This document shows, in pieces, positions 1-64,000 of a stretch of 64,000 bases of DNA. A program made the position numbers and the translations under genes. This DNA comes from a virus (lineage: Duplodnaviria; Caudoviricetes): the IMG/VR virus record IMGVR_UViG_3300038428_000448, positions 557 to 64,556 of that record. One strand, 5' to 3'. Under the pieces are notes generated by a model. It saw only the letters and a program-made list of their open reading frames with translations, did not search any database and was not told the DNA's origin. Numbering within the stretch: the first letter of the stretch is position 1; each line of letters begins with the position of its first letter.

Positions 1-2
1 TA

Positions 3-305
3 GGTAATGACCCCGGTGTGTATTTAACTCCTGATAAAAATCTTGCGGTTTCGTTTGTTGAAACTTCAGAAAACGAAGAAATTCCCAAGGAATGGTTTGA
101 TGAAATTGTTATATTAACCATAGATTTAAGGAAATTGGATAATAAAAAACTATTTGAAAAAGACCCTCATTGGAATGTTGGTAAAAAAGTGTCTAAATCT
201 TTCTTGTATAAAGGAGTAATTCCACCATCAGCTGTTATAAAAATGGAGGATGAACACGGTCATATATTGCCTATGACATCTTCTTCACAACTTGGTCTTA
301 CTTAA
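3..305 (+). CDS. Partial (5'-truncated) protein with putative ADP-ribosyltransferase-like fold
   Basis: Frame is open from base 3 (GNDPGVYLTPDKNLAVSF). GVYLT, VILTID and YKGVIPP resemble the middle and C-terminal strands of ART/Tpt1-like phage proteins; the first catalytic strand would lie outside the window. Confidence 0.45.
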   Translation, partial: GNDPGVYLTPDKNLAVSFVETSENEEIPKEWFDEIVILTIDLRKLDNKKLFEKDPHWNVGKKVSKSFLYKGVIPPSAVIKMEDEHGHILPMTSSSQLGLT

Positions 306-308
306 AGA

Positions 309-316
309 TATTTATA
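309..316 (+). promoter_or_regulatory. Late-type motif TATTTATA
   Basis: Intergenic, 4 nt before ATG 321; recurs upstream of many structural genes. Confidence 0.65.
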
Positions 317-320
317 TTCA

Positions 321-848
321 ATGAAACTAAAAACTTTAATCCAAATAAATGAATGGATAAGTCATGCTCCAACCGTTAATAGATCGCCGGACCTTAATTT
401 GTACCCTACGCCCGGAGGATTAAATGACGGTTCTCCAAATTGGGATGGTATCGTTGAAGGTAAGGATTGGTTCTGTTATATGGAAGGAAATGATTGGCAA
501 ACCAAACGTTCAGGCGCTTCCATTTACATCAATGAAGATGAAAAACCTTATAAAATTTGGGTTAAAATAAAGACCAATGGCTTGCGCAAACCAAATGACA
601 CAAATGAATCCTACAAGGAAAGAGTTCGTAAACATACGAACAAAGTGGCTCGTTCGTGGATGTCAGAAGCAAGAAGAATTTTCAAAAATATAGAAATCAA
701 CGAAGCGGGTAATCCTGTTCCCATAACGTGGAAACAAGCTTTTCGTGAAGCATTGAAGAACCCAAAGGTAAAAGCGCATTTGGCTGACTGTGGCGAACAG
801 GAAATAGCCCCTCTGATGGATCCGGTCAACTTTACTCCAAGAAAATAA
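321..848 (+). CDS. Hypothetical protein with N-terminal leader MKLKTLIQINE (putative head protein)
   Basis: 175-aa ORF, TATTTATA 4 nt upstream of ATG. Confidence 0.65.
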   Translation: MKLKTLIQINEWISHAPTVNRSPDLNLYPTPGGLNDGSPNWDGIVEGKDWFCYMEGNDWQTKRSGASIYINEDEKPYKIWVKIKTNGLRKPNDTNESYKERVRKHTNKVARSWMSEARRIFKNIEINEAGNPVPITWKQAFREALKNPKVKAHLADCGEQEIAPLMDPVNFTPRK

Positions 849-849
849 C

Positions 850-1347
850 TTAGTTAGTTTCTCCAATTGCTATTGCTTGCCAATGCACCAACGAAGACAA
901 CGAATGTCTTGAATTGGAGTTTATGGTGAATCCTGATAAAGTTTGGTTTTGAACCACCCAAGTTCTAGCATCTCCGCCAATCACCGTTATAGAATACATT
1001 GATGGAAAGGGCGTAACAAAAGCCACGCTGTAAGTCAATGAACCATTTGCTATATTAAATGATGAACCACTGACTACTCCTGCCTTTATTATTTGACCGG
1101 GAATACCTGAAACATAAGAAGCGGTTAAAGCGTATGATGATGAAATTGCACTATTAGCTTGTGATGCTTGTATTGCATATGAAGCTGACGTTGCTGTAGA
1201 AGCATTTCCTTGTAAATTTCCAACAAACGAACCACTAACTTGTGTCGCCTGTGAAAAATCTATAATTGACCCTGTTGATGCATGTAAAGAAGACTCAATA
1301 TTTACATCAACAAAACTAGCTGAATTTATGTAGAAAATCTGATCCAT
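850..1347 (-). CDS. Short fibre/decoration protein with C-terminal beta-sandwich (H-type-lectin-like) tip
   Basis: SASYA repeats followed by AGVV...VAFVTPF...Y.I.V...SGFTI...HWQAI tip domain shared with 1408..1902 and 44748..46052. Confidence 0.6.
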   Translation of the reverse strand: MDQIFYINSASFVDVNIESSLHASTGSIIDFSQATQVSGSFVGNLQGNASTATSASYAIQASQANSAISSSYALTASYVSGIPGQIIKAGVVSGSSFNIANGSLTYSVAFVTPFPSMYSITVIGGDARTWVVQNQTLSGFTINSNSRHSLSSLVHWQAIAIGETN

Positions 1348-1407
1348 ATTATCGTATTAAAATTATACTCGGGCATAAATATCGTTCAATTTTTATAAAA
1401 CCAAGAA

Positions 1408-1902
1408 TTATTCGTCTGTCATCCAATAAACATAACCTGTAAAAGGAACATGACTGTTAGATGATATTATAAAACTAGAAGTTGTTTTATTAAATATAGA
1501 CCACAATCTAATATCTTCACCTGTAACTATAACCACATAAGATACATCTGAATAAAGAGTTTCTAAAGCCACTTCATAACTTTTAGGATTTCCTTGAAAT
1601 AATGACCCAGCAATTCCTCCAAACTGAACGTTTTTTGGTGCCCAAGATGCTGATAAGGATGTTTCTGCTAATAATGCTACATTAGAAACCAATGATGTAT
1701 TGGAAATATTTGCATAAGAAGCTGTTTGGTCTTGAGTTAATATTGATTGTCCAATAGAAGAAGAAGGAATATTTGCGACCACATTTCCATAACCATCAAG
1801 TAACCAATTAGTTCTTCCATCATTATACGTTTGAACAATATTTTGATAAGAATTAGAAATGTATTGATTTGTTAAATCCTTCTGTAAAAATTTAGGAATC
1901 AT
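1408..1902 (-). CDS. Short fibre/decoration protein, N-terminus paralogous to the 2833-aa fibre
   Basis: DLTNQYISNSYQNIVQ...LLDGYG...IPSSSIG..ILTQDQTAS matches the start of 1963..10464. Confidence 0.65.
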   Translation of the reverse strand: MIPKFLQKDLTNQYISNSYQNIVQTYNDGRTNWLLDGYGNVVANIPSSSIGQSILTQDQTASYANISNTSLVSNVALLAETSLSASWAPKNVQFGGIAGSLFQGNPKSYEVALETLYSDVSYVVIVTGEDIRLWSIFNKTTSSFIISSNSHVPFTGYVYWMTDE

Positions 1903-1921
1903 ATCTATAAAGTAACAACGT

Positions 1922-1929
1922 TATAAATA
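1922..1929 (-). promoter_or_regulatory. Late-type motif TATTTATA
   Basis: Intergenic upstream of 1902. Confidence 0.65.
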
Positions 1930-1962
1930 GTTATCACTTTTATAAAGATTTCAATCTTATTT

Positions 1963-4900
1963 TTACAAAGCTTCTATTGCACATTCCTGTAATGTAAATG
2001 AACCTGTATTAGTTTGAGCCGTTATATCAATAAACCACGGACTGGAAGCCGCAATTGTTGCTACGGCTGGAGCAAGAGTTGAGTTAATCATTGATGAACT
2101 GTAATAAGCCATACCATCACAATTAAATGTAGTTAATGAACGAACAGTCCCAATTAAACTAAATCCTGCTCTAGTATTGGTTACAGTTGCAGCCGAGCTT
2201 GTAACCGAAGTCCATGCTAAGTTATCTGACGTTGTTCCATTAGCTCCAACACGAATTCTAAATAGAATTGAACCCGTCGAGCTGTTTGTACCGACACCTA
2301 ATATTCTAAAATTTTGCCCAATTCTAACGCTATTGGCTGGAATTTTACAATTGAATAATAGAGTTTCATTTGCAGTAGAAGTTGCTACTGTGCCTGCTAA
2401 TGCTGCATCAGCTATTCCATTTGATGCATCACCAATATTATTTGCAATGATAGGACTTCCGGTTATTGGTCCAATATTAAGATAAGGAGCGGTATTGTTA
2501 CTACTTACATTATTACCTTTAATTTCAAAACTACTACTTGCACTTGAAGATGGAAAATTGATTGCATATTTTTGTGTATTCGTCGCCGTTCCAGCAGTTC
2601 CTATTGTGCATCCTTCTATCATCCAATTGCTAGCATTTTGACAAATATCAAAACCGTTATATACGCCTGAACTAGATTGGCTATTACCTGCTACCGTGCA
2701 ATTACTCCATAATATATTGTTAGCCCCGGAATATAACCACTTGATACCATCACAATAATTGTTAAGAATACGGCAATCAGTAAACTTAACATCATCAATA
2801 ATACCAGTATTACTACCACTAATTACTATTCCATAAGACTGAAAACCTGCTGTATTCGTGCTCGGATTTACAGTTTGTGTACCCGTTGTTCCACTAAACC
2901 ATGCATCTTGAAATATCATACTTCTTGCACGAGCTGTTGTAGAACCAGCAGGATTAATGAGTAATGCAGCTAAACCACATGCGTCAAATAAACAATGGTC
3001 ACAGAAAATGAAAGACACATCATTATTAGCTAACGGGTCTATAACTAATCCATAATTAAATGCAGCTACATCAAGTTTGAATAGTGAAGTGAACCCCGTT
3101 TGAACAATTTCAATACCATTCATTGGTTTTGTAGTTGGAGTATTAGAGAAAACAAGATTACTGATATATGTGTCACCGGTTGGTCCGTTGACAACACGAA
3201 TTGCTGAGCCGCTGCCGGGATTACCACTATTGATAAATCCTTGGTCAACTCTTACAACTGATGAACTGTTTTGTATCAATATTCCATAGTAATAATTTGT
3301 AATACCAACATCGTAAATGAATACATTATTAGCTTGGTTAATGTTAATACTTGAACCTGAAGTTCTTGCAGAGTTACCATAAATCTGCATATGTCTTAAT
3401 TCTATTACGTTTGTAGAACCTGCTGTATTATTACCAATTTGTAGAATATCACCCGTTGTTGCTGTATTCAATATTACTGTAGAACCAATGCCCGAACCAA
3501 TTAACGCAACGTTATTTCCAGACATTGAAATTGGCGCAGAAACTTTATAAATACCCGGCGGAAAGAATAAGTCAACACTACGCGTGGAAGGATTTGGAGC
3601 GGCTAAAGAATAAGAAATAGCTAATTGAATAGCAGCAGTATCATCAGTGCTATTATTACCAGTAGCTCCAAATTGTTTTACGTTATAACCAGTCCATACA
3701 GGCCCAGTAAATTGTGAACTGCTTAATATTGTTGCAGTCAATGAACCAGATGATGGATTGACATATAAACTACTGGTTGTATATTCTGCTGTGCTTCCTG
3801 TATTAGTTGCAACGAATGTAAGATACCAATTAGCATTTGATGCGGTAACATAAAAAGATTGTATGGAAGAAGTTAAAGCATTACTAGCCCAACTTGCTGT
3901 TCCCCAAACACTTCCCGTCACGGATCCATTACAAAAACTAGCAGTATTTGATGTTAAAGCATTTGACGCCCACGAAGCCGTGCCCCATACTGACCCTGTA
4001 GCAGGTCCGTTCAAAAAACTTGAACTAATAGAAGCTGAAGCCCAACTTGATGAGACAGCCCAAAATGATTGTGATGCCCAAGAAGCTGATATTGCATAAC
4101 TACTTGGTGTTGATGGTGCAAATGAAGCACTTACTGCATAACTAGAAGAAATTACATTAGTAGCCCACGATGAAGTTCCAAAAAATGAAGCCGTAATACC
4201 AAATCCACTTCCACTCATTTGAGTGGTCGAAGGATTGTAAGTCAAGTCTGTATCAATGTAAATTGATTGATAACCTGACGAACCTGTTGACAAGTTAAAA
4301 TTGTAAATCGTGTTATTACTTGTGGCAGCAATGGATGAACTTAATGAGGCACTTGCCCATGAAGCAGACGTTGCATACGTTGCGCTTTGAACTGAACCTA
4401 ATAACAAACTTGATGTTCCAGCATAACTTGATGAAATTATAGTTCCTGTGATTCCACTGGAACTTATATTGCTAGCCCAGCTAGCCGTACCCCAAAGTGA
4501 AGCTGTCGCATTTCCACTTAGAAAACTTGATGTTCCAGCATAACTTGATGAAATTATAGTTCCTGTTATACCGCTTGAGGAAATATTACTTGCCCAAGAA
4601 GCAGTTCCCCATGTGGAACCTGTATGAGAACCATTCAAAAAACTAGAACTAATTGCATTAGTTGACCAGCTTGCCGTGCCCGCTAAATTATTTGCCCACG
4701 ATGCTGTTCCTGCTAAATTGGAAGCCCAACTTGCTGTTCCATTAAGATTGTTTGCCCAAGATGCTGTTCCCCATGTGGAACCTGTATGGAAACCGTTTAA
4801 AAAACTAGCAGATATTGATGCAGACGCAAATGATGATGAAAATGCAACAGTTGAAGAACTTGCATAAGAAGCAGACGTTGCAACGGATGATACACTTGCA

Positions 4901-7900
4901 TAGCTTGAACTAATTGAAGCAGAAGCCCACGATGAACTTACAGAAGTATTTGATGAACTTGCATATGAAGCTGAAAATGCAACAGTTGATGCAGAAGCAT
5001 ATGATGATGAAATTATATTGTTTGCCCAAGATGCCGTACCCCAAGTAGAGCCTGTGTGTGACCCATTCAAAAAACTTGCACTCGTTGATGAACTTGCATA
5101 CGAAGATGAAAATGTTATGGTTGATGCGCTAGCGTATGAAGCTGAAAATGCAACTGTTGATGCGCTAGCGTATGAAGCTGATAGTGCCGTTACGTTTCCT
5201 GTAATACCGCTTGAAGAAATATTACTTGCCCATGACGCTGTTCCAAAAACCGAACCTGTAGAATTTCCATTTAAGAAACTTGCGCTAACTGACGAACTTG
5301 CCCATGATGAACTTATAGAAACACTTGATATACTTGCATATGAAGCAGAAATAACATTGGATGCCCAACTAGCCGTTCCCCACACCGAAGCCGTTGCATT
5401 ACCATTTAGAAAACTTGCACTAACCGACGCAGAAGCCCAACTAGATGATACACTAACTGTTGATGCACTAGCGTATGAAGATGATGTTGTAAATAATGAA
5501 CGGGATGCAAATGAAGCGCTTGTGGTAAATAATGATGAACTAGCCCAACTTGATGATACATTAAATAATGACTGTGACGCCCATGATGCTGAAGTTGCAT
5601 ATGTTGCACTATTGATTGAACCTATTAAGAAACTTGCAGTACTTGCATAACTTGAACTGATTGATGCCGATGCCCAACTTGCACTATTTGATGGTCCACC
5701 AGAAGAAGGTGCCCAAGAAGCACTTATTGCATTACTAGCTGTTCCAATTAATGAACCTGTTAATAGAGTGAGTCCACTGGCATCAAAATATGCCATCTGA
5801 AAAGAATTACTAATAAGAAATCTAATCGAATTATTCGTGTTGGTTGATAACCATAAATCGCCACCAGCCATTTGAATATAACCATCCAATGGTTTAACCC
5901 AAGGCCAATCCCCATCATTATAATTGGAACTACCAATACCTAAATCTATATAATGTGTTGTTTGACTTCCAATGTCAGCAGTTGCAACTATATCAGTAGA
6001 GGCACTTTGATTATTAGAAAAATTTTGATTATAGATTTGGAAATAGTTGTTAACCGTTCCATAAGCCCCAATACAATTTACTGAAGATGTATTGATTTGA
6101 AATACAAGTAATGCTTCAGGATTAGTTGGAGTTGGACTACCAGAATTAATAAGAACATATTGGCCACCATAAACCTGAACACTACCAGTCAACGTTAAAC
6201 TTTGGTCGGGAGCCCAATACGGAATATGATATGGTGTAGCACCAACGAATTGAGGCTTATTTGCCCTTACAAATACACCCGTTCCTGTACCTGTATATTC
6301 ATCTTTAGTTAAATGATAATATTCACCACCCTGACCGCCTTGTAATCCCAACAAACTGTTATGTTGAGTAACCGTAGCCGGAGCAAAGATTGTATTATAA
6401 GCTGATTGAACTGTTGGAGATGTTGAACCACTCTGAACAACAATAGAACCAACCAATAAGCCAATGGCTTGTAATGTTGTAGGTATATTTGCTGGTGGTT
6501 GAGCAGATGTTTGTGCTTCCACTAAAGTAGGATATTGCTGAGAGCCTAATACAATAACAGCATCAGTTTTATTATCACAGACAAGAGTATATATAAAATT
6601 AACTGACCAAGAATTTGGCGTCAATGCAGTTAATCCGCCTATTCCATTATAATGAAGATTATCATAACCATACCCCGTTGAATAAGTCCAATTACTTGAT
6701 GAATTAATATAATGGTAAGTTGTGCAACTTGCAGTTTGAGACGATTGAAATTGTGAAATAAAATGTTGATTTGGTCCAAACCATACACTACCAGCCGTAA
6801 TACCAAAATCCGAACCTGTTGTGAAAAGGGTGAAACCAGCTTGTCTCTCAAATTCATGTAATGTTATATCTTTATATTGCAAATTATTTGCAACTGCTAG
6901 TCCTGAAATACCTGTATTAAGTTGATGTATGTCCCAAGTGATTCCATTAAAATCAACATTTAACAAAGAAACGGCACATACACTAAGATTATCAATATAG
7001 TATGGATTTAATGATAATTCATATTGAGCACCACTACCTGAATGAGATGTAACAATAAAGTTAGTATAACCGGGTATCAGACCAAGGGTTGTTTGCGGTA
7101 GTGAATACTGAGTTACAACACCTGTTCCTGTTGAATCAGGGTATAGATTGACACTACCTGTTGAAATAGTAATTGTTCCATTATTATTATTTGTTACAAT
7201 GATATTTGATATTACACCAGCATATCGGTTTATGGTATTATCAGCATATGAAGAAGTTGTAGCATGTGATGAACTTATAGCATTTGTAGAAAAACTAGCC
7301 GATGTAGCTGAACCTTGTAAATTTCCTATAATATTAGAAACATTTAATGTAAAATCGGACATGTCATAACTTATGCCATTATTCTGGTCGGTATAAACCG
7401 ATTGAACACCTGTATTAGTTTGAACAAATACAGGATACCATATTCCGGTATTTGTTTCATTTGTCTGTATATTTACAGCATTATAGGCGTTTGAAGAAGT
7501 ATCAGAGAAACTTGCACTTACCGCATATGATGCAGTTCCACTAGATAATGAGGTATATGATGCTGAAGTTAAATGATAATATTCACCTGATTGACCACCT
7601 TGAAGGCCACTCAAATCATTATGATATGTTATTCCCGAAGGAGAGAAATTTTGAACAAAAGCCGAATCTACTTGTGTTGCGGTGGCATCACCTTTATGAT
7701 AGATTGCCCTACCAACCAAAATAGCAATATCAATAAGATGTTGTGGTGGAGTTGGTGGTTGTGATTGTTGAGCAGCAAGTAATGACCCATAATCCGGACT
7801 ATACATTACTATTGTTGCATTATTATTTCCAACACCACGATAGATATAATTGACAACGTAATGATTTGTACCCGATCCTAATGCTACAATATTTGTTCCA

Positions 7901-10464
7901 TCATCACATTGAGTGCTGGTCATTTGTGTAATCAATGACCCTGACCATACAGAAGCAGAATGTGCAACTAATATTGTTCTACTTGTGGACGAATTTACTG
8001 CAGGCAAAATTATTTGGCTTGCGCCCATCCACACACTACCTGAAGTTATGGAAATATATTTAGAACCACTTTCAGATAAATTTAGTCCATTCCCCCGTTG
8101 TATTCCTTGTGTCCATCCAACTTGCGTAAGCAGTTTATTAGCAAGTAATATACCGGGATTATCATATGATACGTAAGAAGGTGTGTTACTGGCACCATTT
8201 GTTATTGTATAAACATATGTAGTTTGTATGCTATCAACAACCGTTCTATCATAGGTAAGTTGATAAATTGGGCTTCCACTATTATAGGTGACAACAATAT
8301 ATCCAGCATTTAAGAACGATGAAGTATCAAAATTAAATGATGATGATTGTAATGGATAATTTCTTACAAATCCGGTTCCATCTGATGTTGTGCATAGATT
8401 AACACTGCCCGTTCCAACAATAAAACTTGAACTATTAAGAAACGTAATAGAAGGCACATTCGTCATTCCAACAAATGGATATGGGCGTTGGCCCAAATTA
8501 CTGACGTAAACTTGAACAATACCACTGCCACTATTTGCTGCTACAACATATCCAACACCAACCGTTTGTGCTGGGTCAGGCAATGGAAATGGAACTATAG
8601 AACCCGACGTGGTATTTGATAGATATACTTGTTGACCCGGAACAAACATTGAAGTATCCAAGTTATAAATCAATCCCAACGTTGTAATAACACCAATACT
8701 ACCACTATTGATTGCTTGTGGAGCCAATCCAATAACCGCTGACTTTTGACTGTTATTAACACCATCTGCTAATGCTAGTTTAACAATAGGAACATTACCG
8801 ATAGAACCTGTAGAATATACAGAACTTCCGTTTGGTATGTATTCTCCAGCATAAGCTCTTATCCAAGTTTCTTGTCCAATTTCCAAAGGTAAGTTTGGAA
8901 CATCTGAATACATTGCATAAGTCTTCGTAGAATCATCCCACCACATTTCTGCTGCTTTATATGGTGGTGTAAAAGAACTTGTTACAGATAAAATATATGA
9001 TTGAGACAAATAGATATTAGCACCCGGATTTAAATAACTTGCTGAAAGTGATGACGATGCCCATGAAGCGCTTACAGATGAACCGCCACCCGGTGCCCAA
9101 GATGCACTTATAGAATTACTTGATGTTCCATACAACGAACCTGTAAATGATGGAGCCGTCAATCCACCTGTCATTGTATCACCTGTTCTTAATACAAATG
9201 TGCTTGAAGGTACGGGAATGGTTACACCAGCAGCAGTACCACCATCTACAATCATGTGCATATCCGGTGTTCCTGTTCCATTATCACATTTGAATTTACA
9301 AACCAATCTATCGGTAAGATTTATTGCTATACTTGATGTGTTAATGACTGGAACAGTAAAAGAGTCATTAACATTGGTTGTTATTGGAACGGATGATGGA
9401 GAAGGCAATTCAATATATTCAACACTTGCACTTCTTATATAAATTTCAGGATGAACGGTATTAGCAGCAACACCACCAACCCTATAAAGATGAAAATGAA
9501 CATTGATTGTTCCTTGAGAAATATTTTGAACATTAAGTGCTGGTGAAACGAACTCCATAAAATACTGTGAAGCCGAAACACTTGTAACAACGATTGCTGA
9601 AGTAGAAGCACTTAATGGAGATGTTAATTTTAACATCTGTTCATACCCCGGAATATCAGATGAAGCAGAACGAAAGTAGTAATCAAGTCCTTGTGGACTA
9701 ATGCTGTCAACATAGTTTTTTGTGGCAACTTGATTTGCAGCCGTTGGATCAAGTGTTACAATATTACTAGCACTAATATATGATGCTGTAATACTATTTA
9801 CTAAAATATTTTGTTGTTGTGATGACCAAGATGCACTTAATGATTGCGATGACCATGAAGAACTGATGGATGTGTTAGAATCATCGGCTAAAGAAGCTGT
9901 TTCAGCTAACAATGCTACATCAGAAACTAATGACAATGATGCTATATTTGCATATGATGATGACAAAACATTAAAAGCATAACTTGCGCTAATTGATGAC
10001 GAGGCCCATGAAGAACTAACAGAGACATCTGCACGATAAGAAAAATCGGTAAAATTAGATAAAATTGCTAATGATGCTGTATCTGTAATTTCTGCAAATG
10101 TTGAATAATTTGAAGTATCAGAATGATTTGCTTCAACAGCATGTGATGCACTTAAAGCTGTATCGGAATATGATGAACTCAAACTTTGTGATGCCCATGA
10201 TGCAGATATAGTGGATACCACAGAAGAAGTAACATATGTTATCGAAGAAGAGACAGCATATGAAGCTGTGCCGGCCCATGAGGCAGTTTGGTCTTGAGTA
10301 AGAATAATATTACCAATGGAAGATGATGGGATTCCTCCTATAACATAACCAAGACCATCCAAAAGATAAGTGGTGGAGCCTGTCGGGTCAGCATATCTTT
10401 GCACCACATCTTGATAAGATGTAGAGATATATTGTTGAGTTAAATCTCTTTGAGGAAATTGCAT
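1963..10464 (-). CDS. Giant fibre protein with Ser/Ala-rich repeats and C-terminal pectate-lyase-like beta-helix (putative depolymerase)
   Basis: 2833 aa; many SASWA/GTASWA repeats; YNVKQFGATGNNSTDDTAAIQLAI...LFFPPGIYKVS is the typical entry motif of tailspike beta-helices. Confidence 0.85.
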   Translation of the reverse strand: MQFPQRDLTQQYISTSYQDVVQRYADPTGSTTYLLDGLGYVIGGIPSSSIGNIILTQDQTASWAGTASYAVSSSITYVTSSVVSTISASWASQSLSSSYSDTALSASHAVEANHSDTSNYSTFAEITDTASLAILSNFTDFSYRADVSVSSSWASSSISASYAFNVLSSSYANIASLSLVSDVALLAETASLADDSNTSISSSWSSQSLSASWSSQQQNILVNSITASYISASNIVTLDPTAANQVATKNYVDSISPQGLDYYFRSASSDIPGYEQMLKLTSPLSASTSAIVVTSVSASQYFMEFVSPALNVQNISQGTINVHFHLYRVGGVAANTVHPEIYIRSASVEYIELPSPSSVPITTNVNDSFTVPVINTSSIAINLTDRLVCKFKCDNGTGTPDMHMIVDGGTAAGVTIPVPSSTFVLRTGDTMTGGLTAPSFTGSLYGTSSNSISASWAPGGGSSVSASWASSSLSASYLNPGANIYLSQSYILSVTSSFTPPYKAAEMWWDDSTKTYAMYSDVPNLPLEIGQETWIRAYAGEYIPNGSSVYSTGSIGNVPIVKLALADGVNNSQKSAVIGLAPQAINSGSIGVITTLGLIYNLDTSMFVPGQQVYLSNTTSGSIVPFPLPDPAQTVGVGYVVAANSGSGIVQVYVSNLGQRPYPFVGMTNVPSITFLNSSSFIVGTGSVNLCTTSDGTGFVRNYPLQSSSFNFDTSSFLNAGYIVVTYNSGSPIYQLTYDRTVVDSIQTTYVYTITNGASNTPSYVSYDNPGILLANKLLTQVGWTQGIQRGNGLNLSESGSKYISITSGSVWMGASQIILPAVNSSTSRTILVAHSASVWSGSLITQMTSTQCDDGTNIVALGSGTNHYVVNYIYRGVGNNNATIVMYSPDYGSLLAAQQSQPPTPPQHLIDIAILVGRAIYHKGDATATQVDSAFVQNFSPSGITYHNDLSGLQGGQSGEYYHLTSASYTSLSSGTASYAVSASFSDTSSNAYNAVNIQTNETNTGIWYPVFVQTNTGVQSVYTDQNNGISYDMSDFTLNVSNIIGNLQGSATSASFSTNAISSSHATTSSYADNTINRYAGVISNIIVTNNNNGTITISTGSVNLYPDSTGTGVVTQYSLPQTTLGLIPGYTNFIVTSHSGSGAQYELSLNPYYIDNLSVCAVSLLNVDFNGITWDIHQLNTGISGLAVANNLQYKDITLHEFERQAGFTLFTTGSDFGITAGSVWFGPNQHFISQFQSSQTASCTTYHYINSSSNWTYSTGYGYDNLHYNGIGGLTALTPNSWSVNFIYTLVCDNKTDAVIVLGSQQYPTLVEAQTSAQPPANIPTTLQAIGLLVGSIVVQSGSTSPTVQSAYNTIFAPATVTQHNSLLGLQGGQGGEYYHLTKDEYTGTGTGVFVRANKPQFVGATPYHIPYWAPDQSLTLTGSVQVYGGQYVLINSGSPTPTNPEALLVFQINTSSVNCIGAYGTVNNYFQIYNQNFSNNQSASTDIVATADIGSQTTHYIDLGIGSSNYNDGDWPWVKPLDGYIQMAGGDLWLSTNTNNSIRFLISNSFQMAYFDASGLTLLTGSLIGTASNAISASWAPSSGGPSNSASWASASISSSYASTASFLIGSINSATYATSASWASQSLFNVSSSWASSSLFTTSASFASRSLFTTSSSYASASTVSVSSSWASASVSASFLNGNATASVWGTASWASNVISASYASISSVSISSSWASSSVSASFLNGNSTGSVFGTASWASNISSSGITGNVTALSASYASASTVAFSASYASASTITFSSSYASSSTSASFLNGSHTGSTWGTASWANNIISSSYASASTVAFSASYASSSNTSVSSSWASASISSSYASVSSVATSASYASSSTVAFSSSFASASISASFLNGFHTGSTWGTASWANNLNGTASWASNLAGTASWANNLAGTASWSTNAISSSFLNGSHTGSTWGTASWASNISSSGITGTIISSSYAGTSSFLSGNATASLWGTASWASNISSSGITGTIISSSYAGTSSLLLGSVQSATYATSASWASASLSSSIAATSNNTIYNFNLSTGSSGYQSIYIDTDLTYNPSTTQMSGSGFGITASFFGTSSWATNVISSSYAVSASFAPSTPSSYAISASWASQSFWAVSSSWASASISSSFLNGPATGSVWGTASWASNALTSNTASFCNGSVTGSVWGTASWASNALTSSIQSFYVTASNANWYLTFVATNTGSTAEYTTSSLYVNPSSGSLTATILSSSQFTGPVWTGYNVKQFGATGNNSTDDTAAIQLAISYSLAAPNPSTRSVDLFFPPGIYKVSAPISMSGNNVALIGSGIGSTVILNTATTGDILQIGNNTAGSTNVIELRHMQIYGNSARTSGSSININQANNVFIYDVGITNYYYGILIQNSSSVVRVDQGFINSGNPGSGSAIRVVNGPTGDTYISNLVFSNTPTTKPMNGIEIVQTGFTSLFKLDVAAFNYGLVIDPLANNDVSFIFCDHCLFDACGLAALLINPAGSTTARARSMIFQDAWFSGTTGTQTVNPSTNTAGFQSYGIVISGSNTGIIDDVKFTDCRILNNYCDGIKWLYSGANNILWSNCTVAGNSQSSSGVYNGFDICQNASNWMIEGCTIGTAGTATNTQKYAINFPSSSASSSFEIKGNNVSSNNTAPYLNIGPITGSPIIANNIGDASNGIADAALAGTVATSTANETLLFNCKIPANSVRIGQNFRILGVGTNSSTGSILFRIRVGANGTTSDNLAWTSVTSSAATVTNTRAGFSLIGTVRSLTTFNCDGMAYYSSSMINSTLAPAVATIAASSPWFIDITAQTNTGSFTLQECAIEAL
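4406..4566. repeat. 44-bp exact direct repeat (4406-4449 and 4523-4566) within the fibre repeat region
   Basis: aaacttgatgttccagcataacttgatgaaattatagttcctgt occurs twice, 117 bp apart. Confidence 0.9.
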
Positions 10465-10473
10465 ATGTTATAA

Positions 10474-11070
10474 TTATCTTAATAATCCATTTATTCCCCG
10501 CAAAATCGTTCTAGCATGATAATTATATTCAGGATTGGCTTTAAAATATTCCTTTAGTATTTGAACAAAGTCTTTTTGTTTTCTTTGAAAATTACTTTTT
10601 CTTATACCAAACTGTTCACATATTATTGCAATTTCTTTTTTCGGAATCAAAATGTTAATGTCTTTTCTTTTTGATGAAAGAATATTCGACGACTTTTTTT
10701 CAGTATGACTTAATATTGGACGTGTTTTAATCTTGACAACGGGCTTTGTTGATTGTTTTTGTTCATTGACTTTTACTTTTACAGAAGTATGTTCTTCAAC
10801 GATAAAATCGGATTGCCAAGGCCGAAAATAGGTGTCTTCCACTATCACTTCAAGATGCATGTTGCCGCGGGTATTTTCATCTAATATTCCCTTCAATCGT
10901 TTGATGGGGATGATACATTTCTCTCCGTTTAATTGACCATTGAATACCAAATTAGGCCCATTGACAGATTCCACAATTAAACGTGCGATAGAACCTTTTA
11001 GTGTAGCATTTTTAACCGATACCTCACATTCAAAGTTCTCGTTTTTATCAACATAAAGTTTATATGACAT
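10474..11070 (-). CDS. Hypothetical phage protein
   Basis: 198-aa ORF overlapping the upstream ORF; beta-rich N-terminus, basic C-terminus. Confidence 0.7.
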   Translation of the reverse strand: MSYKLYVDKNENFECEVSVKNATLKGSIARLIVESVNGPNLVFNGQLNGEKCIIPIKRLKGILDENTRGNMHLEVIVEDTYFRPWQSDFIVEEHTSVKVKVNEQKQSTKPVVKIKTRPILSHTEKKSSNILSSKRKDINILIPKKEIAIICEQFGIRKSNFQRKQKDFVQILKEYFKANPEYNYHARTILRGINGLLR

Positions 11071-11506
11071 TTTGTTCCTCCAATTTTACATCCAAATCAA
11101 TGCCCGTAACAGCTTTTACAACCATTTTAACATCATCCACTGAAATTTTCATATCTCCCACTTCTTTTTCTTCCTCATAAGTTTGACCTTTTACCTTGCA
11201 AATCAATTTTATCAACCGTTTTCTTTTATTAAATTCACCAGCTCTATAGGGATTCCACTGTTCTTCCGCTTGCCACGGCTGAATTAGGGTCGTAGCATCC
11301 AAACCTACCGGTTGCAATTGAACCGGTAGAGCGGGTGGAAAAGATTGCGAACATTGTGACCATATAAGGTTTTCATTTTTCCACCATACACCTTGGTTGC
11401 TCCATGTGGCACAAATTTCTTGCACCAACTCACAATCTGCCCACGTCCAATTTCCATTTTTCCAAGGAATTCCTGCAAATTCCCAATAATAACAAAATTT
11501 AATCAT
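11060..11506 (-). CDS. Trp-rich hypothetical virion-associated protein
   Basis: 148 aa, two W-x6-W-x6-W units; late-type motif 2 nt upstream. Confidence 0.65.
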   Translation of the reverse strand: MIKFCYYWEFAGIPWKNGNWTWADCELVQEICATWSNQGVWWKNENLIWSQCSQSFPPALPVQLQPVGLDATTLIQPWQAEEQWNPYRAGEFNKRKRLIKLICKVKGQTYEEEKEVGDMKISVDDVKMVVKAVTGIDLDVKLEEQNVI

Positions 11507-11508
11507 AT

Positions 11509-11516
11509 TATAAATA
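11509..11516 (-). promoter_or_regulatory. Late-type motif TATTTATA
   Basis: 2 nt before ATG 11506. Confidence 0.65.
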
Positions 11517-11556
11517 GAATTGGCTTACTTCTTAATCATAATGTATTACGTTAAGT

Positions 11557-12963
11557 TTAATCATAATAAGTTATATCAAATGGCCCCTGACGGGCCACAT
11601 CACTAATGGCTTCAAATAAGTTACTCTTTTTGGTCGCAGCGACCTTGGTTCGCAAATACCTACTTAATGCGGTCAAATGTTTACACAAGCCTTCGCCATA
11701 ATCGTAAGCGGGTTTTGGTCTCCTATTTATACAGCCACTTAAACTATCAGGGCCAACGTCGCTAGCGCCTTGCTGCGTATCGTTATAAGCAAACCGATAC
11801 ATGAAATCAGGACAACCACAATCCACCTTGCATTCCAAATTCATAGCATCGTCACCATGTTCCACTTCTCCTTTGAGAAATAGAATATGGCCTTCAAACG
11901 GTTCATCTGTTACCGTGGTCTGCGGACTTGATTTGTATCGGAAATTCCATTGTTCCTGACCTTCTTCAATACTAACAGGAATTGAACGTACTCTTACGTT
12001 GGCCGCACGTTCTTTTCTATCATCGGTGGTCAAATCCAACAATTCCTTGTAAGTCATGGTTTCGTTTACAGATGATTGTTCACAAATTTCATTGAGTTTT
12101 TCTTTAATAAATTTTAAATGGGAATCTTCCTTGCGCAAGCATACTTTTTGATATTCCTCCGGTGTATATGTTCTGTTAATTTTATTGGTAACATATGCAA
12201 CTTCTCCCTTGTCAGGGTCAAAGCCCCACTCTTTCCATTGTTTTCTTGTTGGGTCGAATTTTCTTCCATTTTTAAATTCAATCCACGTATGAGCCGACCA
12301 ATTATCCTCATCATCTTCATCATAATACTCGGGAAAATAAACCCACCCTTCAACAATTTTAAAATCGGTTATTCCCCTTTTTAACAAATAATCGGTAGCT
12401 AATGCCGTTGCTCCCAAGCAACTCCCCAAAGTATGTCTATTAAATCCTTTTGGAAACATTCCTTCGCTTTGTTTTGGTGGCGTTTCTTGATTGTATTCAT
12501 AAACTTGTTTGGTAATTTCTTTCAAAAACAATTTAAATTCTTCTTTAGCTATCCAATTTTCTTTGATTTTTACTATTGAAAACGTTTTAGAAAAACTATT
12601 AAGAGGAGTAGGTGAAAAAAACAAATCATCTTCATGAACATTTGAATGATAATCGGAATATTCGGCTGACCAAATTTTTACTGGTATAAATTCCTGTCTT
12701 TTTGAAACATAATCAACAAGTGCATAATAGTCATGAATTCTTGTAATAAATTGTCCTGTTTTGAGATTATACACCACTTCAATAGGTTCTTTTTTAACAT
12801 GTACTTTTCTTTGCCTTACGTCTAATATGGCTTGAGACATTGTGTTTCTTGATAAAGACAATGCTTTAATCGGGAATTTATCTATAAAAAGAGCATTGGG
12901 TTCATCCACCCCTGCTTTTAGAATATCAAACAATTCACCATATGTCATGCGAGCAATAGCCAT
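11557..12963 (-). CDS. Three-module protein: unknown N-domain, transglutaminase/papain-like Cys-His-Asp domain, C-terminal SWIM-type zinc finger domain
   Basis: GSCLGAT...AHTWIE...FDPT triad pattern; CGCPDFMYRF...LCKHL SWIM-like pattern. Confidence 0.65.
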   Translation of the reverse strand: MAIARMTYGELFDILKAGVDEPNALFIDKFPIKALSLSRNTMSQAILDVRQRKVHVKKEPIEVVYNLKTGQFITRIHDYYALVDYVSKRQEFIPVKIWSAEYSDYHSNVHEDDLFFSPTPLNSFSKTFSIVKIKENWIAKEEFKLFLKEITKQVYEYNQETPPKQSEGMFPKGFNRHTLGSCLGATALATDYLLKRGITDFKIVEGWVYFPEYYDEDDEDNWSAHTWIEFKNGRKFDPTRKQWKEWGFDPDKGEVAYVTNKINRTYTPEEYQKVCLRKEDSHLKFIKEKLNEICEQSSVNETMTYKELLDLTTDDRKERAANVRVRSIPVSIEEGQEQWNFRYKSSPQTTVTDEPFEGHILFLKGEVEHGDDAMNLECKVDCGCPDFMYRFAYNDTQQGASDVGPDSLSGCINRRPKPAYDYGEGLCKHLTALSRYLRTKVAATKKSNLFEAISDVARQGPFDITYYD

Positions 12964-12968
12964 ATAAG

Positions 12969-12976
12969 TATAAATA
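12969..12976 (-). promoter_or_regulatory. Late-type motif TATTTATA
   Basis: 5 nt before ATG 12963. Confidence 0.65.
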
Positions 12977-12978
12977 AG

Positions 12979-13431
12979 TTACCATATTTGAAACCCACCA
13001 CATGTTCGAAGAAATTTGATAAATTTCTGAATGGTTCCAACATTAGTTTGATAGGGTTCTTCGCCGGGCTTTAAATGTGTGCCGGGTTTTATACCGGGTA
13101 CGGTTTTTGGTAAATTTCGCCCTCTTACAGGACGATTATATGGTTGTTTCCCTATTAAAGATTCAAGAGCATTAGCGAGTTTATTACATTCTTCTTGAGT
13201 TTGCAAACCTTGACCATTATTATCTTGCCATCTATGCAAATCTTTAATACCTAAATTAAATTTAGCATTGGCTTGGCTTATAAGTTCAAGCAATGGACGA
13301 TATTCCCAAGATGTGAGTGAGAACCGATTTATCGATAAAGCTAACTTTGGAGTTCTTGGGATAAAATCAAACGTCTCATTAATTTGTTGAACGATTTCCT
13401 TAATAAGCCATTTTAATTGTTTTTTGGTCAT
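12979..13431 (-). CDS. Hypothetical protein with leader MTKKQLKWLIKEIVQQINE (start corrected to 13431)
   Basis: The longer ORF-track start overlaps the capsid gene and crosses its terminator; the late-type motif sits 5 nt before the ATG at 13431. Confidence 0.7.
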   Translation of the reverse strand: MTKKQLKWLIKEIVQQINETFDFIPRTPKLALSINRFSLTSWEYRPLLELISQANAKFNLGIKDLHRWQDNNGQGLQTQEECNKLANALESLIGKQPYNRPVRGRNLPKTVPGIKPGTHLKPGEEPYQTNVGTIQKFIKFLRTCGGFQIW

Positions 13432-13436
13432 ATGAG

Positions 13437-13444
13437 TATAAATA
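13437..13444 (-). promoter_or_regulatory. Late-type motif TATTTATA
   Basis: Directly downstream of the capsid terminator, 5 nt before ATG 13431. Confidence 0.7.
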
Positions 13445-13467
13445 TTCAAGGAATATTGAATCGACGC

Positions 13468-13501
13468 AAAAGAAAAGAGCCGTATTTCTACGGCTCTTTT
13501 T
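13468..13501 (-). terminator. Intrinsic terminator after major capsid gene
   Basis: Minus strand AAAAGAGCCGTA-GAAA-TACGGCTCTTTT-CTTTT: perfect stem, GNRA loop, U-tract. Confidence 0.9.
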
Positions 13502-13525
13502 GAATTAATAATTATCCTGTTCAGA

Positions 13526-15367
13526 TTATACCGTGTCCAAATCTGCGATATAGATTTTACCGTAGAATTCAGGACGAACAATCTTCTTCGCGTAACGGGT
13601 CATTACACCGCGTCTTGGCGTGAAGTTCACAGGGTCATACACTAACGGTGTTTGAACCAATGGGATGTACGGAGCATATACTGCACCGGTTTCCAAGAAG
13701 TTATTACCACGGAAGCCCATTAGAATGATGTTATCAGTCATGTATGGGTTCTTGTAAACTTGGAATCTTGAGGCAAATGAGCCTACTCTTGAAACGCCCA
13801 TAGCGAACTTCGCTTGGTCGCCGTCGGTATTCACTACAAATCCCGGAATACATTCAAGGATGGTTGCCACTGATGGGGAGATAACCATGAAGTTAGCACC
13901 ACCACGAAGCGTCAATTGGTGAATTCTGTTGGATACCTTTTGAATCTTGTTGCCAAGAGTTTGGTACCATGTTGCCTTGGTGTAATAACCACCAGTACCT
14001 GCCGCTGTAGTTTGAACAGCAGTATAAGTACCAATACCCGTAGGAACGATTTCGGTGTTGAGACGAGCGCTCCAACGTTCAATATTAATAGGTAATACTG
14101 CGTTAATCAACATATCCAAGATTTCCAAATCAATTTCCATAGAAACGTATTCAGAAAGCAAGGCTGTCAATTCTGCTTCCGCGTCAATGCTGTGATAAGC
14201 ATTCAAGTCCTGAGCAAGTTCAGGCGTCCAAACGGCTTTCAACTTACGTGTCTTAGCTACGATTGGTTCGGAGTTAAGTTGCAAGTTTACTTCAGGAATA
14301 CCGATATCCTTGTTGAGACCGGTATCTGTGGTTGACTTACCTGTTGGATAAGGGAATCCTGTATCAGCACCTGCGACGTTTGTATTTTGAGTGTTATCTT
14401 CGAAGTCACCACGGTCTTGTGGGCTTGTCTGAACACTGTAAATAATACTACCCGTTACAGAGTCACTGACACTAGCAGATATGACAAATTGGACTTCTCC
14501 AACTTGCGCACCACCGGCATCAATACCCGTGCCCAACACGAATTTCGTGAATGGCGGGAAGTAAATGTCGCCGCTTACTCCAGCACTTGCGGTTGCAAAT
14601 GAGCCGGAAGAACCGACAGCTTGTACTAGGCCAAACGGCACAAAAGAACGAACAGCTAATGGGTCAAACGGGTTTCCTTGGGAAACTGATTGATTATAGA
14701 AGTTCGTGCTCTTAATAGTAATAAGTTGACCGTTTACAAAGGAGTTGGAAATACTATTTACAACACTTTGTACGGAGCCGGATGCAGCCGTTTGGGTGTA
14801 ATAATTTGCTAGCCAATCAATATCTTCCAATGTCGATGTGGCGGTAGTAAAATATATTGAACCGCTTGTTGCAACCTTTTGATTGATGGAATAACCATAT
14901 CGGCCTGCGCCGTATAGACCACCACTAAATGTATCGGTAGAACCCAGCTTGATACCAGTACCACCGAACAATGATTGATAATATGAACCTGATTGGTCAG
15001 CAGGGCTGCCGCCGTGTTGTGAACCATACTTGAAATCCAAGTAGAACACAAGACCAGATGGAAGGTTCATCGGCTGAACGGATACGAATTCCTTCGCAGC
15101 AAATTCAGCGAATACACGTCTGACCAATGGTAGAGCTACGCCCGCCCATTGTTCAGAGTTTGCAGAGGTACCTGTGGCGGTTGCTTCTTCAATCAGCTGT
15201 TTGGCTTGATTTTCGAGCAACACTGCCATGTTGGATTTCTCCACATCACTCTTAATACCATCAAGAAGACCGGTTTTATCCCACTTGGTCACAAGACCAC
15301 GGGTTTCCTGCATCAAACGAGCTTGAGGATTTAGAGTGTTTGTTAACAATGATTTAATATTTTCCAT
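13526..15367 (-). CDS. gp23: Major capsid protein (T4 gp23-like)
   Basis: LLENQ, LPLVRRVF, VSVQPMNLPSGLVFYLDF, AKTRKLKAVWTPELAQDLNAYHSIDAEAEL, YAPYIPL, FTPRRGVMTRY motifs. Confidence 0.97.
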   Translation of the reverse strand: MENIKSLLTNTLNPQARLMQETRGLVTKWDKTGLLDGIKSDVEKSNMAVLLENQAKQLIEEATATGTSANSEQWAGVALPLVRRVFAEFAAKEFVSVQPMNLPSGLVFYLDFKYGSQHGGSPADQSGSYYQSLFGGTGIKLGSTDTFSGGLYGAGRYGYSINQKVATSGSIYFTTATSTLEDIDWLANYYTQTAASGSVQSVVNSISNSFVNGQLITIKSTNFYNQSVSQGNPFDPLAVRSFVPFGLVQAVGSSGSFATASAGVSGDIYFPPFTKFVLGTGIDAGGAQVGEVQFVISASVSDSVTGSIIYSVQTSPQDRGDFEDNTQNTNVAGADTGFPYPTGKSTTDTGLNKDIGIPEVNLQLNSEPIVAKTRKLKAVWTPELAQDLNAYHSIDAEAELTALLSEYVSMEIDLEILDMLINAVLPINIERWSARLNTEIVPTGIGTYTAVQTTAAGTGGYYTKATWYQTLGNKIQKVSNRIHQLTLRGGANFMVISPSVATILECIPGFVVNTDGDQAKFAMGVSRVGSFASRFQVYKNPYMTDNIILMGFRGNNFLETGAVYAPYIPLVQTPLVYDPVNFTPRRGVMTRYAKKIVRPEFYGKIYIADLDTV

Positions 15368-15413
15368 ATTGTTTTCTCTATTTTTCTTTTTGTTGTTTGC
15401 TCACTATTGTAAA

Positions 15414-17024
15414 TTACTTCTTTTCAGGAGTAGCTTTTGGTGCATCCTTGATTCCAGCGAGCTTCTTGAATCTCAGAGCCATCTCGTTACCTTCGGTAAT
15501 TAACTTGGAAGGTTTCGTTGATGATACCGGCTTTGATGCGAATCCTTCGGTAATCTGCTTGACTTGGCCCTTTTGTGGAATTGGTTTTGCAACCGGCTTC
15601 ACAGATTGGATTCTCGTCATATGCGTACCGAAATTTAGGGACTCCGCCAATAGGGCGTAGGCCAGCTTGACTTCACGAACACTCTTTGTTAGGTCAAATG
15701 ATTCGACGATCTTCATACGATATGGGTCGTCCAAAACACCTGCGAATTCTTTAAACAACTTGTTCGTGTAGAGTAGTTTAGCATTCAACAGATTAACCTC
15801 ATTAATTTGTCCACGAAGGAATTCAATGGTTTTATAAGCTTCCCTCAAAGCAACTTTGTATTGGGTAGCTTCTCCCATTGTTGGCTTACCAGTTCCCTCT
15901 GGGGTGCCTATATTACCTTTACCACTAATATTGTGGTTCTTGCCCGTGAGCTGTTTCTTACTAGCATCCGGGCCTGCTGGATAACCCTTTACTCCACCAC
16001 CTTTGTTCTGACCAGCAAGTTCTGTGGTCGGAATCCCTTGGTTTTGTAGAGCTTCATCCATTTCTTCTTCCTCTTCCTCTTTCTTTCCTTCGTCTTCCTC
16101 TTCCGCTTCTTCATTGAGAGCGGCGAGTAATTCTTCAAGATTGATATTTTCATCATCTTCGTCTTCTTCTCCCGGTGCTTTTGCAACAGGAGGTTCCTCA
16201 ACGCCTCCAGCATTCATGCCGGCTGGCGCGGTGGCGGCCGCGGCATCATCTTCTGGAGCAGCACCGTCTGCCGGTGGGCCATCAAGATTAATATCAACTG
16301 CGCTACCCGGTTCTGCATCAACCGGAATTTCTGCTTCCGGTTCACCATCACCTGCGGCAGCAGGGGCCGGTGGTAATTCTGCATCTCCACCATCTATTGG
16401 TGCGGGGTCTTCTGTCGGAGCGGGGGCTGGAGCAACCGGTTCGTCTTCCACCTTTTTACCCTCTTCTTCATCAGCTACTTCATTTTCCAATTCCGCAATA
16501 ATTTCATCTAAATCTTCCGAAGTCAGGCCAGCTTCACTAACGGCTTCATCACAGGTGCATAGGCTGGCGGGTTTACCACAAGTCTTGCATTCCTCAACAG
16601 ATTCCTCTTCTTCATCGGCTACTTCGTCCATTTTTTTGCCTTCTTCTTCCTCTTCTTCGGCTGTCTCATTAACTTTTTTGCCGAGTTTTGGAACACCTGT
16701 TGGGCCTAACCCAGCTTGAACGGCTTTAAAACTTGTGTCACCAGCGCCACCTTTTGGTGTCTTTGGATTACCTTTAGTAACGGCTTTGGTTGCTGGGCCT
16801 TTGGCTTCGCCGCCTTTACCTGAAACTTGGTTTGGGGCTTCTACTTCCTGTAGTCCCTCTTCTTCTTCCTCTTCTTCGGATTCCTCTTTTAGTCTGTCGG
16901 CAAACATTGCCTCAAAGCGAGGAGCGAAGGCTTCTTCAAGAGCAGCTTTAGCATTGGCGAGAGCAGTAGCTCTTACTGCCTTAGCATCAGCAATTGCTTC
17001 TTTTAATAGTTCGCTATTAATCAT
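15414..17024 (-). CDS. Prohead core/scaffold protein (gp22-like role)
   Basis: Very acidic 536-aa protein directly upstream of capsid gene; helical N-terminus (LLKEAIADAKAVR) and C-terminal coiled region (EVNLLNAKLLYTNKLF); many hydrophobic-X-E sites. Confidence 0.85.
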   Translation of the reverse strand: MINSELLKEAIADAKAVRATALANAKAALEEAFAPRFEAMFADRLKEESEEEEEEEGLQEVEAPNQVSGKGGEAKGPATKAVTKGNPKTPKGGAGDTSFKAVQAGLGPTGVPKLGKKVNETAEEEEEEGKKMDEVADEEEESVEECKTCGKPASLCTCDEAVSEAGLTSEDLDEIIAELENEVADEEEGKKVEDEPVAPAPAPTEDPAPIDGGDAELPPAPAAAGDGEPEAEIPVDAEPGSAVDINLDGPPADGAAPEDDAAAATAPAGMNAGGVEEPPVAKAPGEEDEDDENINLEELLAALNEEAEEEDEGKKEEEEEEMDEALQNQGIPTTELAGQNKGGGVKGYPAGPDASKKQLTGKNHNISGKGNIGTPEGTGKPTMGEATQYKVALREAYKTIEFLRGQINEVNLLNAKLLYTNKLFKEFAGVLDDPYRMKIVESFDLTKSVREVKLAYALLAESLNFGTHMTRIQSVKPVAKPIPQKGQVKQITEGFASKPVSSTKPSKLITEGNEMALRFKKLAGIKDAPKATPEKK

Positions 17025-17191
17025 AGTTTTGTTTTTCTTTGTTTTCTGGAGCTATTTGGAGCTTCAATGAAGTTTACGTTTTGAATACGTGGCAGCAAAT
17101 GAAGTTGCTGCATTTCTGATAAATAAATAGTGTTATTTTTTCTAAAATACAAAAAATCTTACGGAATGATTGATAATATTTATGTGGTGTT

Positions 17192-17566
17192 ATGTATAAT
17201 CATAAAGAATATCAGAAACAATGGAGAGAAACACATAAAGAATATAAGAAAACGTGGTTCCAAAAACACAAAGAAAAATACAAAAAGAAATACAAAGAAA
17301 GTCAAAAAAATAGTTTTCTAGTTAAGAACTACGGCATTTCTATTGAACAATACAACGAACTGTTTCTTAAACAAAATGGTTGTTGTAAAATATGTGGCAG
17401 GCATCAGTCTGAATTTAAGAGAAGCCTTGCGGTTGACCATTGCCATGATACAAAGAAAATTAGAGGATTACTATGTCATCACTGTAATCAAGGTATAGGT
17501 GCATTTTTTGAAGATATTTTAATAATGGAGAGAGCAATAAACTATATTAAAGAATCTTCTAATTAG
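17192..17566 (+). CDS. Endonuclease VII-family HNH nuclease (possible homing endonuclease)
   Basis: CKICG...LAVDHCH.T.KIRGLLCHHCN..IG motif after a basic N-terminal helix. Confidence 0.9.
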   Translation: MYNHKEYQKQWRETHKEYKKTWFQKHKEKYKKKYKESQKNSFLVKNYGISIEQYNELFLKQNGCCKICGRHQSEFKRSLAVDHCHDTKKIRGLLCHHCNQGIGAFFEDILIMERAINYIKESSN

Positions 17567-17604
17567 GTTAATTCTTGTTATATTTATTAGACAGAATAAA
17601 TCAT

Positions 17605-18366
17605 ATGCCAAGCAAATCAATAAAACAGCAACATTTTTTTAAAGCAGTAAGACGAGCAAAACATGACCCTGATTATGGGGATGCGCGTATTAGAAAGGTA
17701 GCAGGGTCAATGAGTGATTCTGATATCAACGATTTTGCCAATTCCTTGGCGGAATTAAAAACAAAAAAAGCTGTATTATCAATTCTTAAAGATATCCGTG
17801 AACCAATGTATCTTGATGAAGCGGGTGAAGAACCTACCTCAATTAATCCTGTGGCCACCACATTTCATGTGAAGGAAGAATGGGCAACATATATAAAACC
17901 TTATGTTGGACAACCCTTTACACCAAGAGAATTGGATGCATTGGGTAATTTCAAGGAAAAACAGCCCATTACCACGGCTAGAACTGAAATTTGGTATAAA
18001 GCCACGGATACATTTGGAATCAGTCATATTACCGTCATCAAAAAGATGAAAGACAGCGGGCAATTTTCTTTCACCGCTTTCCAAAAACAGGAAAAACCGG
18101 AGTCGGAAGAAGAAAAGAAAAAGAAGGAACAGGAAAAATCGATGAATGCTGGCGGTATTCCTCTTGGTGGCCCTGAACTCGGCGGACCGCCGGAAACTCC
18201 CCAAGGTGAACTTCCTCCGGGTTCCCCCAACCCACCAGCTACCTCTAAAAAACCTGAAGAGGAAGAGGAAAAAGATGACATCATTGTAACAAAATCAATA
18301 CTATTTAAAGATGATATAAAAGGCGCCGCTATTTTGGTGGAATTTCTAAAGAAATTGGATTTATAA
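17605..18366 (+). CDS. Hypothetical head-associated protein with DUF3008-like N-terminus (start corrected to 17605)
   Basis: MPSKSIKQQHFFKAV resembles the MPAKSKAQQ motif; TATTTATT at 17581 lies upstream of this ATG. Confidence 0.65.
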   Translation: MPSKSIKQQHFFKAVRRAKHDPDYGDARIRKVAGSMSDSDINDFANSLAELKTKKAVLSILKDIREPMYLDEAGEEPTSINPVATTFHVKEEWATYIKPYVGQPFTPRELDALGNFKEKQPITTARTEIWYKATDTFGISHITVIKKMKDSGQFSFTAFQKQEKPESEEEKKKKEQEKSMNAGGIPLGGPELGGPPETPQGELPPGSPNPPATSKKPEEEEEKDDIIVTKSILFKDDIKGAAILVEFLKKLDL

Positions 18367-18367
18367 T

Positions 18368-18676
18368 ATGATTAAACTAGCAGAATTATTACAGCATATT
18401 GTCCGAGATGAAAGTGACCAAGGGTTGACGCCTGTTGATAATTGGAAAGCAACCGATGCGATGTTTATTGAAGATATGGGATTTAAGAATGATGGTATGT
18501 TTTATTACGCTCTTAAAAAACCGGAAATGAGGTTAAGTCATAAAAAGGGCGTCGGTTTCATTATTGAGGATAAAGTCAAAAAGGAAAAGAGAACGTTTCC
18601 AAAATTCAGGGATCTTGAAGAGTATTTCGCAAATTACAAACAAAAGTTTGAAAATCAACCATATGATGACCATTAA
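18368..18676 (+). CDS. Hypothetical protein with leader MIKLAELLQHIVRDE
   Basis: 102-aa ORF 1 nt after the previous stop. Confidence 0.65.
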   Translation: MIKLAELLQHIVRDESDQGLTPVDNWKATDAMFIEDMGFKNDGMFYYALKKPEMRLSHKKGVGFIIEDKVKKEKRTFPKFRDLEEYFANYKQKFENQPYDDH

Positions 18677-18708
18677 AGAAATCGGAGACGTTTTAACAAA
18701 ACAACCTC

Positions 18709-18716
18709 TATTTATA
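18709..18716 (+). promoter_or_regulatory. Late-type motif TATTTATA
   Basis: 4 nt before ATG 18721. Confidence 0.65.
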
Positions 18717-18720
18717 TGAT

Positions 18721-19278
18721 ATGAAAGAAAATCTCGAAGTAAAAGAATTCAGTCTAAAAAAGATTTTAGAAAATCTTGACAATATTCCCCGTGACGGCGG
18801 TGCCAAGTTTGGCAACGAACAGCAAAAACTAACCCCACAACAGAAAAAAGATTTGATGGAAAAGGTCCGCAAATTCAATGAATATGGTAAAGTTCTGCGT
18901 TGTGAAACTGCCCTCATGGAAATGGCAAACACTCTTTCTGAAATTGGTCAAATGGCGGAATCATATGCTATGACTGAATCCGGTGATTATTTTCAAGCCG
19001 AAGTTGTAAAAAGAGATTTCAATGAAGTAAAAAAAATTACCAAGGATTTTTCAAAGAGAGCTAGAGAATGTTACGGTGGACTTCAGCAATTAAATGCTCT
19101 CTATGAAGATATGGGCAGAAAAATGGAAAGATACTTTGAGATTCAATCTTTGGATGAAATTGCTTCAGTAATTACACAAGATGAATCTTCAGCACCTTCT
19201 CCGCAAATTGGTGAAGTGGCTGACGAAGAAGAGGAAGAATCTATTTCTCTTCAAGAAGTTATTAAAAAAAAAGTATAA
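18721..19278 (+). CDS. Helical head-associated hypothetical protein; possibly joined to next ORF by frameshift
   Basis: 185 aa; TATTTATA 4 nt upstream; ends at an A9 run. Confidence 0.75.
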   Translation: MKENLEVKEFSLKKILENLDNIPRDGGAKFGNEQQKLTPQQKKDLMEKVRKFNEYGKVLRCETALMEMANTLSEIGQMAESYAMTESGDYFQAEVVKRDFNEVKKITKDFSKRARECYGGLQQLNALYEDMGRKMERYFEIQSLDEIASVITQDESSAPSPQIGEVADEEEEESISLQEVIKKKV

Positions 19279-19316
19279 TAAATGAAGAGGGTCAACCCCT
19301 TGACCCCTACAAAACC

Positions 19317-20870
19317 ATGTGCGTAATAAAGCACAAGGGCAAAGAAGTTGGAAAAATTCCCGCATGCGCCGTAAACGCAGAAGCATATATAAATGAGCTA
19401 GCTAGTCATTATGGTGATCTCAACATAGAATATGTATATGATGCAAACGCTGCATTTTTAGCAGCTATGCATGGTGGTGTAAGAAGAGATATACCTAAAA
19501 TAGATTCCAATAATGAAGAAGAGGAAACCACTTCTCTTCAAGAAGCTTCTTTAAAAAAAAAGATTCCTAAAAATGTAAAGGTTTCGGATGACCCGAAATT
19601 AGTACGCAAGTACAATGACATAATTAAATGGTTTAATGCTAGTCGAGCTAAGCAAGCTAAGCAAGCAGGCAAAAAAGCTCCGGCACCACTCCCATTGGCT
19701 CAATTAATTAAACCAAGTCAATTGGCTGCCACAACTAAACCAACATCCAAGTTAGGTAAATTAATTCAAAAAGCAAGAGAAAAAGGACCCACAGGAGGTA
19801 AAATGGGTTCAAAACTTACAGCTCCTTCAATATATAAAATGCGGGTTGGAAAAGCTAGAGGAAAAGCACCATCACCTAAATCAGTAGCAGTAAAAACAAT
19901 TGAACCTACGATTCCATATGTGCCATTTGAACCTAAATGGAAAGAACCAAAGATTGACATTATCCGAGCACCGGAACAACCTGCTGTTCCTATAACGCAA
20001 CCCACCAAATTGCTTGCTCCTCCAGCACAACCTAAATTACTTGCACCGCCATCTGATGCAACACAACCGACAGCCGCTCCGACTCCAAAGGTAATAGCAC
20101 CACCACCGGAAACATTACCTGATACAACTCCACAGATAACAAAAGATTACAATGATACCACCCATTACTTTGACCTAAATACAACAAAACAATATGAAAT
20201 AGAAAGAAGGGCTAGGGATGAAACAGCAATTGAAAAACGTAACTTTCAAACAACAAACCCTGAAATGGTTGAGAGACTTTCAAAGTATATAGAAATAAGA
20301 AATAAAAGACTGGAAGAATGGAGAAAAAAATTAAAAAATGAAGTAATATCTCTTATTGAAGGTTTGCCTATGCATAAAATGATTCTTTTTTCTAGCGCAA
20401 GCCGAAGAACCAATGTGTTTATCCGCAAAGCAATGAAATTGGGAACAATGCATTACGGAATAATTGATGTAGGTTCGGAAACGCGGTGGGTTGACCGATT
20501 GGAATTTTATGGAGAAACTGCTACTCCTCAAAAAGACCTATTAAGAAGAGAACCTGCTCCAATGCCTTATTATGTTCCACCTGAAGCAAGAAAATTTAAA
20601 CATGAAAAATTATATGAAATTGATAAATTGATATACCGTATGATTGGTGTAACCGACAGACCGGCATTAGGTTTGTTTGCATTGGACAAAGCGTTGGTCA
20701 AATACAAATTTTTGGATAAATCCATATTTGGTTTTAAGGATGAAGAACCATTTACTCGCACTTGGGACCCATCAAAGGGTGGCCGCCCATTGGAAGAACT
20801 AAGAGAAGTTATACGCGAAAGAATAGCTGAAAAATTGTTATTTGAATATATACATTCTTCTGCGAAATAA
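19317..20870 (+). CDS. Multi-module Lys/Pro-rich hypothetical protein
   Basis: 517 aa; frame is open back to 19266, into the A9 run. Confidence 0.7.
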   Translation: MCVIKHKGKEVGKIPACAVNAEAYINELASHYGDLNIEYVYDANAAFLAAMHGGVRRDIPKIDSNNEEEETTSLQEASLKKKIPKNVKVSDDPKLVRKYNDIIKWFNASRAKQAKQAGKKAPAPLPLAQLIKPSQLAATTKPTSKLGKLIQKAREKGPTGGKMGSKLTAPSIYKMRVGKARGKAPSPKSVAVKTIEPTIPYVPFEPKWKEPKIDIIRAPEQPAVPITQPTKLLAPPAQPKLLAPPSDATQPTAAPTPKVIAPPPETLPDTTPQITKDYNDTTHYFDLNTTKQYEIERRARDETAIEKRNFQTTNPEMVERLSKYIEIRNKRLEEWRKKLKNEVISLIEGLPMHKMILFSSASRRTNVFIRKAMKLGTMHYGIIDVGSETRWVDRLEFYGETATPQKDLLRREPAPMPYYVPPEARKFKHEKLYEIDKLIYRMIGVTDRPALGLFALDKALVKYKFLDKSIFGFKDEEPFTRTWDPSKGGRPLEELREVIRERIAEKLLFEYIHSSAK

Positions 20871-20872
20871 AA

Positions 20873-21169
20873 CTAGACTAAAAAACTGTGTAACACTTTA
20901 ACTTTTTTTACAGGTTCGGTGGGCAAATCTTCTTGTTTACATGCTTCTATATAGCGTTTTATCCAACGCATAAAATATATCGCTTTGTCTTCGGCAAGAA
21001 AAGTTGCTTTACCTGTAGTTGCTTCTTGTATGGAAATTGGAAATAACAATCCATCTTGGTGCTGATACCAAAATTCATTATCTCTAAAGTAAGCAAATCT
21101 TACAACTTTATTGTCTTTTACCAAGTCAAGCATGTTGACTGTTTTTGGGTCCACGTAGGTATTACTCAT
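20873..21169 (-). CDS. Hypothetical phage protein
   Basis: 98-aa ORF, last gene of the minus-strand accessory run. Confidence 0.7.
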   Translation of the reverse strand: MSNTYVDPKTVNMLDLVKDNKVVRFAYFRDNEFWYQHQDGLLFPISIQEATTGKATFLAEDKAIYFMRWIKRYIEACKQEDLPTEPVKKVKVLHSFLV

Positions 21170-21299
21170 TATTTTGTATTGATATATTCTTTATAAACTT
21201 TGCAGAACATCTACCTTTATTACAATTCAAAATTAAATAGATGGTTCCATCATAGTAAATATAAATTCTGTTTTTAGCATAAATTTCAATTAGTTTCAT
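21162..21299 (-). CDS. Small 45-aa hypothetical protein missing from the ORF track
   Basis: MKLIEIYAKNRIYIYYDGTIYLILNCNKGRCSAKFIKNISIQNNE; fills the gap exactly and overlaps both neighbours by a few bases. Confidence 0.5.
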   Translation of the reverse strand: MKLIEIYAKNRIYIYYDGTIYLILNCNKGRCSAKFIKNISIQNNE

Positions 21300-21603
21300 T
21301 TTTTACAAACTTTCCTATGTTACTTTTTATGAAAATCTTTTTTTGACCATCCCAAGCATATATCCAACAATCATCCTGTTTATCGGATTTACAAAAGAAT
21401 ATGGGCGCGCCTTCATCACATTTGCCACCTTCATCAAAGATTACAAGTTTTTCTTTTTTTCCTTTTTTTCCTTTGCCATCAATATTACATTCACGTTCTC
21501 CCAAACAAACTAAAAACATATCTTTCATGGGACGTATCAAGTTATCTGATTTAAACTTGATGGATAGATTTTCCCATTGTGTTACAAGTTTTCTATTTGT
21601 CAT
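21286..21603 (-). CDS. Hypothetical protein, weakly SUKH/SMI1-KNR4-like C-terminus
   Basis: IFFCKS...IYAWD....IFIKSNIGKFV pattern; ATGA overlap with upstream gene. Confidence 0.5.
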   Translation of the reverse strand: MTNRKLVTQWENLSIKFKSDNLIRPMKDMFLVCLGERECNIDGKGKKGKKEKLVIFDEGGKCDEGAPIFFCKSDKQDDCWIYAWDGQKKIFIKSNIGKFVKNETN

Positions 21604-21941
21604 ACGCCGTCTTTGTCATCTTGTGTTGGTTGATCATTTGGCATTTCGCCACCTATAAATCTTATTTTGGGCGTCCATTTTCCTTTAATTCCACCACAAT
21701 TCTTTTCATTAAGAGTACAAGGTGAAACAAATGCTTCATCATAATGAAATAAGGCACCATCCCATTCCTTCTTTGAAGGAAACTCCATTATACCAATCGG
21801 TGTCCATTGAACTATTGGTTGGTCAAATAAATGCGAAACCTTGTATGTTGGACAATAAATATGCCAACGACGCCAACACCACCATGTAATGAATTCCCAC
21901 ACATCTTGTTTAATTACCCTCTTCGCACTCTTGGAGAACAT
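21600..21941 (-). CDS. Hypothetical Trp-rich protein
   Basis: 113-aa ORF in tightly packed run. Confidence 0.5.
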   Translation of the reverse strand: MFSKSAKRVIKQDVWEFITWWCWRRWHIYCPTYKVSHLFDQPIVQWTPIGIMEFPSKKEWDGALFHYDEAFVSPCTLNEKNCGGIKGKWTPKIRFIGGEMPNDQPTQDDKDGV

Positions 21942-22138
21942 ATTGGATGTTTTTCTATTTCCTCACCCAATTTTTCATAGTAACAATCGTCACAACAATA
22001 GCCCTCCGGACATTTATTTCTATCCGTAATAAAACCCTGTAATGGAATTTTGCAATATGCACAATGCTGTCTATGCTTATCATAAAAAGCATCCAATAAT
22101 CTTGGATTTTTAATTAACTCTGTAAGAGGGATTGCCAT
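21914..22138 (-). CDS. Small putative zinc-binding protein
   Basis: CAYC...CDDC in 74 aa. Confidence 0.6.
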   Translation of the reverse strand: MAIPLTELIKNPRLLDAFYDKHRQHCAYCKIPLQGFITDRNKCPEGYCCDDCYYEKLGEEIEKHPICSPRVRRG

Positions 22139-22339
22139 TTAATCTGTTCGTGTCAATATTTCCAAAGTGTCTCCACAATATTTACATTGGCGGACACCAC
22201 CAACTATAAAATCTTTTTTGTGAGAACATGGAAGTCTGATTTCCAATGTTTCCATTGGGTTTGTAAGCAAATCTTTTATTTTTTCAAGATCTGTTTCAGT
22301 CCAATCAATACTAAATATGCTTCGATATCTGATTTTCAT
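22139..22339 (-). CDS. Small hypothetical protein, possible zinc ribbon
   Basis: CSH...CKYCG in 66 aa; abuts neighbours. Confidence 0.55.
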   Translation of the reverse strand: MKIRYRSIFSIDWTETDLEKIKDLLTNPMETLEIRLPCSHKKDFIVGGVRQCKYCGDTLEILTRTD

Positions 22340-22344
22340 AACTA

Positions 22345-23568
22345 TTACATGAAAAATTTATTTTCCAATGGAACGGAAAGAACTTCATTATTCATTAAAC
22401 AAATTCGTTTTACCCTTACGTCAGCAATAGCGCCTCCTAATGACAGTGATTCCTTGTGATAACCTTCATACAATTTATGATAAAGTTCATTTACTTTTTC
22501 ATAATTTACACTCTTTGGAAGCGTGGTCGTTTTGTAAGCTTCATCCAATTTCTTTTGCGTGGATTCTGCAAATTCCATGACCTGCTCATAAGACCATGCA
22601 CCGTTTTTGACGGCCAAGATTTCTTCACGGTCAGGACGCTTGACAACAACCTTGTGGTCATTCAAGATTTCCAAACCCATTCGCATCAATCTGACAAGGT
22701 GTGAAGCATGTTTGGTATCATAACCGGATTTGACTTCCAATTCATGTCTTGCCGGATTCCTATTCTTCTTCCAATTAAGCCAAGAATTGTAAGCTTCCAT
22801 TTCCTTTTTGTAAAGTCTTTCCCTTTGCAGAATATCAACAATTTCTTCCTTCAAGTTGTATTCCTTGGACAAACGTTCAATGACACCGGCTTCATACATT
22901 TGAGGCCAATTACCTTCATTAACATCAACCTGTGAAACATTTTCAACGAGTTCCCAAATGGTTGATTTTAATTCATCGCGTTCCATTTCACTCAACGGAA
23001 ATTGTGAAAGATTCCAGCGTTCAACTTCGGACTTGATTAAGCCAAAGATATCGTTCATTTGCTTTGGACGTTCAGCCGGCAGACCAAAATCTTCTCTTTT
23101 TGGTTGCTGAATTTCACCACGAACAATCCATTTTCTATGTCGTTCAATTTTTTTGGCTTGTGCATACGCATAACCGGCGAAGGTAAACTTTGCCTTGGAT
23201 GATAGAAATAAATCTCTGTTCTCCATAAGAGCATCCATAGGAGAATGAAAAACAAAGTGGTCGGTTGGGTCAGTCCACAATAATTCAATGATGTTTGGAT
23301 TGACATTAGCGGCTAAAACCATGAACTTTTTCAAGGAATAAAGTGTGGATTCAAACTTAGGATTCTTTGGATTTTTTAAATGTGCCAAAAGTTCCTCAAT
23401 TGCAGGATTATTCTCCGCCTGCTCAAATCGGTGAAAAAGATTATTTTCCACTTCCTTTGGCGGAATAACAATACCCTTAACATCCACGTCTGATAACTCA
23501 TTGTTCAGGCCATAAGCTTGTGAACCGTGAAGGGTTATATAGATTGTATTTGGGACAAGCCACTTCAT
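22345..23568 (-). CDS. Pol-beta-superfamily nucleotidyltransferase (Nuc-transf/RlaP/YcgL-like)
   Basis: HGSQAYGL....SDVDVKG catalytic motif, NPNIIELLW, YDTKHASHLVRL. Confidence 0.88.
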   Translation of the reverse strand: MKWLVPNTIYITLHGSQAYGLNNELSDVDVKGIVIPPKEVENNLFHRFEQAENNPAIEELLAHLKNPKNPKFESTLYSLKKFMVLAANVNPNIIELLWTDPTDHFVFHSPMDALMENRDLFLSSKAKFTFAGYAYAQAKKIERHRKWIVRGEIQQPKREDFGLPAERPKQMNDIFGLIKSEVERWNLSQFPLSEMERDELKSTIWELVENVSQVDVNEGNWPQMYEAGVIERLSKEYNLKEEIVDILQRERLYKKEMEAYNSWLNWKKNRNPARHELEVKSGYDTKHASHLVRLMRMGLEILNDHKVVVKRPDREEILAVKNGAWSYEQVMEFAESTQKKLDEAYKTTTLPKSVNYEKVNELYHKLYEGYHKESLSLGGAIADVRVKRICLMNNEVLSVPLENKFFM

Positions 23569-23574
23569 GAAGAA

Positions 23575-23603
23575 AGTATATCAGAATGGGCGTAAAATGT
23601 CAA
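23575..23603 (-). promoter_or_regulatory. sigma70-type promoter, probably leaderless
   Basis: TTGACA-17 nt-TATACT, ending 6 nt before the ATG of the nucleotidyltransferase. Confidence 0.85.
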
Positions 23604-23607
23604 GCGT

Positions 23608-23952
23608 TCACAAAATATTATCTTGTAGTTCTTTTTTATGACCTTTTAAAAGACGAATTTTTGCTTTTTGTTTCCATTGGTCTGCTTGTAATTGCCATAA
23701 TAATTGAAGTTCATAATCAGATGCATTCCAATAATCATCAAGTATTCTGATTCGCCTTTTCAATCTATGCAATACCAATTTTTCATCAACATATTTACCC
23801 GTAATAAATCTACAATATTCACAACCACACTCTTTTCGCCAACATTGATGTGTATGGCGATTGCGCAAAATAGAAAACAAACGTTCAACTGTGTCACCAA
23901 AGCGAGCGTCTGCTTCCTTTTGAACACGGTGAAGTATTTCTTTAGGAGTCAC
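23608..23952 (-). CDS. Hypothetical Cys-containing protein (likely GTG start at 23952)
   Basis: N-terminus TPKEILHRVQKEADARFGDTVERL is paralogous to the upstream gene. Confidence 0.65.
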   Translation of the reverse strand: MTPKEILHRVQKEADARFGDTVERLFSILRNRHTHQCWRKECGCEYCRFITGKYVDEKLVLHRLKRRIRILDDYWNASDYELQLLWQLQADQWKQKAKIRLLKGHKKELQDNIL

Positions 23953-24142
23953 GGCAATTCTCACAAACTTCAATTAATTGACCTTTATAGTGTTGAAAAT
24001 ACAAACCATCACAATAACATCGCCTAACACAATTTTTTAGTTTTTGTTCATATTCCAAAAGAAAAAGAAGACGCTCGATGGTTTCACCAAAACGAGCGTC
24101 TGCTTCTTTTTGAACCCGATTATGTATTTGCTGGGGCGTCAT
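23942..24142 (-). CDS. Small Cys-containing paralog (likely start 24142)
   Basis: MTPQQIHNRVQKEADARFGETIERL; CxxxCxC and CxxC. Confidence 0.6.
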   Translation of the reverse strand: MTPQQIHNRVQKEADARFGETIERLLFLLEYEQKLKNCVRRCYCDGLYFQHYKGQLIEVCENCRDS

Positions 24143-24521
24143 CGGTCTTGGCTTCTGCCGGTTGGCCACCACCCTTTACCAATTCATACAATTTATCCCA
24201 CACGCCCTTTTCTGTAGCATTAGTGACTACAGTTTCAATTTTGGCAAGCTTCTCTTCCAATTGTTTTTTTGCCTTGAATGCTTTTTCAGAAAATGTTTCA
24301 GCTTTGGTTCCATCCGCCGCAATAGCTACTTGGTCGGGCTTGGAAGCCTTTCGCAAATCACGAAAAGTATCTTCCGATAGTTTGATTGCGGAGGCAAGAG
24401 CATCAGCTCTCTTGGTTACTTCTGCAGTAACCAATTTGTCCACAACCGCCGTTATTACTTTCTCAGAACCGAGCTTTTCAACTTGTTCTGCCACTGCTAT
24501 GTTTATTGATTTTGGTGTCAT
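24120..24521 (-). CDS. Helical hypothetical protein (start corrected to 24521)
   Basis: The ORF-track TTG start is the -35 box; the ATG lies 10 nt after the -10 box. Confidence 0.7.
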   Translation of the reverse strand: MTPKSINIAVAEQVEKLGSEKVITAVVDKLVTAEVTKRADALASAIKLSEDTFRDLRKASKPDQVAIAADGTKAETFSEKAFKAKKQLEEKLAKIETVVTNATEKGVWDKLYELVKGGGQPAEAKTDDAPANT

Positions 24522-24531
24522 AAGTGGAAAA

Positions 24532-24560
24532 AGGATACCACACCTTATTACAAAAGTCAA
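24532..24560 (-). promoter_or_regulatory. sigma70-type promoter
   Basis: TTGACT-17 nt-TATCCT with TG just upstream of -10. Confidence 0.7.
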
Positions 24561-24563
24561 TTA

Positions 24564-25562
24564 TTAAAGCGAACCGGCATTCCCCGTATGATATTGCTGC
24601 TCAATCCATTTGTAAGTAATGGCTAAACCTTTGTTTAATGACGTGTGTGGTTCCCAACCAAATACCTTCTTTATAAATGTATTGTCAGAATTCCGGCCAG
24701 CAACACCTTTGGGTGCAGTAAGGTCATAATGGCGATTAAGTTTTACACCTGCAATTTTTTCAATTTTCGAGAGTAATTCATTGACAGAAACAAGTTCGCT
24801 GGAACCAAGGTTTATCGGTGTAGCAATCAATTTGTCACAATGCATAATCATGTCAATACCTTTCACACAATCACTGATATACATAAAGCTTCGGGTAGCC
24901 GTGCCATCACCCCAAATAGTGATGTTCATATCCTTTTTATCAATAGCTTCAATGACTTTGCGGCATAATGCTGCAGGTGCCTTTTCACGGCCTCCATTCC
25001 AAGTACCATTCGGTCCATAAACATTATGGAAACGGGCCATAAACGTCTTCATACCACGTTCATGCCAATATTCCTGACAAACCATTTCTGAAAATAACTT
25101 TTCCCAACCGTAACCTCGCTCGGCCATTGCTGGATAAGCATCAGACTCTTTCAATGCTTGAACTTTGGGGTCTTGTTGTAGTAAAGTATTATATGCACAT
25201 GCAGAACTTGAAAAGAAATAACGATTTGCTCCTGCTTTATAGGCGGCATCAATCATATACATATTAATAAGAACCGAACGCATGCATTCCACACGAAACC
25301 GTTCTATAAATCCCATACCGCCCATATCGGCCGCAAGTTGATAAACTTCAACCGCACCTTCACAAACACGTTTGCAATTTTCCTCACTACTTACATCAAA
25401 ACAAAGATTGGTCACACCGGGAACCCGAAGACACCATTCGTAAAGAGGTTTCTTATCCACTGCTCGAATGTTGTTAAAACCTCTTTTTTTAAAATATAGA
25501 GCCAAATTCCCACCTATAAACCCACCTGCACCGGTGATAACAATTAAATCATTTTTTTTCAT
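24564..25562 (-). CDS. NAD-dependent epimerase, GDP-mannose 3,5-epimerase-like
   Basis: TGAGGFIG, LAADMGGMGFI, SSSACAY, YGWEK, GGREKAPAALCRK. Confidence 0.92.
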   Translation of the reverse strand: MKKNDLIVITGAGGFIGGNLALYFKKRGFNNIRAVDKKPLYEWCLRVPGVTNLCFDVSSEENCKRVCEGAVEVYQLAADMGGMGFIERFRVECMRSVLINMYMIDAAYKAGANRYFFSSSACAYNTLLQQDPKVQALKESDAYPAMAERGYGWEKLFSEMVCQEYWHERGMKTFMARFHNVYGPNGTWNGGREKAPAALCRKVIEAIDKKDMNITIWGDGTATRSFMYISDCVKGIDMIMHCDKLIATPINLGSSELVSVNELLSKIEKIAGVKLNRHYDLTAPKGVAGRNSDNTFIKKVFGWEPHTSLNKGLAITYKWIEQQYHTGNAGSL

Positions 25563-25570
25563 AGTTAAAA

Positions 25571-26095
25571 TTATTTTGATAAATTTTCAAACGGCTTCTC
25601 ACAAAGCAAATCTACAAACACCATGATTTCCTTGTAAGTTTTATCATCCTTGGAAAAATTCCAACGTTTGGTGGCTACTTCATCGATATAATCCTTCAAC
25701 GAAGAACCAAATTCTTCTGAACGAGCTTTCCAATCACATACCATTTCCGCCACATAAACTCTTGGCATTTTTTGTATTTCACCCCAATATTCCGGGTGGT
25801 GTGGATTGATTTTGCGATGATGATTGACTGCCATTTTCATCTTCAATTTGGCAGATTCTTCTTTGGTAGGGGCGCCGGGAGCCATGTTATCCCATTCAAT
25901 TCCATGAAATTTTGATGCGTCATGAACAAAACCGTTGGCTATCAGGTCGTGGCCCAATTCTATTTCACCGTTCATTATTAATTTTTCACCAAGAAGAAGG
26001 CAATTGTCTTCAACATTGCGCATATGCCGGGTAATACCACGAATTTTCTCCATAGTTTTTTCGGCTTCCTTGTGGATTCTCTCGGTCTTTTTCAT
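25571..26095 (-). CDS. DUF5662-like HD-fold protein
   Basis: HDASKF, HH...N.HHPEYW, EMVCDW motifs. Confidence 0.8.
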   Translation of the reverse strand: MKKTERIHKEAEKTMEKIRGITRHMRNVEDNCLLLGEKLIMNGEIELGHDLIANGFVHDASKFHGIEWDNMAPGAPTKEESAKLKMKMAVNHHRKINPHHPEYWGEIQKMPRVYVAEMVCDWKARSEEFGSSLKDYIDEVATKRWNFSKDDKTYKEIMVFVDLLCEKPFENLSK

Positions 26096-26099
26096 ATCT

Positions 26100-26615
26100 T
26101 TATTTCCAAAATTCTCTTATTTTCATCAACAATTTACCAAGGTTATTTTGCCCACCCAACTTGATATCCACACCCCAAAAGGTATCTTTCCAATGATTTG
26201 TTTCTTCCAAAAACTTGTTGCCTGTATCGAGAAGTTTTTGACGCAATTCCTTGTTTCTGTAAAATTTATCAAAAAGTATGATAGACATTACCTCATATCT
26301 TCTACCATCCCATTCCTCTTTTGAGGAATCCATCAATGGATGTTTCTTCCATTCCTTTTTTGATTGATTGGAAGAGCAAGCTTGAAGATGATGGCGAAAA
26401 TCAGAATCTATCTTTGCAGCTTGATAAGCATTTTCCGAAGACGGATATAACAATCCTTCAAAATATACAGGACACCCATGAAAATTTGACAGCCACCGAT
26501 AATCACCAAAGAAACCTTTAACATTGTCGTTATCATGAATGGCATATAATTTCCAATCGCCAAATTTGTAGAAATTTCCCACAACAGGAGTTTCGTTAAA
26601 CATTAATTCTGACAT
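26100..26615 (-). CDS. NADAR (YbiA-like) family protein
   Basis: WLSNF, YPSSENAYQAAK, LLDTG...LEE...W.DTFWG, GQNNLGKLLM.IR. Confidence 0.93.
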   Translation of the reverse strand: MSELMFNETPVVGNFYKFGDWKLYAIHDNDNVKGFFGDYRWLSNFHGCPVYFEGLLYPSSENAYQAAKIDSDFRHHLQACSSNQSKKEWKKHPLMDSSKEEWDGRRYEVMSIILFDKFYRNKELRQKLLDTGNKFLEETNHWKDTFWGVDIKLGGQNNLGKLLMKIREFWK

Positions 26616-26731
26616 ATATTTTGACGACTTAATCTCTAAGTTCTCTTCTCCGAACCAAATATTTCAAAATCCAACTTCTTTGTTGGAGATATTTATACTG
26701 CTCAATCAATTTAGAAAACCAATATGATGAT

Positions 26732-27166
26732 TTAGAACTTTCCATCCGTAATCAGAACTCTTGTTAATTCCTTTGTTTTAATGCGAATCTTCTTTTCTTT
26801 TGTAAACTTGGCTTTCAACCCTTCAAACAGTTCAACAAGATTGGTCATCATGTGTTTTTTCCGCTTGGCGGCCTCGTTTTGAGACTTGGCTGCATCTTTC
26901 AATTTGCTAAGAATCAAACCAGCATCAGCATCGGCTTCTTGCTGAACCACCCAACCGGCGATTTCTTTTCCGGTCAGAAATCCCTCTTTATCATTCAAAA
27001 CGATAACATATTCCCATTTTTGCTTTGGACCGGCTGTCGCAGCATTGTCGGCTTTAATTTCTTCAGCGACTTCCTCAAGTTCTTTGATGACTTCAGCGAC
27101 TTTAATAGGGTCAAAATGCTTTTCAAGCAATTTCGCTTCTACTTCTTCAATGGCTATTTTACTCAT
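26732..27166 (-). CDS. Hypothetical protein, first gene of accessory operon
   Basis: 144 aa, AAGGA Shine-Dalgarno and sigma70-type promoter upstream. Confidence 0.75.
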   Translation of the reverse strand: MSKIAIEEVEAKLLEKHFDPIKVAEVIKELEEVAEEIKADNAATAGPKQKWEYVIVLNDKEGFLTGKEIAGWVVQQEADADAGLILSKLKDAAKSQNEAAKRKKHMMTNLVELFEGLKAKFTKEKKIRIKTKELTRVLITDGKF

Positions 27167-27193
27167 TTTTATATTCCTTTTGTTGACGTTAAA

Positions 27194-27222
27194 ACAATAT
27201 CACAAAATCAATGGTTTGTCAA
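27194..27222 (-). promoter_or_regulatory. sigma70-type promoter
   Basis: TTGACA-17 nt-TATTGT with TG just upstream of -10. Confidence 0.7.
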
Positions 27223-27238
27223 TGGAAACATGGACAAT

Positions 27239-27270
27239 AAAAATCCCCATAGTATAAACTATGAGGGAAA
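27239..27270 (-). terminator. Probable intrinsic terminator ending the head operon
   Basis: Minus strand CCTCATAGT-TTAT-ACTATGGGG followed by ATTTTT. Confidence 0.6.
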
Positions 27271-27303
27271 TCAAATTATTGTAATATTGAGTTAAGTATT
27301 ATT

Positions 27304-27651
27304 TTATTCCCATATTCCTTGCCCACCTTCTTCTTCTATCATGTCTCTAGCCGTTTCCATAGCTTGCTGAATGGCAGAATCATATTTACCGTCTTTTAAC
27401 AAAACCTCTATTGCATCCAATCCATTAGCAAAAGTCGCAGTATCAGCCAAATCGGCTGATGATAATCCAAGTCTTCGTTCCAAAACCGTATCTATCAATT
27501 TTACGGCAGTTTTTCTATCACCAAGTTCTTTTCGCCATTTTTCAAGTGTAGCAATGCTTTTTGGAGATAATGCTTCATTCACTCTTTTTTCAAACAATTT
27601 AGCTTGTTTTACAATTTCTGAAATTATCAATCTTAATTGTGATTTTTTCAT
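27304..27651 (-). CDS. Hypothetical protein with leader MKKSQLRLIISEIVKQ...VNE (start corrected to 27651)
   Basis: ATG 4 nt after upstream stop; leader resembles those at 13431 and 31885. Confidence 0.7.
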   Translation of the reverse strand: MKKSQLRLIISEIVKQAKLFEKRVNEALSPKSIATLEKWRKELGDRKTAVKLIDTVLERRLGLSSADLADTATFANGLDAIEVLLKDGKYDSAIQQAMETARDMIEEEGGQGIWE

Positions 27652-27655
27652 AATT

Positions 27656-27910
27656 TTAAAATATTTTATCCCAACAAGAATTACAAATCCCACTTTTGAG
27701 GATTTCTCGTTCGTCAGGCTTTAGATATGGAAAGGCATTTTGAATCAACGTACCTGCACGCCATCTTTCATAATCACGTTTTTCAACTGTCACCGAATTC
27801 TCTTTTTTACAAAGAGGACATATTCTCTTAATTGTTATTTTTGAAGAAACATCTATCTCTTTTACAAGTTTGAATTGATTTCCATTAACATTTTCAAATA
27901 GTTTCTTCAT
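27656..27910 (-). CDS. Zinc-ribbon-like small protein with N-terminal leader
   Basis: CPLC...LIQNAFPYL...ERE...SGICNSCWD after MKKLFENVNGNQFKLVKE. Confidence 0.7.
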   Translation of the reverse strand: MKKLFENVNGNQFKLVKEIDVSSKITIKRICPLCKKENSVTVEKRDYERWRAGTLIQNAFPYLKPDEREILKSGICNSCWDKIF

Positions 27911-27911
27911 T

Positions 27912-28541
27912 TTATCCGATTTCAGTCAAGATGTCCCTAATAATGGTTTCAATTCTTTCCCATTTTTGATTGATGGGATTTTGAACCATGTTTTTTACAC
28001 CTTCCTGAAGATTGCCTGATGGAAACATGAAGGCGCCCCTTGTGCTTGGATTGGATACAAAGTCGAAAGCAATGAGTTCAAAATCATCTTGAACCACATC
28101 TGCTTCTTCGTTCATACTCTTATTGACTGTTCCCAATCCACGACTAGAAATACCCAATCGAATATTAGCTTTGAACAATTCTCTTAAAATATTTCCATTT
28201 GGGGTGGGTAAAACTTCCACCGTTCCTATAAGGTCGTCGCCTTCCCAATGCATTTCCACAACATTATGGGAAACGTTTTGAAGATTGACCACGGAAGATT
28301 CCGGGTGGTCCAATTCACCCAAAGCTCGTCTTTCTTTTATGAAATTTTCCTCATATTTTTTAGATTCACGAAAGAGAGTGTCCTTGGGATACATTCTACC
28401 GTTTTGGTTCTTTATACCAGCACGCTGTAAAATACCCTTGACAACCAATCTTCTTCCATCAGAACGAATGGCTTCCTCAAAGAGATTGTCTTTGACAAAC
28501 TCGAAAGTTATACAATCTACCAATAATTGTTTAGTGTTCAT
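27912..28541 (-). CDS. gp21: Prohead core protease (T4 gp21-like)
   Basis: KNQNGRMYP, ALGELDHP, VSH, TPNGNIL, GISSRGLG, DFVSNPS. Confidence 0.95.
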   Translation of the reverse strand: MNTKQLLVDCITFEFVKDNLFEEAIRSDGRRLVVKGILQRAGIKNQNGRMYPKDTLFRESKKYEENFIKERRALGELDHPESSVVNLQNVSHNVVEMHWEGDDLIGTVEVLPTPNGNILRELFKANIRLGISSRGLGTVNKSMNEEADVVQDDFELIAFDFVSNPSTRGAFMFPSGNLQEGVKNMVQNPINQKWERIETIIRDILTEIG

Positions 28542-28545
28542 AATT

Positions 28546-29658
28546 TTAAACGTTCCATCCTACTTCTTTGATATATTCCAAAAGATAATATCTACCATTT
28601 TTAACTATATCAATGGAACCCTTTGAATGTTTTCCATAAAGTGTTTGTTGTCTCATGGAATCAATCGCAGCCAATCGGACATCTCTACCATCCACATTAC
28701 TTATCATGTGGCTTTCAGGAATTGACAACTGACAATGAATTGTAGTAGAATTTTTCCCTTCTGACAACATGGTTGACAAATCTTTCATATAAGGGAAGAA
28801 ATTAACCTTGTTATTTTCATTCTTTACATTATCGGACATAAATTCTACAAGGAACTTATTCAAGTCGTTTTGAACCTGTTCAGCCACAGGCAAACCCTTC
28901 TTTTTCTTTTTTCGCGGGTCTTCGGGTTCCGGTTCTGCTGGAGCAGGTTCCGCTGGTGCCGGAGCTTGCTTTGGAACTTGCTGTGGAGCCATTGGTGCCG
29001 GTTCCTGAGTATTGACTTGCGGAACAGCCTTGGGTGGTTGTTCTTCCGGTGTTGGCGGCGCACCACCCGGTGGAGCAACATTCGGTGATTCTTCCTTGCC
29101 GCCTGCTGTTGGTGGTTGACCTTCCGGTTCAACTTCGCCAGCGGCTGGTTTCTCTTCACTGCCCGGAGCCGGTTCAGAACCTTCACTTTCAATCTTGATA
29201 TTGATACCCGGAGTCAAAAAATATTTTTTGTCATTTTGGTCGGTGGCTATGACCACATAATCCTTATACCAAAATTCCACGCTGATTTTCTTGACGTTTT
29301 CTATGGTGTAATCGGTCTTTGGTTGTCCATAGCCCCGCGATGAATTTGCCACAATGGTTTTATTGAGCAACCTCTTGTTCATTTTGTCCAAGAGAATTTT
29401 CTTAGCTTCTGCTTCAGCCTTGTTTTTTTTATCCTCAAACGCCCTAAAGTCGCGGGTAAAATCATATTCCGATGGATCTTCAGGTTCAGGTGAAGTTTCA
29501 GGTGCAGGAGTTTCAGGTGCTGGTGTTTCCGGTAATCCAGCACTCATGCCTTGTGGGGGCGCAACCGGAGCAGGCACGGGAGCCGCCGGGCTCATTGCTG
29601 GCGGCTGTGGAGCCTGTTCAGTTAAATTCAACAAGTTTCTCAATTTTAATCTTTTCAT
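28546..29658 (-). CDS. Pro-rich two-domain head-associated protein with leader MKRLKLRNLLNLTE
   Basis: 370 aa, PETPA repeats, located between portal and protease genes. Confidence 0.7.
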   Translation of the reverse strand: MKRLKLRNLLNLTEQAPQPPAMSPAAPVPAPVAPPQGMSAGLPETPAPETPAPETSPEPEDPSEYDFTRDFRAFEDKKNKAEAEAKKILLDKMNKRLLNKTIVANSSRGYGQPKTDYTIENVKKISVEFWYKDYVVIATDQNDKKYFLTPGINIKIESEGSEPAPGSEEKPAAGEVEPEGQPPTAGGKEESPNVAPPGGAPPTPEEQPPKAVPQVNTQEPAPMAPQQVPKQAPAPAEPAPAEPEPEDPRKKKKKGLPVAEQVQNDLNKFLVEFMSDNVKNENNKVNFFPYMKDLSTMLSEGKNSTTIHCQLSIPESHMISNVDGRDVRLAAIDSMRQQTLYGKHSKGSIDIVKNGRYYLLEYIKEVGWNV

Positions 29659-29659
29659 A

Positions 29660-31885
29660 TTACTTTAGTATGTTCTCTTCCTCAGATATGGATTTTGCTA
29701 CTTTAAACCCCAATTTCTTTGTTACATCCAATGCTCTTTTGCTACCATCTTTATTCTTTGTAAAGGCAAACGGCGTAGCATATCCTGCTACGGCACCTGT
29801 TCCTGTCATTTCTTGAATATTCGTATCTTCTTGAAAATTTCTAACAAACATATTGGTTGGTACAAATCGTTCTTTGCTTTCATCCCATACTTCAAAAGGT
29901 CTGTTTACACCATGAAATCTTACAAATTTTCTAACCCAATCTGGTCCTAAATAGACTTCAAACACAATATCATCAGGACCATTTTTATATGCTATTTGAA
30001 TATTTTCCACGTTAGCTTTAAAAAACTTATAAGATGCATTCTTTACCCTTTTAATTATCTGATAATCAAGGCCTCTTTTATTTGCTTCATCCAATGTATA
30101 ATCAAAATATGATTTCAAATATTTCATAAGTTCGGGCATTGTACCAACGCTTCTATCAGAAATCACTTTAATAAGGTCAGCTCTAGCCCTTTTTATATCA
30201 TCGTCTTTAATGGAAGGATTCTTTATTTTAATCATGCCCAATAAACGGTCTATGTTAGCCTCCGTTACAGGCAAATTTTTCCATCTACTTTTTAAACTAG
30301 TGCGAAATAAATTTCCAAGTGCATTGTAAATCATGGAAGCAAGAGTAGCGGTCATAAATATTCCTGTTTCTATGGTATTTCTTATATTAACTTCTTCCAA
30401 TTTTTTTGAGTTCAAATATTGTTGTAAATCCTCTATGGTTGTTATTTTATTCGCATCTAATGCACTGAGCACTTCTTGTTTAAAATAATAGAGTTCTTCA
30501 TCTTTCAGTTCCGGATGACGCATTTTTACGGCTTTAAATATAGAATCGATGACCGCCACCGTTAATTTTTTTCTTCTCCATTGTTTGTCAGTAGCTAAAT
30601 TATCAATTAAACTTCGCAAGATTTTGTAAACCGCAAGACCTCCTGCCGCAGAAACTAAGGCTGCACCAAAACCAGCAATTTCACCGATATTTCGTCCACG
30701 ACGCTTTGTGGAGCGCAAATCTTTCAATGTTACTGGTTTTCCTTTTCTTCCCTTATCATCACATTTCTTACACACCCTTGCCAATGGTTTACCTCTAGCA
30801 TCCAATTTAACATATGAAGGCAATCCGCTTCCACAAGGACATGGTTGCCTATGAACATGTGTGTCTTTATCATACATTGGTACTGATTCAGAAAGACCGG
30901 AAATACTCTTTAATTGAAGGGCACTTTCCATATCATCCACATATCTTCCATCAGGACCAATTTTTTCTCTTACTTTCTTTTTTTTAAAAGCAAATGGAGA
31001 AGAATACGCTCCGGCTGCACCTGAACTTGTTTGTTCATCTTGCTCATCCGGTTCAATCGGCTCATCTACATCGGCCTGAGTGTAATGTTTTAGAATTTCA
31101 GGTCGATAATGTGATAGTTTCTCTTTTCTACATCTATCACATACTCTTACCAAAGGAATACCTTGTCCATCCAATGCCCATTCACTTGGCAATCCACTAC
31201 CACAATCACATTTCCTATCCTCTTCTTTAAGGGCTTTATCCTTTAAAAATGGAAATGGAAGTTGTAATCTGCTTGCCGGAAATGATGCCACATGACCGTC
31301 TTCAAATTTCACGGACAACCAGCCTTTCGGTAGTGGTTTATAGGCTCCGGGCTCATTGGGAATTAACCCACCGGCAGTTTGTTTAAATTCAGTTGGAACT
31401 ATGACACCAATTTTTCCACTATCCACACCTGAACCATCGGCAACTTGAACTGTATCTCCTTCTTTTTTGGAAGCTTCTTCAACATTGACCGCTTTCATTA
31501 CTGCTTCTCGTCCATCATCAAATTCGTGGTCATTTTTAACACCACCAACAGGCTGGCCTTCACCCATTACACCTTTTAAAAATGTCCTAACATCTAATTG
31601 ATCCCTATTAATACGACCATTTGGTGCCACATTAGCCCATCTATTACCACCTGCTACTTCTATACCATAAGGTAACTCCAAAACTATATTAACCCGGTTA
31701 TTACCGGCATCTGTGTATTTTACAGGTTTAAATTTTCTCTGCATCAAAGCCGATACAACCTGTCTTTGGTTTGGTGTTAAGCGAGTGGTAGCCGCAGCCG
31801 CATCAACATTGTCACCGGCCATTTCTTTCAAAATTGCCTCTTTAACAATATTTCTGACAAATGACTTAAGCTGCGTCCTTTTCAT
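29660..31885 (-). CDS. Modular head-associated protein, putative protease-processed polyprotein
   Basis: 741 aa; leader, KOW/SH3-like module, two CxCGSG..CxxC modules, two GAxxxYxxPFAF motifs, two similar helical modules. Confidence 0.75.
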   Translation of the reverse strand: MKRTQLKSFVRNIVKEAILKEMAGDNVDAAAATTRLTPNQRQVVSALMQRKFKPVKYTDAGNNRVNIVLELPYGIEVAGGNRWANVAPNGRINRDQLDVRTFLKGVMGEGQPVGGVKNDHEFDDGREAVMKAVNVEEASKKEGDTVQVADGSGVDSGKIGVIVPTEFKQTAGGLIPNEPGAYKPLPKGWLSVKFEDGHVASFPASRLQLPFPFLKDKALKEEDRKCDCGSGLPSEWALDGQGIPLVRVCDRCRKEKLSHYRPEILKHYTQADVDEPIEPDEQDEQTSSGAAGAYSSPFAFKKKKVREKIGPDGRYVDDMESALQLKSISGLSESVPMYDKDTHVHRQPCPCGSGLPSYVKLDARGKPLARVCKKCDDKGRKGKPVTLKDLRSTKRRGRNIGEIAGFGAALVSAAGGLAVYKILRSLIDNLATDKQWRRKKLTVAVIDSIFKAVKMRHPELKDEELYYFKQEVLSALDANKITTIEDLQQYLNSKKLEEVNIRNTIETGIFMTATLASMIYNALGNLFRTSLKSRWKNLPVTEANIDRLLGMIKIKNPSIKDDDIKRARADLIKVISDRSVGTMPELMKYLKSYFDYTLDEANKRGLDYQIIKRVKNASYKFFKANVENIQIAYKNGPDDIVFEVYLGPDWVRKFVRFHGVNRPFEVWDESKERFVPTNMFVRNFQEDTNIQEMTGTGAVAGYATPFAFTKNKDGSKRALDVTKKLGFKVAKSISEEENILK

Positions 31886-32771
31886 CTTTTTTTACTTCCG
31901 CCTGTTTTTTAATTTCCTTTAATAATTCATAAGACAATAAAACAACCATTATTTGATTGTCTTTGACTATTTTATTTGGAACAGGTTTTACTTTATCCAA
32001 TTGACGAACAACTTCATTGATTTTAATTTTTATTACCTCATTGTCTCCAATTTTAGATGATAATTCACTCAATTGTTTCTTTACATTATTGACTTCTTTT
32101 ATAACATATTCGCCTAATGAATTGGTATTGGAAATATTATTGATGTATTCACGAAGAACGTTCTTTTGATTTTCATCCAAATCCTTATATTTTTTATTCA
32201 TACCTTCAACCAAGATACGATAAGACAAAAGACGAATATCCTCGTTCTGCTGCGCATAAAACTTGAGAATATCTTCCTCTTCACCCAGCCTCTTTGGTCT
32301 ATCAACAATATTTTCAATAATACATGTTTTTGCTTGATAAACTTCCTTTGCATCAAACTTTAAGTCTTTGGAAGATGCATCCTCGAAGAGTTTGAATATA
32401 GAGGCCAAATTCCTATAATTTTTGATACTTGCTTTTAAAAAATCATCAATAGGATAAAGATTCTTAATTTCTTTAATTAATTCGTATTTTTCTCTTGCTA
32501 ATTTGGAATTACTAAGCTTTTTACGTTGTTCTATGATTACAGACAAAAATCGGTCTGCATGTTGTTCGTCTTTTATCTTTTCAGATAGGAGAAAATTATA
32601 AAGACGCCATTCCCTTCCTAACTCAGTGTTTTCTTTAAAGTATTTGAAAAGCAAATCTTTAGCTTCTGACCCATCTTTGCCGGCAATAATGTCTGCGGTT
32701 ACTTGTCGTGTCAACAATTCAAACAAAATACCTGTATTTTTAAACTTCGAATGGCGCATTTTCTTTGGCAT
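31866..32771 (-). CDS. Helical head-cluster protein downstream of portal
   Basis: 301 aa, HSKFKNTGILFELL N-terminus, own late-type motif. Confidence 0.75.
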   Translation of the reverse strand: MPKKMRHSKFKNTGILFELLTRQVTADIIAGKDGSEAKDLLFKYFKENTELGREWRLYNFLLSEKIKDEQHADRFLSVIIEQRKKLSNSKLAREKYELIKEIKNLYPIDDFLKASIKNYRNLASIFKLFEDASSKDLKFDAKEVYQAKTCIIENIVDRPKRLGEEEDILKFYAQQNEDIRLLSYRILVEGMNKKYKDLDENQKNVLREYINNISNTNSLGEYVIKEVNNVKKQLSELSSKIGDNEVIKIKINEVVRQLDKVKPVPNKIVKDNQIMVVLLSYELLKEIKKQAEVKKDEKDAA

Positions 32772-32794
32772 ATATTCAACTCTTCCACTTAATT

Positions 32795-32802
32795 TATAAA
32801 TA
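32795..32802 (-). promoter_or_regulatory. Late-type motif TATTTATA
   Basis: Intergenic upstream of 32771. Confidence 0.65.
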
Positions 32803-32833
32803 TGAGATTAATACGTGAAAATGTATTATTTCC

Positions 32834-34918
32834 TTATTCACCAATTATGTTGCTCTCGTCGAGAATCGATTTACTTCCTGTCGTTCTAGATTCTTTGATC
32901 AACTCCTTTTTTTCCGTTTTTGATTTCAAATAAGAACTGAGACTTTGAAGCAAGTTACCCCTTTCAAGAGTCTCAAGACTCAATGGAGAACCTTTGGCCC
33001 ATTTTGGAGTCAAAGAGTCACTACCCTTTCTATGTTTTTCATTATTTTCCAAATTACCCAATGGGTCCTCTCCAAAAGGATGTTGTCTTCGAGCATCATG
33101 TTCACCTTCTTGTGATGGTCGTTCATAATCCTCAGCATGTTCACCGTGTTCCTCTTCTAAACTTCCGGTATTTTCATTAACCATTTGCTTCCATTTAGCA
33201 TGATTGGCATCTCCTTGAATTTTTGCTTCCTGCAATGGTGGTAATCCCCCACCACCAACCGGGCCGCCAGCGCCCAATTCAGGCAATGCTCCACCCGGAC
33301 CACCCAAATCAGGTAATCCACCACCCGGACCACCACCGCCCAATTCAGGCAATTCGCCACCCGGCGGTGCACCGCCCTCAGCGTTTGGATTAATCTTTTG
33401 AAATGGTTTTGCAGGGTCATTACCCTCTTCTTCAATGGATTTGAATCTCCACATTTGTTTGGAATCTTCAACAATTTCATCAAGAAGTTGGTCGGAATCG
33501 TCTGCGGATAAGTTAAACACATTCTTATAAATCCATTTCTTGGAGAAAAGTTTATTTTCCATCATGTTTCTAGCCAGCTCGGTTTTGTTGCCCCAAACTT
33601 CAATTTTTTCCTTTTCAAAAATGGTGGAAGGATTGGTAAGTTCCAACTTGAAATTAACCAAACTTTCATCACGATAGCCTTGGGAATACAGATGAACAAT
33701 GGCAATTTTTTCAAGTTCAGATATAATAACCCTCTGAATACGCTGAATAGTTCTAGCAAATCTGACATCTTCCGATGCTAAGGTAGCCTTGCCTGAAAGT
33801 TCTTCTTCATAACCCAAGAAAGCTTTTGGAATCTTCAACGCAGCCATCAATTTATTGCGAAGATATTCAATATCATCAATACCTGTCCATTCAATACCAC
33901 TCAAGGTTTCGATGGATGTTCCGCTATCACTACCACGAACAGGCAAAACATAATCTTCTGTCATGTTTTGAAGATTAAATCTAAGGTTATAATCTCCGGT
34001 TTGTGGGTCAACATACGGAATTCTCTTTAATTTGGTAATTTGCTTTTCTATGAATGAATCAATATCTTGTGGGGGAATATTTCCAACATCCAATTTGAAA
34101 ATACGTCTTTCCGGTGCGCGCATGATACGATTGATTAACATAGCGTCTTCCATCAAGGACAACTGTTTCCAAACACGTCTTGCACCTTCAATCATGGCCT
34201 TACCGTAAGGTAAAAAGTTGGAATCCGAAAGTAATCTAAAGTGAGCACATTCAAAGAATTCCAAAGTTTCAACTTGTGATGTGTCGGTTGGTCGGATTTG
34301 GAATTTTACGTAATTCTTGTTAAGCGGGTCTGTATTTTCAAGTCGTTCGACATTGTATGCAGAAATAGGTTCAATTTGATAAACGCCATATTCAGGTGAT
34401 ACATAAAGGCGCATGTAAAAGTCACCATATTTAGCCATGTTTCTTGTCCAAGACCAAAGATTATGTTCAATGTTTAAAACATCATAAAAAAGGTTGGTAA
34501 GAATACCTTTAATATTATCATCGTCCGCATGGACAACCAAAACCTTTCCCAATTCATTCACCGTCAAGGATTCGTCTGCGTAAATATCCAAAGCAGATGC
34601 AATAATCGGATCCATATCCATTGTGTCATAGTCTCTAAAAAGGTCTATACGAGCCGCTTGGTACGCTAATGAAAAATCTCTAGTGTAAGCATTATATGAC
34701 GTGGAACGAACGCGATTGAAACGGTCACGCAAACTGTTTCTATCCGTCGCGTACATTAAATCGCTGGTATCTTTTACTTTAAGTTTCTTACCACCAACGT
34801 TACGAACTACTACGCCCGAAGAAAACAATTTCTTCAAACGCGCAAACAACGATTTTTGCTTAATATCTATTTCATCGTTATCTACTCTTACTTCTGGTCT
34901 TATAGGTGAATCAGGCAT
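32834..34918 (-). CDS. gp20: Portal protein (T4 gp20-like) with Gly/Pro-rich C-terminal extension
   Basis: QLSLMEDAMLINRIMRAPERRIFKLDVGN, EDYVLPVRG, DDIEYLRNKL.AALKIPK. Confidence 0.95.
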   Translation of the reverse strand: MPDSPIRPEVRVDNDEIDIKQKSLFARLKKLFSSGVVVRNVGGKKLKVKDTSDLMYATDRNSLRDRFNRVRSTSYNAYTRDFSLAYQAARIDLFRDYDTMDMDPIIASALDIYADESLTVNELGKVLVVHADDDNIKGILTNLFYDVLNIEHNLWSWTRNMAKYGDFYMRLYVSPEYGVYQIEPISAYNVERLENTDPLNKNYVKFQIRPTDTSQVETLEFFECAHFRLLSDSNFLPYGKAMIEGARRVWKQLSLMEDAMLINRIMRAPERRIFKLDVGNIPPQDIDSFIEKQITKLKRIPYVDPQTGDYNLRFNLQNMTEDYVLPVRGSDSGTSIETLSGIEWTGIDDIEYLRNKLMAALKIPKAFLGYEEELSGKATLASEDVRFARTIQRIQRVIISELEKIAIVHLYSQGYRDESLVNFKLELTNPSTIFEKEKIEVWGNKTELARNMMENKLFSKKWIYKNVFNLSADDSDQLLDEIVEDSKQMWRFKSIEEEGNDPAKPFQKINPNAEGGAPPGGELPELGGGGPGGGLPDLGGPGGALPELGAGGPVGGGGLPPLQEAKIQGDANHAKWKQMVNENTGSLEEEHGEHAEDYERPSQEGEHDARRQHPFGEDPLGNLENNEKHRKGSDSLTPKWAKGSPLSLETLERGNLLQSLSSYLKSKTEKKELIKESRTTGSKSILDESNIIGE

Positions 34919-34962
34919 ATATTATCCTTTCAATTTTACTGTGTGTATGTGTTTCGGGTAAG

Positions 34963-34970
34963 TATAAATA
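34963..34970 (-). promoter_or_regulatory. Late-type motif TATTTATA
   Basis: Intergenic upstream of portal. Confidence 0.65.
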
Positions 34971-34978
34971 TGTGTAAT

Positions 34979-36592
34979 TTATCGTAACAACCACGTCAAA
35001 CTTTCCACATCGCCCGGTTTACTGCCGAATTTCATTTGCCATTGGTCACGACCTGTGGTTTGAGTCCTTCTAGTGGGATAAATTGGAGTATTATTTTCAC
35101 TTTTGCCCACATGTATTCGGTCCAGCATGGTTTTTGTTAAAACCATTTTTTCGCTGCGAAGTCTTAATGCTGTGTCCCTTACCCACAAGCCGATACCCAA
35201 GGCGATAACCAAATCATCGTTATAATTTTGGGCTGCTTGCGCTTTTCCGTTTTCCCAAATAAATGTTTTCAATTCGTTAATCAATCGGATGGAATGAACA
35301 ATGACCAATTTTTCCCTGAAATACTCCTCTATTTTTGAAATTAACAACGGTCTTGTTTTAATGGTAGTGGAAAATCCCGGTAATAACTTGGCTTCATCGC
35401 GGTTATATCGGTTTGATACATTATGATACACATCAGCAATTTTTGGGTCATTAGTGTTTGAATAGAAAGTATTTTTATATTGACGGTCAATAATTTGTTG
35501 AAGAACGGCCCAACCAATATTTTCACGTTCCACCACCAACAACGCATCGTTGTATTCTGTCGCCAAATTTACCAACATATCACCATATTCCCTTGTACCC
35601 AATTGGTCTTGAAATTCTGCAACCTGCTCCAATGTCTCTATATCAAACACATGTGCTGCAGAAAGGTCTGAACCATCACCTCGGGCCACGTCTGCGCATA
35701 CAATATAATCTTGACCTTGTTTTGGATATTCAAATATCCATAAAGCTTCTCCCCGCCTTTGCTCTTTTCTATCCATGACCATTTTTGGATTCTCTTCATA
35801 CCATTTTAGAGTCATCAAATCCACCACGTTCGTTCCTGATGATAAGAAGTCACAATCACATTCCTGACTAGCACCCTTGGCTCCCAATTGTTTTGTTTGT
35901 TCTTCACGCCAACGTTGGTCACGTTCAGGGTGTAAATGCCAAGGCAACTTGATGAGTTTAAAATCATTTTTTTTCTTTTCAGCATTTACCCACATTTTAT
36001 GAAACCAATTACCAACACCGTTTGGAGTTGATAGAATAATAGCCTTACCCCCGGTGGAGAGAGTTAAAAAGGCAGAAGTCCATATTGTTTCTGCTTCCTC
36101 TATAAAAGCAGCTTCATCAACAATCAACAAACTCAAAGCTTTGGAACGGCCTGCATCTTTTGCGGATGACGTTGCGGAGATTTGGGAGCCGTTTTTAAAT
36201 CTCAAAGACATGTGATTGTTGGTCGTTTCTTTTTCCTTCAACCATGATGGCAGGTGTTCATTAGCAAAGCGGACTTTTGTAATGATTTCTTTTGAAACTT
36301 CCTGCTTGATGGAAATAATTAATACATTCTTATCACTATTGAATAAGGACAACCAAAGGGAATAGGCTGCAACCAAAGTAGTTATACCCAATTGTCTTGA
36401 TTTGAGTATGAGGGTAAATCTATTTTGAAAATCTTTCAGCGTGTCTTCCTGAAATGGATACAAATCGAACGGTATTGTACCTTTGTTTGGGTGTTGAATT
36501 TTGACATATTTTCGCATAAAATACACGGGGTCTTCCATGCATTTTTTCGTTTCTTCTCTTATTACATCCCGTAGAGTAGGTTGATTTGGCAT
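34979..36592 (-). CDS. gp17: Terminase large subunit (T4 gp17-like)
   Basis: LYPFQ, KSRQLGITT (Walker A), LLIVDEAAF (Walker B), STPNG, ADVARG, DDLVIA. Confidence 0.96.
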   Translation of the reverse strand: MPNQPTLRDVIREETKKCMEDPVYFMRKYVKIQHPNKGTIPFDLYPFQEDTLKDFQNRFTLILKSRQLGITTLVAAYSLWLSLFNSDKNVLIISIKQEVSKEIITKVRFANEHLPSWLKEKETTNNHMSLRFKNGSQISATSSAKDAGRSKALSLLIVDEAAFIEEAETIWTSAFLTLSTGGKAIILSTPNGVGNWFHKMWVNAEKKKNDFKLIKLPWHLHPERDQRWREEQTKQLGAKGASQECDCDFLSSGTNVVDLMTLKWYEENPKMVMDRKEQRRGEALWIFEYPKQGQDYIVCADVARGDGSDLSAAHVFDIETLEQVAEFQDQLGTREYGDMLVNLATEYNDALLVVERENIGWAVLQQIIDRQYKNTFYSNTNDPKIADVYHNVSNRYNRDEAKLLPGFSTTIKTRPLLISKIEEYFREKLVIVHSIRLINELKTFIWENGKAQAAQNYNDDLVIALGIGLWVRDTALRLRSEKMVLTKTMLDRIHVGKSENNTPIYPTRRTQTTGRDQWQMKFGSKPGDVESLTWLLR

Positions 36593-36593
36593 A

Positions 36594-37211
36594 TTATTTC
36601 TTCAATTCGGATTCAAGAGTAGCTATTTCTTTTTCCATTTTTTCTATTTCTTTGTTAACTTTTATAAAATCACTTTCTGCATCCTTTAACCATTGGGAAT
36701 TACATTTACCCGTCCAAGTCATCATTTCACCATTAGACATGACCTCACCCACCTTACCTGAATCATTTTTAAGATAATTGATTGATTCTATAACCTTTTC
36801 CTTAAATTCTTTCAAGGCGCCAAGTTTATTTTTCATCACCTTCATTGTTTCATAATTTTCCCACTGCTCTCCGTTAATCCGATACTGCATTTCTTCAGCT
36901 TCGAGACAATCATAACACTTACCTGTTTTTGGAAACACTTTTTGGTCTAATTTATTCCCATACGCTCTAACATTTGTACCACACACAGAACACTTTGAAG
37001 CTTCATTAATTTTGTCAAGTATGGGAGTGTCAATTGCGTTTATTTGAACTTTATAGCCATTTTTCTTTTGCCATTTTCTTCCTTGGGAATCCTTCCATAT
37101 TTCACCTTCTTTTTTTTTGGAAAGGTCGGCTTCATAGCCAATTTGAACAAATGGATGTTCTCCATCAAGAACTTGTTGTATTGTAGTATAATTCCATTTT
37201 CTTCTAGCCAT
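36594..37211 (-). CDS. Hypothetical protein with CxxC pairs upstream of terminase
   Basis: CSVC...CYDC; 1 nt from the terminase start. Confidence 0.7.
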   Translation of the reverse strand: MARRKWNYTTIQQVLDGEHPFVQIGYEADLSKKKEGEIWKDSQGRKWQKKNGYKVQINAIDTPILDKINEASKCSVCGTNVRAYGNKLDQKVFPKTGKCYDCLEAEEMQYRINGEQWENYETMKVMKNKLGALKEFKEKVIESINYLKNDSGKVGEVMSNGEMMTWTGKCNSQWLKDAESDFIKVNKEIEKMEKEIATLESELKK

Positions 37212-37260
37212 AATATATCCTTTTTGTATTATATAGTTTACAAAAATTCTTCATAATATT

Positions 37261-37268
37261 TATAAATA
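37261..37268 (-). promoter_or_regulatory. Late-type motif TATTTATA
   Basis: Intergenic upstream of the terminase operon. Confidence 0.65.
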
Positions 37269-37274
37269 AGTGAA

Positions 37275-39536
37275 TTATGGCGCAGTCTGAACAATTTTTG
37301 TGCTTCCTGACCAATAAATTTTCCTTCCATATGTTGATGAATTGTATTCCGAAGCCAATGATTTTTTCGTGGCAATTTGTGTCGTATCCGTTCTGTTGGA
37401 TGACGCATCCAAGGTTAAGTACAAATATTCACTATCATAGGTAGCATCAACCATCGGGTCGAAAACCATCGAACCATCCGACGCAACCGATATTATTCTA
37501 CTTTGACTTATGGCTGAACCACCGGGTCTTGGCAGCATATTTGGTATGTACACATCCCCATATTGAACTATTGCACTTTTGGAAACATACAATGTTCCTG
37601 ACACAAACAAATCTTTATACGATCCGCCTCCCGGAATGTAAGGCACCAATGTACTGCCCGATGGGTCAAAATTTTGAAAGGCTTCCAAATCGGAATAAAC
37701 CAAACTGCTATTAATGTCAAATAATTCAGCTTTAATATCAAAACATTCATTGGCTACGGATACCGGCCAAGGAATTCGTGTACTATAAGCATCCGGCGAA
37801 AAACCGTCATCACCATAAACTCGAAATGAAATACCCCTGATGTATGCTTGGCAAAGACGGGGAACGACCACCAAAGTTCCGTATAAATCATTTTGGGGGG
37901 TAAAAAAGGCTATTAAATTATTAAAGTTAACGGTTGATTCACCAACTGTATCTGCGATTACATTTGCAATATTGACTCCAAAAGTATTTGTATAAGCTGG
38001 TTCTTGTTGAATGGCTGGAATGGAGCTGGTAAAATAAAATGAGAGTCCAGCAGTGGTTTCGGCTGGGTTTTTCATTATTACTGCAGAAATTTCCACAATA
38101 TACTGAACATTAGCCTTCAACGCCATGAAATTGGAATCATACGCAGACCCCGATTCTTCCAAAAATTGAGTCATATCAAACGGCACATATTGAGCATTTC
38201 TATTCTTGGGTATAGAATCATTTTTTACCATGAAATAATCACTACCTGACAATGAAGTATATGATGGAGAGGAGACAAACATGGAATTCACAGCATAACT
38301 CGGAGAATAATGCAATGATATGTTGTTGGAACTTGTAAACCAATAACGGTCTATATGCTGATTATTGTAAAAAGTCCCAAGAGAACTGTAATATGAATTT
38401 TGAGTCACATTATCTGCTAACAACTCATTTACTGCGATCGGTTCATCAGCAATGACTGAAAAATCGGAATTAGTCAGCAGACTTTTTCTGTATATTTTGT
38501 GGCGCGCCACATATCCTGAAAATGTTCTAATATTTCTATAAGTTATATCCGCGTAGGATTGCTGAACAATATATGTTACCCCGCCTATATTTGTAGTTTG
38601 ATAACTAGCTGTGGCATTGTTATAAGTTATAAATGGATATTGGATTGAAAAGTTTGCATTGACTATGTTAGTTATCGCATTATTACCATATTGATCCTTG
38701 TAGTAATAAGGAGTGGAAATTTGAAGAGTATTATTATTTATAACATTGGTGATAACATATGATGCAGTTGCCGACACGGGAATTTGAGTAGTGGACAATG
38801 GAGATTGTATTGTATTAATATTAAGATTGACCGTTGCGCCCACCATTTGCGAATTAAAAGCATTATTATCAGCCGTTGTATTTGTAACTACAGGATTTAT
38901 CAATGTCAACCTATAATCTATATTCGTATTTCTTTTATTAATTGTATCTAAATTTGTATCCTTTGGAGGGGTCACGGCCAACCCCTGAACGGTTCCTGTA
39001 AAGGTTATATTATCGACCAAACCCAAAGAAATATTGGAACTTAAAATAGGAACTTCAGCCGGGTCTACTTCCAGTACAGGCGATTGATAAAATCTTACTC
39101 GTGAAGTGTTTTTTAGAGTTTTATTAATGGTAATATTCTGCATCCATTTGACTGTTCTGCCATCAATCAAAGTTCCATAGAGAATAATATGACCTACACC
39201 TTCGGCTGTATCATCAAAAACATGAATGGAAAAAACAAAAGACGAACCTTCTTTGTAGGCATACGTAACCGCAGAAACATCAGAAGATTGCGCTAGTTCC
39301 ATGTACAATGCGTGGCCTTGAGAATCCAAACATTCCGGATAAATCAAACTACCTGATTGTAGGTATGTGGACCCATTGAAGGAAAACGCATTCTTACCCG
39401 CGGTAAATTGTGGATTGAATTCAGATACAACGAAAAACTGAGAAAGATATTGTGTATCTGTTACATCTGCTTGTAAGTTGTACAACCCATAATCCACCCC
39501 TTTTATGCCGAAACTATTCAATAAATTTAATGCCAT
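37275..39536 (-). CDS. Putative virion structural protein
   Basis: 753 aa, Ser/Thr/Asn-rich and beta-rich, late-type motif 3 nt upstream. Confidence 0.65.
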   Translation of the reverse strand: MALNLLNSFGIKGVDYGLYNLQADVTDTQYLSQFFVVSEFNPQFTAGKNAFSFNGSTYLQSGSLIYPECLDSQGHALYMELAQSSDVSAVTYAYKEGSSFVFSIHVFDDTAEGVGHIILYGTLIDGRTVKWMQNITINKTLKNTSRVRFYQSPVLEVDPAEVPILSSNISLGLVDNITFTGTVQGLAVTPPKDTNLDTINKRNTNIDYRLTLINPVVTNTTADNNAFNSQMVGATVNLNINTIQSPLSTTQIPVSATASYVITNVINNNTLQISTPYYYKDQYGNNAITNIVNANFSIQYPFITYNNATASYQTTNIGGVTYIVQQSYADITYRNIRTFSGYVARHKIYRKSLLTNSDFSVIADEPIAVNELLADNVTQNSYYSSLGTFYNNQHIDRYWFTSSNNISLHYSPSYAVNSMFVSSPSYTSLSGSDYFMVKNDSIPKNRNAQYVPFDMTQFLEESGSAYDSNFMALKANVQYIVEISAVIMKNPAETTAGLSFYFTSSIPAIQQEPAYTNTFGVNIANVIADTVGESTVNFNNLIAFFTPQNDLYGTLVVVPRLCQAYIRGISFRVYGDDGFSPDAYSTRIPWPVSVANECFDIKAELFDINSSLVYSDLEAFQNFDPSGSTLVPYIPGGGSYKDLFVSGTLYVSKSAIVQYGDVYIPNMLPRPGGSAISQSRIISVASDGSMVFDPMVDATYDSEYLYLTLDASSNRTDTTQIATKKSLASEYNSSTYGRKIYWSGSTKIVQTAP

Positions 39537-39539
39537 GCT

Positions 39540-39547
39540 TATAAATA
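39540..39547 (-). promoter_or_regulatory. Late-type motif TATTTATA
   Basis: 3 nt before ATG 39536 in a divergent gap, where a promoter is required. Confidence 0.7.
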
Positions 39548-39562
39548 GATAATTATATTAAT

Positions 39563-40096
39563 ATGAGCGCGTATTTAACGTGGGTAGCATCTCTTGATTC
39601 AATTAAGAATACAAAGGAAAAAACCATACTTGAATTGGGGTTGGGAGAAGGAACAAAAATTTTAATTGAAAAATTTAAGATGGTTTATTCTTTTGAAGTG
39701 GTTAAAAGCGATGCATGGTATAAAAGATGTGTGGAAGATTACAAGTCTTATTCAAATTGGAAATCAACGTTCCATTCAATGAGCGACATAATAGGATTGG
39801 ACAAGGCTGATGAAGAGTGTCAAATATCGACGGGAAAAACAAGAAATATAGAACCCATGAAATTGTATTTCAAATTATTGGAAGAATTTGTTTCAGATAT
39901 AAAAAATATTAATGTGGCGCTTGTTGACCCCGGTTTTCACCTTCGCTGTGAATGTGTCAATTACTTTATTGAAAAAGAAATTCCTATAATAATAGCTCAT
40001 GACACTCAAGGAGTTTACGGCTATGAACAAATTAAATTGCCATCTAATTATACTACAACGAAGTTTACCGATACGACCCATTATTTAAAAATTTAA
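39563..40096 (+). CDS. Class I SAM-dependent methyltransferase-like protein
   Basis: ILELGLGEGT motif I, YSFE, ALVD, IIAHDT. Confidence 0.65.
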   Translation: MSAYLTWVASLDSIKNTKEKTILELGLGEGTKILIEKFKMVYSFEVVKSDAWYKRCVEDYKSYSNWKSTFHSMSDIIGLDKADEECQISTGKTRNIEPMKLYFKLLEEFVSDIKNINVALVDPGFHLRCECVNYFIEKEIPIIIAHDTQGVYGYEQIKLPSNYTTTKFTDTTHYLKI

Positions 40097-43000
40097 CTAT
40101 TTATACACCACTTTAGAAAATCCATTATCTTTAATTATTTCAATGTGTTTATCAACAATATCACGCAAAGATTCTAAATGGGAAACGATCATTATAAAGT
40201 CAAAATTGGTCTTTAAATACGAAAACAACGTTTGCATTGAGGATAAATTTTCTGCATCCAATACTCCAAAACCCTCGTCGATTATCAAAAAATTTGGTCG
40301 GGGTAAATTCGAAATGTTGATCAAAGCTACTCGGATGGCTAATGATAGAGCAAATTTTTCAAACCCACTCGTCAAGCTCATCAACCACTTTTTATCATTA
40401 TAAACAATGTAAGGAATGATGTTTTTACCATCCGTTTCAAACAATGAAGTAAACTCTGTAACCTGTCCCAAAATATTATTGACTTCGTTTTGAATTTCCG
40501 GGACGGTAGCGGTAATCACACCAAAAGGAATTCCGTCTCTACTCACCGCTTGACAATATACTTCGTATAGTTTGTATTTTTGTTCCACAATCTTGATTTG
40601 GTCAATCTTACGGTTAATTTCGGAGATTTGATTCTTGCACACAGAAACCTTACTGTTGATATCCATCAACGTCTTATTTTTTGCTTTGTACAAATAATCC
40701 ACTTGATTCAATTCCTTATTGTATTCATCAATCTGTCTATTGATTTCTTCATTGAATGCCATTGAGTCTTTATTTTTATTATACAATTCAGTATTTTTTT
40801 CATGTAACTTGACCTCTTCATCAAATTTGGACAGATTGTTTTTCAACTTGCTAAGAGAATCGGTGGCTTTGATTCTTTCATCTTTTAATTTGTTTCGTTT
40901 GGTCAGAAAGCCCATTAATTTTAGATTTGCATCAAATGCCCATTTGGTTTCTGTGATTTGTTTATCCACCGCCTCCAATTCATTTTTAATGACCAAAGAT
41001 TCCCCCTCTATCGTTTTCATCCTTTTGTATGCTTCTTTGGCTTCCATTGCAACCACTCCTGCATTTTTTACACAATAGGAACAATCGGGGTCATATTCAA
41101 GTGATTCTGCTTTTTCGTAAATTTTAAGGTCATTAAGATAATTCAATTTCATTTGTTCTCGCTTGTTTTGAATATCTTTTTTCTGACCCATTAATTCTTG
41201 AAATTTTATGGATAATTCAGTAACTTTTTTATTCTCCAAATCCTCAATTTCGCGTTCAATTGTTGCCAATTGCCCCGATACGGCTTCCATACTTTTTTCC
41301 GTATTAGTAATCACATCTTTTGCATTGACAAAACCAGCCTTTGACCTAGACAAAGCAAGTTCACTTGTAGTCAAAGATGGTATCTGAATATCAATTTTAA
41401 CTAATTTTTTGGTAGTTTCAAGTATTTGCTCTTGAATCGAATCCTTTTTCTTTCCTATCTCAACCAATGCGGTTGATTCATCTCTATAAAGACTCTCTGC
41501 TTGTCCAAGCAGATTGGTATAATCCACCAATTTTTGGGTATAATCATCGTTTCTGTAGGCCCGGAGAGTCACAAGTTGTTCCCTCAATCGTTCATTAGCT
41601 TCCGTATAAAGGCGGTCAAATACCGTCAAGCCCATGAATTGGGAAAACAAATCTTTTCGATCTGTATCACCCATGTCAATTACCGAAGCATTATTTTTGC
41701 CATTTTGAACACTAAGAGAAGTCAGCACAAAATCATCATAAGACCCCAAATATTCCCTAATAATCTCATTCGTATCCTTTCTTTGCTCACCATTCAAATC
41801 TATCTCTTGCCCGTTTTCTATTTTCCAAAAACGAACATCAACCTTTACTTTTCCCTTTTTATCAGCTTTACCTTCACGTTTAATAAAGTATCTTTTACCG
41901 TCAATTTCAAACTCAAATTTGCAGTTAAAATCGGTTTTTTGCACATTCATTATGTTGGCAGCCTTGAACTCTCGTTCACATTTGTCAAACAAACAAAATG
42001 TCATGGCAGAAAATATACTTGATTTTCCCGACGCATTTGCCGCGAATAAACCCACAAGGTCTTTGGTCTTTGTGAAATCAATAACATTGCCCTCACCATA
42101 AGAAAACATATTATCCCACTCAAATTTGATAGGAATCCAACGAATATTTCTGACAAAATCATCCTTCTTGATGGAGTCGTTCATTTCATCATTTATCTTG
42201 ATGATACCGTCAATAAAAGCGGGACCGGTGATTTTAAGTTTGGTCTTTAAGAACTCTTTAAGTAGGTCAACTTGATAGCTTTTATCATTAATGTCACCCA
42301 AAACCACGTTACCATTAGCTGTTGGAATTCTTGTCAAAGTAACTCCCGAATCCAATTTTTCATAACAAGATTCAACCACTTCCGTCAATTGCCGAACATG
42401 AGTCAAAGCTTCCTTGACTTCGGTTGGCATCGTATTCTTCAATTGAAAACGAATTCTAGCCTTCTTTGGAAGACCTTTTAAAGTGGTGAAAATGACCCCA
42501 TTATCAAGAAGAATACTGAAAAATCCATAATCGTTTAGAATATCTGAATGAATATAATCCCTTTGTTTCAAGTTCCAAAATGAATAACCGTGGCCCTTTA
42601 TAGGTTCATCATGTTTTTGTTGAATCAATGAACCAGCATAACGAATGGCTGGTTTTCCTGTGTTTTCATCATATATTTGAAGATTTTGTTCCTTGTGAAC
42701 ATCACCCAATAAAGCCATATCATGACCATCAAAGGTATTGACATTAACCGAAGGATTTAGCAAAGTAAACCCAAGGTCTGTTCTAGCCCCGTCAACTTCT
42801 CCATGATAGGTGGCAATGAAATATTCATACTGATTGCGATAAATATTAGGTATATCAGACCCCTTCAAATACTTGTCGGGCGAATCGAACACACTATAAT
42901 TATTTATACAAATATTACCAAAACCATATAAACCTGATTTTTTGAGATAGAATAAAGATGGGCGATTCAACGCATCAACAATGGGACTTAAACTGTCCAT

Positions 43001-43306
43001 TCTATGTCGATTTGTCAAATTCGTATCGTGATTCCCCGCAACTAAAATGGTTGGTCGAATCGAAGACAATTCAAACAAAAAGTCCGCAGCCAAATCTACA
43101 CATTCAGGACTCAAATCAATCTTACTATTAACAACGTCACCAAGAACAAAAATTGCAGTTGTCGGTGGTGTCTTTAAAAGTTCACTAAACAGGTGAGAAA
43201 ATACCTCTTTGTATTCTTCATGCCTTTTTGTAAGACGAATATGAATGTCTGATAACTGAACTACATGACTGAATTTTTGATTTACCGTTAAATGTGTTAT
43301 TGCCAT
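40097..43306 (-). CDS. Fused Mre11/SbcD nuclease + Rad50/SbcC ATPase (gp47-gp46-like)
   Basis: SDIH, GD, GNHD, GDVH phosphoesterase motifs; ANASGKSS Walker A; CSYC hook; SGFE signature; FLIIDEGFGVLD Walker B; VSH. Confidence 0.93.
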   Translation of the reverse strand: MAITHLTVNQKFSHVVQLSDIHIRLTKRHEEYKEVFSHLFSELLKTPPTTAIFVLGDVVNSKIDLSPECVDLAADFLFELSSIRPTILVAGNHDTNLTNRHRMDSLSPIVDALNRPSLFYLKKSGLYGFGNICINNYSVFDSPDKYLKGSDIPNIYRNQYEYFIATYHGEVDGARTDLGFTLLNPSVNVNTFDGHDMALLGDVHKEQNLQIYDENTGKPAIRYAGSLIQQKHDEPIKGHGYSFWNLKQRDYIHSDILNDYGFFSILLDNGVIFTTLKGLPKKARIRFQLKNTMPTEVKEALTHVRQLTEVVESCYEKLDSGVTLTRIPTANGNVVLGDINDKSYQVDLLKEFLKTKLKITGPAFIDGIIKINDEMNDSIKKDDFVRNIRWIPIKFEWDNMFSYGEGNVIDFTKTKDLVGLFAANASGKSSIFSAMTFCLFDKCEREFKAANIMNVQKTDFNCKFEFEIDGKRYFIKREGKADKKGKVKVDVRFWKIENGQEIDLNGEQRKDTNEIIREYLGSYDDFVLTSLSVQNGKNNASVIDMGDTDRKDLFSQFMGLTVFDRLYTEANERLREQLVTLRAYRNDDYTQKLVDYTNLLGQAESLYRDESTALVEIGKKKDSIQEQILETTKKLVKIDIQIPSLTTSELALSRSKAGFVNAKDVITNTEKSMEAVSGQLATIEREIEDLENKKVTELSIKFQELMGQKKDIQNKREQMKLNYLNDLKIYEKAESLEYDPDCSYCVKNAGVVAMEAKEAYKRMKTIEGESLVIKNELEAVDKQITETKWAFDANLKLMGFLTKRNKLKDERIKATDSLSKLKNNLSKFDEEVKLHEKNTELYNKNKDSMAFNEEINRQIDEYNKELNQVDYLYKAKNKTLMDINSKVSVCKNQISEINRKIDQIKIVEQKYKLYEVYCQAVSRDGIPFGVITATVPEIQNEVNNILGQVTEFTSLFETDGKNIIPYIVYNDKKWLMSLTSGFEKFALSLAIRVALINISNLPRPNFLIIDEGFGVLDAENLSSMQTLFSYLKTNFDFIMIVSHLESLRDIVDKHIEIIKDNGFSKVVYK

Positions 43307-43778
43307 AAGTTATGATTGGTTTTACTCTCAAATCCTTTATCAAATCGTAAAATAATTCTTCCCAAGGTTCATAATTACTAAGAAATCCTGCATGAACATA
43401 TGAGAATCGAAGAGCATCCAATTCGGTTTTTGATGTGGTAAAATATAGTCTTGCTATATCATTATAATTTTCTCTTGTTATTTGGTTAGCTTTACATTTT
43501 GGTATTTCTTTTTCTATACCATTAAAATGTTGCCAATGATGCCTCCATTCATGCGCAATAATATTTTTTTGTGCGCCACTATCATATCTACTACTAACAA
43601 CAATCGCTCCATGTATCAAAGAATAAGGCTTCCCATCAACATCATAGATTTCATTCTTTGAGGATGGAGTATAATAACTACCAGCTCTACCATCACCAAA
43701 CGGAAAAAACAGTATTTCAGGTATGGGAATTGTTTTATCCACTTTTCTTCTAAGCCAATTTAATTCCAAGCTTTTCAT
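43218..43778 (-). CDS. Putative zinc metallopeptidase
   Basis: AHEWRHHWQH (HExxH) and downstream ELDA. Confidence 0.65.
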   Translation of the reverse strand: MKSLELNWLRRKVDKTIPIPEILFFPFGDGRAGSYYTPSSKNEIYDVDGKPYSLIHGAIVVSSRYDSGAQKNIIAHEWRHHWQHFNGIEKEIPKCKANQITRENYNDIARLYFTTSKTELDALRFSYVHAGFLSNYEPWEELFYDLIKDLRVKPIITYGNNTFNGKSKIQSCSSVIRHSYSSYKKA

Positions 43779-44707
43779 CTATCTAACCTTGCCTTTATTA
43801 TGTCAGAAAAATCAAATGCCTTTGAGTTCTCAATCAATTCATGTGTTGCTTCAAATCCAAGAATAGAGGGGTCTTTCTCTCCCAATCTAATCAAGTGAAT
43901 ATCAATTTGATTGACTTGTAAATCCTCAATTCTATCAAAAATATTCACAGCTTGTTTAAGAGCATCATTATCCAAAACAATGTTCACTCTTTTTACTTTG
44001 TGGTTAACAATGGCTAATTTTAACATAAATGTCAGGGTAGTTCCGAATAACGGTATAGCGTTGTTTCTTACAGCCATTGCATCAAACGTCCCTTCCACCA
44101 AAGTTATTGGTTCCTGCCAATTTACAAACAATTCAAATCCAATAATATCCTTGGACCAAGGTGGCAGCATATATTTGTATAAATTACCTTCATGGTAAGC
44201 TCTAGCTGCAAAGAAATTCACATTACCGTCTTTATCGTAGGATGGAACCAAAACTCTTTGCCTATAGGCGCCCTCTTCACAATAACCAATATTATAACGA
44301 ATGATATCATCCATCGTAACTCGTCTATCTTTAAGATATGACATAGCGTGCCCGTAGTCGAAGGCATTTGACGGTTTCCAAAGAGGTATGAATTCATCCG
44401 GTAATGACAAATTTTTTAACCGTTCCTCTTCTTTTTCTTGCCGTTTCCATGACTTTCCTACGATTTTATACAATTCATCAAAATAGGAGTCTTTGACTTT
44501 AAGTTTATAAAAAAGAGAACGAATGGATTTACCACATGAGTTACAAACCCAACAATGCCATTCTTGGGTTCTTACATTGACTTCCAATTTCTTTTTATAA
44601 TGGGAGCAAAAGGGGCAAAAATAAACCGCTTCTTCACCCTTGCGGATATAAGCAGTTTGATTCAATACCTTGTCAAGAAGGGAAAATAATTGCGACTCTT
44701 TTAGCAT
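43775..44707 (-). CDS. DNA primase (zinc finger + TOPRIM)
   Basis: CPFC...WHCWVC; LVEGTFDA; IVLDNDA. Confidence 0.9.
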   Translation of the reverse strand: MLKESQLFSLLDKVLNQTAYIRKGEEAVYFCPFCSHYKKKLEVNVRTQEWHCWVCNSCGKSIRSLFYKLKVKDSYFDELYKIVGKSWKRQEKEEERLKNLSLPDEFIPLWKPSNAFDYGHAMSYLKDRRVTMDDIIRYNIGYCEEGAYRQRVLVPSYDKDGNVNFFAARAYHEGNLYKYMLPPWSKDIIGFELFVNWQEPITLVEGTFDAMAVRNNAIPLFGTTLTFMLKLAIVNHKVKRVNIVLDNDALKQAVNIFDRIEDLQVNQIDIHLIRLGEKDPSILGFEATHELIENSKAFDFSDIIKARLDR

Positions 44708-44714
44708 TGAAGAA

Positions 44715-44743
44715 ATGCTATATTATAAAATCTTGATAGTCAA
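44715..44743 (-). promoter_or_regulatory. sigma70-type promoter, probably leaderless
   Basis: TTGACT-17 nt-TAGCAT, ending 7 nt before the primase ATG. Confidence 0.7.
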
Positions 44744-44747
44744 ATTG

Positions 44748-46052
44748 TTATAATCCTATAGCAGTCCACATCAATGAACCACTCCAAGCTTGAAAGCTTG
44801 CAGTAAATCCGGTTGTTGTTAGTGGTGTACTAATGACAGAACCAGTTAATGGCCAGCTACCTGTCGGTTGTAAAGTAACAACATAATTTACATTAGAAAA
44901 TGCTGTATTGAATGTCACTTTAGAACCTGTTGCTCCATTGGCATAATTTACTATACCGGCTTGAATTTGTGGAATGCCCGTTCCCCAAGAAGATGCACTT
45001 GCATATGATGAAGTTCCAAGAAAGTTTCCTTTAATACCACTTGCAGTTATATTACTTGCCCATGAAGCAGTGCCCCACACTGAAGCAGTAACCGGACCAT
45101 TTACGAAAGATGCAGTAAGAGCTGTAGAAGCCCAAGACGAAGTGCCCCAAACTGAAGCAGTTGCATTACCACTCAAAAAACTTGAAGTAACCGACCAGCT
45201 TGCTGTTCCGACGAGTCCACTAGCCGATACGTTACTTGCCCATGATGCTGTACCATTCAGATTATTTGCCCACGAAGCTGTACCCGCCAAGTTAGATGCC
45301 CAACTTGCTGTTCCATTAAGATTGGTGGCCCAAGAAGCTGTACCGAACATTGAACCGGTTTGTGGTCCATTCAGAAAACTTGAAGTTAAGGAACTTGCAA
45401 CTGTTCCTGTAATACCACTTGATGTAATATTAGCTGCCCATGATGCCGTTCCATTTAAATTGTTTGCCCAACTTGCAGTACCGGCTAAGTTGGAAGCCCA
45501 AGATGCAGTTCCCCAAGTTGAGCCTGTGTGTGGCCCACTAACAAAACTAGCACTTGTTGCAGAAATAATTGTTCCAATAATTCCACTAGAAGTTATATTG
45601 GATGCCCATGATGCCGTGCCCCAAGTTGAACCTGTGTGAGGTCCATTTGCAAAACTAGCAGTATTTGATGTTAAAGCATTTGACGCCCAAGATGCGGTTC
45701 CAAACATTGAACCTGTTTGGGAACCATTTAGAAAACTTGCACTCGTTGATGCACTCGCATATGAGGCTGATGTAGCAACCACCGCATAAAGAGCATATGA
45801 TGCACTATCAGCCGGAGAAATATTTAAAGCATATGATGCAGTTATAGCAAACGAAGAAGTATCAGTTGGTGATATATTCAAAGCATACGACGCGGTTACA
45901 GCATTGGCTGCCGTAACATTCATTACTATATCAAGTTCATTGCCCAATCCGTCCGAAAATGATGACGATGGATATACAACCTGAACAAGTTGTTCAAAGG
46001 TATTTGCTGGTAGTTGGCCTGATAGATTATACGATTGATATACGTTTGACAT
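44748..46052 (-). CDS. Fibre/decoration protein with GTASWA repeats and beta-sandwich tip
   Basis: Same repeat shaft as 1963..10464 and tip similar to 850..1347. Confidence 0.75.
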   Translation of the reverse strand: MSNVYQSYNLSGQLPANTFEQLVQVVYPSSSFSDGLGNELDIVMNVTAANAVTASYALNISPTDTSSFAITASYALNISPADSASYALYAVVATSASYASASTSASFLNGSQTGSMFGTASWASNALTSNTASFANGPHTGSTWGTASWASNITSSGIIGTIISATSASFVSGPHTGSTWGTASWASNLAGTASWANNLNGTASWAANITSSGITGTVASSLTSSFLNGPQTGSMFGTASWATNLNGTASWASNLAGTASWANNLNGTASWASNVSASGLVGTASWSVTSSFLSGNATASVWGTSSWASTALTASFVNGPVTASVWGTASWASNITASGIKGNFLGTSSYASASSWGTGIPQIQAGIVNYANGATGSKVTFNTAFSNVNYVVTLQPTGSWPLTGSVISTPLTTTGFTASFQAWSGSLMWTAIGL

Positions 46053-46074
46053 ATTTTAGTAAAAAGTTATCATT

Positions 46075-46082
46075 TATAAATA
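46075..46082 (-). promoter_or_regulatory. Late-type motif TATTTATA
   Basis: Intergenic upstream of 46052. Confidence 0.65.
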
Positions 46083-46090
46083 TGGACAGA

Positions 46091-46609
46091 TTATCCAAAA
46101 AGCGACGCAACTACAGCATCATACATATCACCATTATGTGCATCCCAATTACCATCCCTATTCAGTTTTTCAAACTTGGATATATTTGAAACAATTAAAG
46201 GAATTTGTTGTTTCACATATTCCTTGGGTTTGATTCCTTTTATTCTTGCTTTACCAAACACCTTTTTTCTCATGGTGTTGACGTTGCACAAAACAATGGG
46301 AAATTTAAAGGATTCGGACAACATATATTCAAAAACTGCGTTCCAACGGGAAAGAGTAATGATGGTTTGTTGGGAAGTCAAGCCACCACCAAAACCGGAT
46401 AACGCGGCTTCAAGATTGATATGGTCAACCGAAGAAATCAAGGAATGTTTTGACAAGAAATCTATGACAAACTTTCCTTTTTCTTTGTTGGTCTCAAGTT
46501 TTGAAACATTAAGAAAACCTGCATCCATTACGGAACCGCTTTGTGCAAACGACCATCCAACAATGGACGTTGAGGCATCCAATCCAAGAATTGTTTTAAA
46601 AATCATCAA
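46091..46609 (-). CDS. RuvC-like Holliday junction resolvase
   Basis: ILGLDASTSIVGW, INLE, DMYDAVV RNase H-fold acidic motifs. Confidence 0.8.
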   Translation of the reverse strand: MMIFKTILGLDASTSIVGWSFAQSGSVMDAGFLNVSKLETNKEKGKFVIDFLSKHSLISSVDHINLEAALSGFGGGLTSQQTIITLSRWNAVFEYMLSESFKFPIVLCNVNTMRKKVFGKARIKGIKPKEYVKQQIPLIVSNISKFEKLNRDGNWDAHNGDMYDAVVASLFG

Positions 46610-47129
46610 TTGATTTTTTAATGTTTTCTGCCCTTACACTATTCATACTATATGAAGCTGAACATGCTAGAGGAACATATGAGCCTGTAAAAGCATAATT
46701 AGCATAACTCGAATTGGTTGTTAAAAACGATTGTCTCCACACCCATTTATTTCGAACATAACAATCAAATTCATTACTTTCCAATTCAATTTCCGGGTCA
46801 ATACTGAGTTCAAGCCTTTTAATGGTTCCTTCATAATCATCAGAATGATTTTCAGGAAAAGGTTTTCTCATGTAAAAGTAACCATCTTTTTTCTTTTGTT
46901 CGACCATCCGAAGTTCTTTGGAAACTTGTTTTTTCAAATCCTTGACAGCTTTAAGATGGTTTTTCTTCAACTGAGCCAATTGATCTTTTTGATATTTTTG
47001 TAGAAATTCCTGAGCATCCAACCAATAACCCTGCTCGGCTGCTTCAAAAATTTCATCATGTTTTTTCTTATTATCTATTACTATACCAAGTAATTCCGAT
47101 TTTGAAACTTTAACTTTTGATAGGGACAT
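46596..47129 (-). CDS. Helical hypothetical protein
   Basis: 177 aa with AAGGAG Shine-Dalgarno. Confidence 0.75.
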   Translation of the reverse strand: MSLSKVKVSKSELLGIVIDNKKKHDEIFEAAEQGYWLDAQEFLQKYQKDQLAQLKKNHLKAVKDLKKQVSKELRMVEQKKKDGYFYMRKPFPENHSDDYEGTIKRLELSIDPEIELESNEFDCYVRNKWVWRQSFLTTNSSYANYAFTGSYVPLACSASYSMNSVRAENIKKSIDDF

Positions 47130-47130
47130 G

Positions 47131-47183
47131 TAAAACTCCTTGTGTAACTGTTTCTAATACATAGTCACACAAGGAGTATTTTA
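47131..47183 (-). promoter_or_regulatory. RBS-sequestering hairpin with late-type motif variant in the loop
   Basis: Minus strand ACTCCTTGTGTGACT-loop-AGTTACACAAGGAGT, 15 bp with one G-U pair, covering AAGGAG. Confidence 0.75.
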
Positions 47184-47193
47184 GAAATTTTAA

Positions 47194-47469
47194 TTAACTT
47201 GGATGGGTGCTATCGTAAGGTGTGGTGTTTAATCCTTCTTCATATACAGATAGTCCCTCACCATCATTTTTAAATTGACTCACACCAACTTGCTCGCCAG
47301 CAATAAATGCGTTCTGATTGCAAAATTCAGCTTCTTGCTGACTTGTTATCAATTTGTCAGGGCCTACGGTTATAATGTTTCTAGCATTAAACGCTCCCCC
47401 TATAGGCTGAGTTGCATATCTGTCAGCTAACGTTATTGTTAACGATGGTCTTGATAAAGCGTTTGGCAT
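47194..47469 (-). CDS. Small putative structural protein
   Basis: 91 aa, AAGGA SD and late-type motif upstream. Confidence 0.65.
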   Translation of the reverse strand: MPNALSRPSLTITLADRYATQPIGGAFNARNIITVGPDKLITSQQEAEFCNQNAFIAGEQVGVSQFKNDGEGLSVYEEGLNTTPYDSTHPS

Positions 47470-47487
47470 ATGTTATTTCCTTTTGTC

Positions 47488-47495
47488 TATAAATA
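47488..47495 (-). promoter_or_regulatory. Late-type motif TATTTATA
   Basis: Intergenic upstream of 47469. Confidence 0.65.
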
Positions 47496-47498
47496 TAA

Positions 47499-50192
47499 TT
47501 AGAAATCAATTTTCACTACAAAATTAATTGGAAAATCAGGGGTAATTTTGATTGGTGAACCTAATTTCGCTATTGCTACCAAATCACAACCATCATACAA
47601 TCCAACCGAAGTGACCGTTGGTGCCAAGTATGAGCCTGTAGGGTCGTTTCTTGAGTGTTGAGAATACTCCGAAAAGGTGGAATTAATCATCGGTGGCTGA
47701 CCACGAAGCGTTTTACTATTCATGTAATCTATAATATTCGCTAAAAACTTATTTTGTGAGTTTGGAGTGATATAGGTCTCATAATTTTTTTGAGTCAATC
47801 TATAAATGAAATATTTCCATAGAATATACATGTCATTATAATTGATTTTATTATCATTATTGAAATCCAAATCCCCATACATTGTATTATTAATCATGGA
47901 ATAACTCGATGAAAACAAACTGTCCGTCCCAAACCAAGAAGATGAATACATGCTATATACGGCCGGTTCTTCATTGGTGGTGGTATCAATGATGGAAGAA
48001 CTCCAATCCATGCTAGGTTGACCTGTCGCAGTACTGCTACTTTGATAAGCCATGTATCTGAGTAATACGTCTGCATCTTGAAAATCAAATCGTCCATTTT
48101 TGTTTATATCAAATTCAGCTGCTGGAAAGATGATTGCAGTGGGATTTGTACTAACATTAAATTCTCCTATATCCACAGGACAAACAACTTGTTTCTCAAA
48201 GATTGTTTGAGACGATGTAAATTCGATGTCATATGCATACTCATTATTAATGACTGTATTACTCAATTGCAAACCTCCAAAATTTGAACCTGAAGTCATA
48301 ATGATTATTTTACCATTTCTGTAAAAACTATTTCCCACATAAAAATTTGGTCTAAGATTTTTAAGATTGTAAACATAAGCTTTTCCACTGAGGTCGCCAA
48401 GAATGTTCACACTACCAGTAAAACTTCCTGTAGTCGAACTTAAATCCATGACCACGGTTGAGCCGGATATAAGCATTGGCGAACCAATCACAATAAATTG
48501 ATTGGAAATGTTTGCATCCCACCCATAAACACGATAGGGTGACAAAAATTGTTTTTTGACTTGATAAATGTTGGTTATACCCCAATCTACATTGGTTGTA
48601 TCCGGTATCGAACCTGTGATTTTATTGTACAAAACAAACTGGCCGTTTAAAAGCGCATCAACACTATCTCCACAAAACCATTGTTGAAATAAAGACCCGC
48701 GCAGATAACATATTGAGGCCGACAAAGCATTTATTTTTGGAACACCTGCCACAGCATATTGGTCATAAACCCCAACGGACCAACCCAACATGTTATTGTC
48801 AATAATTGTTTCATTGCCATAGGATTTTCTAGCCAAGTAATAACCATAATTTGCATTAGCACATCTTTCAAAAAAATACACCGAACCCTGTGCATACAAT
48901 GACCCACTTTCATATTCCTGTATTATTCTGTCGGTTGGCGCTCCCACCATTACCGTATTACCATACATTGAAACCGAATGACCGAATGAATCATAAATGT
49001 TTGGATAATTTGAAACTAGGGGAAGAGTTGGATAAAATGGAAGCGGATAAATTGAGCTACTGTCAGGCAATAAAGTAAACGTATTATTCCAATTAGTACC
49101 ATTAAATTCGTAAACATAAGCCCTAGATTGACTTGGTTTCGAGCTACCCACCACCATACTCCAACTAAATGAACACGATGCTTTATTCATTCCTATACTT
49201 GCACCAAAATTGTCACCACCGCCAATGTCAGAAGGTATGGGTAATGTTTGAAATAACGACCAACTTAAATTGTTTCCATTATACTTTCTAAACATGAACA
49301 CGGCGCCTTGACTGCCCGATTCATTTGGTGAACCAACCGCAAGCCATTCATCATTTAATGATAAAGAATAACCAAATGACGAGGTTACAGTCGTATTTGG
49401 GTTGTATATTGTCGTCAAATAAGGATCGGTTCCAATAATTCCTATTACTCGGATAGCCAATCCTGTAAGAGTAGTGTAAGTGGTTGATATATTCACATTT
49501 CCACCACTATTTGATGTGGGTGATATGGCTATGTTTGCCCATTCAGACCCCGGAATGGATAAGTCCATTGTTTGAAACATTACAAATGTATAATTTTGTC
49601 CTGCTGGAACATTGGCTTGAATGGTTATAAAGCCGTTGAAAGATGAAGAACCAATGATTGTGGGTTGTAATCTTTTAGCATAAGGATCAATGTCCAAAGT
49701 GGATACATCAAAGAGGTCAACATATCCTGACCCTGTATAGAATAATGACTCCGTTATAAATGTAAATCGACTTATAAAATAGGGATTGCCGACAGCCAAT
49801 AAAGTCCCACGCAAATCCAAAGCCCAACCGTAACCATCTTCTGATGCCGAATAATATTGTCCGACATCAACCGCTAAATCCAAATCCGCAGTATAAGGAA
49901 CGGAACCTGTGTATTCTGTTTGCAAGTAATAATCCGGCCCGGTTGAAGCAGTATTATTGGCTTCAGTTGATAATAAAATCAATTCGGGTGGGGTCAAAGG
50001 TCTATAAAGAGTCGTTTTGACATCATGAAGGTCCGAATTAATATTATATTTGTATATTTCTACCGAACCGGTTCTAATCAGACTGCCGGTTAAGGCATTA
50101 TAACGAAAAGGATTGGGATTTCCAACTGCTGCCCAATATCCATCGCATGTTACTGACCAACCGAAATTTTGATTAGAAACATTTGCAATCAT
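47499..50192 (-). CDS. Baseplate/tail-associated protein with FG-GAP-like propeller repeats and EF-hand/dockerin-like motifs (start corrected to 50192)
   Basis: Repeated FG.S.S......AVG.P......G.V..F; DINKNGRFDFQD and DFNNDNKINYND; C-terminal VTSVGLYD...LVAIAKL..PIK. Confidence 0.75.
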   Translation of the reverse strand: MIANVSNQNFGWSVTCDGYWAAVGNPNPFRYNALTGSLIRTGSVEIYKYNINSDLHDVKTTLYRPLTPPELILLSTEANNTASTGPDYYLQTEYTGSVPYTADLDLAVDVGQYYSASEDGYGWALDLRGTLLAVGNPYFISRFTFITESLFYTGSGYVDLFDVSTLDIDPYAKRLQPTIIGSSSFNGFITIQANVPAGQNYTFVMFQTMDLSIPGSEWANIAISPTSNSGGNVNISTTYTTLTGLAIRVIGIIGTDPYLTTIYNPNTTVTSSFGYSLSLNDEWLAVGSPNESGSQGAVFMFRKYNGNNLSWSLFQTLPIPSDIGGGDNFGASIGMNKASCSFSWSMVVGSSKPSQSRAYVYEFNGTNWNNTFTLLPDSSSIYPLPFYPTLPLVSNYPNIYDSFGHSVSMYGNTVMVGAPTDRIIQEYESGSLYAQGSVYFFERCANANYGYYLARKSYGNETIIDNNMLGWSVGVYDQYAVAGVPKINALSASICYLRGSLFQQWFCGDSVDALLNGQFVLYNKITGSIPDTTNVDWGITNIYQVKKQFLSPYRVYGWDANISNQFIVIGSPMLISGSTVVMDLSSTTGSFTGSVNILGDLSGKAYVYNLKNLRPNFYVGNSFYRNGKIIIMTSGSNFGGLQLSNTVINNEYAYDIEFTSSQTIFEKQVVCPVDIGEFNVSTNPTAIIFPAAEFDINKNGRFDFQDADVLLRYMAYQSSSTATGQPSMDWSSSIIDTTTNEEPAVYSMYSSSWFGTDSLFSSSYSMINNTMYGDLDFNNDNKINYNDMYILWKYFIYRLTQKNYETYITPNSQNKFLANIIDYMNSKTLRGQPPMINSTFSEYSQHSRNDPTGSYLAPTVTSVGLYDGCDLVAIAKLGSPIKITPDFPINFVVKIDF

Positions 50193-50195
50193 AGC

Positions 50196-50203
50196 TATAA
50201 ATA
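50196..50203 (-). promoter_or_regulatory. Late-type motif TATTTATA
   Basis: 3 nt before ATG 50192. Confidence 0.65.
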
Positions 50204-50220
50204 GACCAAGAATGCAAGCT

Positions 50221-51471
50221 TTATGCCAACACTCTTCCCCAAGTGCAAACAAATGACAAAGTTAATGTTTGAACATTAGTTTTTGTTTGATTTTGAGTGA
50301 ATACACAACAAAAAGCGTTACTACCGGGGCTACCAAGTCCTATTGTTCTAAGGTCATTTTCTGCTAATAAATTTGTTGAAAATGTTGCGCTTTTATACGC
50401 TGTAAAACTAAAAGGTACGTATGCATCCATGCTCGTAGCCGCTTGAGCATTCGATGTTCCTGACCTATCTACAACTACTCCCGAATTTGGATTTGGTGTA
50501 GAACTATTTGAAACAAATATATTAGGAGTACCTGCTGGATCCAACCATGCTGTGCCAGTAGTACCGCCACCAACATCTATAACTGAAATATAATACCCAC
50601 CTACATTCTGATATCCGGGCACCAACGAACCCGTCCCCCATCCTACTATAGAAGCTGTAAAAGGTACCCCCGGTGAATTAGCATATGGCGTTACAGCAAT
50701 ATCCAATTCATAAATGAGTCTCATTTTTTGATTGGCAGCAATAGAAACAGTAGCAGGTAATAACACTCTACTGAAAACATGACTATTAGGAAAAGAAGGA
50801 GCATAAACAGAATCATAAGTATATCCGACACCCACTTCAGTAAAAGTAACAGATGAAGTTTCATAATTGAAATCCCAAGACCTTCTATTTTGAACGACGT
50901 TCCCTACGTATGAAGTTCCACAATACCCTGTGCCTGAAAACAAATTATTATATCCAACAAGATGAATAGGAGCTTGTAATCCTGTCTGAGATGTTTTAAA
51001 AATTGTAAAAGGTTGTAAAACAATTGTTGATGAAGGTGTAATCGAAGCAGATGTATTTGATACAGCTAAAATTCTTACTTCTGAAGCATCATCAAAATGA
51101 AGCATATCTCCAACTTGAACTGCTGATGACCATCCACCGGAAGATCCGGTTAAACTTTGAAGACCTGTAGGACCGGGAACAAATGTGAGAGTTGTGCTGG
51201 CAACAGAGCCAGAAGAATCTCCTGTATAAATTGAATTTACTGCGGTTCCATTTCCAGCAAAAGCCACATTCATTGCATTTCCATAATTAAAACTATATAA
51301 AGCATCCATGCCTTGATTTAAAATTAAATTCTTTTGCCAATCCTTTTGCTCCCATACAACATTATTATCTTTATCAATAACGGAAACTTTATATTTACCA
51401 CTTAAAGTTTGACCGATTGATGTAGGAGGTATAATTTCCTTTTGGGGTTCTCTTAAATTTACTTCATTCAT
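50221..51471 (-). CDS. Putative tail/baseplate structural protein
   Basis: KNLILNQG N-terminus, EVGV..., FSRVLL; Ser/Thr-rich. Confidence 0.65.
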   Translation of the reverse strand: MNEVNLREPQKEIIPPTSIGQTLSGKYKVSVIDKDNNVVWEQKDWQKNLILNQGMDALYSFNYGNAMNVAFAGNGTAVNSIYTGDSSGSVASTTLTFVPGPTGLQSLTGSSGGWSSAVQVGDMLHFDDASEVRILAVSNTSASITPSSTIVLQPFTIFKTSQTGLQAPIHLVGYNNLFSGTGYCGTSYVGNVVQNRRSWDFNYETSSVTFTEVGVGYTYDSVYAPSFPNSHVFSRVLLPATVSIAANQKMRLIYELDIAVTPYANSPGVPFTASIVGWGTGSLVPGYQNVGGYYISVIDVGGGTTGTAWLDPAGTPNIFVSNSSTPNPNSGVVVDRSGTSNAQAATSMDAYVPFSFTAYKSATFSTNLLAENDLRTIGLGSPGSNAFCCVFTQNQTKTNVQTLTLSFVCTWGRVLA

Positions 51472-51502
51472 AATTTCCTTTCACTGTTACTATACATATT
51501 TG

Positions 51503-52651
51503 TTACATTAGACTTCCCTGATAAAATGCTATACTTGTAGTCACTTGATTAAAACTCATTGTTTGTGGGAAAGTTGTCAATATACGACTTCCTGTGTAGA
51601 AAGCCAAATACGTTGAGGCTGAATCAAAACTTGCCGTTTGTGGGAACGTCGTTAATAGAATACTTCCTGTATAGAAAGCCAAATATGTTGAGGCTGAATC
51701 AAAACTTGAAGTAACTGTAGTAACAGTATTTGTTATAAAACCCGTATTAAACGCCAAGTTTACGGTTGGAATATCTGCAAGACTACCTGTGACCGCTACC
51801 ATTGTAACTACGTTTTGCATGGAAGCACTATAAAATGATATACTATTAGTTATAGTATTAGAATATGGAGGGGCATTAACCACACTACCAGCAAAAAATC
51901 TCACAGACAAAGATGCGGTATCTGTTCTTAATTGATTTTCAACCTTGCCTGAATAAAAATAAACAGACACATTGGATGTGTCATATTCAATTTCTGAATT
52001 ATTTCCCCAATACCAATCACAATATGATGAAGAGGAATGTGCATCAAAAGAATTTGAGAAATAACCAAGTTCCTGTTGGTGGGAAAATATATTTATTCCA
52101 GCAAACAAATTACCGTTTCCATCATCCATTATGATATATGGGTTGTCGGAAGTGTCAACATGCAGATTGATTGTATTTGGTACAATTTTATCACCAAATA
52201 CGATTCTCGGAACATCAATTAATTGAATTTGGTCAGTTAAATGCCTTTTGGTTTCAGACAGTTCAAAATCAACATTTTCTTCGCCCCATAATTTGGTGGG
52301 GTCTTTATAATTATTGTAAAACATTGTTTTAACTTGAGCATAAATCGACCTCTTGTATGTTCCGTCCGGATTTTTGGGTTCAGAATCGGGATACACAATG
52401 GAATTGGTAATATTTAATCCCTGCTCCACCGTTGCTAAATCATAAGGCATCGGGTTTAATGCAATGCTGCACGAACTATTAATTACAGGAAGTCCACTTC
52501 CATCACCGTAATCGATATATTGCAATGCAATGGCATAGCCATCTTGGGTAAGAAGCAAATTGTCACCCGCATCGGTATTATTCAATGCTTGTTTCTTTGT
52601 TGCATTGAAAGGCGTCAACTGAACCTGATATTTTTTAAGTAATTTTATCAT
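51503..52651 (-). CDS. Baseplate-region structural protein with C-terminal repeats (start corrected to 52651)
   Basis: ATGA overlap with upstream paralog; DDGNGN motif. Confidence 0.7.
   Translation of the reverse strand: MIKLLKKYQVQLTPFNATKKQALNNTDAGDNLLLTQDGYAIALQYIDYGDGSGLPVINSSCSIALNPMPYDLATVEQGLNITNSIVYPDSEPKNPDGTYKRSIYAQVKTMFYNNYKDPTKLWGEENVDFELSETKRHLTDQIQLIDVPRIVFGDKIVPNTINLHVDTSDNPYIIMDDGNGNLFAGINIFSHQQELGYFSNSFDAHSSSSYCDWYWGNNSEIEYDTSNVSVYFYSGKVENQLRTDTASLSVRFFAGSVVNAPPYSNTITNSISFYSASMQNVVTMVAVTGSLADIPTVNLAFNTGFITNTVTTVTSSFDSASTYLAFYTGSILLTTFPQTASFDSASTYLAFYTGSRILTTFPQTMSFNQVTTSIAFYQGSLM
51506..51710. repeat. 75-bp (25-aa) tandem repeat SFDSASTYLAFYTGS.LLTTFPQT
   Basis: Two near-identical copies plus a degenerate third; more degenerate F(Y/F)xGS units upstream. 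Confidence 0.85.
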
Positions 52652-53640
52652 ACATCCCAAATAACAGGTCCTAGAGTTTTGTCTTGATCCCAAACATCCG
52701 GGTCAGTATTCCACGTTACTATTCCACTCGAACTACTGACGACGTTTGAAAAGGAAGAGGTACCAAAAAGATTGGCCGCATAAATTTTATACCAATATAC
52801 TACACTAGAAGAAATATTGGTATCCAAATAATCAATTGTATTAACTGATTGTAATACATTATAATTTATGCCATCGGTTGATTTTTCAATAACATAATTA
52901 TTTACAGGCCAAGGATTTATATTCCACGTCAAATATAAAAATGGACTATATATGATGTTTGATATAAACAATCTTGGGGTATCAGGAAGGCTTAATGTAT
53001 TATAGTAATCGCAATAACCACTACTACCTGTCACTATATTATTTGAATATTCCCCCAATTCCTGTTGATGAGAAAATAAATTGATGCCAGCGAAAACATT
53101 GCCATTTCCATCATCTTTAAAAACATAATTATTATCAGTCGTTGTATCATACATGACAATGGTATTGGGAAGAATTTTTTCCCCAAAAACTATTTGAGGA
53201 ATTTCAAACATCTTAAATTTATCGGTTATGAATCTTTTTGTTTGAGAATTTTCAAAATCAAGATTTTCCAATCCCCACATTTTTGTGGGGTCCCGATAAT
53301 TGTTATAAAACATACCATAAACTTGTGAATAAACACACCGTTGATATGTTCCGTTGGGATTTTGAGGGTCGGTTTCAGGATAGAAAATTCCTGTAACATT
53401 TAGTCCATCTTCAAATGTGGCCAAGTCTAGCGATTGCTGTTCTAATGCAATATTACAGGCACTAGCGGTTATTGGATACTGAATTCCATAATCAATATAC
53501 TCCAAAGCGACAGGCAAGCCAGCACTCCCACTATGTTCCATGAGAATTAAATCATCATTTATTACATTGGAAAGTTCCCAATTTTTTGTAACAACGAACG
53601 GTGTGGTTTGCGTATCATCTTTATGGAGTGACTTAAGCAT
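52648..53640 (-). CDS. Baseplate-region structural protein with C-terminal fibronectin-III-like domain
   Basis: Paralog of 51503..52651; LTW...YVIEKSTDG...YLD...YWYKIYAAN..G.S..SN. Confidence 0.75.
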   Translation of the reverse strand: MLKSLHKDDTQTTPFVVTKNWELSNVINDDLILMEHSGSAGLPVALEYIDYGIQYPITASACNIALEQQSLDLATFEDGLNVTGIFYPETDPQNPNGTYQRCVYSQVYGMFYNNYRDPTKMWGLENLDFENSQTKRFITDKFKMFEIPQIVFGEKILPNTIVMYDTTTDNNYVFKDDGNGNVFAGINLFSHQQELGEYSNNIVTGSSGYCDYYNTLSLPDTPRLFISNIIYSPFLYLTWNINPWPVNNYVIEKSTDGINYNVLQSVNTIDYLDTNISSSVVYWYKIYAANLFGTSSFSNVVSSSSGIVTWNTDPDVWDQDKTLGPVIWDV

Positions 53641-53649
53641 TTCATTATT

Positions 53650-54819
53650 TTAGAAATCAAGTCTTACTTTAATAAGCAATTCATTATCAAATGTTTTCAT
53701 TGCGGGTCGGCTGAGTTTGCCCACCGCAACCAATTCATTGCTAGCATCATATAGACCAACAGTGGTAATATATGTTGTCGGATTTGTAATAAAATCAGCA
53801 TTGTATATGGTTCCAGCCGCATGAATACCATCTGTTCCATTATAAACGTATGTTGGATTGTTGGAATAATTAAAGTCAAGATTCTTTACTCTCACAAAAT
53901 AATGTTGGGATGGAACATATTCACTCTTGCGGACAGACATTGTACCACCTGCATTTTGAATTGCCCAGAAAAATACCTTGTGATTTACAGTGGATGGAAC
54001 CAATGCTGATTGACCCGGAATGGCTATGCCAGCAATACTGTTGGTGCAATAATTTGCTATACATGTGGAAACAGGTCCAACTGTTCCTGAAAGATTATTT
54101 AAACCTATTAATTGATTAATGACTTGTGCATTAAATACAACTACACCGTCTTCCGGATAAAATAATCCAATACCCTGATAGGCTGGCGAAATATTTGTTG
54201 ATTCATTGATGGATCCCGTTATCAAATTGTAAACCGATGAAGCTTGAGCCGTAAAAGGCGAATCATCTATTAAAGTAATGGAACCGTTGGAACCAGTCAG
54301 TGTAATTTGAAAAAGTCCTTCATCGACTTGATCTTTCATTTTATAGGATGAAAAATTTATAACAAATATGTCATATCCTGTAATCATTTGAGGATTGGAA
54401 TTACTCCCTGATTGAAATTGAAATAATCCTGTTTCACCTTCCCCAAGCAATAAATTTTGATATTGTGTATAGATAGCTTTTGGTGCAAAGGCTAAAATAC
54501 TCCCCGTATCCAAATTAAAATCACCACTACCTGACGCTTCGGCATTATAATTGCCATAAGCTACCGAAAAGTATGGGTCATTGTTGGCATATGTGGTAGC
54601 ATCCGGAAATGCATTAAGATAATACATGGTTCTACGAATATCGTAAATGGATGATCCAAACGAAGGTGATGGTGTTGCCGATGATTGGGTTAAAGCAAAA
54701 AAATCGTCAAGCAAGGAACTTTGGGATAAAAAGGTTGCACCTTCCGGCCAAAGTCCACTTGTCACAGTACTTGTTCGGCCTGCAACTATGTCCGTAGGAT
54801 CAAATTGATTAAATATCAT
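53650..54819 (-). CDS. Baseplate/tail structural protein
   Basis: FNYSNNPT and TYITTVGLYD..NELVAVGKLSRP..K C-terminal motif shared with 47499..50192. Confidence 0.7.
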   Translation of the reverse strand: MIFNQFDPTDIVAGRTSTVTSGLWPEGATFLSQSSLLDDFFALTQSSATPSPSFGSSIYDIRRTMYYLNAFPDATTYANNDPYFSVAYGNYNAEASGSGDFNLDTGSILAFAPKAIYTQYQNLLLGEGETGLFQFQSGSNSNPQMITGYDIFVINFSSYKMKDQVDEGLFQITLTGSNGSITLIDDSPFTAQASSVYNLITGSINESTNISPAYQGIGLFYPEDGVVVFNAQVINQLIGLNNLSGTVGPVSTCIANYCTNSIAGIAIPGQSALVPSTVNHKVFFWAIQNAGGTMSVRKSEYVPSQHYFVRVKNLDFNYSNNPTYVYNGTDGIHAAGTIYNADFITNPTTYITTVGLYDASNELVAVGKLSRPAMKTFDNELLIKVRLDF

Positions 54820-54835
54820 ATATCGTTATATTTTG

Positions 54836-55492
54836 TTATGTTGTTGTATTAGTAGTTGTTACCGGAACCGTCACCGTGACTTCAATGCTTACACTACCAC
54901 CGGATTCGTTACCAATAATGGTCAACATTGTGGAAGTGGTCTGACCCAAACTACTATTTGGAATAAAAAGAAAACTCTGCCCCACGACCACCTGTGAACT
55001 AGCCGAATTGATATCTCCTGCAAAGGAAGGAATTGTACTAGATACAGAATTGATTGAATTAGCTTGAGAAACCACCAATACACCCACGTTTTTATTTCCA
55101 AGAATAGCTGTGTAACCGAGAGTAAGATTATAGGGTGGGTTGGTTGAAGGAACGATACTAATTTGACCGGTGTAATTACTAGCCACTGAAATTTTATCTT
55201 GTGCAATACTGATGACAGGAATAGACGTAACACCCTGATTAAGACTGACCAATTTATATTTCATTACCTGCGTTTCATCGGAAACAGGTTCAAAAACAGG
55301 CGTATTTCTTATAGCAATATCATAAAAAGCGCTGCCGTTGGGATGATTCGGCTGATAAAGTGTATAATCAATTTCATCATCCGCTAAGGCAAATGAGGTA
55401 ATGTTTAAATTTCCATTCTGCGCCAAAAGTTGTCGCCCCTTTTGGGTAAGAATAGCATCTACGGTTATTGTTTGATTGTCTATGTAAGCCAT
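54836..55492 (-). CDS. Baseplate-region structural protein
   Basis: VDAILTQKGRQLLA...ITSFALADDEIDY N-terminus. Confidence 0.7.
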   Translation of the reverse strand: MAYIDNQTITVDAILTQKGRQLLAQNGNLNITSFALADDEIDYTLYQPNHPNGSAFYDIAIRNTPVFEPVSDETQVMKYKLVSLNQGVTSIPVISIAQDKISVASNYTGQISIVPSTNPPYNLTLGYTAILGNKNVGVLVVSQANSINSVSSTIPSFAGDINSASSQVVVGQSFLFIPNSSLGQTTSTMLTIIGNESGGSVSIEVTVTVPVTTTNTTT

Positions 55493-55577
55493 ATGGATTT
55501 CTCTCTTCCTCTATAAGTATTCTCTTAAATGTGTTTTTTCCTATCTTTCCATGATTGATTTATTTTATTAATAAACA

Positions 55578-58500
55578 TTAAGTTGGTCTGCCACTTTGAT
55601 GAATGCGATTTCTGTGACCACCGCTGCCTCCGGGGTTTGTTATGGAGGTTTTTGTCACTACACCGCCCCCGCCCGATGGAGTTATTTGCCCCACTGTTGA
55701 AGAAGGAACGGTTTGAATAACGTTGCTTGCGTTGACAACATTAACATTACTGACATTAGTTGACTGAATGGGTAAACTTCCATCATTGACCCCATTACTA
55801 TTAATGGTTGAGTTAGATGTTTCTTGGCCTTTGATAAAGATACCTTGGTTATACGTTCCATATTTTGTCTTTGAAAACTGCTGACGTTTGTGAGAATAAT
55901 GATTTCTAGGATAACCGGAAGCCAATTCAAAATACTGCGATACAGGATTGATACTTAAATTAAATATGGTTTTAATAATAGGTGTAAGACTGTTTGCTGA
56001 AGCAAGTATATTACTTACTGTTTGGTCGGGAGTTTTAAGAAATGTATTAGCTCTATGGAGATACGACCCTGATGGCCCAACACCAGCATTGTATGTATAA
56101 GACAGACTTGAACTGTCATATTGAGGCAAATACACCAAATCCGTAAAATAGACCAAATTCCTCATATAATGTTCATCAAATATGACATACTTGTAAAGAT
56201 ACAACGATGCCGATGAATACGCATTATCTGCTGGATTATCGGAACGAATATATTCTCCTGTCTTAGAATAGTAATAGTATCTGTCCCAAACCTTCATCAT
56301 ATAGTAAACGATTGGATGGTTTCCCTTATTGAAACCTGAAAAGAAGAAATTAGAATAATTGACACCATGATCAGGTTCAACCATAAATCTACCGTTATCT
56401 GTTTCATGTGTCACCGACCCATGTATTGGAACCGTATCATTGAAAGGCAGTGGGCCACCGATTGAAGCGGTTTCCCATAATCTAGGGAGAAGTTCAAAAT
56501 CAGGATAAAAAGAATGTTGAATCTTATCCATATAATCACTATAATATCCGCTTCCCATATTGGAAGGTTTTATCTCAGTAGGATCATTTATATATTTGAA
56601 ATCTATTACTTTACTGTAATTTGGAGGCAACGAATTCCTCGTTGTTTGTTGTAATTGTGGAGACCCACTATTAATCAACGTCCAATCGGTATTAAAATCG
56701 GCCCAAAGAAGATTCTCACCAAAATTATAAATATTCTTGATTATCGTTGGCGTTTTGTAAGAGATATCAAGACTAGCAGTTATTGGCCTATTTTTGTATT
56801 TTGGTCTTTCAAGAAGTGTCGGTTCAATGATCACACCTGTATAAGCATTTGCTCGGGCAGGTATGACATTCTTTATGGTTTGAAAAATGGATTTATCAAA
56901 ATACAGTTTATATACGGTCAACAACTCATTAAAGTATGTTCTCTTGTTACCATTAGTATTGTATTCATAATTTTTATTGACTAATCCATAATATTTGTTT
57001 TCATACAAGTCAGATGGATCCCCAATGAGACCCATAATACCACTTTTGCCCACATATCTCAAAATATCCTTGTTCTTGGAATCTTGTGGGTCAATAAAGA
57101 ATCCAAGTTGATTGGATTCACCTGAAACGGTTATATCGGGGTTATTGGTTGACCTGTCAAATGGATCAAGCCGAGCATCAAGGTCATAACTTAATGTTCT
57201 AATTCTTGTGTTGTTGTATTTGTTTGGTCCAAACTTTGATGCATCAATATCTTGTTGATATGTCAGTTCTTGAAATTGATATGGATACACCGATTGAGAA
57301 AACCACTGACAGATTGGATAACCAACAAAAGAAGCCGAAAAAGCGTTGCCGATGGCCTCCGGAAAATTATAAGCAAGTATTTTAACGGAACCAGTCGGGT
57401 AATAAGGCTGCCAATATTGAGCAATAATATTTAATGATGCAGAATATAGTTCATCATCAATGTTATCAGCACCCCATGCATCATACCAATGACTGTAGTT
57501 GGTTGGTAATTGATTCCACGGAGTAGTTGGCATAACATAAGGGAACCCATTAACATAATAATTTGGAATACTGTAATAAGGCGATTCATTATTTATCCAC
57601 ACAGAACCACTATAATAATACATATTTTGTGGATAGTCCCAATTTAATCTTACCCACAAATGTTGATACGGGGCTGAACCACTATAACCATATGAATTTA
57701 GGTCGTTCACATGTTCTTCAAAATCATCATCGTCGATAGGAACATCCCAAATCAACAATTTATCCAATGTTCCTTTGAACATCCCATTACTCAATCTGAA
57801 TCTTCCGAATTGAGAAAAGACATCATTATCCGAATCATAAAAAATCGCGCTTGAAGTCGATTGAAAAATTGTTCTTCCGTTTTCATTTCTTTGAACGGTC
57901 AAATCATATTCAACAGGAACAACATTTGGGTCTATGGCTGGGTCAAACAAATCGTTTGGATAATTTCTTCTTAACATTACACTGAAAATATCACCATTAA
58001 AAATTGGCAACACACTGCTGGTTATGTTGACGCCTGATGACCCTGATCCCATTTGGAATACGACTTTTCCTGTATATTGCCCCGGAACTCTATAAAATCC
58101 CAACGCCCAATTGAAGTTAGCAGAACTTGAATATGGATATGGAATGCTAGTAAATAATGGAAAAAACTGAAAGTTTGGATAATAAATGTTCTTTGGGTCA
58201 GAACCAATGGAAAATTTGAATTCCGTGGTCATTGTTGAATACGGTATCGGTCCCTCAACATAATCACCCACACCTGAAAATTGAAGCATGTAGGTTTTTT
58301 CATCCAACTCATATGTGGGGGCTGTATCACTAGCATAATCCGTTCCACCATATTCCCTTATTGTAAGCATTGATGATGGCAAACCATAACACGATAACAA
58401 ATAATCCACACACTCTTCAGTTCCCTTGGTTTTATAAATGCCCGGCAAATTGACAAGAATACGATTCCATATGGTTTGAAGTCTTTGTTGGGAAGATAAA

Positions 58501-60533
58501 GCATTGTAAGATGCCGAATCCATACTGTTCAAATATACCTCATCGAGGTCCAACGACCCGATGATATCATCAACATCCCAACCAAAGGAATACAACATTT
58601 CCTTTAAAGTATTCATTGGCAGACTTGAACTGATTTCATTTTTTACCTGTCTTTCAATAGGCATGGCTGCAATGTAGATGTAGATATTGTCAAAATGATG
58701 ACCTATCATGTTCAAAAAAGTCATATAATCCGAATAATTTTTTTGGTCATCAACGATATATTGAGGTATATTGGATGCCAAGCTGTCCCGGTTATTGGCG
58801 TCATATTCACCAGCCCTAGCATATTCCGAACTCACATAACTTGCACTATAAAATGACCCGGATTGAAAATTGTATTGATATCTTCCTGTATTGAACAAAT
58901 ACGACTCGAAACCATCAAATGAATTGATTAATTGGGTGCTTTGAGTGGTAAAACTACCCAATTCACTGTAATAATATTGATAAGGTATCGAAGATGACAA
59001 TGAAGCATTGTATCGGTTGTTAAGTTCTACTATCGAAGAACTTAAAGCGGTCCATTGAATCATTTTATTTTGAAAAATATTGAGCCGATTTTGTGCCGAT
59101 GAAAATATGATAAAATTATTATACTTGGTATAATCCGTATTTAATTCAGCAATCTTTTTATTAATTGTAATACTACTTTTTACCGCCGATGGATAAGATA
59201 GGTCGTTGGCTGAATATAAAGTATTTGACCCTTCTTTACTGATAAAATTTTGTGTGGCTCCAAAATTCGGAGGAGAAATTGTTATAGTCTGATATTGAAC
59301 CGGCGATTGTAAAATAGCAGTAAATATATAAGGCACCATGCTAAAATTGGACACCCAACAGGTATCCTTTATGGCAATGTCCGAAGGGAGTGCGGCTGAC
59401 AACTTTACAATGAGCGTAAGCGGGTCGGTGAGATTTATTCTTTCATCAAGATAATCATGAATCAATATTGAATAATATTTATTATTACCAAAATTTAACA
59501 CGTTTTTAAGATACCCAAAATATTTGTCTTCGTAACTTAACTGCAATGGGTCCACCCTAACATTATAAAAATATGTTACAAAAAAATCATAACAAAATTG
59601 TCTAGCATCCTTATATCCTTGGTCTTGTGAATTTAAAATTTGACCGAATTGTTCATTTAGTCTTGTATTTACAAAGCTTATGTATTGCTGCTCAAGGTCA
59701 TTGAAATCAGCAATAAGATTGTAATTTTGTAACAAGTAATTGCTATAATATGTTCTGATACCTTGAATTCTTTTAATAGTGACAGGTTGTGTAACCGTTG
59801 ATGGTGTTGGTGTTGTAAATGTATAACGTATGTAATCCTCATACATATTCCTTAACAAATTTATCACCGAAGCATCATCATTAAGAAAGAAAACAAACTT
59901 TAAAAAGGAAATACCATTTTGATATCGATTCAAAGAACTCATTTCCTCATAAATCGCATCATAAGGAAAATTTTTAGTAATGGATATCAAAACAGGAGAA
60001 ACATCACTGACAGGAAATTTCTTGACACAAAAAGAACTATATTCAATATCAAATGTATCAGATGGTATGAGTTTGATTTCTGTTCTTGACGGAGAAATAT
60101 CTTTAATGGTCAGCGATGCGGAAGGATTACCGGCCATCTGTCTTACAAAATTATAAGATACTACATAATTTCCGCTGGTAATTCCTATTCCATTCAAATC
60201 AGACGAAGGCTGAAACAGTATCGAATTGTTTTTGTAAAGAGTGAATGGATTGACCAATTGATTATATGAATAACTCACAGGTATATTGAGATTATTCAAA
60301 TACGTCAATGTGACCGTTTTCAACGTTTTATCTTGGTCGATTGTTCCCCACTTTACAAGTGTTTGGTCATCGGTAGAATACGTACCTATTTCAATAACAT
60401 CATTGGTGGAAAGTCCAAACCAAACGTCTGCACTTTGGGATACATACAATAATGATGTATCCTGCACGCTCAAAACCGAAGCGGATTGAACGCTGCCTGT
60501 GTACTCACCTAAAATTGTATATGGTAATGACAT
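55578..60533 (-). CDS. Large baseplate wedge-like protein
   Basis: 1651 aa; MIGHHFD, IYKTKGT...LLSCYG, KNVIPAR motifs; position downstream of gp6-like gene. Confidence 0.7.
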   Translation of the reverse strand: MSLPYTILGEYTGSVQSASVLSVQDTSLLYVSQSADVWFGLSTNDVIEIGTYSTDDQTLVKWGTIDQDKTLKTVTLTYLNNLNIPVSYSYNQLVNPFTLYKNNSILFQPSSDLNGIGITSGNYVVSYNFVRQMAGNPSASLTIKDISPSRTEIKLIPSDTFDIEYSSFCVKKFPVSDVSPVLISITKNFPYDAIYEEMSSLNRYQNGISFLKFVFFLNDDASVINLLRNMYEDYIRYTFTTPTPSTVTQPVTIKRIQGIRTYYSNYLLQNYNLIADFNDLEQQYISFVNTRLNEQFGQILNSQDQGYKDARQFCYDFFVTYFYNVRVDPLQLSYEDKYFGYLKNVLNFGNNKYYSILIHDYLDERINLTDPLTLIVKLSAALPSDIAIKDTCWVSNFSMVPYIFTAILQSPVQYQTITISPPNFGATQNFISKEGSNTLYSANDLSYPSAVKSSITINKKIAELNTDYTKYNNFIIFSSAQNRLNIFQNKMIQWTALSSSIVELNNRYNASLSSSIPYQYYYSELGSFTTQSTQLINSFDGFESYLFNTGRYQYNFQSGSFYSASYVSSEYARAGEYDANNRDSLASNIPQYIVDDQKNYSDYMTFLNMIGHHFDNIYIYIAAMPIERQVKNEISSSLPMNTLKEMLYSFGWDVDDIIGSLDLDEVYLNSMDSASYNALSSQQRLQTIWNRILVNLPGIYKTKGTEECVDYLLSCYGLPSSMLTIREYGGTDYASDTAPTYELDEKTYMLQFSGVGDYVEGPIPYSTMTTEFKFSIGSDPKNIYYPNFQFFPLFTSIPYPYSSSANFNWALGFYRVPGQYTGKVVFQMGSGSSGVNITSSVLPIFNGDIFSVMLRRNYPNDLFDPAIDPNVVPVEYDLTVQRNENGRTIFQSTSSAIFYDSDNDVFSQFGRFRLSNGMFKGTLDKLLIWDVPIDDDDFEEHVNDLNSYGYSGSAPYQHLWVRLNWDYPQNMYYYSGSVWINNESPYYSIPNYYVNGFPYVMPTTPWNQLPTNYSHWYDAWGADNIDDELYSASLNIIAQYWQPYYPTGSVKILAYNFPEAIGNAFSASFVGYPICQWFSQSVYPYQFQELTYQQDIDASKFGPNKYNNTRIRTLSYDLDARLDPFDRSTNNPDITVSGESNQLGFFIDPQDSKNKDILRYVGKSGIMGLIGDPSDLYENKYYGLVNKNYEYNTNGNKRTYFNELLTVYKLYFDKSIFQTIKNVIPARANAYTGVIIEPTLLERPKYKNRPITASLDISYKTPTIIKNIYNFGENLLWADFNTDWTLINSGSPQLQQTTRNSLPPNYSKVIDFKYINDPTEIKPSNMGSGYYSDYMDKIQHSFYPDFELLPRLWETASIGGPLPFNDTVPIHGSVTHETDNGRFMVEPDHGVNYSNFFFSGFNKGNHPIVYYMMKVWDRYYYYSKTGEYIRSDNPADNAYSSASLYLYKYVIFDEHYMRNLVYFTDLVYLPQYDSSSLSYTYNAGVGPSGSYLHRANTFLKTPDQTVSNILASANSLTPIIKTIFNLSINPVSQYFELASGYPRNHYSHKRQQFSKTKYGTYNQGIFIKGQETSNSTINSNGVNDGSLPIQSTNVSNVNVVNASNVIQTVPSSTVGQITPSGGGGVVTKTSITNPGGSGGHRNRIHQSGRPT

Positions 60534-60535
60534 AT

Positions 60536-61015
60536 TTATGACGATGGTGGATTTTGTTGTTCAAGCTTCATAGGAAGATACGGATATATCGTTTGAAAAT
60601 CCGTTGGAACAGAACCCTGCCCCAATTGAATTCTAAGACTGATTATCGTATTTTCAACAGATTGCATATCAGCAGAACTACTATTAATTGAACTACTAGC
60701 CACCACTGCGTTCAATTGACTTTGCAATTGAGTGTTTTTATATGTAATTGCATTAATTTGGTCAATCGCTGCTTGTGGAAATAATACCGACGAAGAGACC
60801 GAACTTGTTATTGGAACAAATTCAGTAAATGTTGGATCATAAAAAGACAACACCTTCGAATTGTTATAAACAAAATTTCCAAGTGGAAGACTAAAATACA
60901 CTTGTTGAAAAATAGACGAAGACTGATTCAAAATTTCGTTACCTACATTATCAAATTGATAATTGTATGTACCGTAATTTAGAAACCTTGCTACTTGTTG
61001 ACTGAAATCTGTCAT
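60536..61015 (-). CDS. Hypothetical structural protein
   Basis: 159 aa, DPTFTEF and short coiled coil, tightly packed in operon. Confidence 0.65.
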   Translation of the reverse strand: MTDFSQQVARFLNYGTYNYQFDNVGNEILNQSSSIFQQVYFSLPLGNFVYNNSKVLSFYDPTFTEFVPITSSVSSSVLFPQAAIDQINAITYKNTQLQSQLNAVVASSSINSSSADMQSVENTIISLRIQLGQGSVPTDFQTIYPYLPMKLEQQNPPSS

Positions 61016-61019
61016 TTTC

Positions 61020-63593
61020 TTATCTCACAATTTTAAATATATTATCGTGATCAATTGTATTGATACTTCCACTTTGTTCGACTTTGATTAAAATCCTAAA
61101 ATATCTTTCTTGTGGATAACTCGTAGTATCCAATAAGAAATAATTTCCGTTAGAATCACATGATATCTGAGTATAATTATCAAAATCGAGTATTATTTGC
61201 TCAGTTTCATTATCTTTAATCGCGTAGTATGACGATGTAGGCAAGTATTGTGGAATAAGAAATTGTGTGAATTGTGTTTGTCGGTCAAAATTTTTAAGAG
61301 GGAATTCAGGACGAGCAAAAACCCTTACTTTTATAATGTTACCGGCATTTACAGACGGTGGAAGACTCTGAATAACCGTCGTAAATGCACTTCTAACATC
61401 GACAGGAGAAAGACTACTTGAAGTAATGTTAAGACTGCTCGTGTAATCATAACTTGATGTTAATACACTGCCTGTAAACGGTGCATGAATTTTCATACCC
61501 GCTAGAAATCCGTTAATAAATATACCATCAAAAATACCATAATTAAAAACATTATTACTAGCCGACAGGCTTGTTATGGATCCAAAAGCAGGCCCACTTA
61601 CATACGAACCGGAAAATATAACATTTACAGCCGTTGGAAACATTGGTTGAGGCGAATAACTTGCACTAATGCTGGTACCAAGTATCATGGATTCATTCCA
61701 ATTACCAACCAACCATCCACGACCAAGGATATAGCCTCTAAAAAGACTTGAAGTAAATACACTTCCACTAAAAAGACCATCTATCAATGTTCCCATCACA
61801 TATGACATGGTTGCCATTGTTGGCCCACAACCATCCAGCTTTATAGACCCCGGCCCAAATTCATCTTGAAAAACATGGTCGCTCGTCCAATTATATTGAT
61901 TAAATTCATTAAATGGATGTCCCCACCCATATATGTCATGTCCTTGATATTGAGTTTGGTCCTGACCACCTTGTAAATATGATAATTGAGATGATATAAA
62001 TGACGGTACATTGGGACAGGGCGGATACATTGACGGGAATTGGCCATCAATAACCCAAAAATCTTCATTTGAATTAACCAAATAAGCTTCATCATCACCT
62101 GCTCCGGGATAAAATGGAGCAGAATAATCTGAATCATTTACCATATTAAATGCATGTGGGTGGCATTTTCTGCATTTTTTAATCAAGGTAACTATTGAAC
62201 TACTGACTGAACCGGAAAAATCACCACTAATGGACATGCTGGTTATTAAGCAATTGGCTCCTGTAACACTAATTAGTCCGCTAGCTGAACCACTAATACC
62301 CATAGTTATATTACCCACACCACTAAAACCACCATAAATTGAACCACTGATGGAACCGCTATCCGATACTATTCCTGATACGCCTGCTGGAATGGTAGCA
62401 ACATTTATACTTGAAGTAACAATACTACCGGTTGACCAAGAAAAATCACTCCACCCCACATCCAAAATTGGTTCATAAATGGTATTGGTATCCTTGCTGA
62501 AAAAACGCAAGCTCATACCCGACCCTGTTGGTGCAAATTCATCACTACTAATCAAAACAATACCATTGTTGGGCACCGTTCCACTCAACCATGCATTGAC
62601 AATCGGCGTAACATCCATATTAATGTCACCAACCTGATAATTGAACGATTGTGTAATACCCAATGATTGCACATACGATGACCCTGTAACCGCCCAAGGC
62701 GTTCCACCATCATAATCCCTGTATAACCAATTAGCTCCTTGTGTTGAACCCCCATCAGACACATAACCATTGCCCATAACCCAACTCTCAGAGATTGGAA
62801 AAGCATAAACATTGTATTGAATAGGTAAGTTAAATTCCCTTGCCACATATAACTTGAGTCGAAAAACAGGGTCAATAATATCCCCATTGGCAATTGATTG
62901 AGAAATTGATGTCAGGTCAAACTGAACCAAAGCTCGATTATTATAAGTATCTGTAACAACCTTTGTGGATTGAATATCCAAAATATCGACTCCAGCTATA
63001 TTTCCTATTAAAATTTGGCCTGTAAATCCACTAATGGAACCATTGAATATACCTGTAAAACTAGAAGACAAACTTCCCGAAATCAAGCCATTGATGGAAC
63101 CACTACCTGCCATTACCGTTTGCCACGTTGAAAACCAATTATTGTATTCGAACAATAAACCATCCCATGTGGAACCTGTTGCAAGGGAGTGAATGACAAT
63201 ACTACCACTGAATCCAGCTATACTTCCTGTCGCATTGGATGAACTATAAGGCACACCATTCACCCATCCCACCAAACTGCCTATAAAACTTCCTGAAAAA
63301 TAATCAACAATAAAAGAAACAGGATCGACACTCGTATCAAAAACATAACCTAAAATATAGGATGCAGAACCATTGAAAGAAGCGGTAGCAAGGGAACCTG
63401 AAAATCCCTGAACATGTAAATTGGTAACAAAGGAACCCGAATTAAATGGATAAATTGTGGTCGGAGAATAGACTTTCAGGGTGGTATTTTGAGTACCTAC
63501 CCTTAAAATTTCATCCAAGCCAAAATTTAGGTCTTTGAAGCCTGTGGTATCGGTTATGAAAGTATCTTGTGATGGATAAATGAAATGGTGCAT
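61020..63593 (-). CDS. Structural protein with DNRLRE/disaggregatase-like domain and SGS-rich insertions
   Basis: DTFI....NFG..EIL, RALVQFDL, ESW..G, MDVT.IV.AW, NNGIVL, FFSKD...P.L.V.W. Confidence 0.7.
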   Translation of the reverse strand: MHHFIYPSQDTFITDTTGFKDLNFGLDEILRVGTQNTTLKVYSPTTIYPFNSGSFVTNLHVQGFSGSLATASFNGSASYILGYVFDTSVDPVSFIVDYFSGSFIGSLVGWVNGVPYSSSNATGSIAGFSGSIVIHSLATGSTWDGLLFEYNNWFSTWQTVMAGSGSINGLISGSLSSSFTGIFNGSISGFTGQILIGNIAGVDILDIQSTKVVTDTYNNRALVQFDLTSISQSIANGDIIDPVFRLKLYVAREFNLPIQYNVYAFPISESWVMGNGYVSDGGSTQGANWLYRDYDGGTPWAVTGSSYVQSLGITQSFNYQVGDINMDVTPIVNAWLSGTVPNNGIVLISSDEFAPTGSGMSLRFFSKDTNTIYEPILDVGWSDFSWSTGSIVTSSINVATIPAGVSGIVSDSGSISGSIYGGFSGVGNITMGISGSASGLISVTGANCLITSMSISGDFSGSVSSSIVTLIKKCRKCHPHAFNMVNDSDYSAPFYPGAGDDEAYLVNSNEDFWVIDGQFPSMYPPCPNVPSFISSQLSYLQGGQDQTQYQGHDIYGWGHPFNEFNQYNWTSDHVFQDEFGPGSIKLDGCGPTMATMSYVMGTLIDGLFSGSVFTSSLFRGYILGRGWLVGNWNESMILGTSISASYSPQPMFPTAVNVIFSGSYVSGPAFGSITSLSASNNVFNYGIFDGIFINGFLAGMKIHAPFTGSVLTSSYDYTSSLNITSSSLSPVDVRSAFTTVIQSLPPSVNAGNIIKVRVFARPEFPLKNFDRQTQFTQFLIPQYLPTSSYYAIKDNETEQIILDFDNYTQISCDSNGNYFLLDTTSYPQERYFRILIKVEQSGSINTIDHDNIFKIVR

Positions 63594-63595
63594 AT

Positions 63596-64000
63596 TTACA
63601 TCGTGGTTCCTTGTATATCACTATTTGGATATTTTACTTCAAAAATTGACGGGTCAAGAGAAGGATATATCATATCATTTTGAGTTGCGGCAGCAATATC
63701 ATATGCCACCGGAGAATAATTTCCACCGTTGGTTGTCAATGGCGTTAAATTGGTAACATTCAATGACACAACCGTTTGAACTCCCTCAACCTTGGCAATT
63801 TCCAATCGTAAACTACTTAAACTGATGGGTTGTGAAAATTCCCATTTATTAATATCAAAGAAAGCCTGAACAGCAGCAATTGCATTGGCTAAGACATCTT
63901 TTTTATTATAACCTTTAAAAACACTGATGGTAAATTCCACACCTATGTTGATGATATAACCATCAATGACATTAATGCCATCCGTCAACATTCTATAACG
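63596..64000 (-). CDS. Baseplate wedge protein (gp6-like), C-terminal fragment
   Basis: Frame open to the window end (RYRMLTDGIN); INIGVEF, VEGVQTV, YPSLDPSIFEVKYPNSDI.G. Confidence 0.8.
   Translation of the reverse strand, partial: RYRMLTDGINVIDGYIINIGVEFTISVFKGYNKKDVLANAIAAVQAFFDINKWEFSQPISLSSLRLEIAKVEGVQTVVSLNVTNLTPLTTNGGNYSPVAYDIAAATQNDMIYPSLDPSIFEVKYPNSDIQGTTM

Follow-up and report, generated by a model that had tools for sequence, protein, structure and literature searches.

The window analysed here, a 64,000-nucleotide stretch of the genome of an uncultured, T4-related tailed phage (IMG/VR record IMGVR_UViG_3300038428_000448), contains a block of head genes in the order TerL, T4-type portal, ORF301, ORF741, ORF370, and S77 (T4 gp21-type) prohead protease. 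For comparison, the T4 order is 20-67-68-21-22-23. The candidate polyprotein gene, ORF741, is the second gene upstream of the protease gene, and thereby occupies the slot between portal and protease that holds gp67 and gp68 in T4. The genes considered here are:

13526..15367, minus strand: major capsid protein (gp23 type; Pfam Gp23 8.8e-71; PHROG 138)
27304..27651, minus strand: ORF115, leader-bearing head-module gene with mosaic relatives
27656..27910, minus strand: ORF84, leader-bearing head-module gene with mosaic relatives
27912..28541, minus strand: S77 prohead protease, 209 aa, the proposed processing enzyme
28546..29658, minus strand: ORF370, Pro/Glu/Ala-rich, with leader MKRLKLRNLLNLTE; directly downstream of ORF741
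29660..31885, minus strand: ORF741, candidate polyprotein of 741 aa; ATG start, frame open throughout under table 11
31866..32771, minus strand: ORF301, conserved upstream neighbour, overlapping the ORF741 start by its last 20 bases
32834..34918, minus strand: T4-type portal protein (Pfam Portal_T4 1.5e-66)

The initial annotation placed a 741-aa reading frame two genes upstream of a gp21-like protease. The frame is intact, and the protease is confirmed by matches to Pfam Peptidase_S77 (PF03420; 1.3e-25), PHROG 207 (head maturation protease; 5.1e-52), and the solved T4 gp21 chain 5jbl (1.1e-14). Residues His79 and Ser132/Ser133, which we take to be catalytic, are invariant across 19 relatives; the deposited T4 chain has Ala at the matching positions. 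The major capsid protein carries a candidate maturation site near residue 60, between ..QLIEE and ATATGTS, modelled on the T4 gp23 site between L-T-E65 and A66.

Neither ORF301 nor ORF370 matches a Pfam or PHROG family, and a PHROGs search of their homologues likewise gave no family. A promoter and terminator scan did no better than shuffled sequence (40 versus 34.5, and 5 versus 8.3).

For the 741-aa protein itself, Pfam returns HEAT_EF3_N alone (E 0.005; 17.2 bits, below the cut-off of 32), and at a threshold of E 0.01 it gives no domain of known effector or peptidase type. The PHROGs search gave nothing, and the PDB sequence search nothing below E 0.34. With the full predicted model, Foldseek found no PDB row at E ≤0.001, and a wide VIA search gave Z ≤7.5 throughout, a level generic for helical bundles. 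(A BFVD row at 5.9e-4 was discarded: TM 0.11, rmsd 33.6.) The ESM Atlas gave no usable feature match, its structural rows all being below threshold.

Parts of ORF741 and their borders

ORF741 parses into 12 pieces. Between the leader and a C-terminal motif with its tail lie seven units that are folded or helical, and three short peptides. The "about ten cargo modules" first proposed thus become 12 pieces, not all of them cargo. From N- to C-terminus, these are:

31823..31885, minus strand: leader, residues 1-21 (MKRTQLKSFVRNIVKEAILKE), ending L-K-E21; predicted helix 3-22 (block pLDDT 90 and 81)
31559..31822, minus strand: module m1, residues 22-109, ending M-G-E109; alpha-beta-beta-beta-alpha unit, pI 10.0
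31475..31558, minus strand: peptide A, residues 110-137 (GQPVGG..VMKAVNVEE), ending V-E-E137; acidic, pLDDT <50
31223..31474, minus strand: small beta-barrel module (KOW/SH3-like, predicted fold), residues 138-221, ending L-K-E221
31034..31222, minus strand: zinc module 1, residues 222-284 (CDCGSG..CDRC..YRPEIL..DVDEPIEPDEQDE284); pLDDT 85-97
30965..31033, minus strand: peptide C1, residues 285-307 (QTSSGAAGAYSSPFAFKKKKVRE307); basic internal copy of the C motif, pLDDT <50
30887..30964, minus strand: peptide B, residues 308-333 (KIGPDGRYVDDMES..SGLSE333); acidic, 33 relatives by short BLAST
30680..30886, minus strand: zinc module 2, residues 334-402 (CPCGSG..CKKC), ending I-G-E402; Lys/Arg-rich tail, net charge +11
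30392..30679, minus strand: helical module 1, residues 403-498, ending L-E-E498; Gly/Ala-rich hydrophobic start, pLDDT 91-97 over 421-490
30086..30391, minus strand: helical module 2, residues 499-600, ending L-D-E600; paralogue of 403-498
29810..30085, minus strand: module m11, residues 601-692, ending F-Q-E686 or I-Q-E692; one helix plus five strands
29663..29809, minus strand: C-terminal conserved module, residues 693-741 (MTGTGAVAGYATPFAF, a Lys-rich stretch, ..KKLGFKVAKSISE735, and tail); motif in 95 of 193 relatives

Unit lengths are 22-102 residues, and most folded units are basic (pI 8.2-10). Module m1 is predicted with block pLDDT 94-96 over residues 31-110 (one block at 68); its best fold match, HicA3, falls below threshold (Z 5.3). 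It is present in 16 of 193 relatives, doubled in some. Module m11 (pLDDT 91-95 over 611-680; <50 at 601-604) occurs in 6 of 193, with VirB8-like and cystatin-like matches below threshold (Z ≤6.4). Folded alone, the barrel module gives six strands at pLDDT 74. All 50 rows of its VIA structure search are small barrels, all with Z <8, led by KOW6-7 of DSIF (Z 6.7, rmsd 2.0, 53 aligned) and NusG KOW (Z 6.5); the best Foldseek E is 1.7e-2. Helical module 1 has its 19-residue Kyte-Doolittle maximum of 1.50 at residue 405, and matches generic helical bundles (Z up to 7.5).

The CxCGSG...CxxC pattern is plain in both zinc modules, the second of which reaches pLDDT 80-84 over 351-380. Searching module by module for stand-alone homologs, as had been suggested, brought up 51 stand-alone zinc-module proteins of 59-131 aa, most of which terminate at ..DVDEPIEPE, the border of zinc module 1. 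Pfam SEC-C (PF02810) matches one stand-alone relative only, P0036, and weakly: the match covers 8 residues at E 0.024 and scores 15 bits, below the cut-off of 20.4. In a tblastn search of 50,697 phage records with the whole of ORF741, the zinc module alone was matched, in 3 Rhizobium phage records. A genome-contig search with a stand-alone zinc protein found 3 MAG contigs; head-gene context was absent around it in the one contig inspected.

The proposed border strings were all found: ILKE21, VMGE109, VEE137, ALKE221, QDE284, VRE307, LSE333, IGE402, LEE498, LDE600, and FQE686/IQE692. All were said to be hydrophobic-x-Glu, and all are except E284, which has Gln at P3. (The sequence after QDE284 had also been misread: it is Q285, then TSSG.) Since ORF741 holds 18 hydrophobic-x-Glu sites among its 47 Glu residues, the tripeptide by itself is weak evidence. 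The four S/A/G-x-E sites all lie away from the borders.

Position relative to the predicted structure is more telling. Of the 12 border Glu residues, 10 are inside an AlphaFold2 segment of pLDDT <50 or no more than 2 residues away from one, versus 0 of 7 for the other hydrophobic-x-Glu sites (binomial 1.65e-4; Fisher 7e-4); low pLDDT here may reflect a thin, mosaic alignment, and unit limits were themselves judged from pLDDT. The confident units are separate and lie within the Glu sites, and fold matches of the full model keep within unit limits. The exceptions are two long predicted helices that cross E498 and E600, with pLDDT falling there. The coincidence of Glu sites with module borders, put forward originally as the real evidence, is not chance: most borders fall in or beside low-pLDDT linkers, and relatives break exactly at the border sites.

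Three module types were said to be duplicated, and each pair is significant by Smith-Waterman comparison with 500 shuffles: zinc, z 15.1; helical, z 13.8; and GAxGAY..PFAF, z 8.4. For each pair, the observed score was reached by 0 of 500 shuffles; two pairs of unrelated modules, run as controls, scored no better than chance. Plain self-BLAST of ORF741 returned the self-hit alone and did not show the duplications.

Relatives, leaders, and the joints

The C-terminal motif was used to fetch 80 syntenic IMG/VR loci, and a family member is present in all 80 loci kept, with complete forms of 163-747 aa. In the 78 loci holding an ORF301 homologue, the slot gene directly follows it in all 78, and overlaps it or lies within 5 nt in 70. 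A protease was identified in 62 loci, always ≤3 kb downstream, and ORF370 relatives are at the equivalent place in 23 of 80.

Family lengths range from 73 aa, through 163-348 aa, up to 632-747 aa. The shortest, from the cultured Flavobacterium phage immuto, corresponds to just the ORF741 leader plus the C-terminal motif, its C-terminal part matching residues 693-741. PHROGs holds no family for the 73-aa, 163-aa, 170-aa, and 178-aa relatives, nor for one 195-aa relative (L035). Searches among cultured phages found none with the polyprotein form, tblastn matches to the motif being limited to immuto phages and LR756508. (A motif copy in Mel-JY01 was spotted by eye. A search for virion-protein literature gave nothing on Mel-JY01 and, judging by titles and abstracts, none for immuto.)

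Among 112 multi-element relatives there are 52 architectures. The initial annotation would have been contradicted by a fixed architecture; what is found instead is units gained, lost, duplicated, and reordered at the Glu sites. In the closest relative (L003, 71% identical) the order is hel-m11-hel versus hel-hel-m11 in ORF741, with breaks after ..KKLEE and ..LDE; P0003 likewise places helical module 2 after m11 rather than before it, and relative to P0003 that module is missing as a 102-aa block. Compared with L018, P0004, and P0006, the barrel module stands as an insertion of 82-84 aa.

These breakpoints were counted in 135 insertions of at least 20 aa with flanks at least 50% identical. Both ends lie ≤2 residues from a hydrophobic-x-Glu in 32 of the 135, versus 1.6 expected (20x chance); at least one end does so in 92, versus 31 expected, and in 121 at a tolerance of 4 residues. 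The signal is clear only with such well-conserved flanks, and unanchored versions are weak or noisy: HSPs end exactly on a hydrophobic-x-Glu Glu in 127 of 2002 cases (52.6 expected) and start at one in 130 of 3783 (89.5 expected), and among 1724 insertions defined loosely, both ends lie away from any site in 1139.

The predicted unit borders are conserved Glu sites of the gp21 pattern: hydrophobic P3; free P2; and Glu, almost never Asp, at P1. At four motif-anchored joints, 219 of 229 positions have Glu at P1 and 2 have Asp; the patterns were written after sight of the sequences, and the counts are not independent, many rows coming from close relatives. P3 is one of L/V/I/M/F in 212 of the 229 (97/102, 27/39 before peptide B, 39/39, and 49/49), and P2 is free. 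The background frequency of hydrophobic-x-Glu in the family is 2.85% per residue and takes in one third of its Glu; acidic residues number 2426 Asp and 3195 Glu (43% Asp).

Peptide A, found in 29 relatives by short BLAST with a hydrophobic-x-Glu just before it, ends VN[VI]-x-E in 43 of 51 pattern matches (P1 Glu in 42 of 49 under a stricter pattern). All 39 pattern matches of peptide B have Glu directly before them, and 38 end in hydrophobic-x-Glu. In 100 of 102 C-motif copies, as in peptide C1, a Glu lies 10 residues ahead of the Tyr. It could be part of the motif for some other reason; 36 of the 102 copies are leader-proximal, in non-KKKK-type relatives, mostly from a near-identical group of 185-202 aa. 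P1' before the C motif is Met in 59 of 102 and Glu or Gln in 36, and Lys or varied at other joints; in ORF741, Met follows E21 and E692. Among the residues listed, Ser, Ala, or Gly seldom occupies P3: at most 2 of the 39 sites preceding peptide B have one, as does 1 of the 102 preceding motif C. A non-hydrophobic P3 is seen at 12 of those 39 peptide B sites and at E284.

A leader of the type MK[KR]..L is common to ORF741, ORF370, and ORF115. (A fourth match to the pattern, in an epimerase, is unrelated.) Leaders like that of ORF741 also start its relatives and separate small genes of the 484-kb phage LR756508, in which leader-tagged small proteins are encoded as separate genes in the equivalent slot. 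The 82 loci examined contain 80 leader ORFs, of which 47 lie between portal and protease, 13 between the protease and capsid genes, and 1 ahead of the portal; 19 are unplaced. A separate leader gene of L016 shares 66% identity with a stretch inside polyprotein P0055. Some relatives also have internal leaders, so a role as N-terminal signal is not a necessary one.

ORF115 and ORF84 are built, as far as their sequences tell, by the same rule as ORF741. ORF115 relatives of 284, 371, 401, and 421 aa have additional modules set between hydrophobic-x-Glu sites; a second, internal leader occurs in one of them; and L021 joins the N-terminal peptide of ORF84 to the core of ORF115.

Interpretation and known systems

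Judged by sequence, ORF741 is the enlarged version of a conserved small head protein made of leader, motif, and basic tail. The ancestor would have been a clade-wide protein with an amphipathic N-terminal leader, the motif xTGTGAVAGYxTPFAF directly after a Glu, and a basic tail, its gene lying immediately downstream of portal and ORF301 and shortly ahead of the protease gene. In the ORF741 lineage, some 670 residues of extra units would have been inserted between leader and motif: the alpha/beta unit; the KOW/SH3-like barrel; two zinc, two helical, and one helix-plus-sheet unit; and three short conserved peptides.

We give somewhat better than even chances to a prohead-core polyprotein that is targeted to the capsid and cut by the head protease, probably into about a dozen pieces inside the capsid. 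The packaged, protease-cut polyprotein first proposed stands as regards its head-block context, autonomous units, gp21-pattern borders, and shuffling at the sites; from these we infer packaging, cleavage, and the fate of the pieces. The chain would be translated in one piece, and the leader, the C-terminal module, or both would carry it into the assembling prohead core. At shell closure the S77 protease would cut after Glu at about 11 joints (residues 21, 109, 137, 221, 284, 307, 333, 402, 498, 600, and 686/692). The folded, mostly basic units (pI 8.2-10) would remain with the DNA as internal proteins and may exit with it. The short peptides would serve assembly, then be lost or kept as internal peptides, like the fragments of T4 gp22, gp67, and gp68.

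The idea of a pure cargo string may hold for the autonomous units, but does not for residues 110-137, 285-307, 308-333, and the motif at 693-708, short peptides kept in dozens of relatives. Because these peptides are conserved and the gene expanded from a small head protein, a core or scaffold role is as likely as cargo for part of ORF741. A bolder reading, which we hold tentatively and at less than even chances, makes the head-protease site a universal connector: any small protein flanked by hydrophobic-x-Glu between leader and C-terminal anchor would be loaded and released in the prohead; recombination at the joints would build changing cargo strings, giving a dsDNA phage a genuine polyprotein strategy; and peptides A, B, and GAVAGYxTPFAF would be functional released peptides rather than spacers. 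They might be protease or core regulators, docking elements, or DNA-bound internal peptides.

ORF741 might instead be cut yet act purely as core or scaffold, with all pieces expelled or degraded before DNA packaging and nothing kept or injected. The gp67/gp68 slot suits this proposal, as do the universally conserved parts, which are short peptides and the leader rather than folded units; 73 aa, moreover, suffice in immuto, and T4 core protein fragments are described as mostly leaving the head (PMC9026906). A scaffold, however, would be expected to have a fixed architecture, yet folded units differ between close relatives (the 52 architectures above) and are also found elsewhere as autonomous small proteins. 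Most are basic, as expected for DNA-associated internal proteins, and at 7-12 kDa they seem large for escape through shell pores. We consider this proposal unlikely, if credible.

It is doubtful, too, that ORF741 is an uncleaved or end-trimmed multidomain "polyvalent protein" whose Glu linkers are flexible acidic spacers tolerating recombination. Capsid-packaged multidomain proteins are common and need no processing, N4 vRNAP being packaged unprocessed (PMC5512222); SPN3US is reported to have 42 uncleaved head proteins (PMC10052503); and hydrophobic-x-Glu is frequent, as noted. Acidic spacers, however, would swap Asp and Glu, and P1 is all but invariably Glu despite the abundance of Asp. The pattern is positional (P1 and P3 fixed, P2 free) and identical at joints of unrelated units; peptides A, B, and C are site-bounded on both sides whatever their neighbours; and Pfam finds none of the effector or peptidase domains sought.

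Use of the joints by something other than the S77 protease, namely internal translation starts or a host or second phage protease, is very improbable. Internal starts would fit the P1' Met at most C-motif sites and after E21 and E692, and T4 gene 21 has an annotated internal start. The non-Met P1' at the remaining C-motif sites and other joints, however, rules out initiation there, and Met693 has no clear Shine-Dalgarno sequence ahead of it. As to another protease, cutting after Glu with hydrophobic P3 is the known S77 rule (PMC9026906), and that enzyme is encoded two genes away. An assembly or gene-calling artefact joining separate genes is scarcely credible: the source is a single 64.6-kb metagenomic contig, but the frame is open, collinear relatives of 747, 650, 646, and 632 aa lie on independent contigs, and the ESM Atlas holds the identical sequence, letter for letter.

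If the polyprotein is cut at its joints, tailed phages also fill the capsid by a polyprotein route. The maturation protease would double as a releasing enzyme, and a three-residue site as a recombination-tolerant connector, explaining the fast diversification of head contents between close relatives. Dozens of small proteins of unknown fold would travel with the DNA, among them zinc modules, a KOW-like barrel, and hydrophobic-start units as candidate early-acting or DNA-organising factors. The GAVAGYxTPFAF peptide, without known function or family, is the most conserved element of the locus. There would also be a natural design rule, by which one gene yields several proteins loaded into the capsid. 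Our literature search found no paper describing such head-protease-jointed polyprotein strings.

In T4, as described in PMC9026906, PMC9958956, and PMC5694885, L/I-x-E is the site after which gp21 cuts; the enzyme breaks down gp22, gp67, and gp68 and removes leaders of 10-20 residues from internal proteins. This tag-plus-site logic is reported to load foreign proteins into T4 heads (PMC9026906). T4 IPI, IPII, IPIII, and Alt, with their capsid targeting sequence (CTS), resemble ORF741 in three ways: a short leader ending hydrophobic-x-Glu, common to otherwise unrelated head-module proteins; an S77 protease in the same block; and variable, mostly basic cargo behind a constant tag. These T4 proteins, however, are separate genes with one leader and one cut (Alt two), whereas ORF741 has up to a dozen units and a candidate site per joint. 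Its leader is about 21 residues rather than 10, and it has a conserved C-terminal module that they lack; the likeness is drawn at the level of leader, protease, and cargo pattern.

T4 gp67 and gp68, core proteins considered here along with the scaffold gp22, share with ORF741 the portal-protease slot. The small ancestral form (73 aa in immuto) compares with the 80 aa of gp67, and gp67 and gp68 likewise have multiple gp21-type sites and are cut into several fragments. They differ in having fixed lengths, no inserted folded domains, and no sequence similarity to the ORF741 family. (Homology was rejected by hhalign of the C-module alignment: probability 0.2% for gp68 and 0.1% for gp67.)

In the head and inner-body proteins of phiKZ, 201phi2-1, and SPN3US, cleavage by a gp21-related protease follows the Glu of a three-residue motif, and long propeptides are cut at several sites. 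Mature SPN3US gp47, an ejection protein, is described as starting with a transmembrane segment (PMC5694885); the helical modules at 403 and 499 likewise start hydrophobic. The phiKZ/SPN3US motif is given as S/A/G-x-E (PMC9026906), in contrast to L/V/I/M at P3 in the ORF741 family, and those genes each yield one mature protein, the rest being propeptide, whereas ORF741 strings several autonomous units together.

Polyvalent proteins (Iyer et al. 2017, PMC5512222), like ORF741, have many unrelated domains per chain and a portal/terminase neighbourhood. They are predicted to be packaged and delivered with the DNA, show extensive domain shuffling, and are likened by their authors to viral polyproteins (PMC5512222). 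They are defined, however, by known effector domains (ART, MuF, PBECR, lysozyme, MPTase, etc.), with embedded peptidases where released; Pfam finds neither in ORF741, whose units are of 22-102 residues and would be freed by the head maturation protease acting in trans on a uniform joint.

RNA virus polyproteins, as proposed for ORF741, are single products cut at defined junctions by a viral protease. For ORF741, in contrast, the protease is a separate gene product, cutting would occur in the closed procapsid, and the products would be accessory head contents rather than replication machinery. ORF741 would extend the T4 theme of capsid targeting and gp21 processing with a polyprotein form.

The head-gene block and its small relatives

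ORF741, an intact reading frame of 741 codons, comes from a single metagenomic contig of 64,556 bases that the window covers almost entirely. The genes around it, every one on the minus strand, make up a T4-type head block. Judged by the portal, Microcystis phage Mel-JY01 comes closest among named phages (53%), followed by Flavobacterium phage immuto (50%) and LR756508 (48%), a 484-kb uncultured phage.

Head block and intervening genes
34979..36592, minus: large terminase
32834..34918, minus: T4-type portal (Pfam Portal_T4, 1.5e-66)
31866..32771, minus: ORF301, between portal and ORF741
29660..31885, minus: ORF741, between ORF301 and ORF370
28546..29658, minus: ORF370, between ORF741 and the protease
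27912..28541, minus: S77 prohead protease (Pfam 1.3e-25; PHROG 207, 5.1e-52; T4 gp21 chain 5jbl, 1.1e-14), with an invariant ISSRG stretch
27304..27910, minus: ORF84 and ORF115, two small genes directly past the protease; ORF84 has a CxxC..CxxC end
22345..26615, minus: metabolic-looking genes, separating the protease block from the scaffold and capsid genes
15414..17024, minus: acidic scaffold-like ORF536, homologue of the protein that immuto and Mel-JY01 encode ahead of their capsid protein
13526..15367, minus: gp23-type capsid protein

The T4 gene order is 20-67-68-21-22-23; by comparison, therefore, ORF301, ORF741, and ORF370 hold the place of the gp67/gp68 core proteins. The metabolic-looking genes encode a nucleotidyltransferase (PHROG 388), an NAD-dependent epimerase/dehydratase, a DUF5662 protein, and a NADAR-domain protein. 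ORF536 carries a mid-chain Cys cluster (CKTCGKPASLCTC) and numerous hydrophobic-x-Glu sites. The capsid protein has 613 residues, against 536-542 in immuto and Mel-JY01, and its best Pfam stretch spans residues 312-603 only, which points to a lineage-specific insertion of considerable size in its first half. Elsewhere on the minus strand lie ORFs of 2833, 1651, and 857 aa (1963..10464, 55578..60533, and 61020..63593); Pfam assigns none of them to a family at E ≤0.001, and the largest matches no PHROG family either.

Searching 1.84 billion representatives with HMMER gave 467 matches with E no higher than 0.001, 113 of them no higher than 1e-10; the 150 matches listed run from 57 to 781 aa, and relatives carry different subsets of units. 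Scanning IMG/VR with the C-terminal motif matched 314 stretches, of which 164 encode a relative; 80 loci were kept. All 80 hold a family member, which directly follows the ORF301 homologue wherever there is one (78/78) and has a protease at most 3 kb downstream wherever one was found (62/62). Complete forms in these loci span 163-747 aa: most are 185-202, about 20 exceed 229, and eight reach 632-747. The immuto protein in this slot has just 73 residues, equivalent to the ORF741 leader joined to its C-terminal motif and tail, and the Mel-JY01 form has 178; no other cultured members were found. ORF741 is therefore an enlarged version of a small conserved head protein.

Conserved peptides and the joints

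Dozens of relatives share three short peptides that recur regardless of their neighbours: A (GQPVGG..VMKAVNVxE); B (K.G.DG[KR]Y.DDMES..L.E); and C (E|xTGTGAVAGYxTPFAF). Each is flanked by Glu sites; A and B are acidic and C basic, and KKKK-hydrophobic-x-E follows C in nine of the 45 copies called internal. Of all elements in the locus, TGTGAVAGYxTPFAF (29663..29809, minus strand; all members) is the most highly conserved, near-invariant in relatives that otherwise share nothing; it matches no Pfam or PHROG family and has no known function.

Joints, the hydrophobic-x-Glu sites between units, were counted in 194 proteins by anchoring on these motifs. With patterns written after the data had been viewed, and many rows from close relatives, P1 is Glu at 100/102 joints before C, 39/39 before B, 38/39 at the end of B, and 42/49 at the end of A. 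Asp occupies P1 only twice in all anchored joints, in a family whose acidic residues are 43% Asp. P2 is free, and P3 is L, V, I, M, or F at 97/102, 27/39, 39/39, and 49/49 of the same joints. The Glu before C may be part of that motif for another reason. PMC9026906 reports the rule of T4 gp21 as L/I-x-E, with Asp blocking processing; the joint pattern is the same.

We favour, a little above even chances, the reading in which ORF741 is a capsid-targeted putative polyprotein. The chain would be targeted to the capsid, and the S77 protease would cut it at some 11 joints. Assembly would be the task of the short peptides; the folded units would remain as internal proteins. It is rather unlikely that the chain is cut as proposed and yet is entirely disposable core material. 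Slightly less probable again is a chain without internal cuts, a reading disfavoured because P1 is strictly Glu. We consider it improbable that the joints are used by another protease or as internal translation starts: P1' is indeed Met at 59 of the 102 C sites, but another 36 have Glu or Gln there, and Met693 has no clear ribosome-binding site ahead of it. An artefact is hardly credible.

Folded units and their exchange

The border strings quoted in the initial annotation all occur in ORF741, that ending at QDE284 with its border off by one (Q285 separates QDE284 from TSSG). The three module duplications it proposed are real: Smith-Waterman scores lie 15.1, 13.8, and 8.4 SD above 500 shuffles, none of which reached the observed value for any of the three, and two control pairs gave chance-level scores.

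An AlphaFold2 model built from a 53-row alignment (mean pLDDT 71.3, pTM 0.31) has confident units at residues 1-22 (a helix), ~30-110, 221-278, 346-388, 415-500, ~505-600, 605-683, and 710-741, parted by segments with pLDDT <50. Because the alignment is thin and mosaic and the model comes without PAE, low pLDDT is not proof of disorder. Ten of 12 border Glu residues fall inside a low-pLDDT segment or at most 2 residues from one, versus none of seven other hydrophobic-x-Glu sites (binomial 1.65e-4, Fisher 7e-4). Of the two that do not, E21 closes the leader helix and E498 sits within a long predicted helix, with pLDDT declining there from 85 to 60. E600 is likewise crossed by a long predicted helix, but it adjoins a pLDDT dip and is counted among the ten.

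None of the units falls into a Pfam or PHROG family. Modelled alone, residues 138-221 form a small β barrel (pLDDT 74). KOW domains match best (Z 6.7, rmsd 2.0, 53 aligned), and all 50 rows are small barrels with Z <8, so the label "KOW/SH3-like" is plausible at the level of fold and goes no further. Unit m1 (22-109) is α-β-β-β-α, with HicA3 as best row (Z 5.3); m11 (601-692) packs a helix on a sheet, with VirB8-like and cystatin-like rows at Z 6.4 or lower. The two helical units match generic bundles. They open with a Gly/Ala-rich hydrophobic stretch straight past the Glu site (Kyte-Doolittle 1.50, 1.28), and in this resemble the mature SPN3US ejection protein gp47, which starts with a transmembrane segment according to PMC5694885. 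Folded units are mostly basic (pI 8.2-10); zinc module 1 is acidic (pI 4.6).

Stand-alone homologs were found for the zinc module: 51 proteins of 59-131 aa consist of it alone, most ending ..DVDEPIEPE as the module does in ORF741. This module (CxCGSG..C..C..YRPEIL.GYTQADVDEPIEPE) is a widespread free protein of ~65 aa, from an unnamed family, with an invariant acidic tail (P0022-P0149). In the one contig read for its genomic setting, an Acidobacteria MAG (L087, 3902..4171), it lies outside any head module, beside an ATPase-like gene. Elsewhere, residues 101-143 of a 195-aa slot protein (L016:7569-8153; ..EFIVLWYENGKLNEDKSYF..) match PHROG 7884 (4.3e-7), a 66-position family of unknown function; this unit is another free-standing small phage protein serving as a bead.

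Gain and loss of modules at Glu sites was borne out among relatives. In a strict set of 135 insertions, with 12-residue flanks at least 50% identical, 32 have both ends at most 2 residues from a site (1.6 expected), 60 have a single end there (29.6 expected), and 43 have no end there (103.8 expected); with the tolerance raised to 4 residues, only 14 have none. Tests without motif anchors are weaker than the anchored counts: among loosely called insertions, 1139 of 1724 have neither end near a site, and HSPs end exactly on such a Glu in 127/2002 cases (52.6 expected) and start there in 130/3783 (89.5 expected). The closest relative (L003; 747 aa, 71% identity) reads helical-m11-helical-C, against helical-helical-m11-C in the window, with breakpoints immediately past ..KKLEE and ..LDE. 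The L004 member is missing the barrel, one of the zinc modules, and one of the helical units, and carries additional m1-like units. Altogether, 112 relatives with at least two recognisable elements show 52 architectures.

Split genes and known systems

The slot in LR756508 is filled by five or more separate small genes; every one has a leader of its own (MK..E.KLR.II+E..E), and one carries the C motif. A leader gene 3' of the protease in L016 resembles an internal part of polyprotein P0055 (66% identity over 122 residues); P0038 and P0049 also contain internal leaders. The ORF115 and ORF84 families, beside the protease, follow the same building rule. Both families are mosaic, and relatives of 284-421 aa have added units between hydrophobic-x-Glu sites. 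The loci concerned are:
L003:8627-9927: mosaic
L004:10227-11492: mosaic, with a second leader mid-chain
L018:9903-11108: mosaic
L021:7070-7396: mosaic, the ORF84 N-terminal peptide MK(K)LFEN..G N.FKL fused to the ORF115 core

In L083 (LR756508.1 143000-160000) the portal ORF (2764..6924) has 1386 aa and matched the query in three pieces, and the protease ORF (13481..15205) runs to 574 aa, its S77 halves widely separated; intein-like inserts seem to interrupt both. The L017 portal (1039 aa) may be likewise interrupted.

In the abstracts and passages covered, full-text searches on prohead proteases, internal proteins, and capsid targeting turned up no account of a natural leader-tagged polyprotein in a tailed phage. 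Judged by sequence and defining domains, ORF741 belongs to none of three known systems: homology to gp67/gp68 was rejected (hhalign probability <1%); the S/A/G-x-E motif of the phiKZ type is rare at the family's anchored joints; and a Pfam search of ORF741 revealed neither an effector nor a peptidase domain, as polyvalent proteins have. ORF741 is predicted to work like the T4 system of capsid targeting and gp21; to have multi-site cutting in common with phiKZ and SPN3US; and, if packaged as predicted, to share with polyvalent proteins the idea of many domains in one packaged chain.
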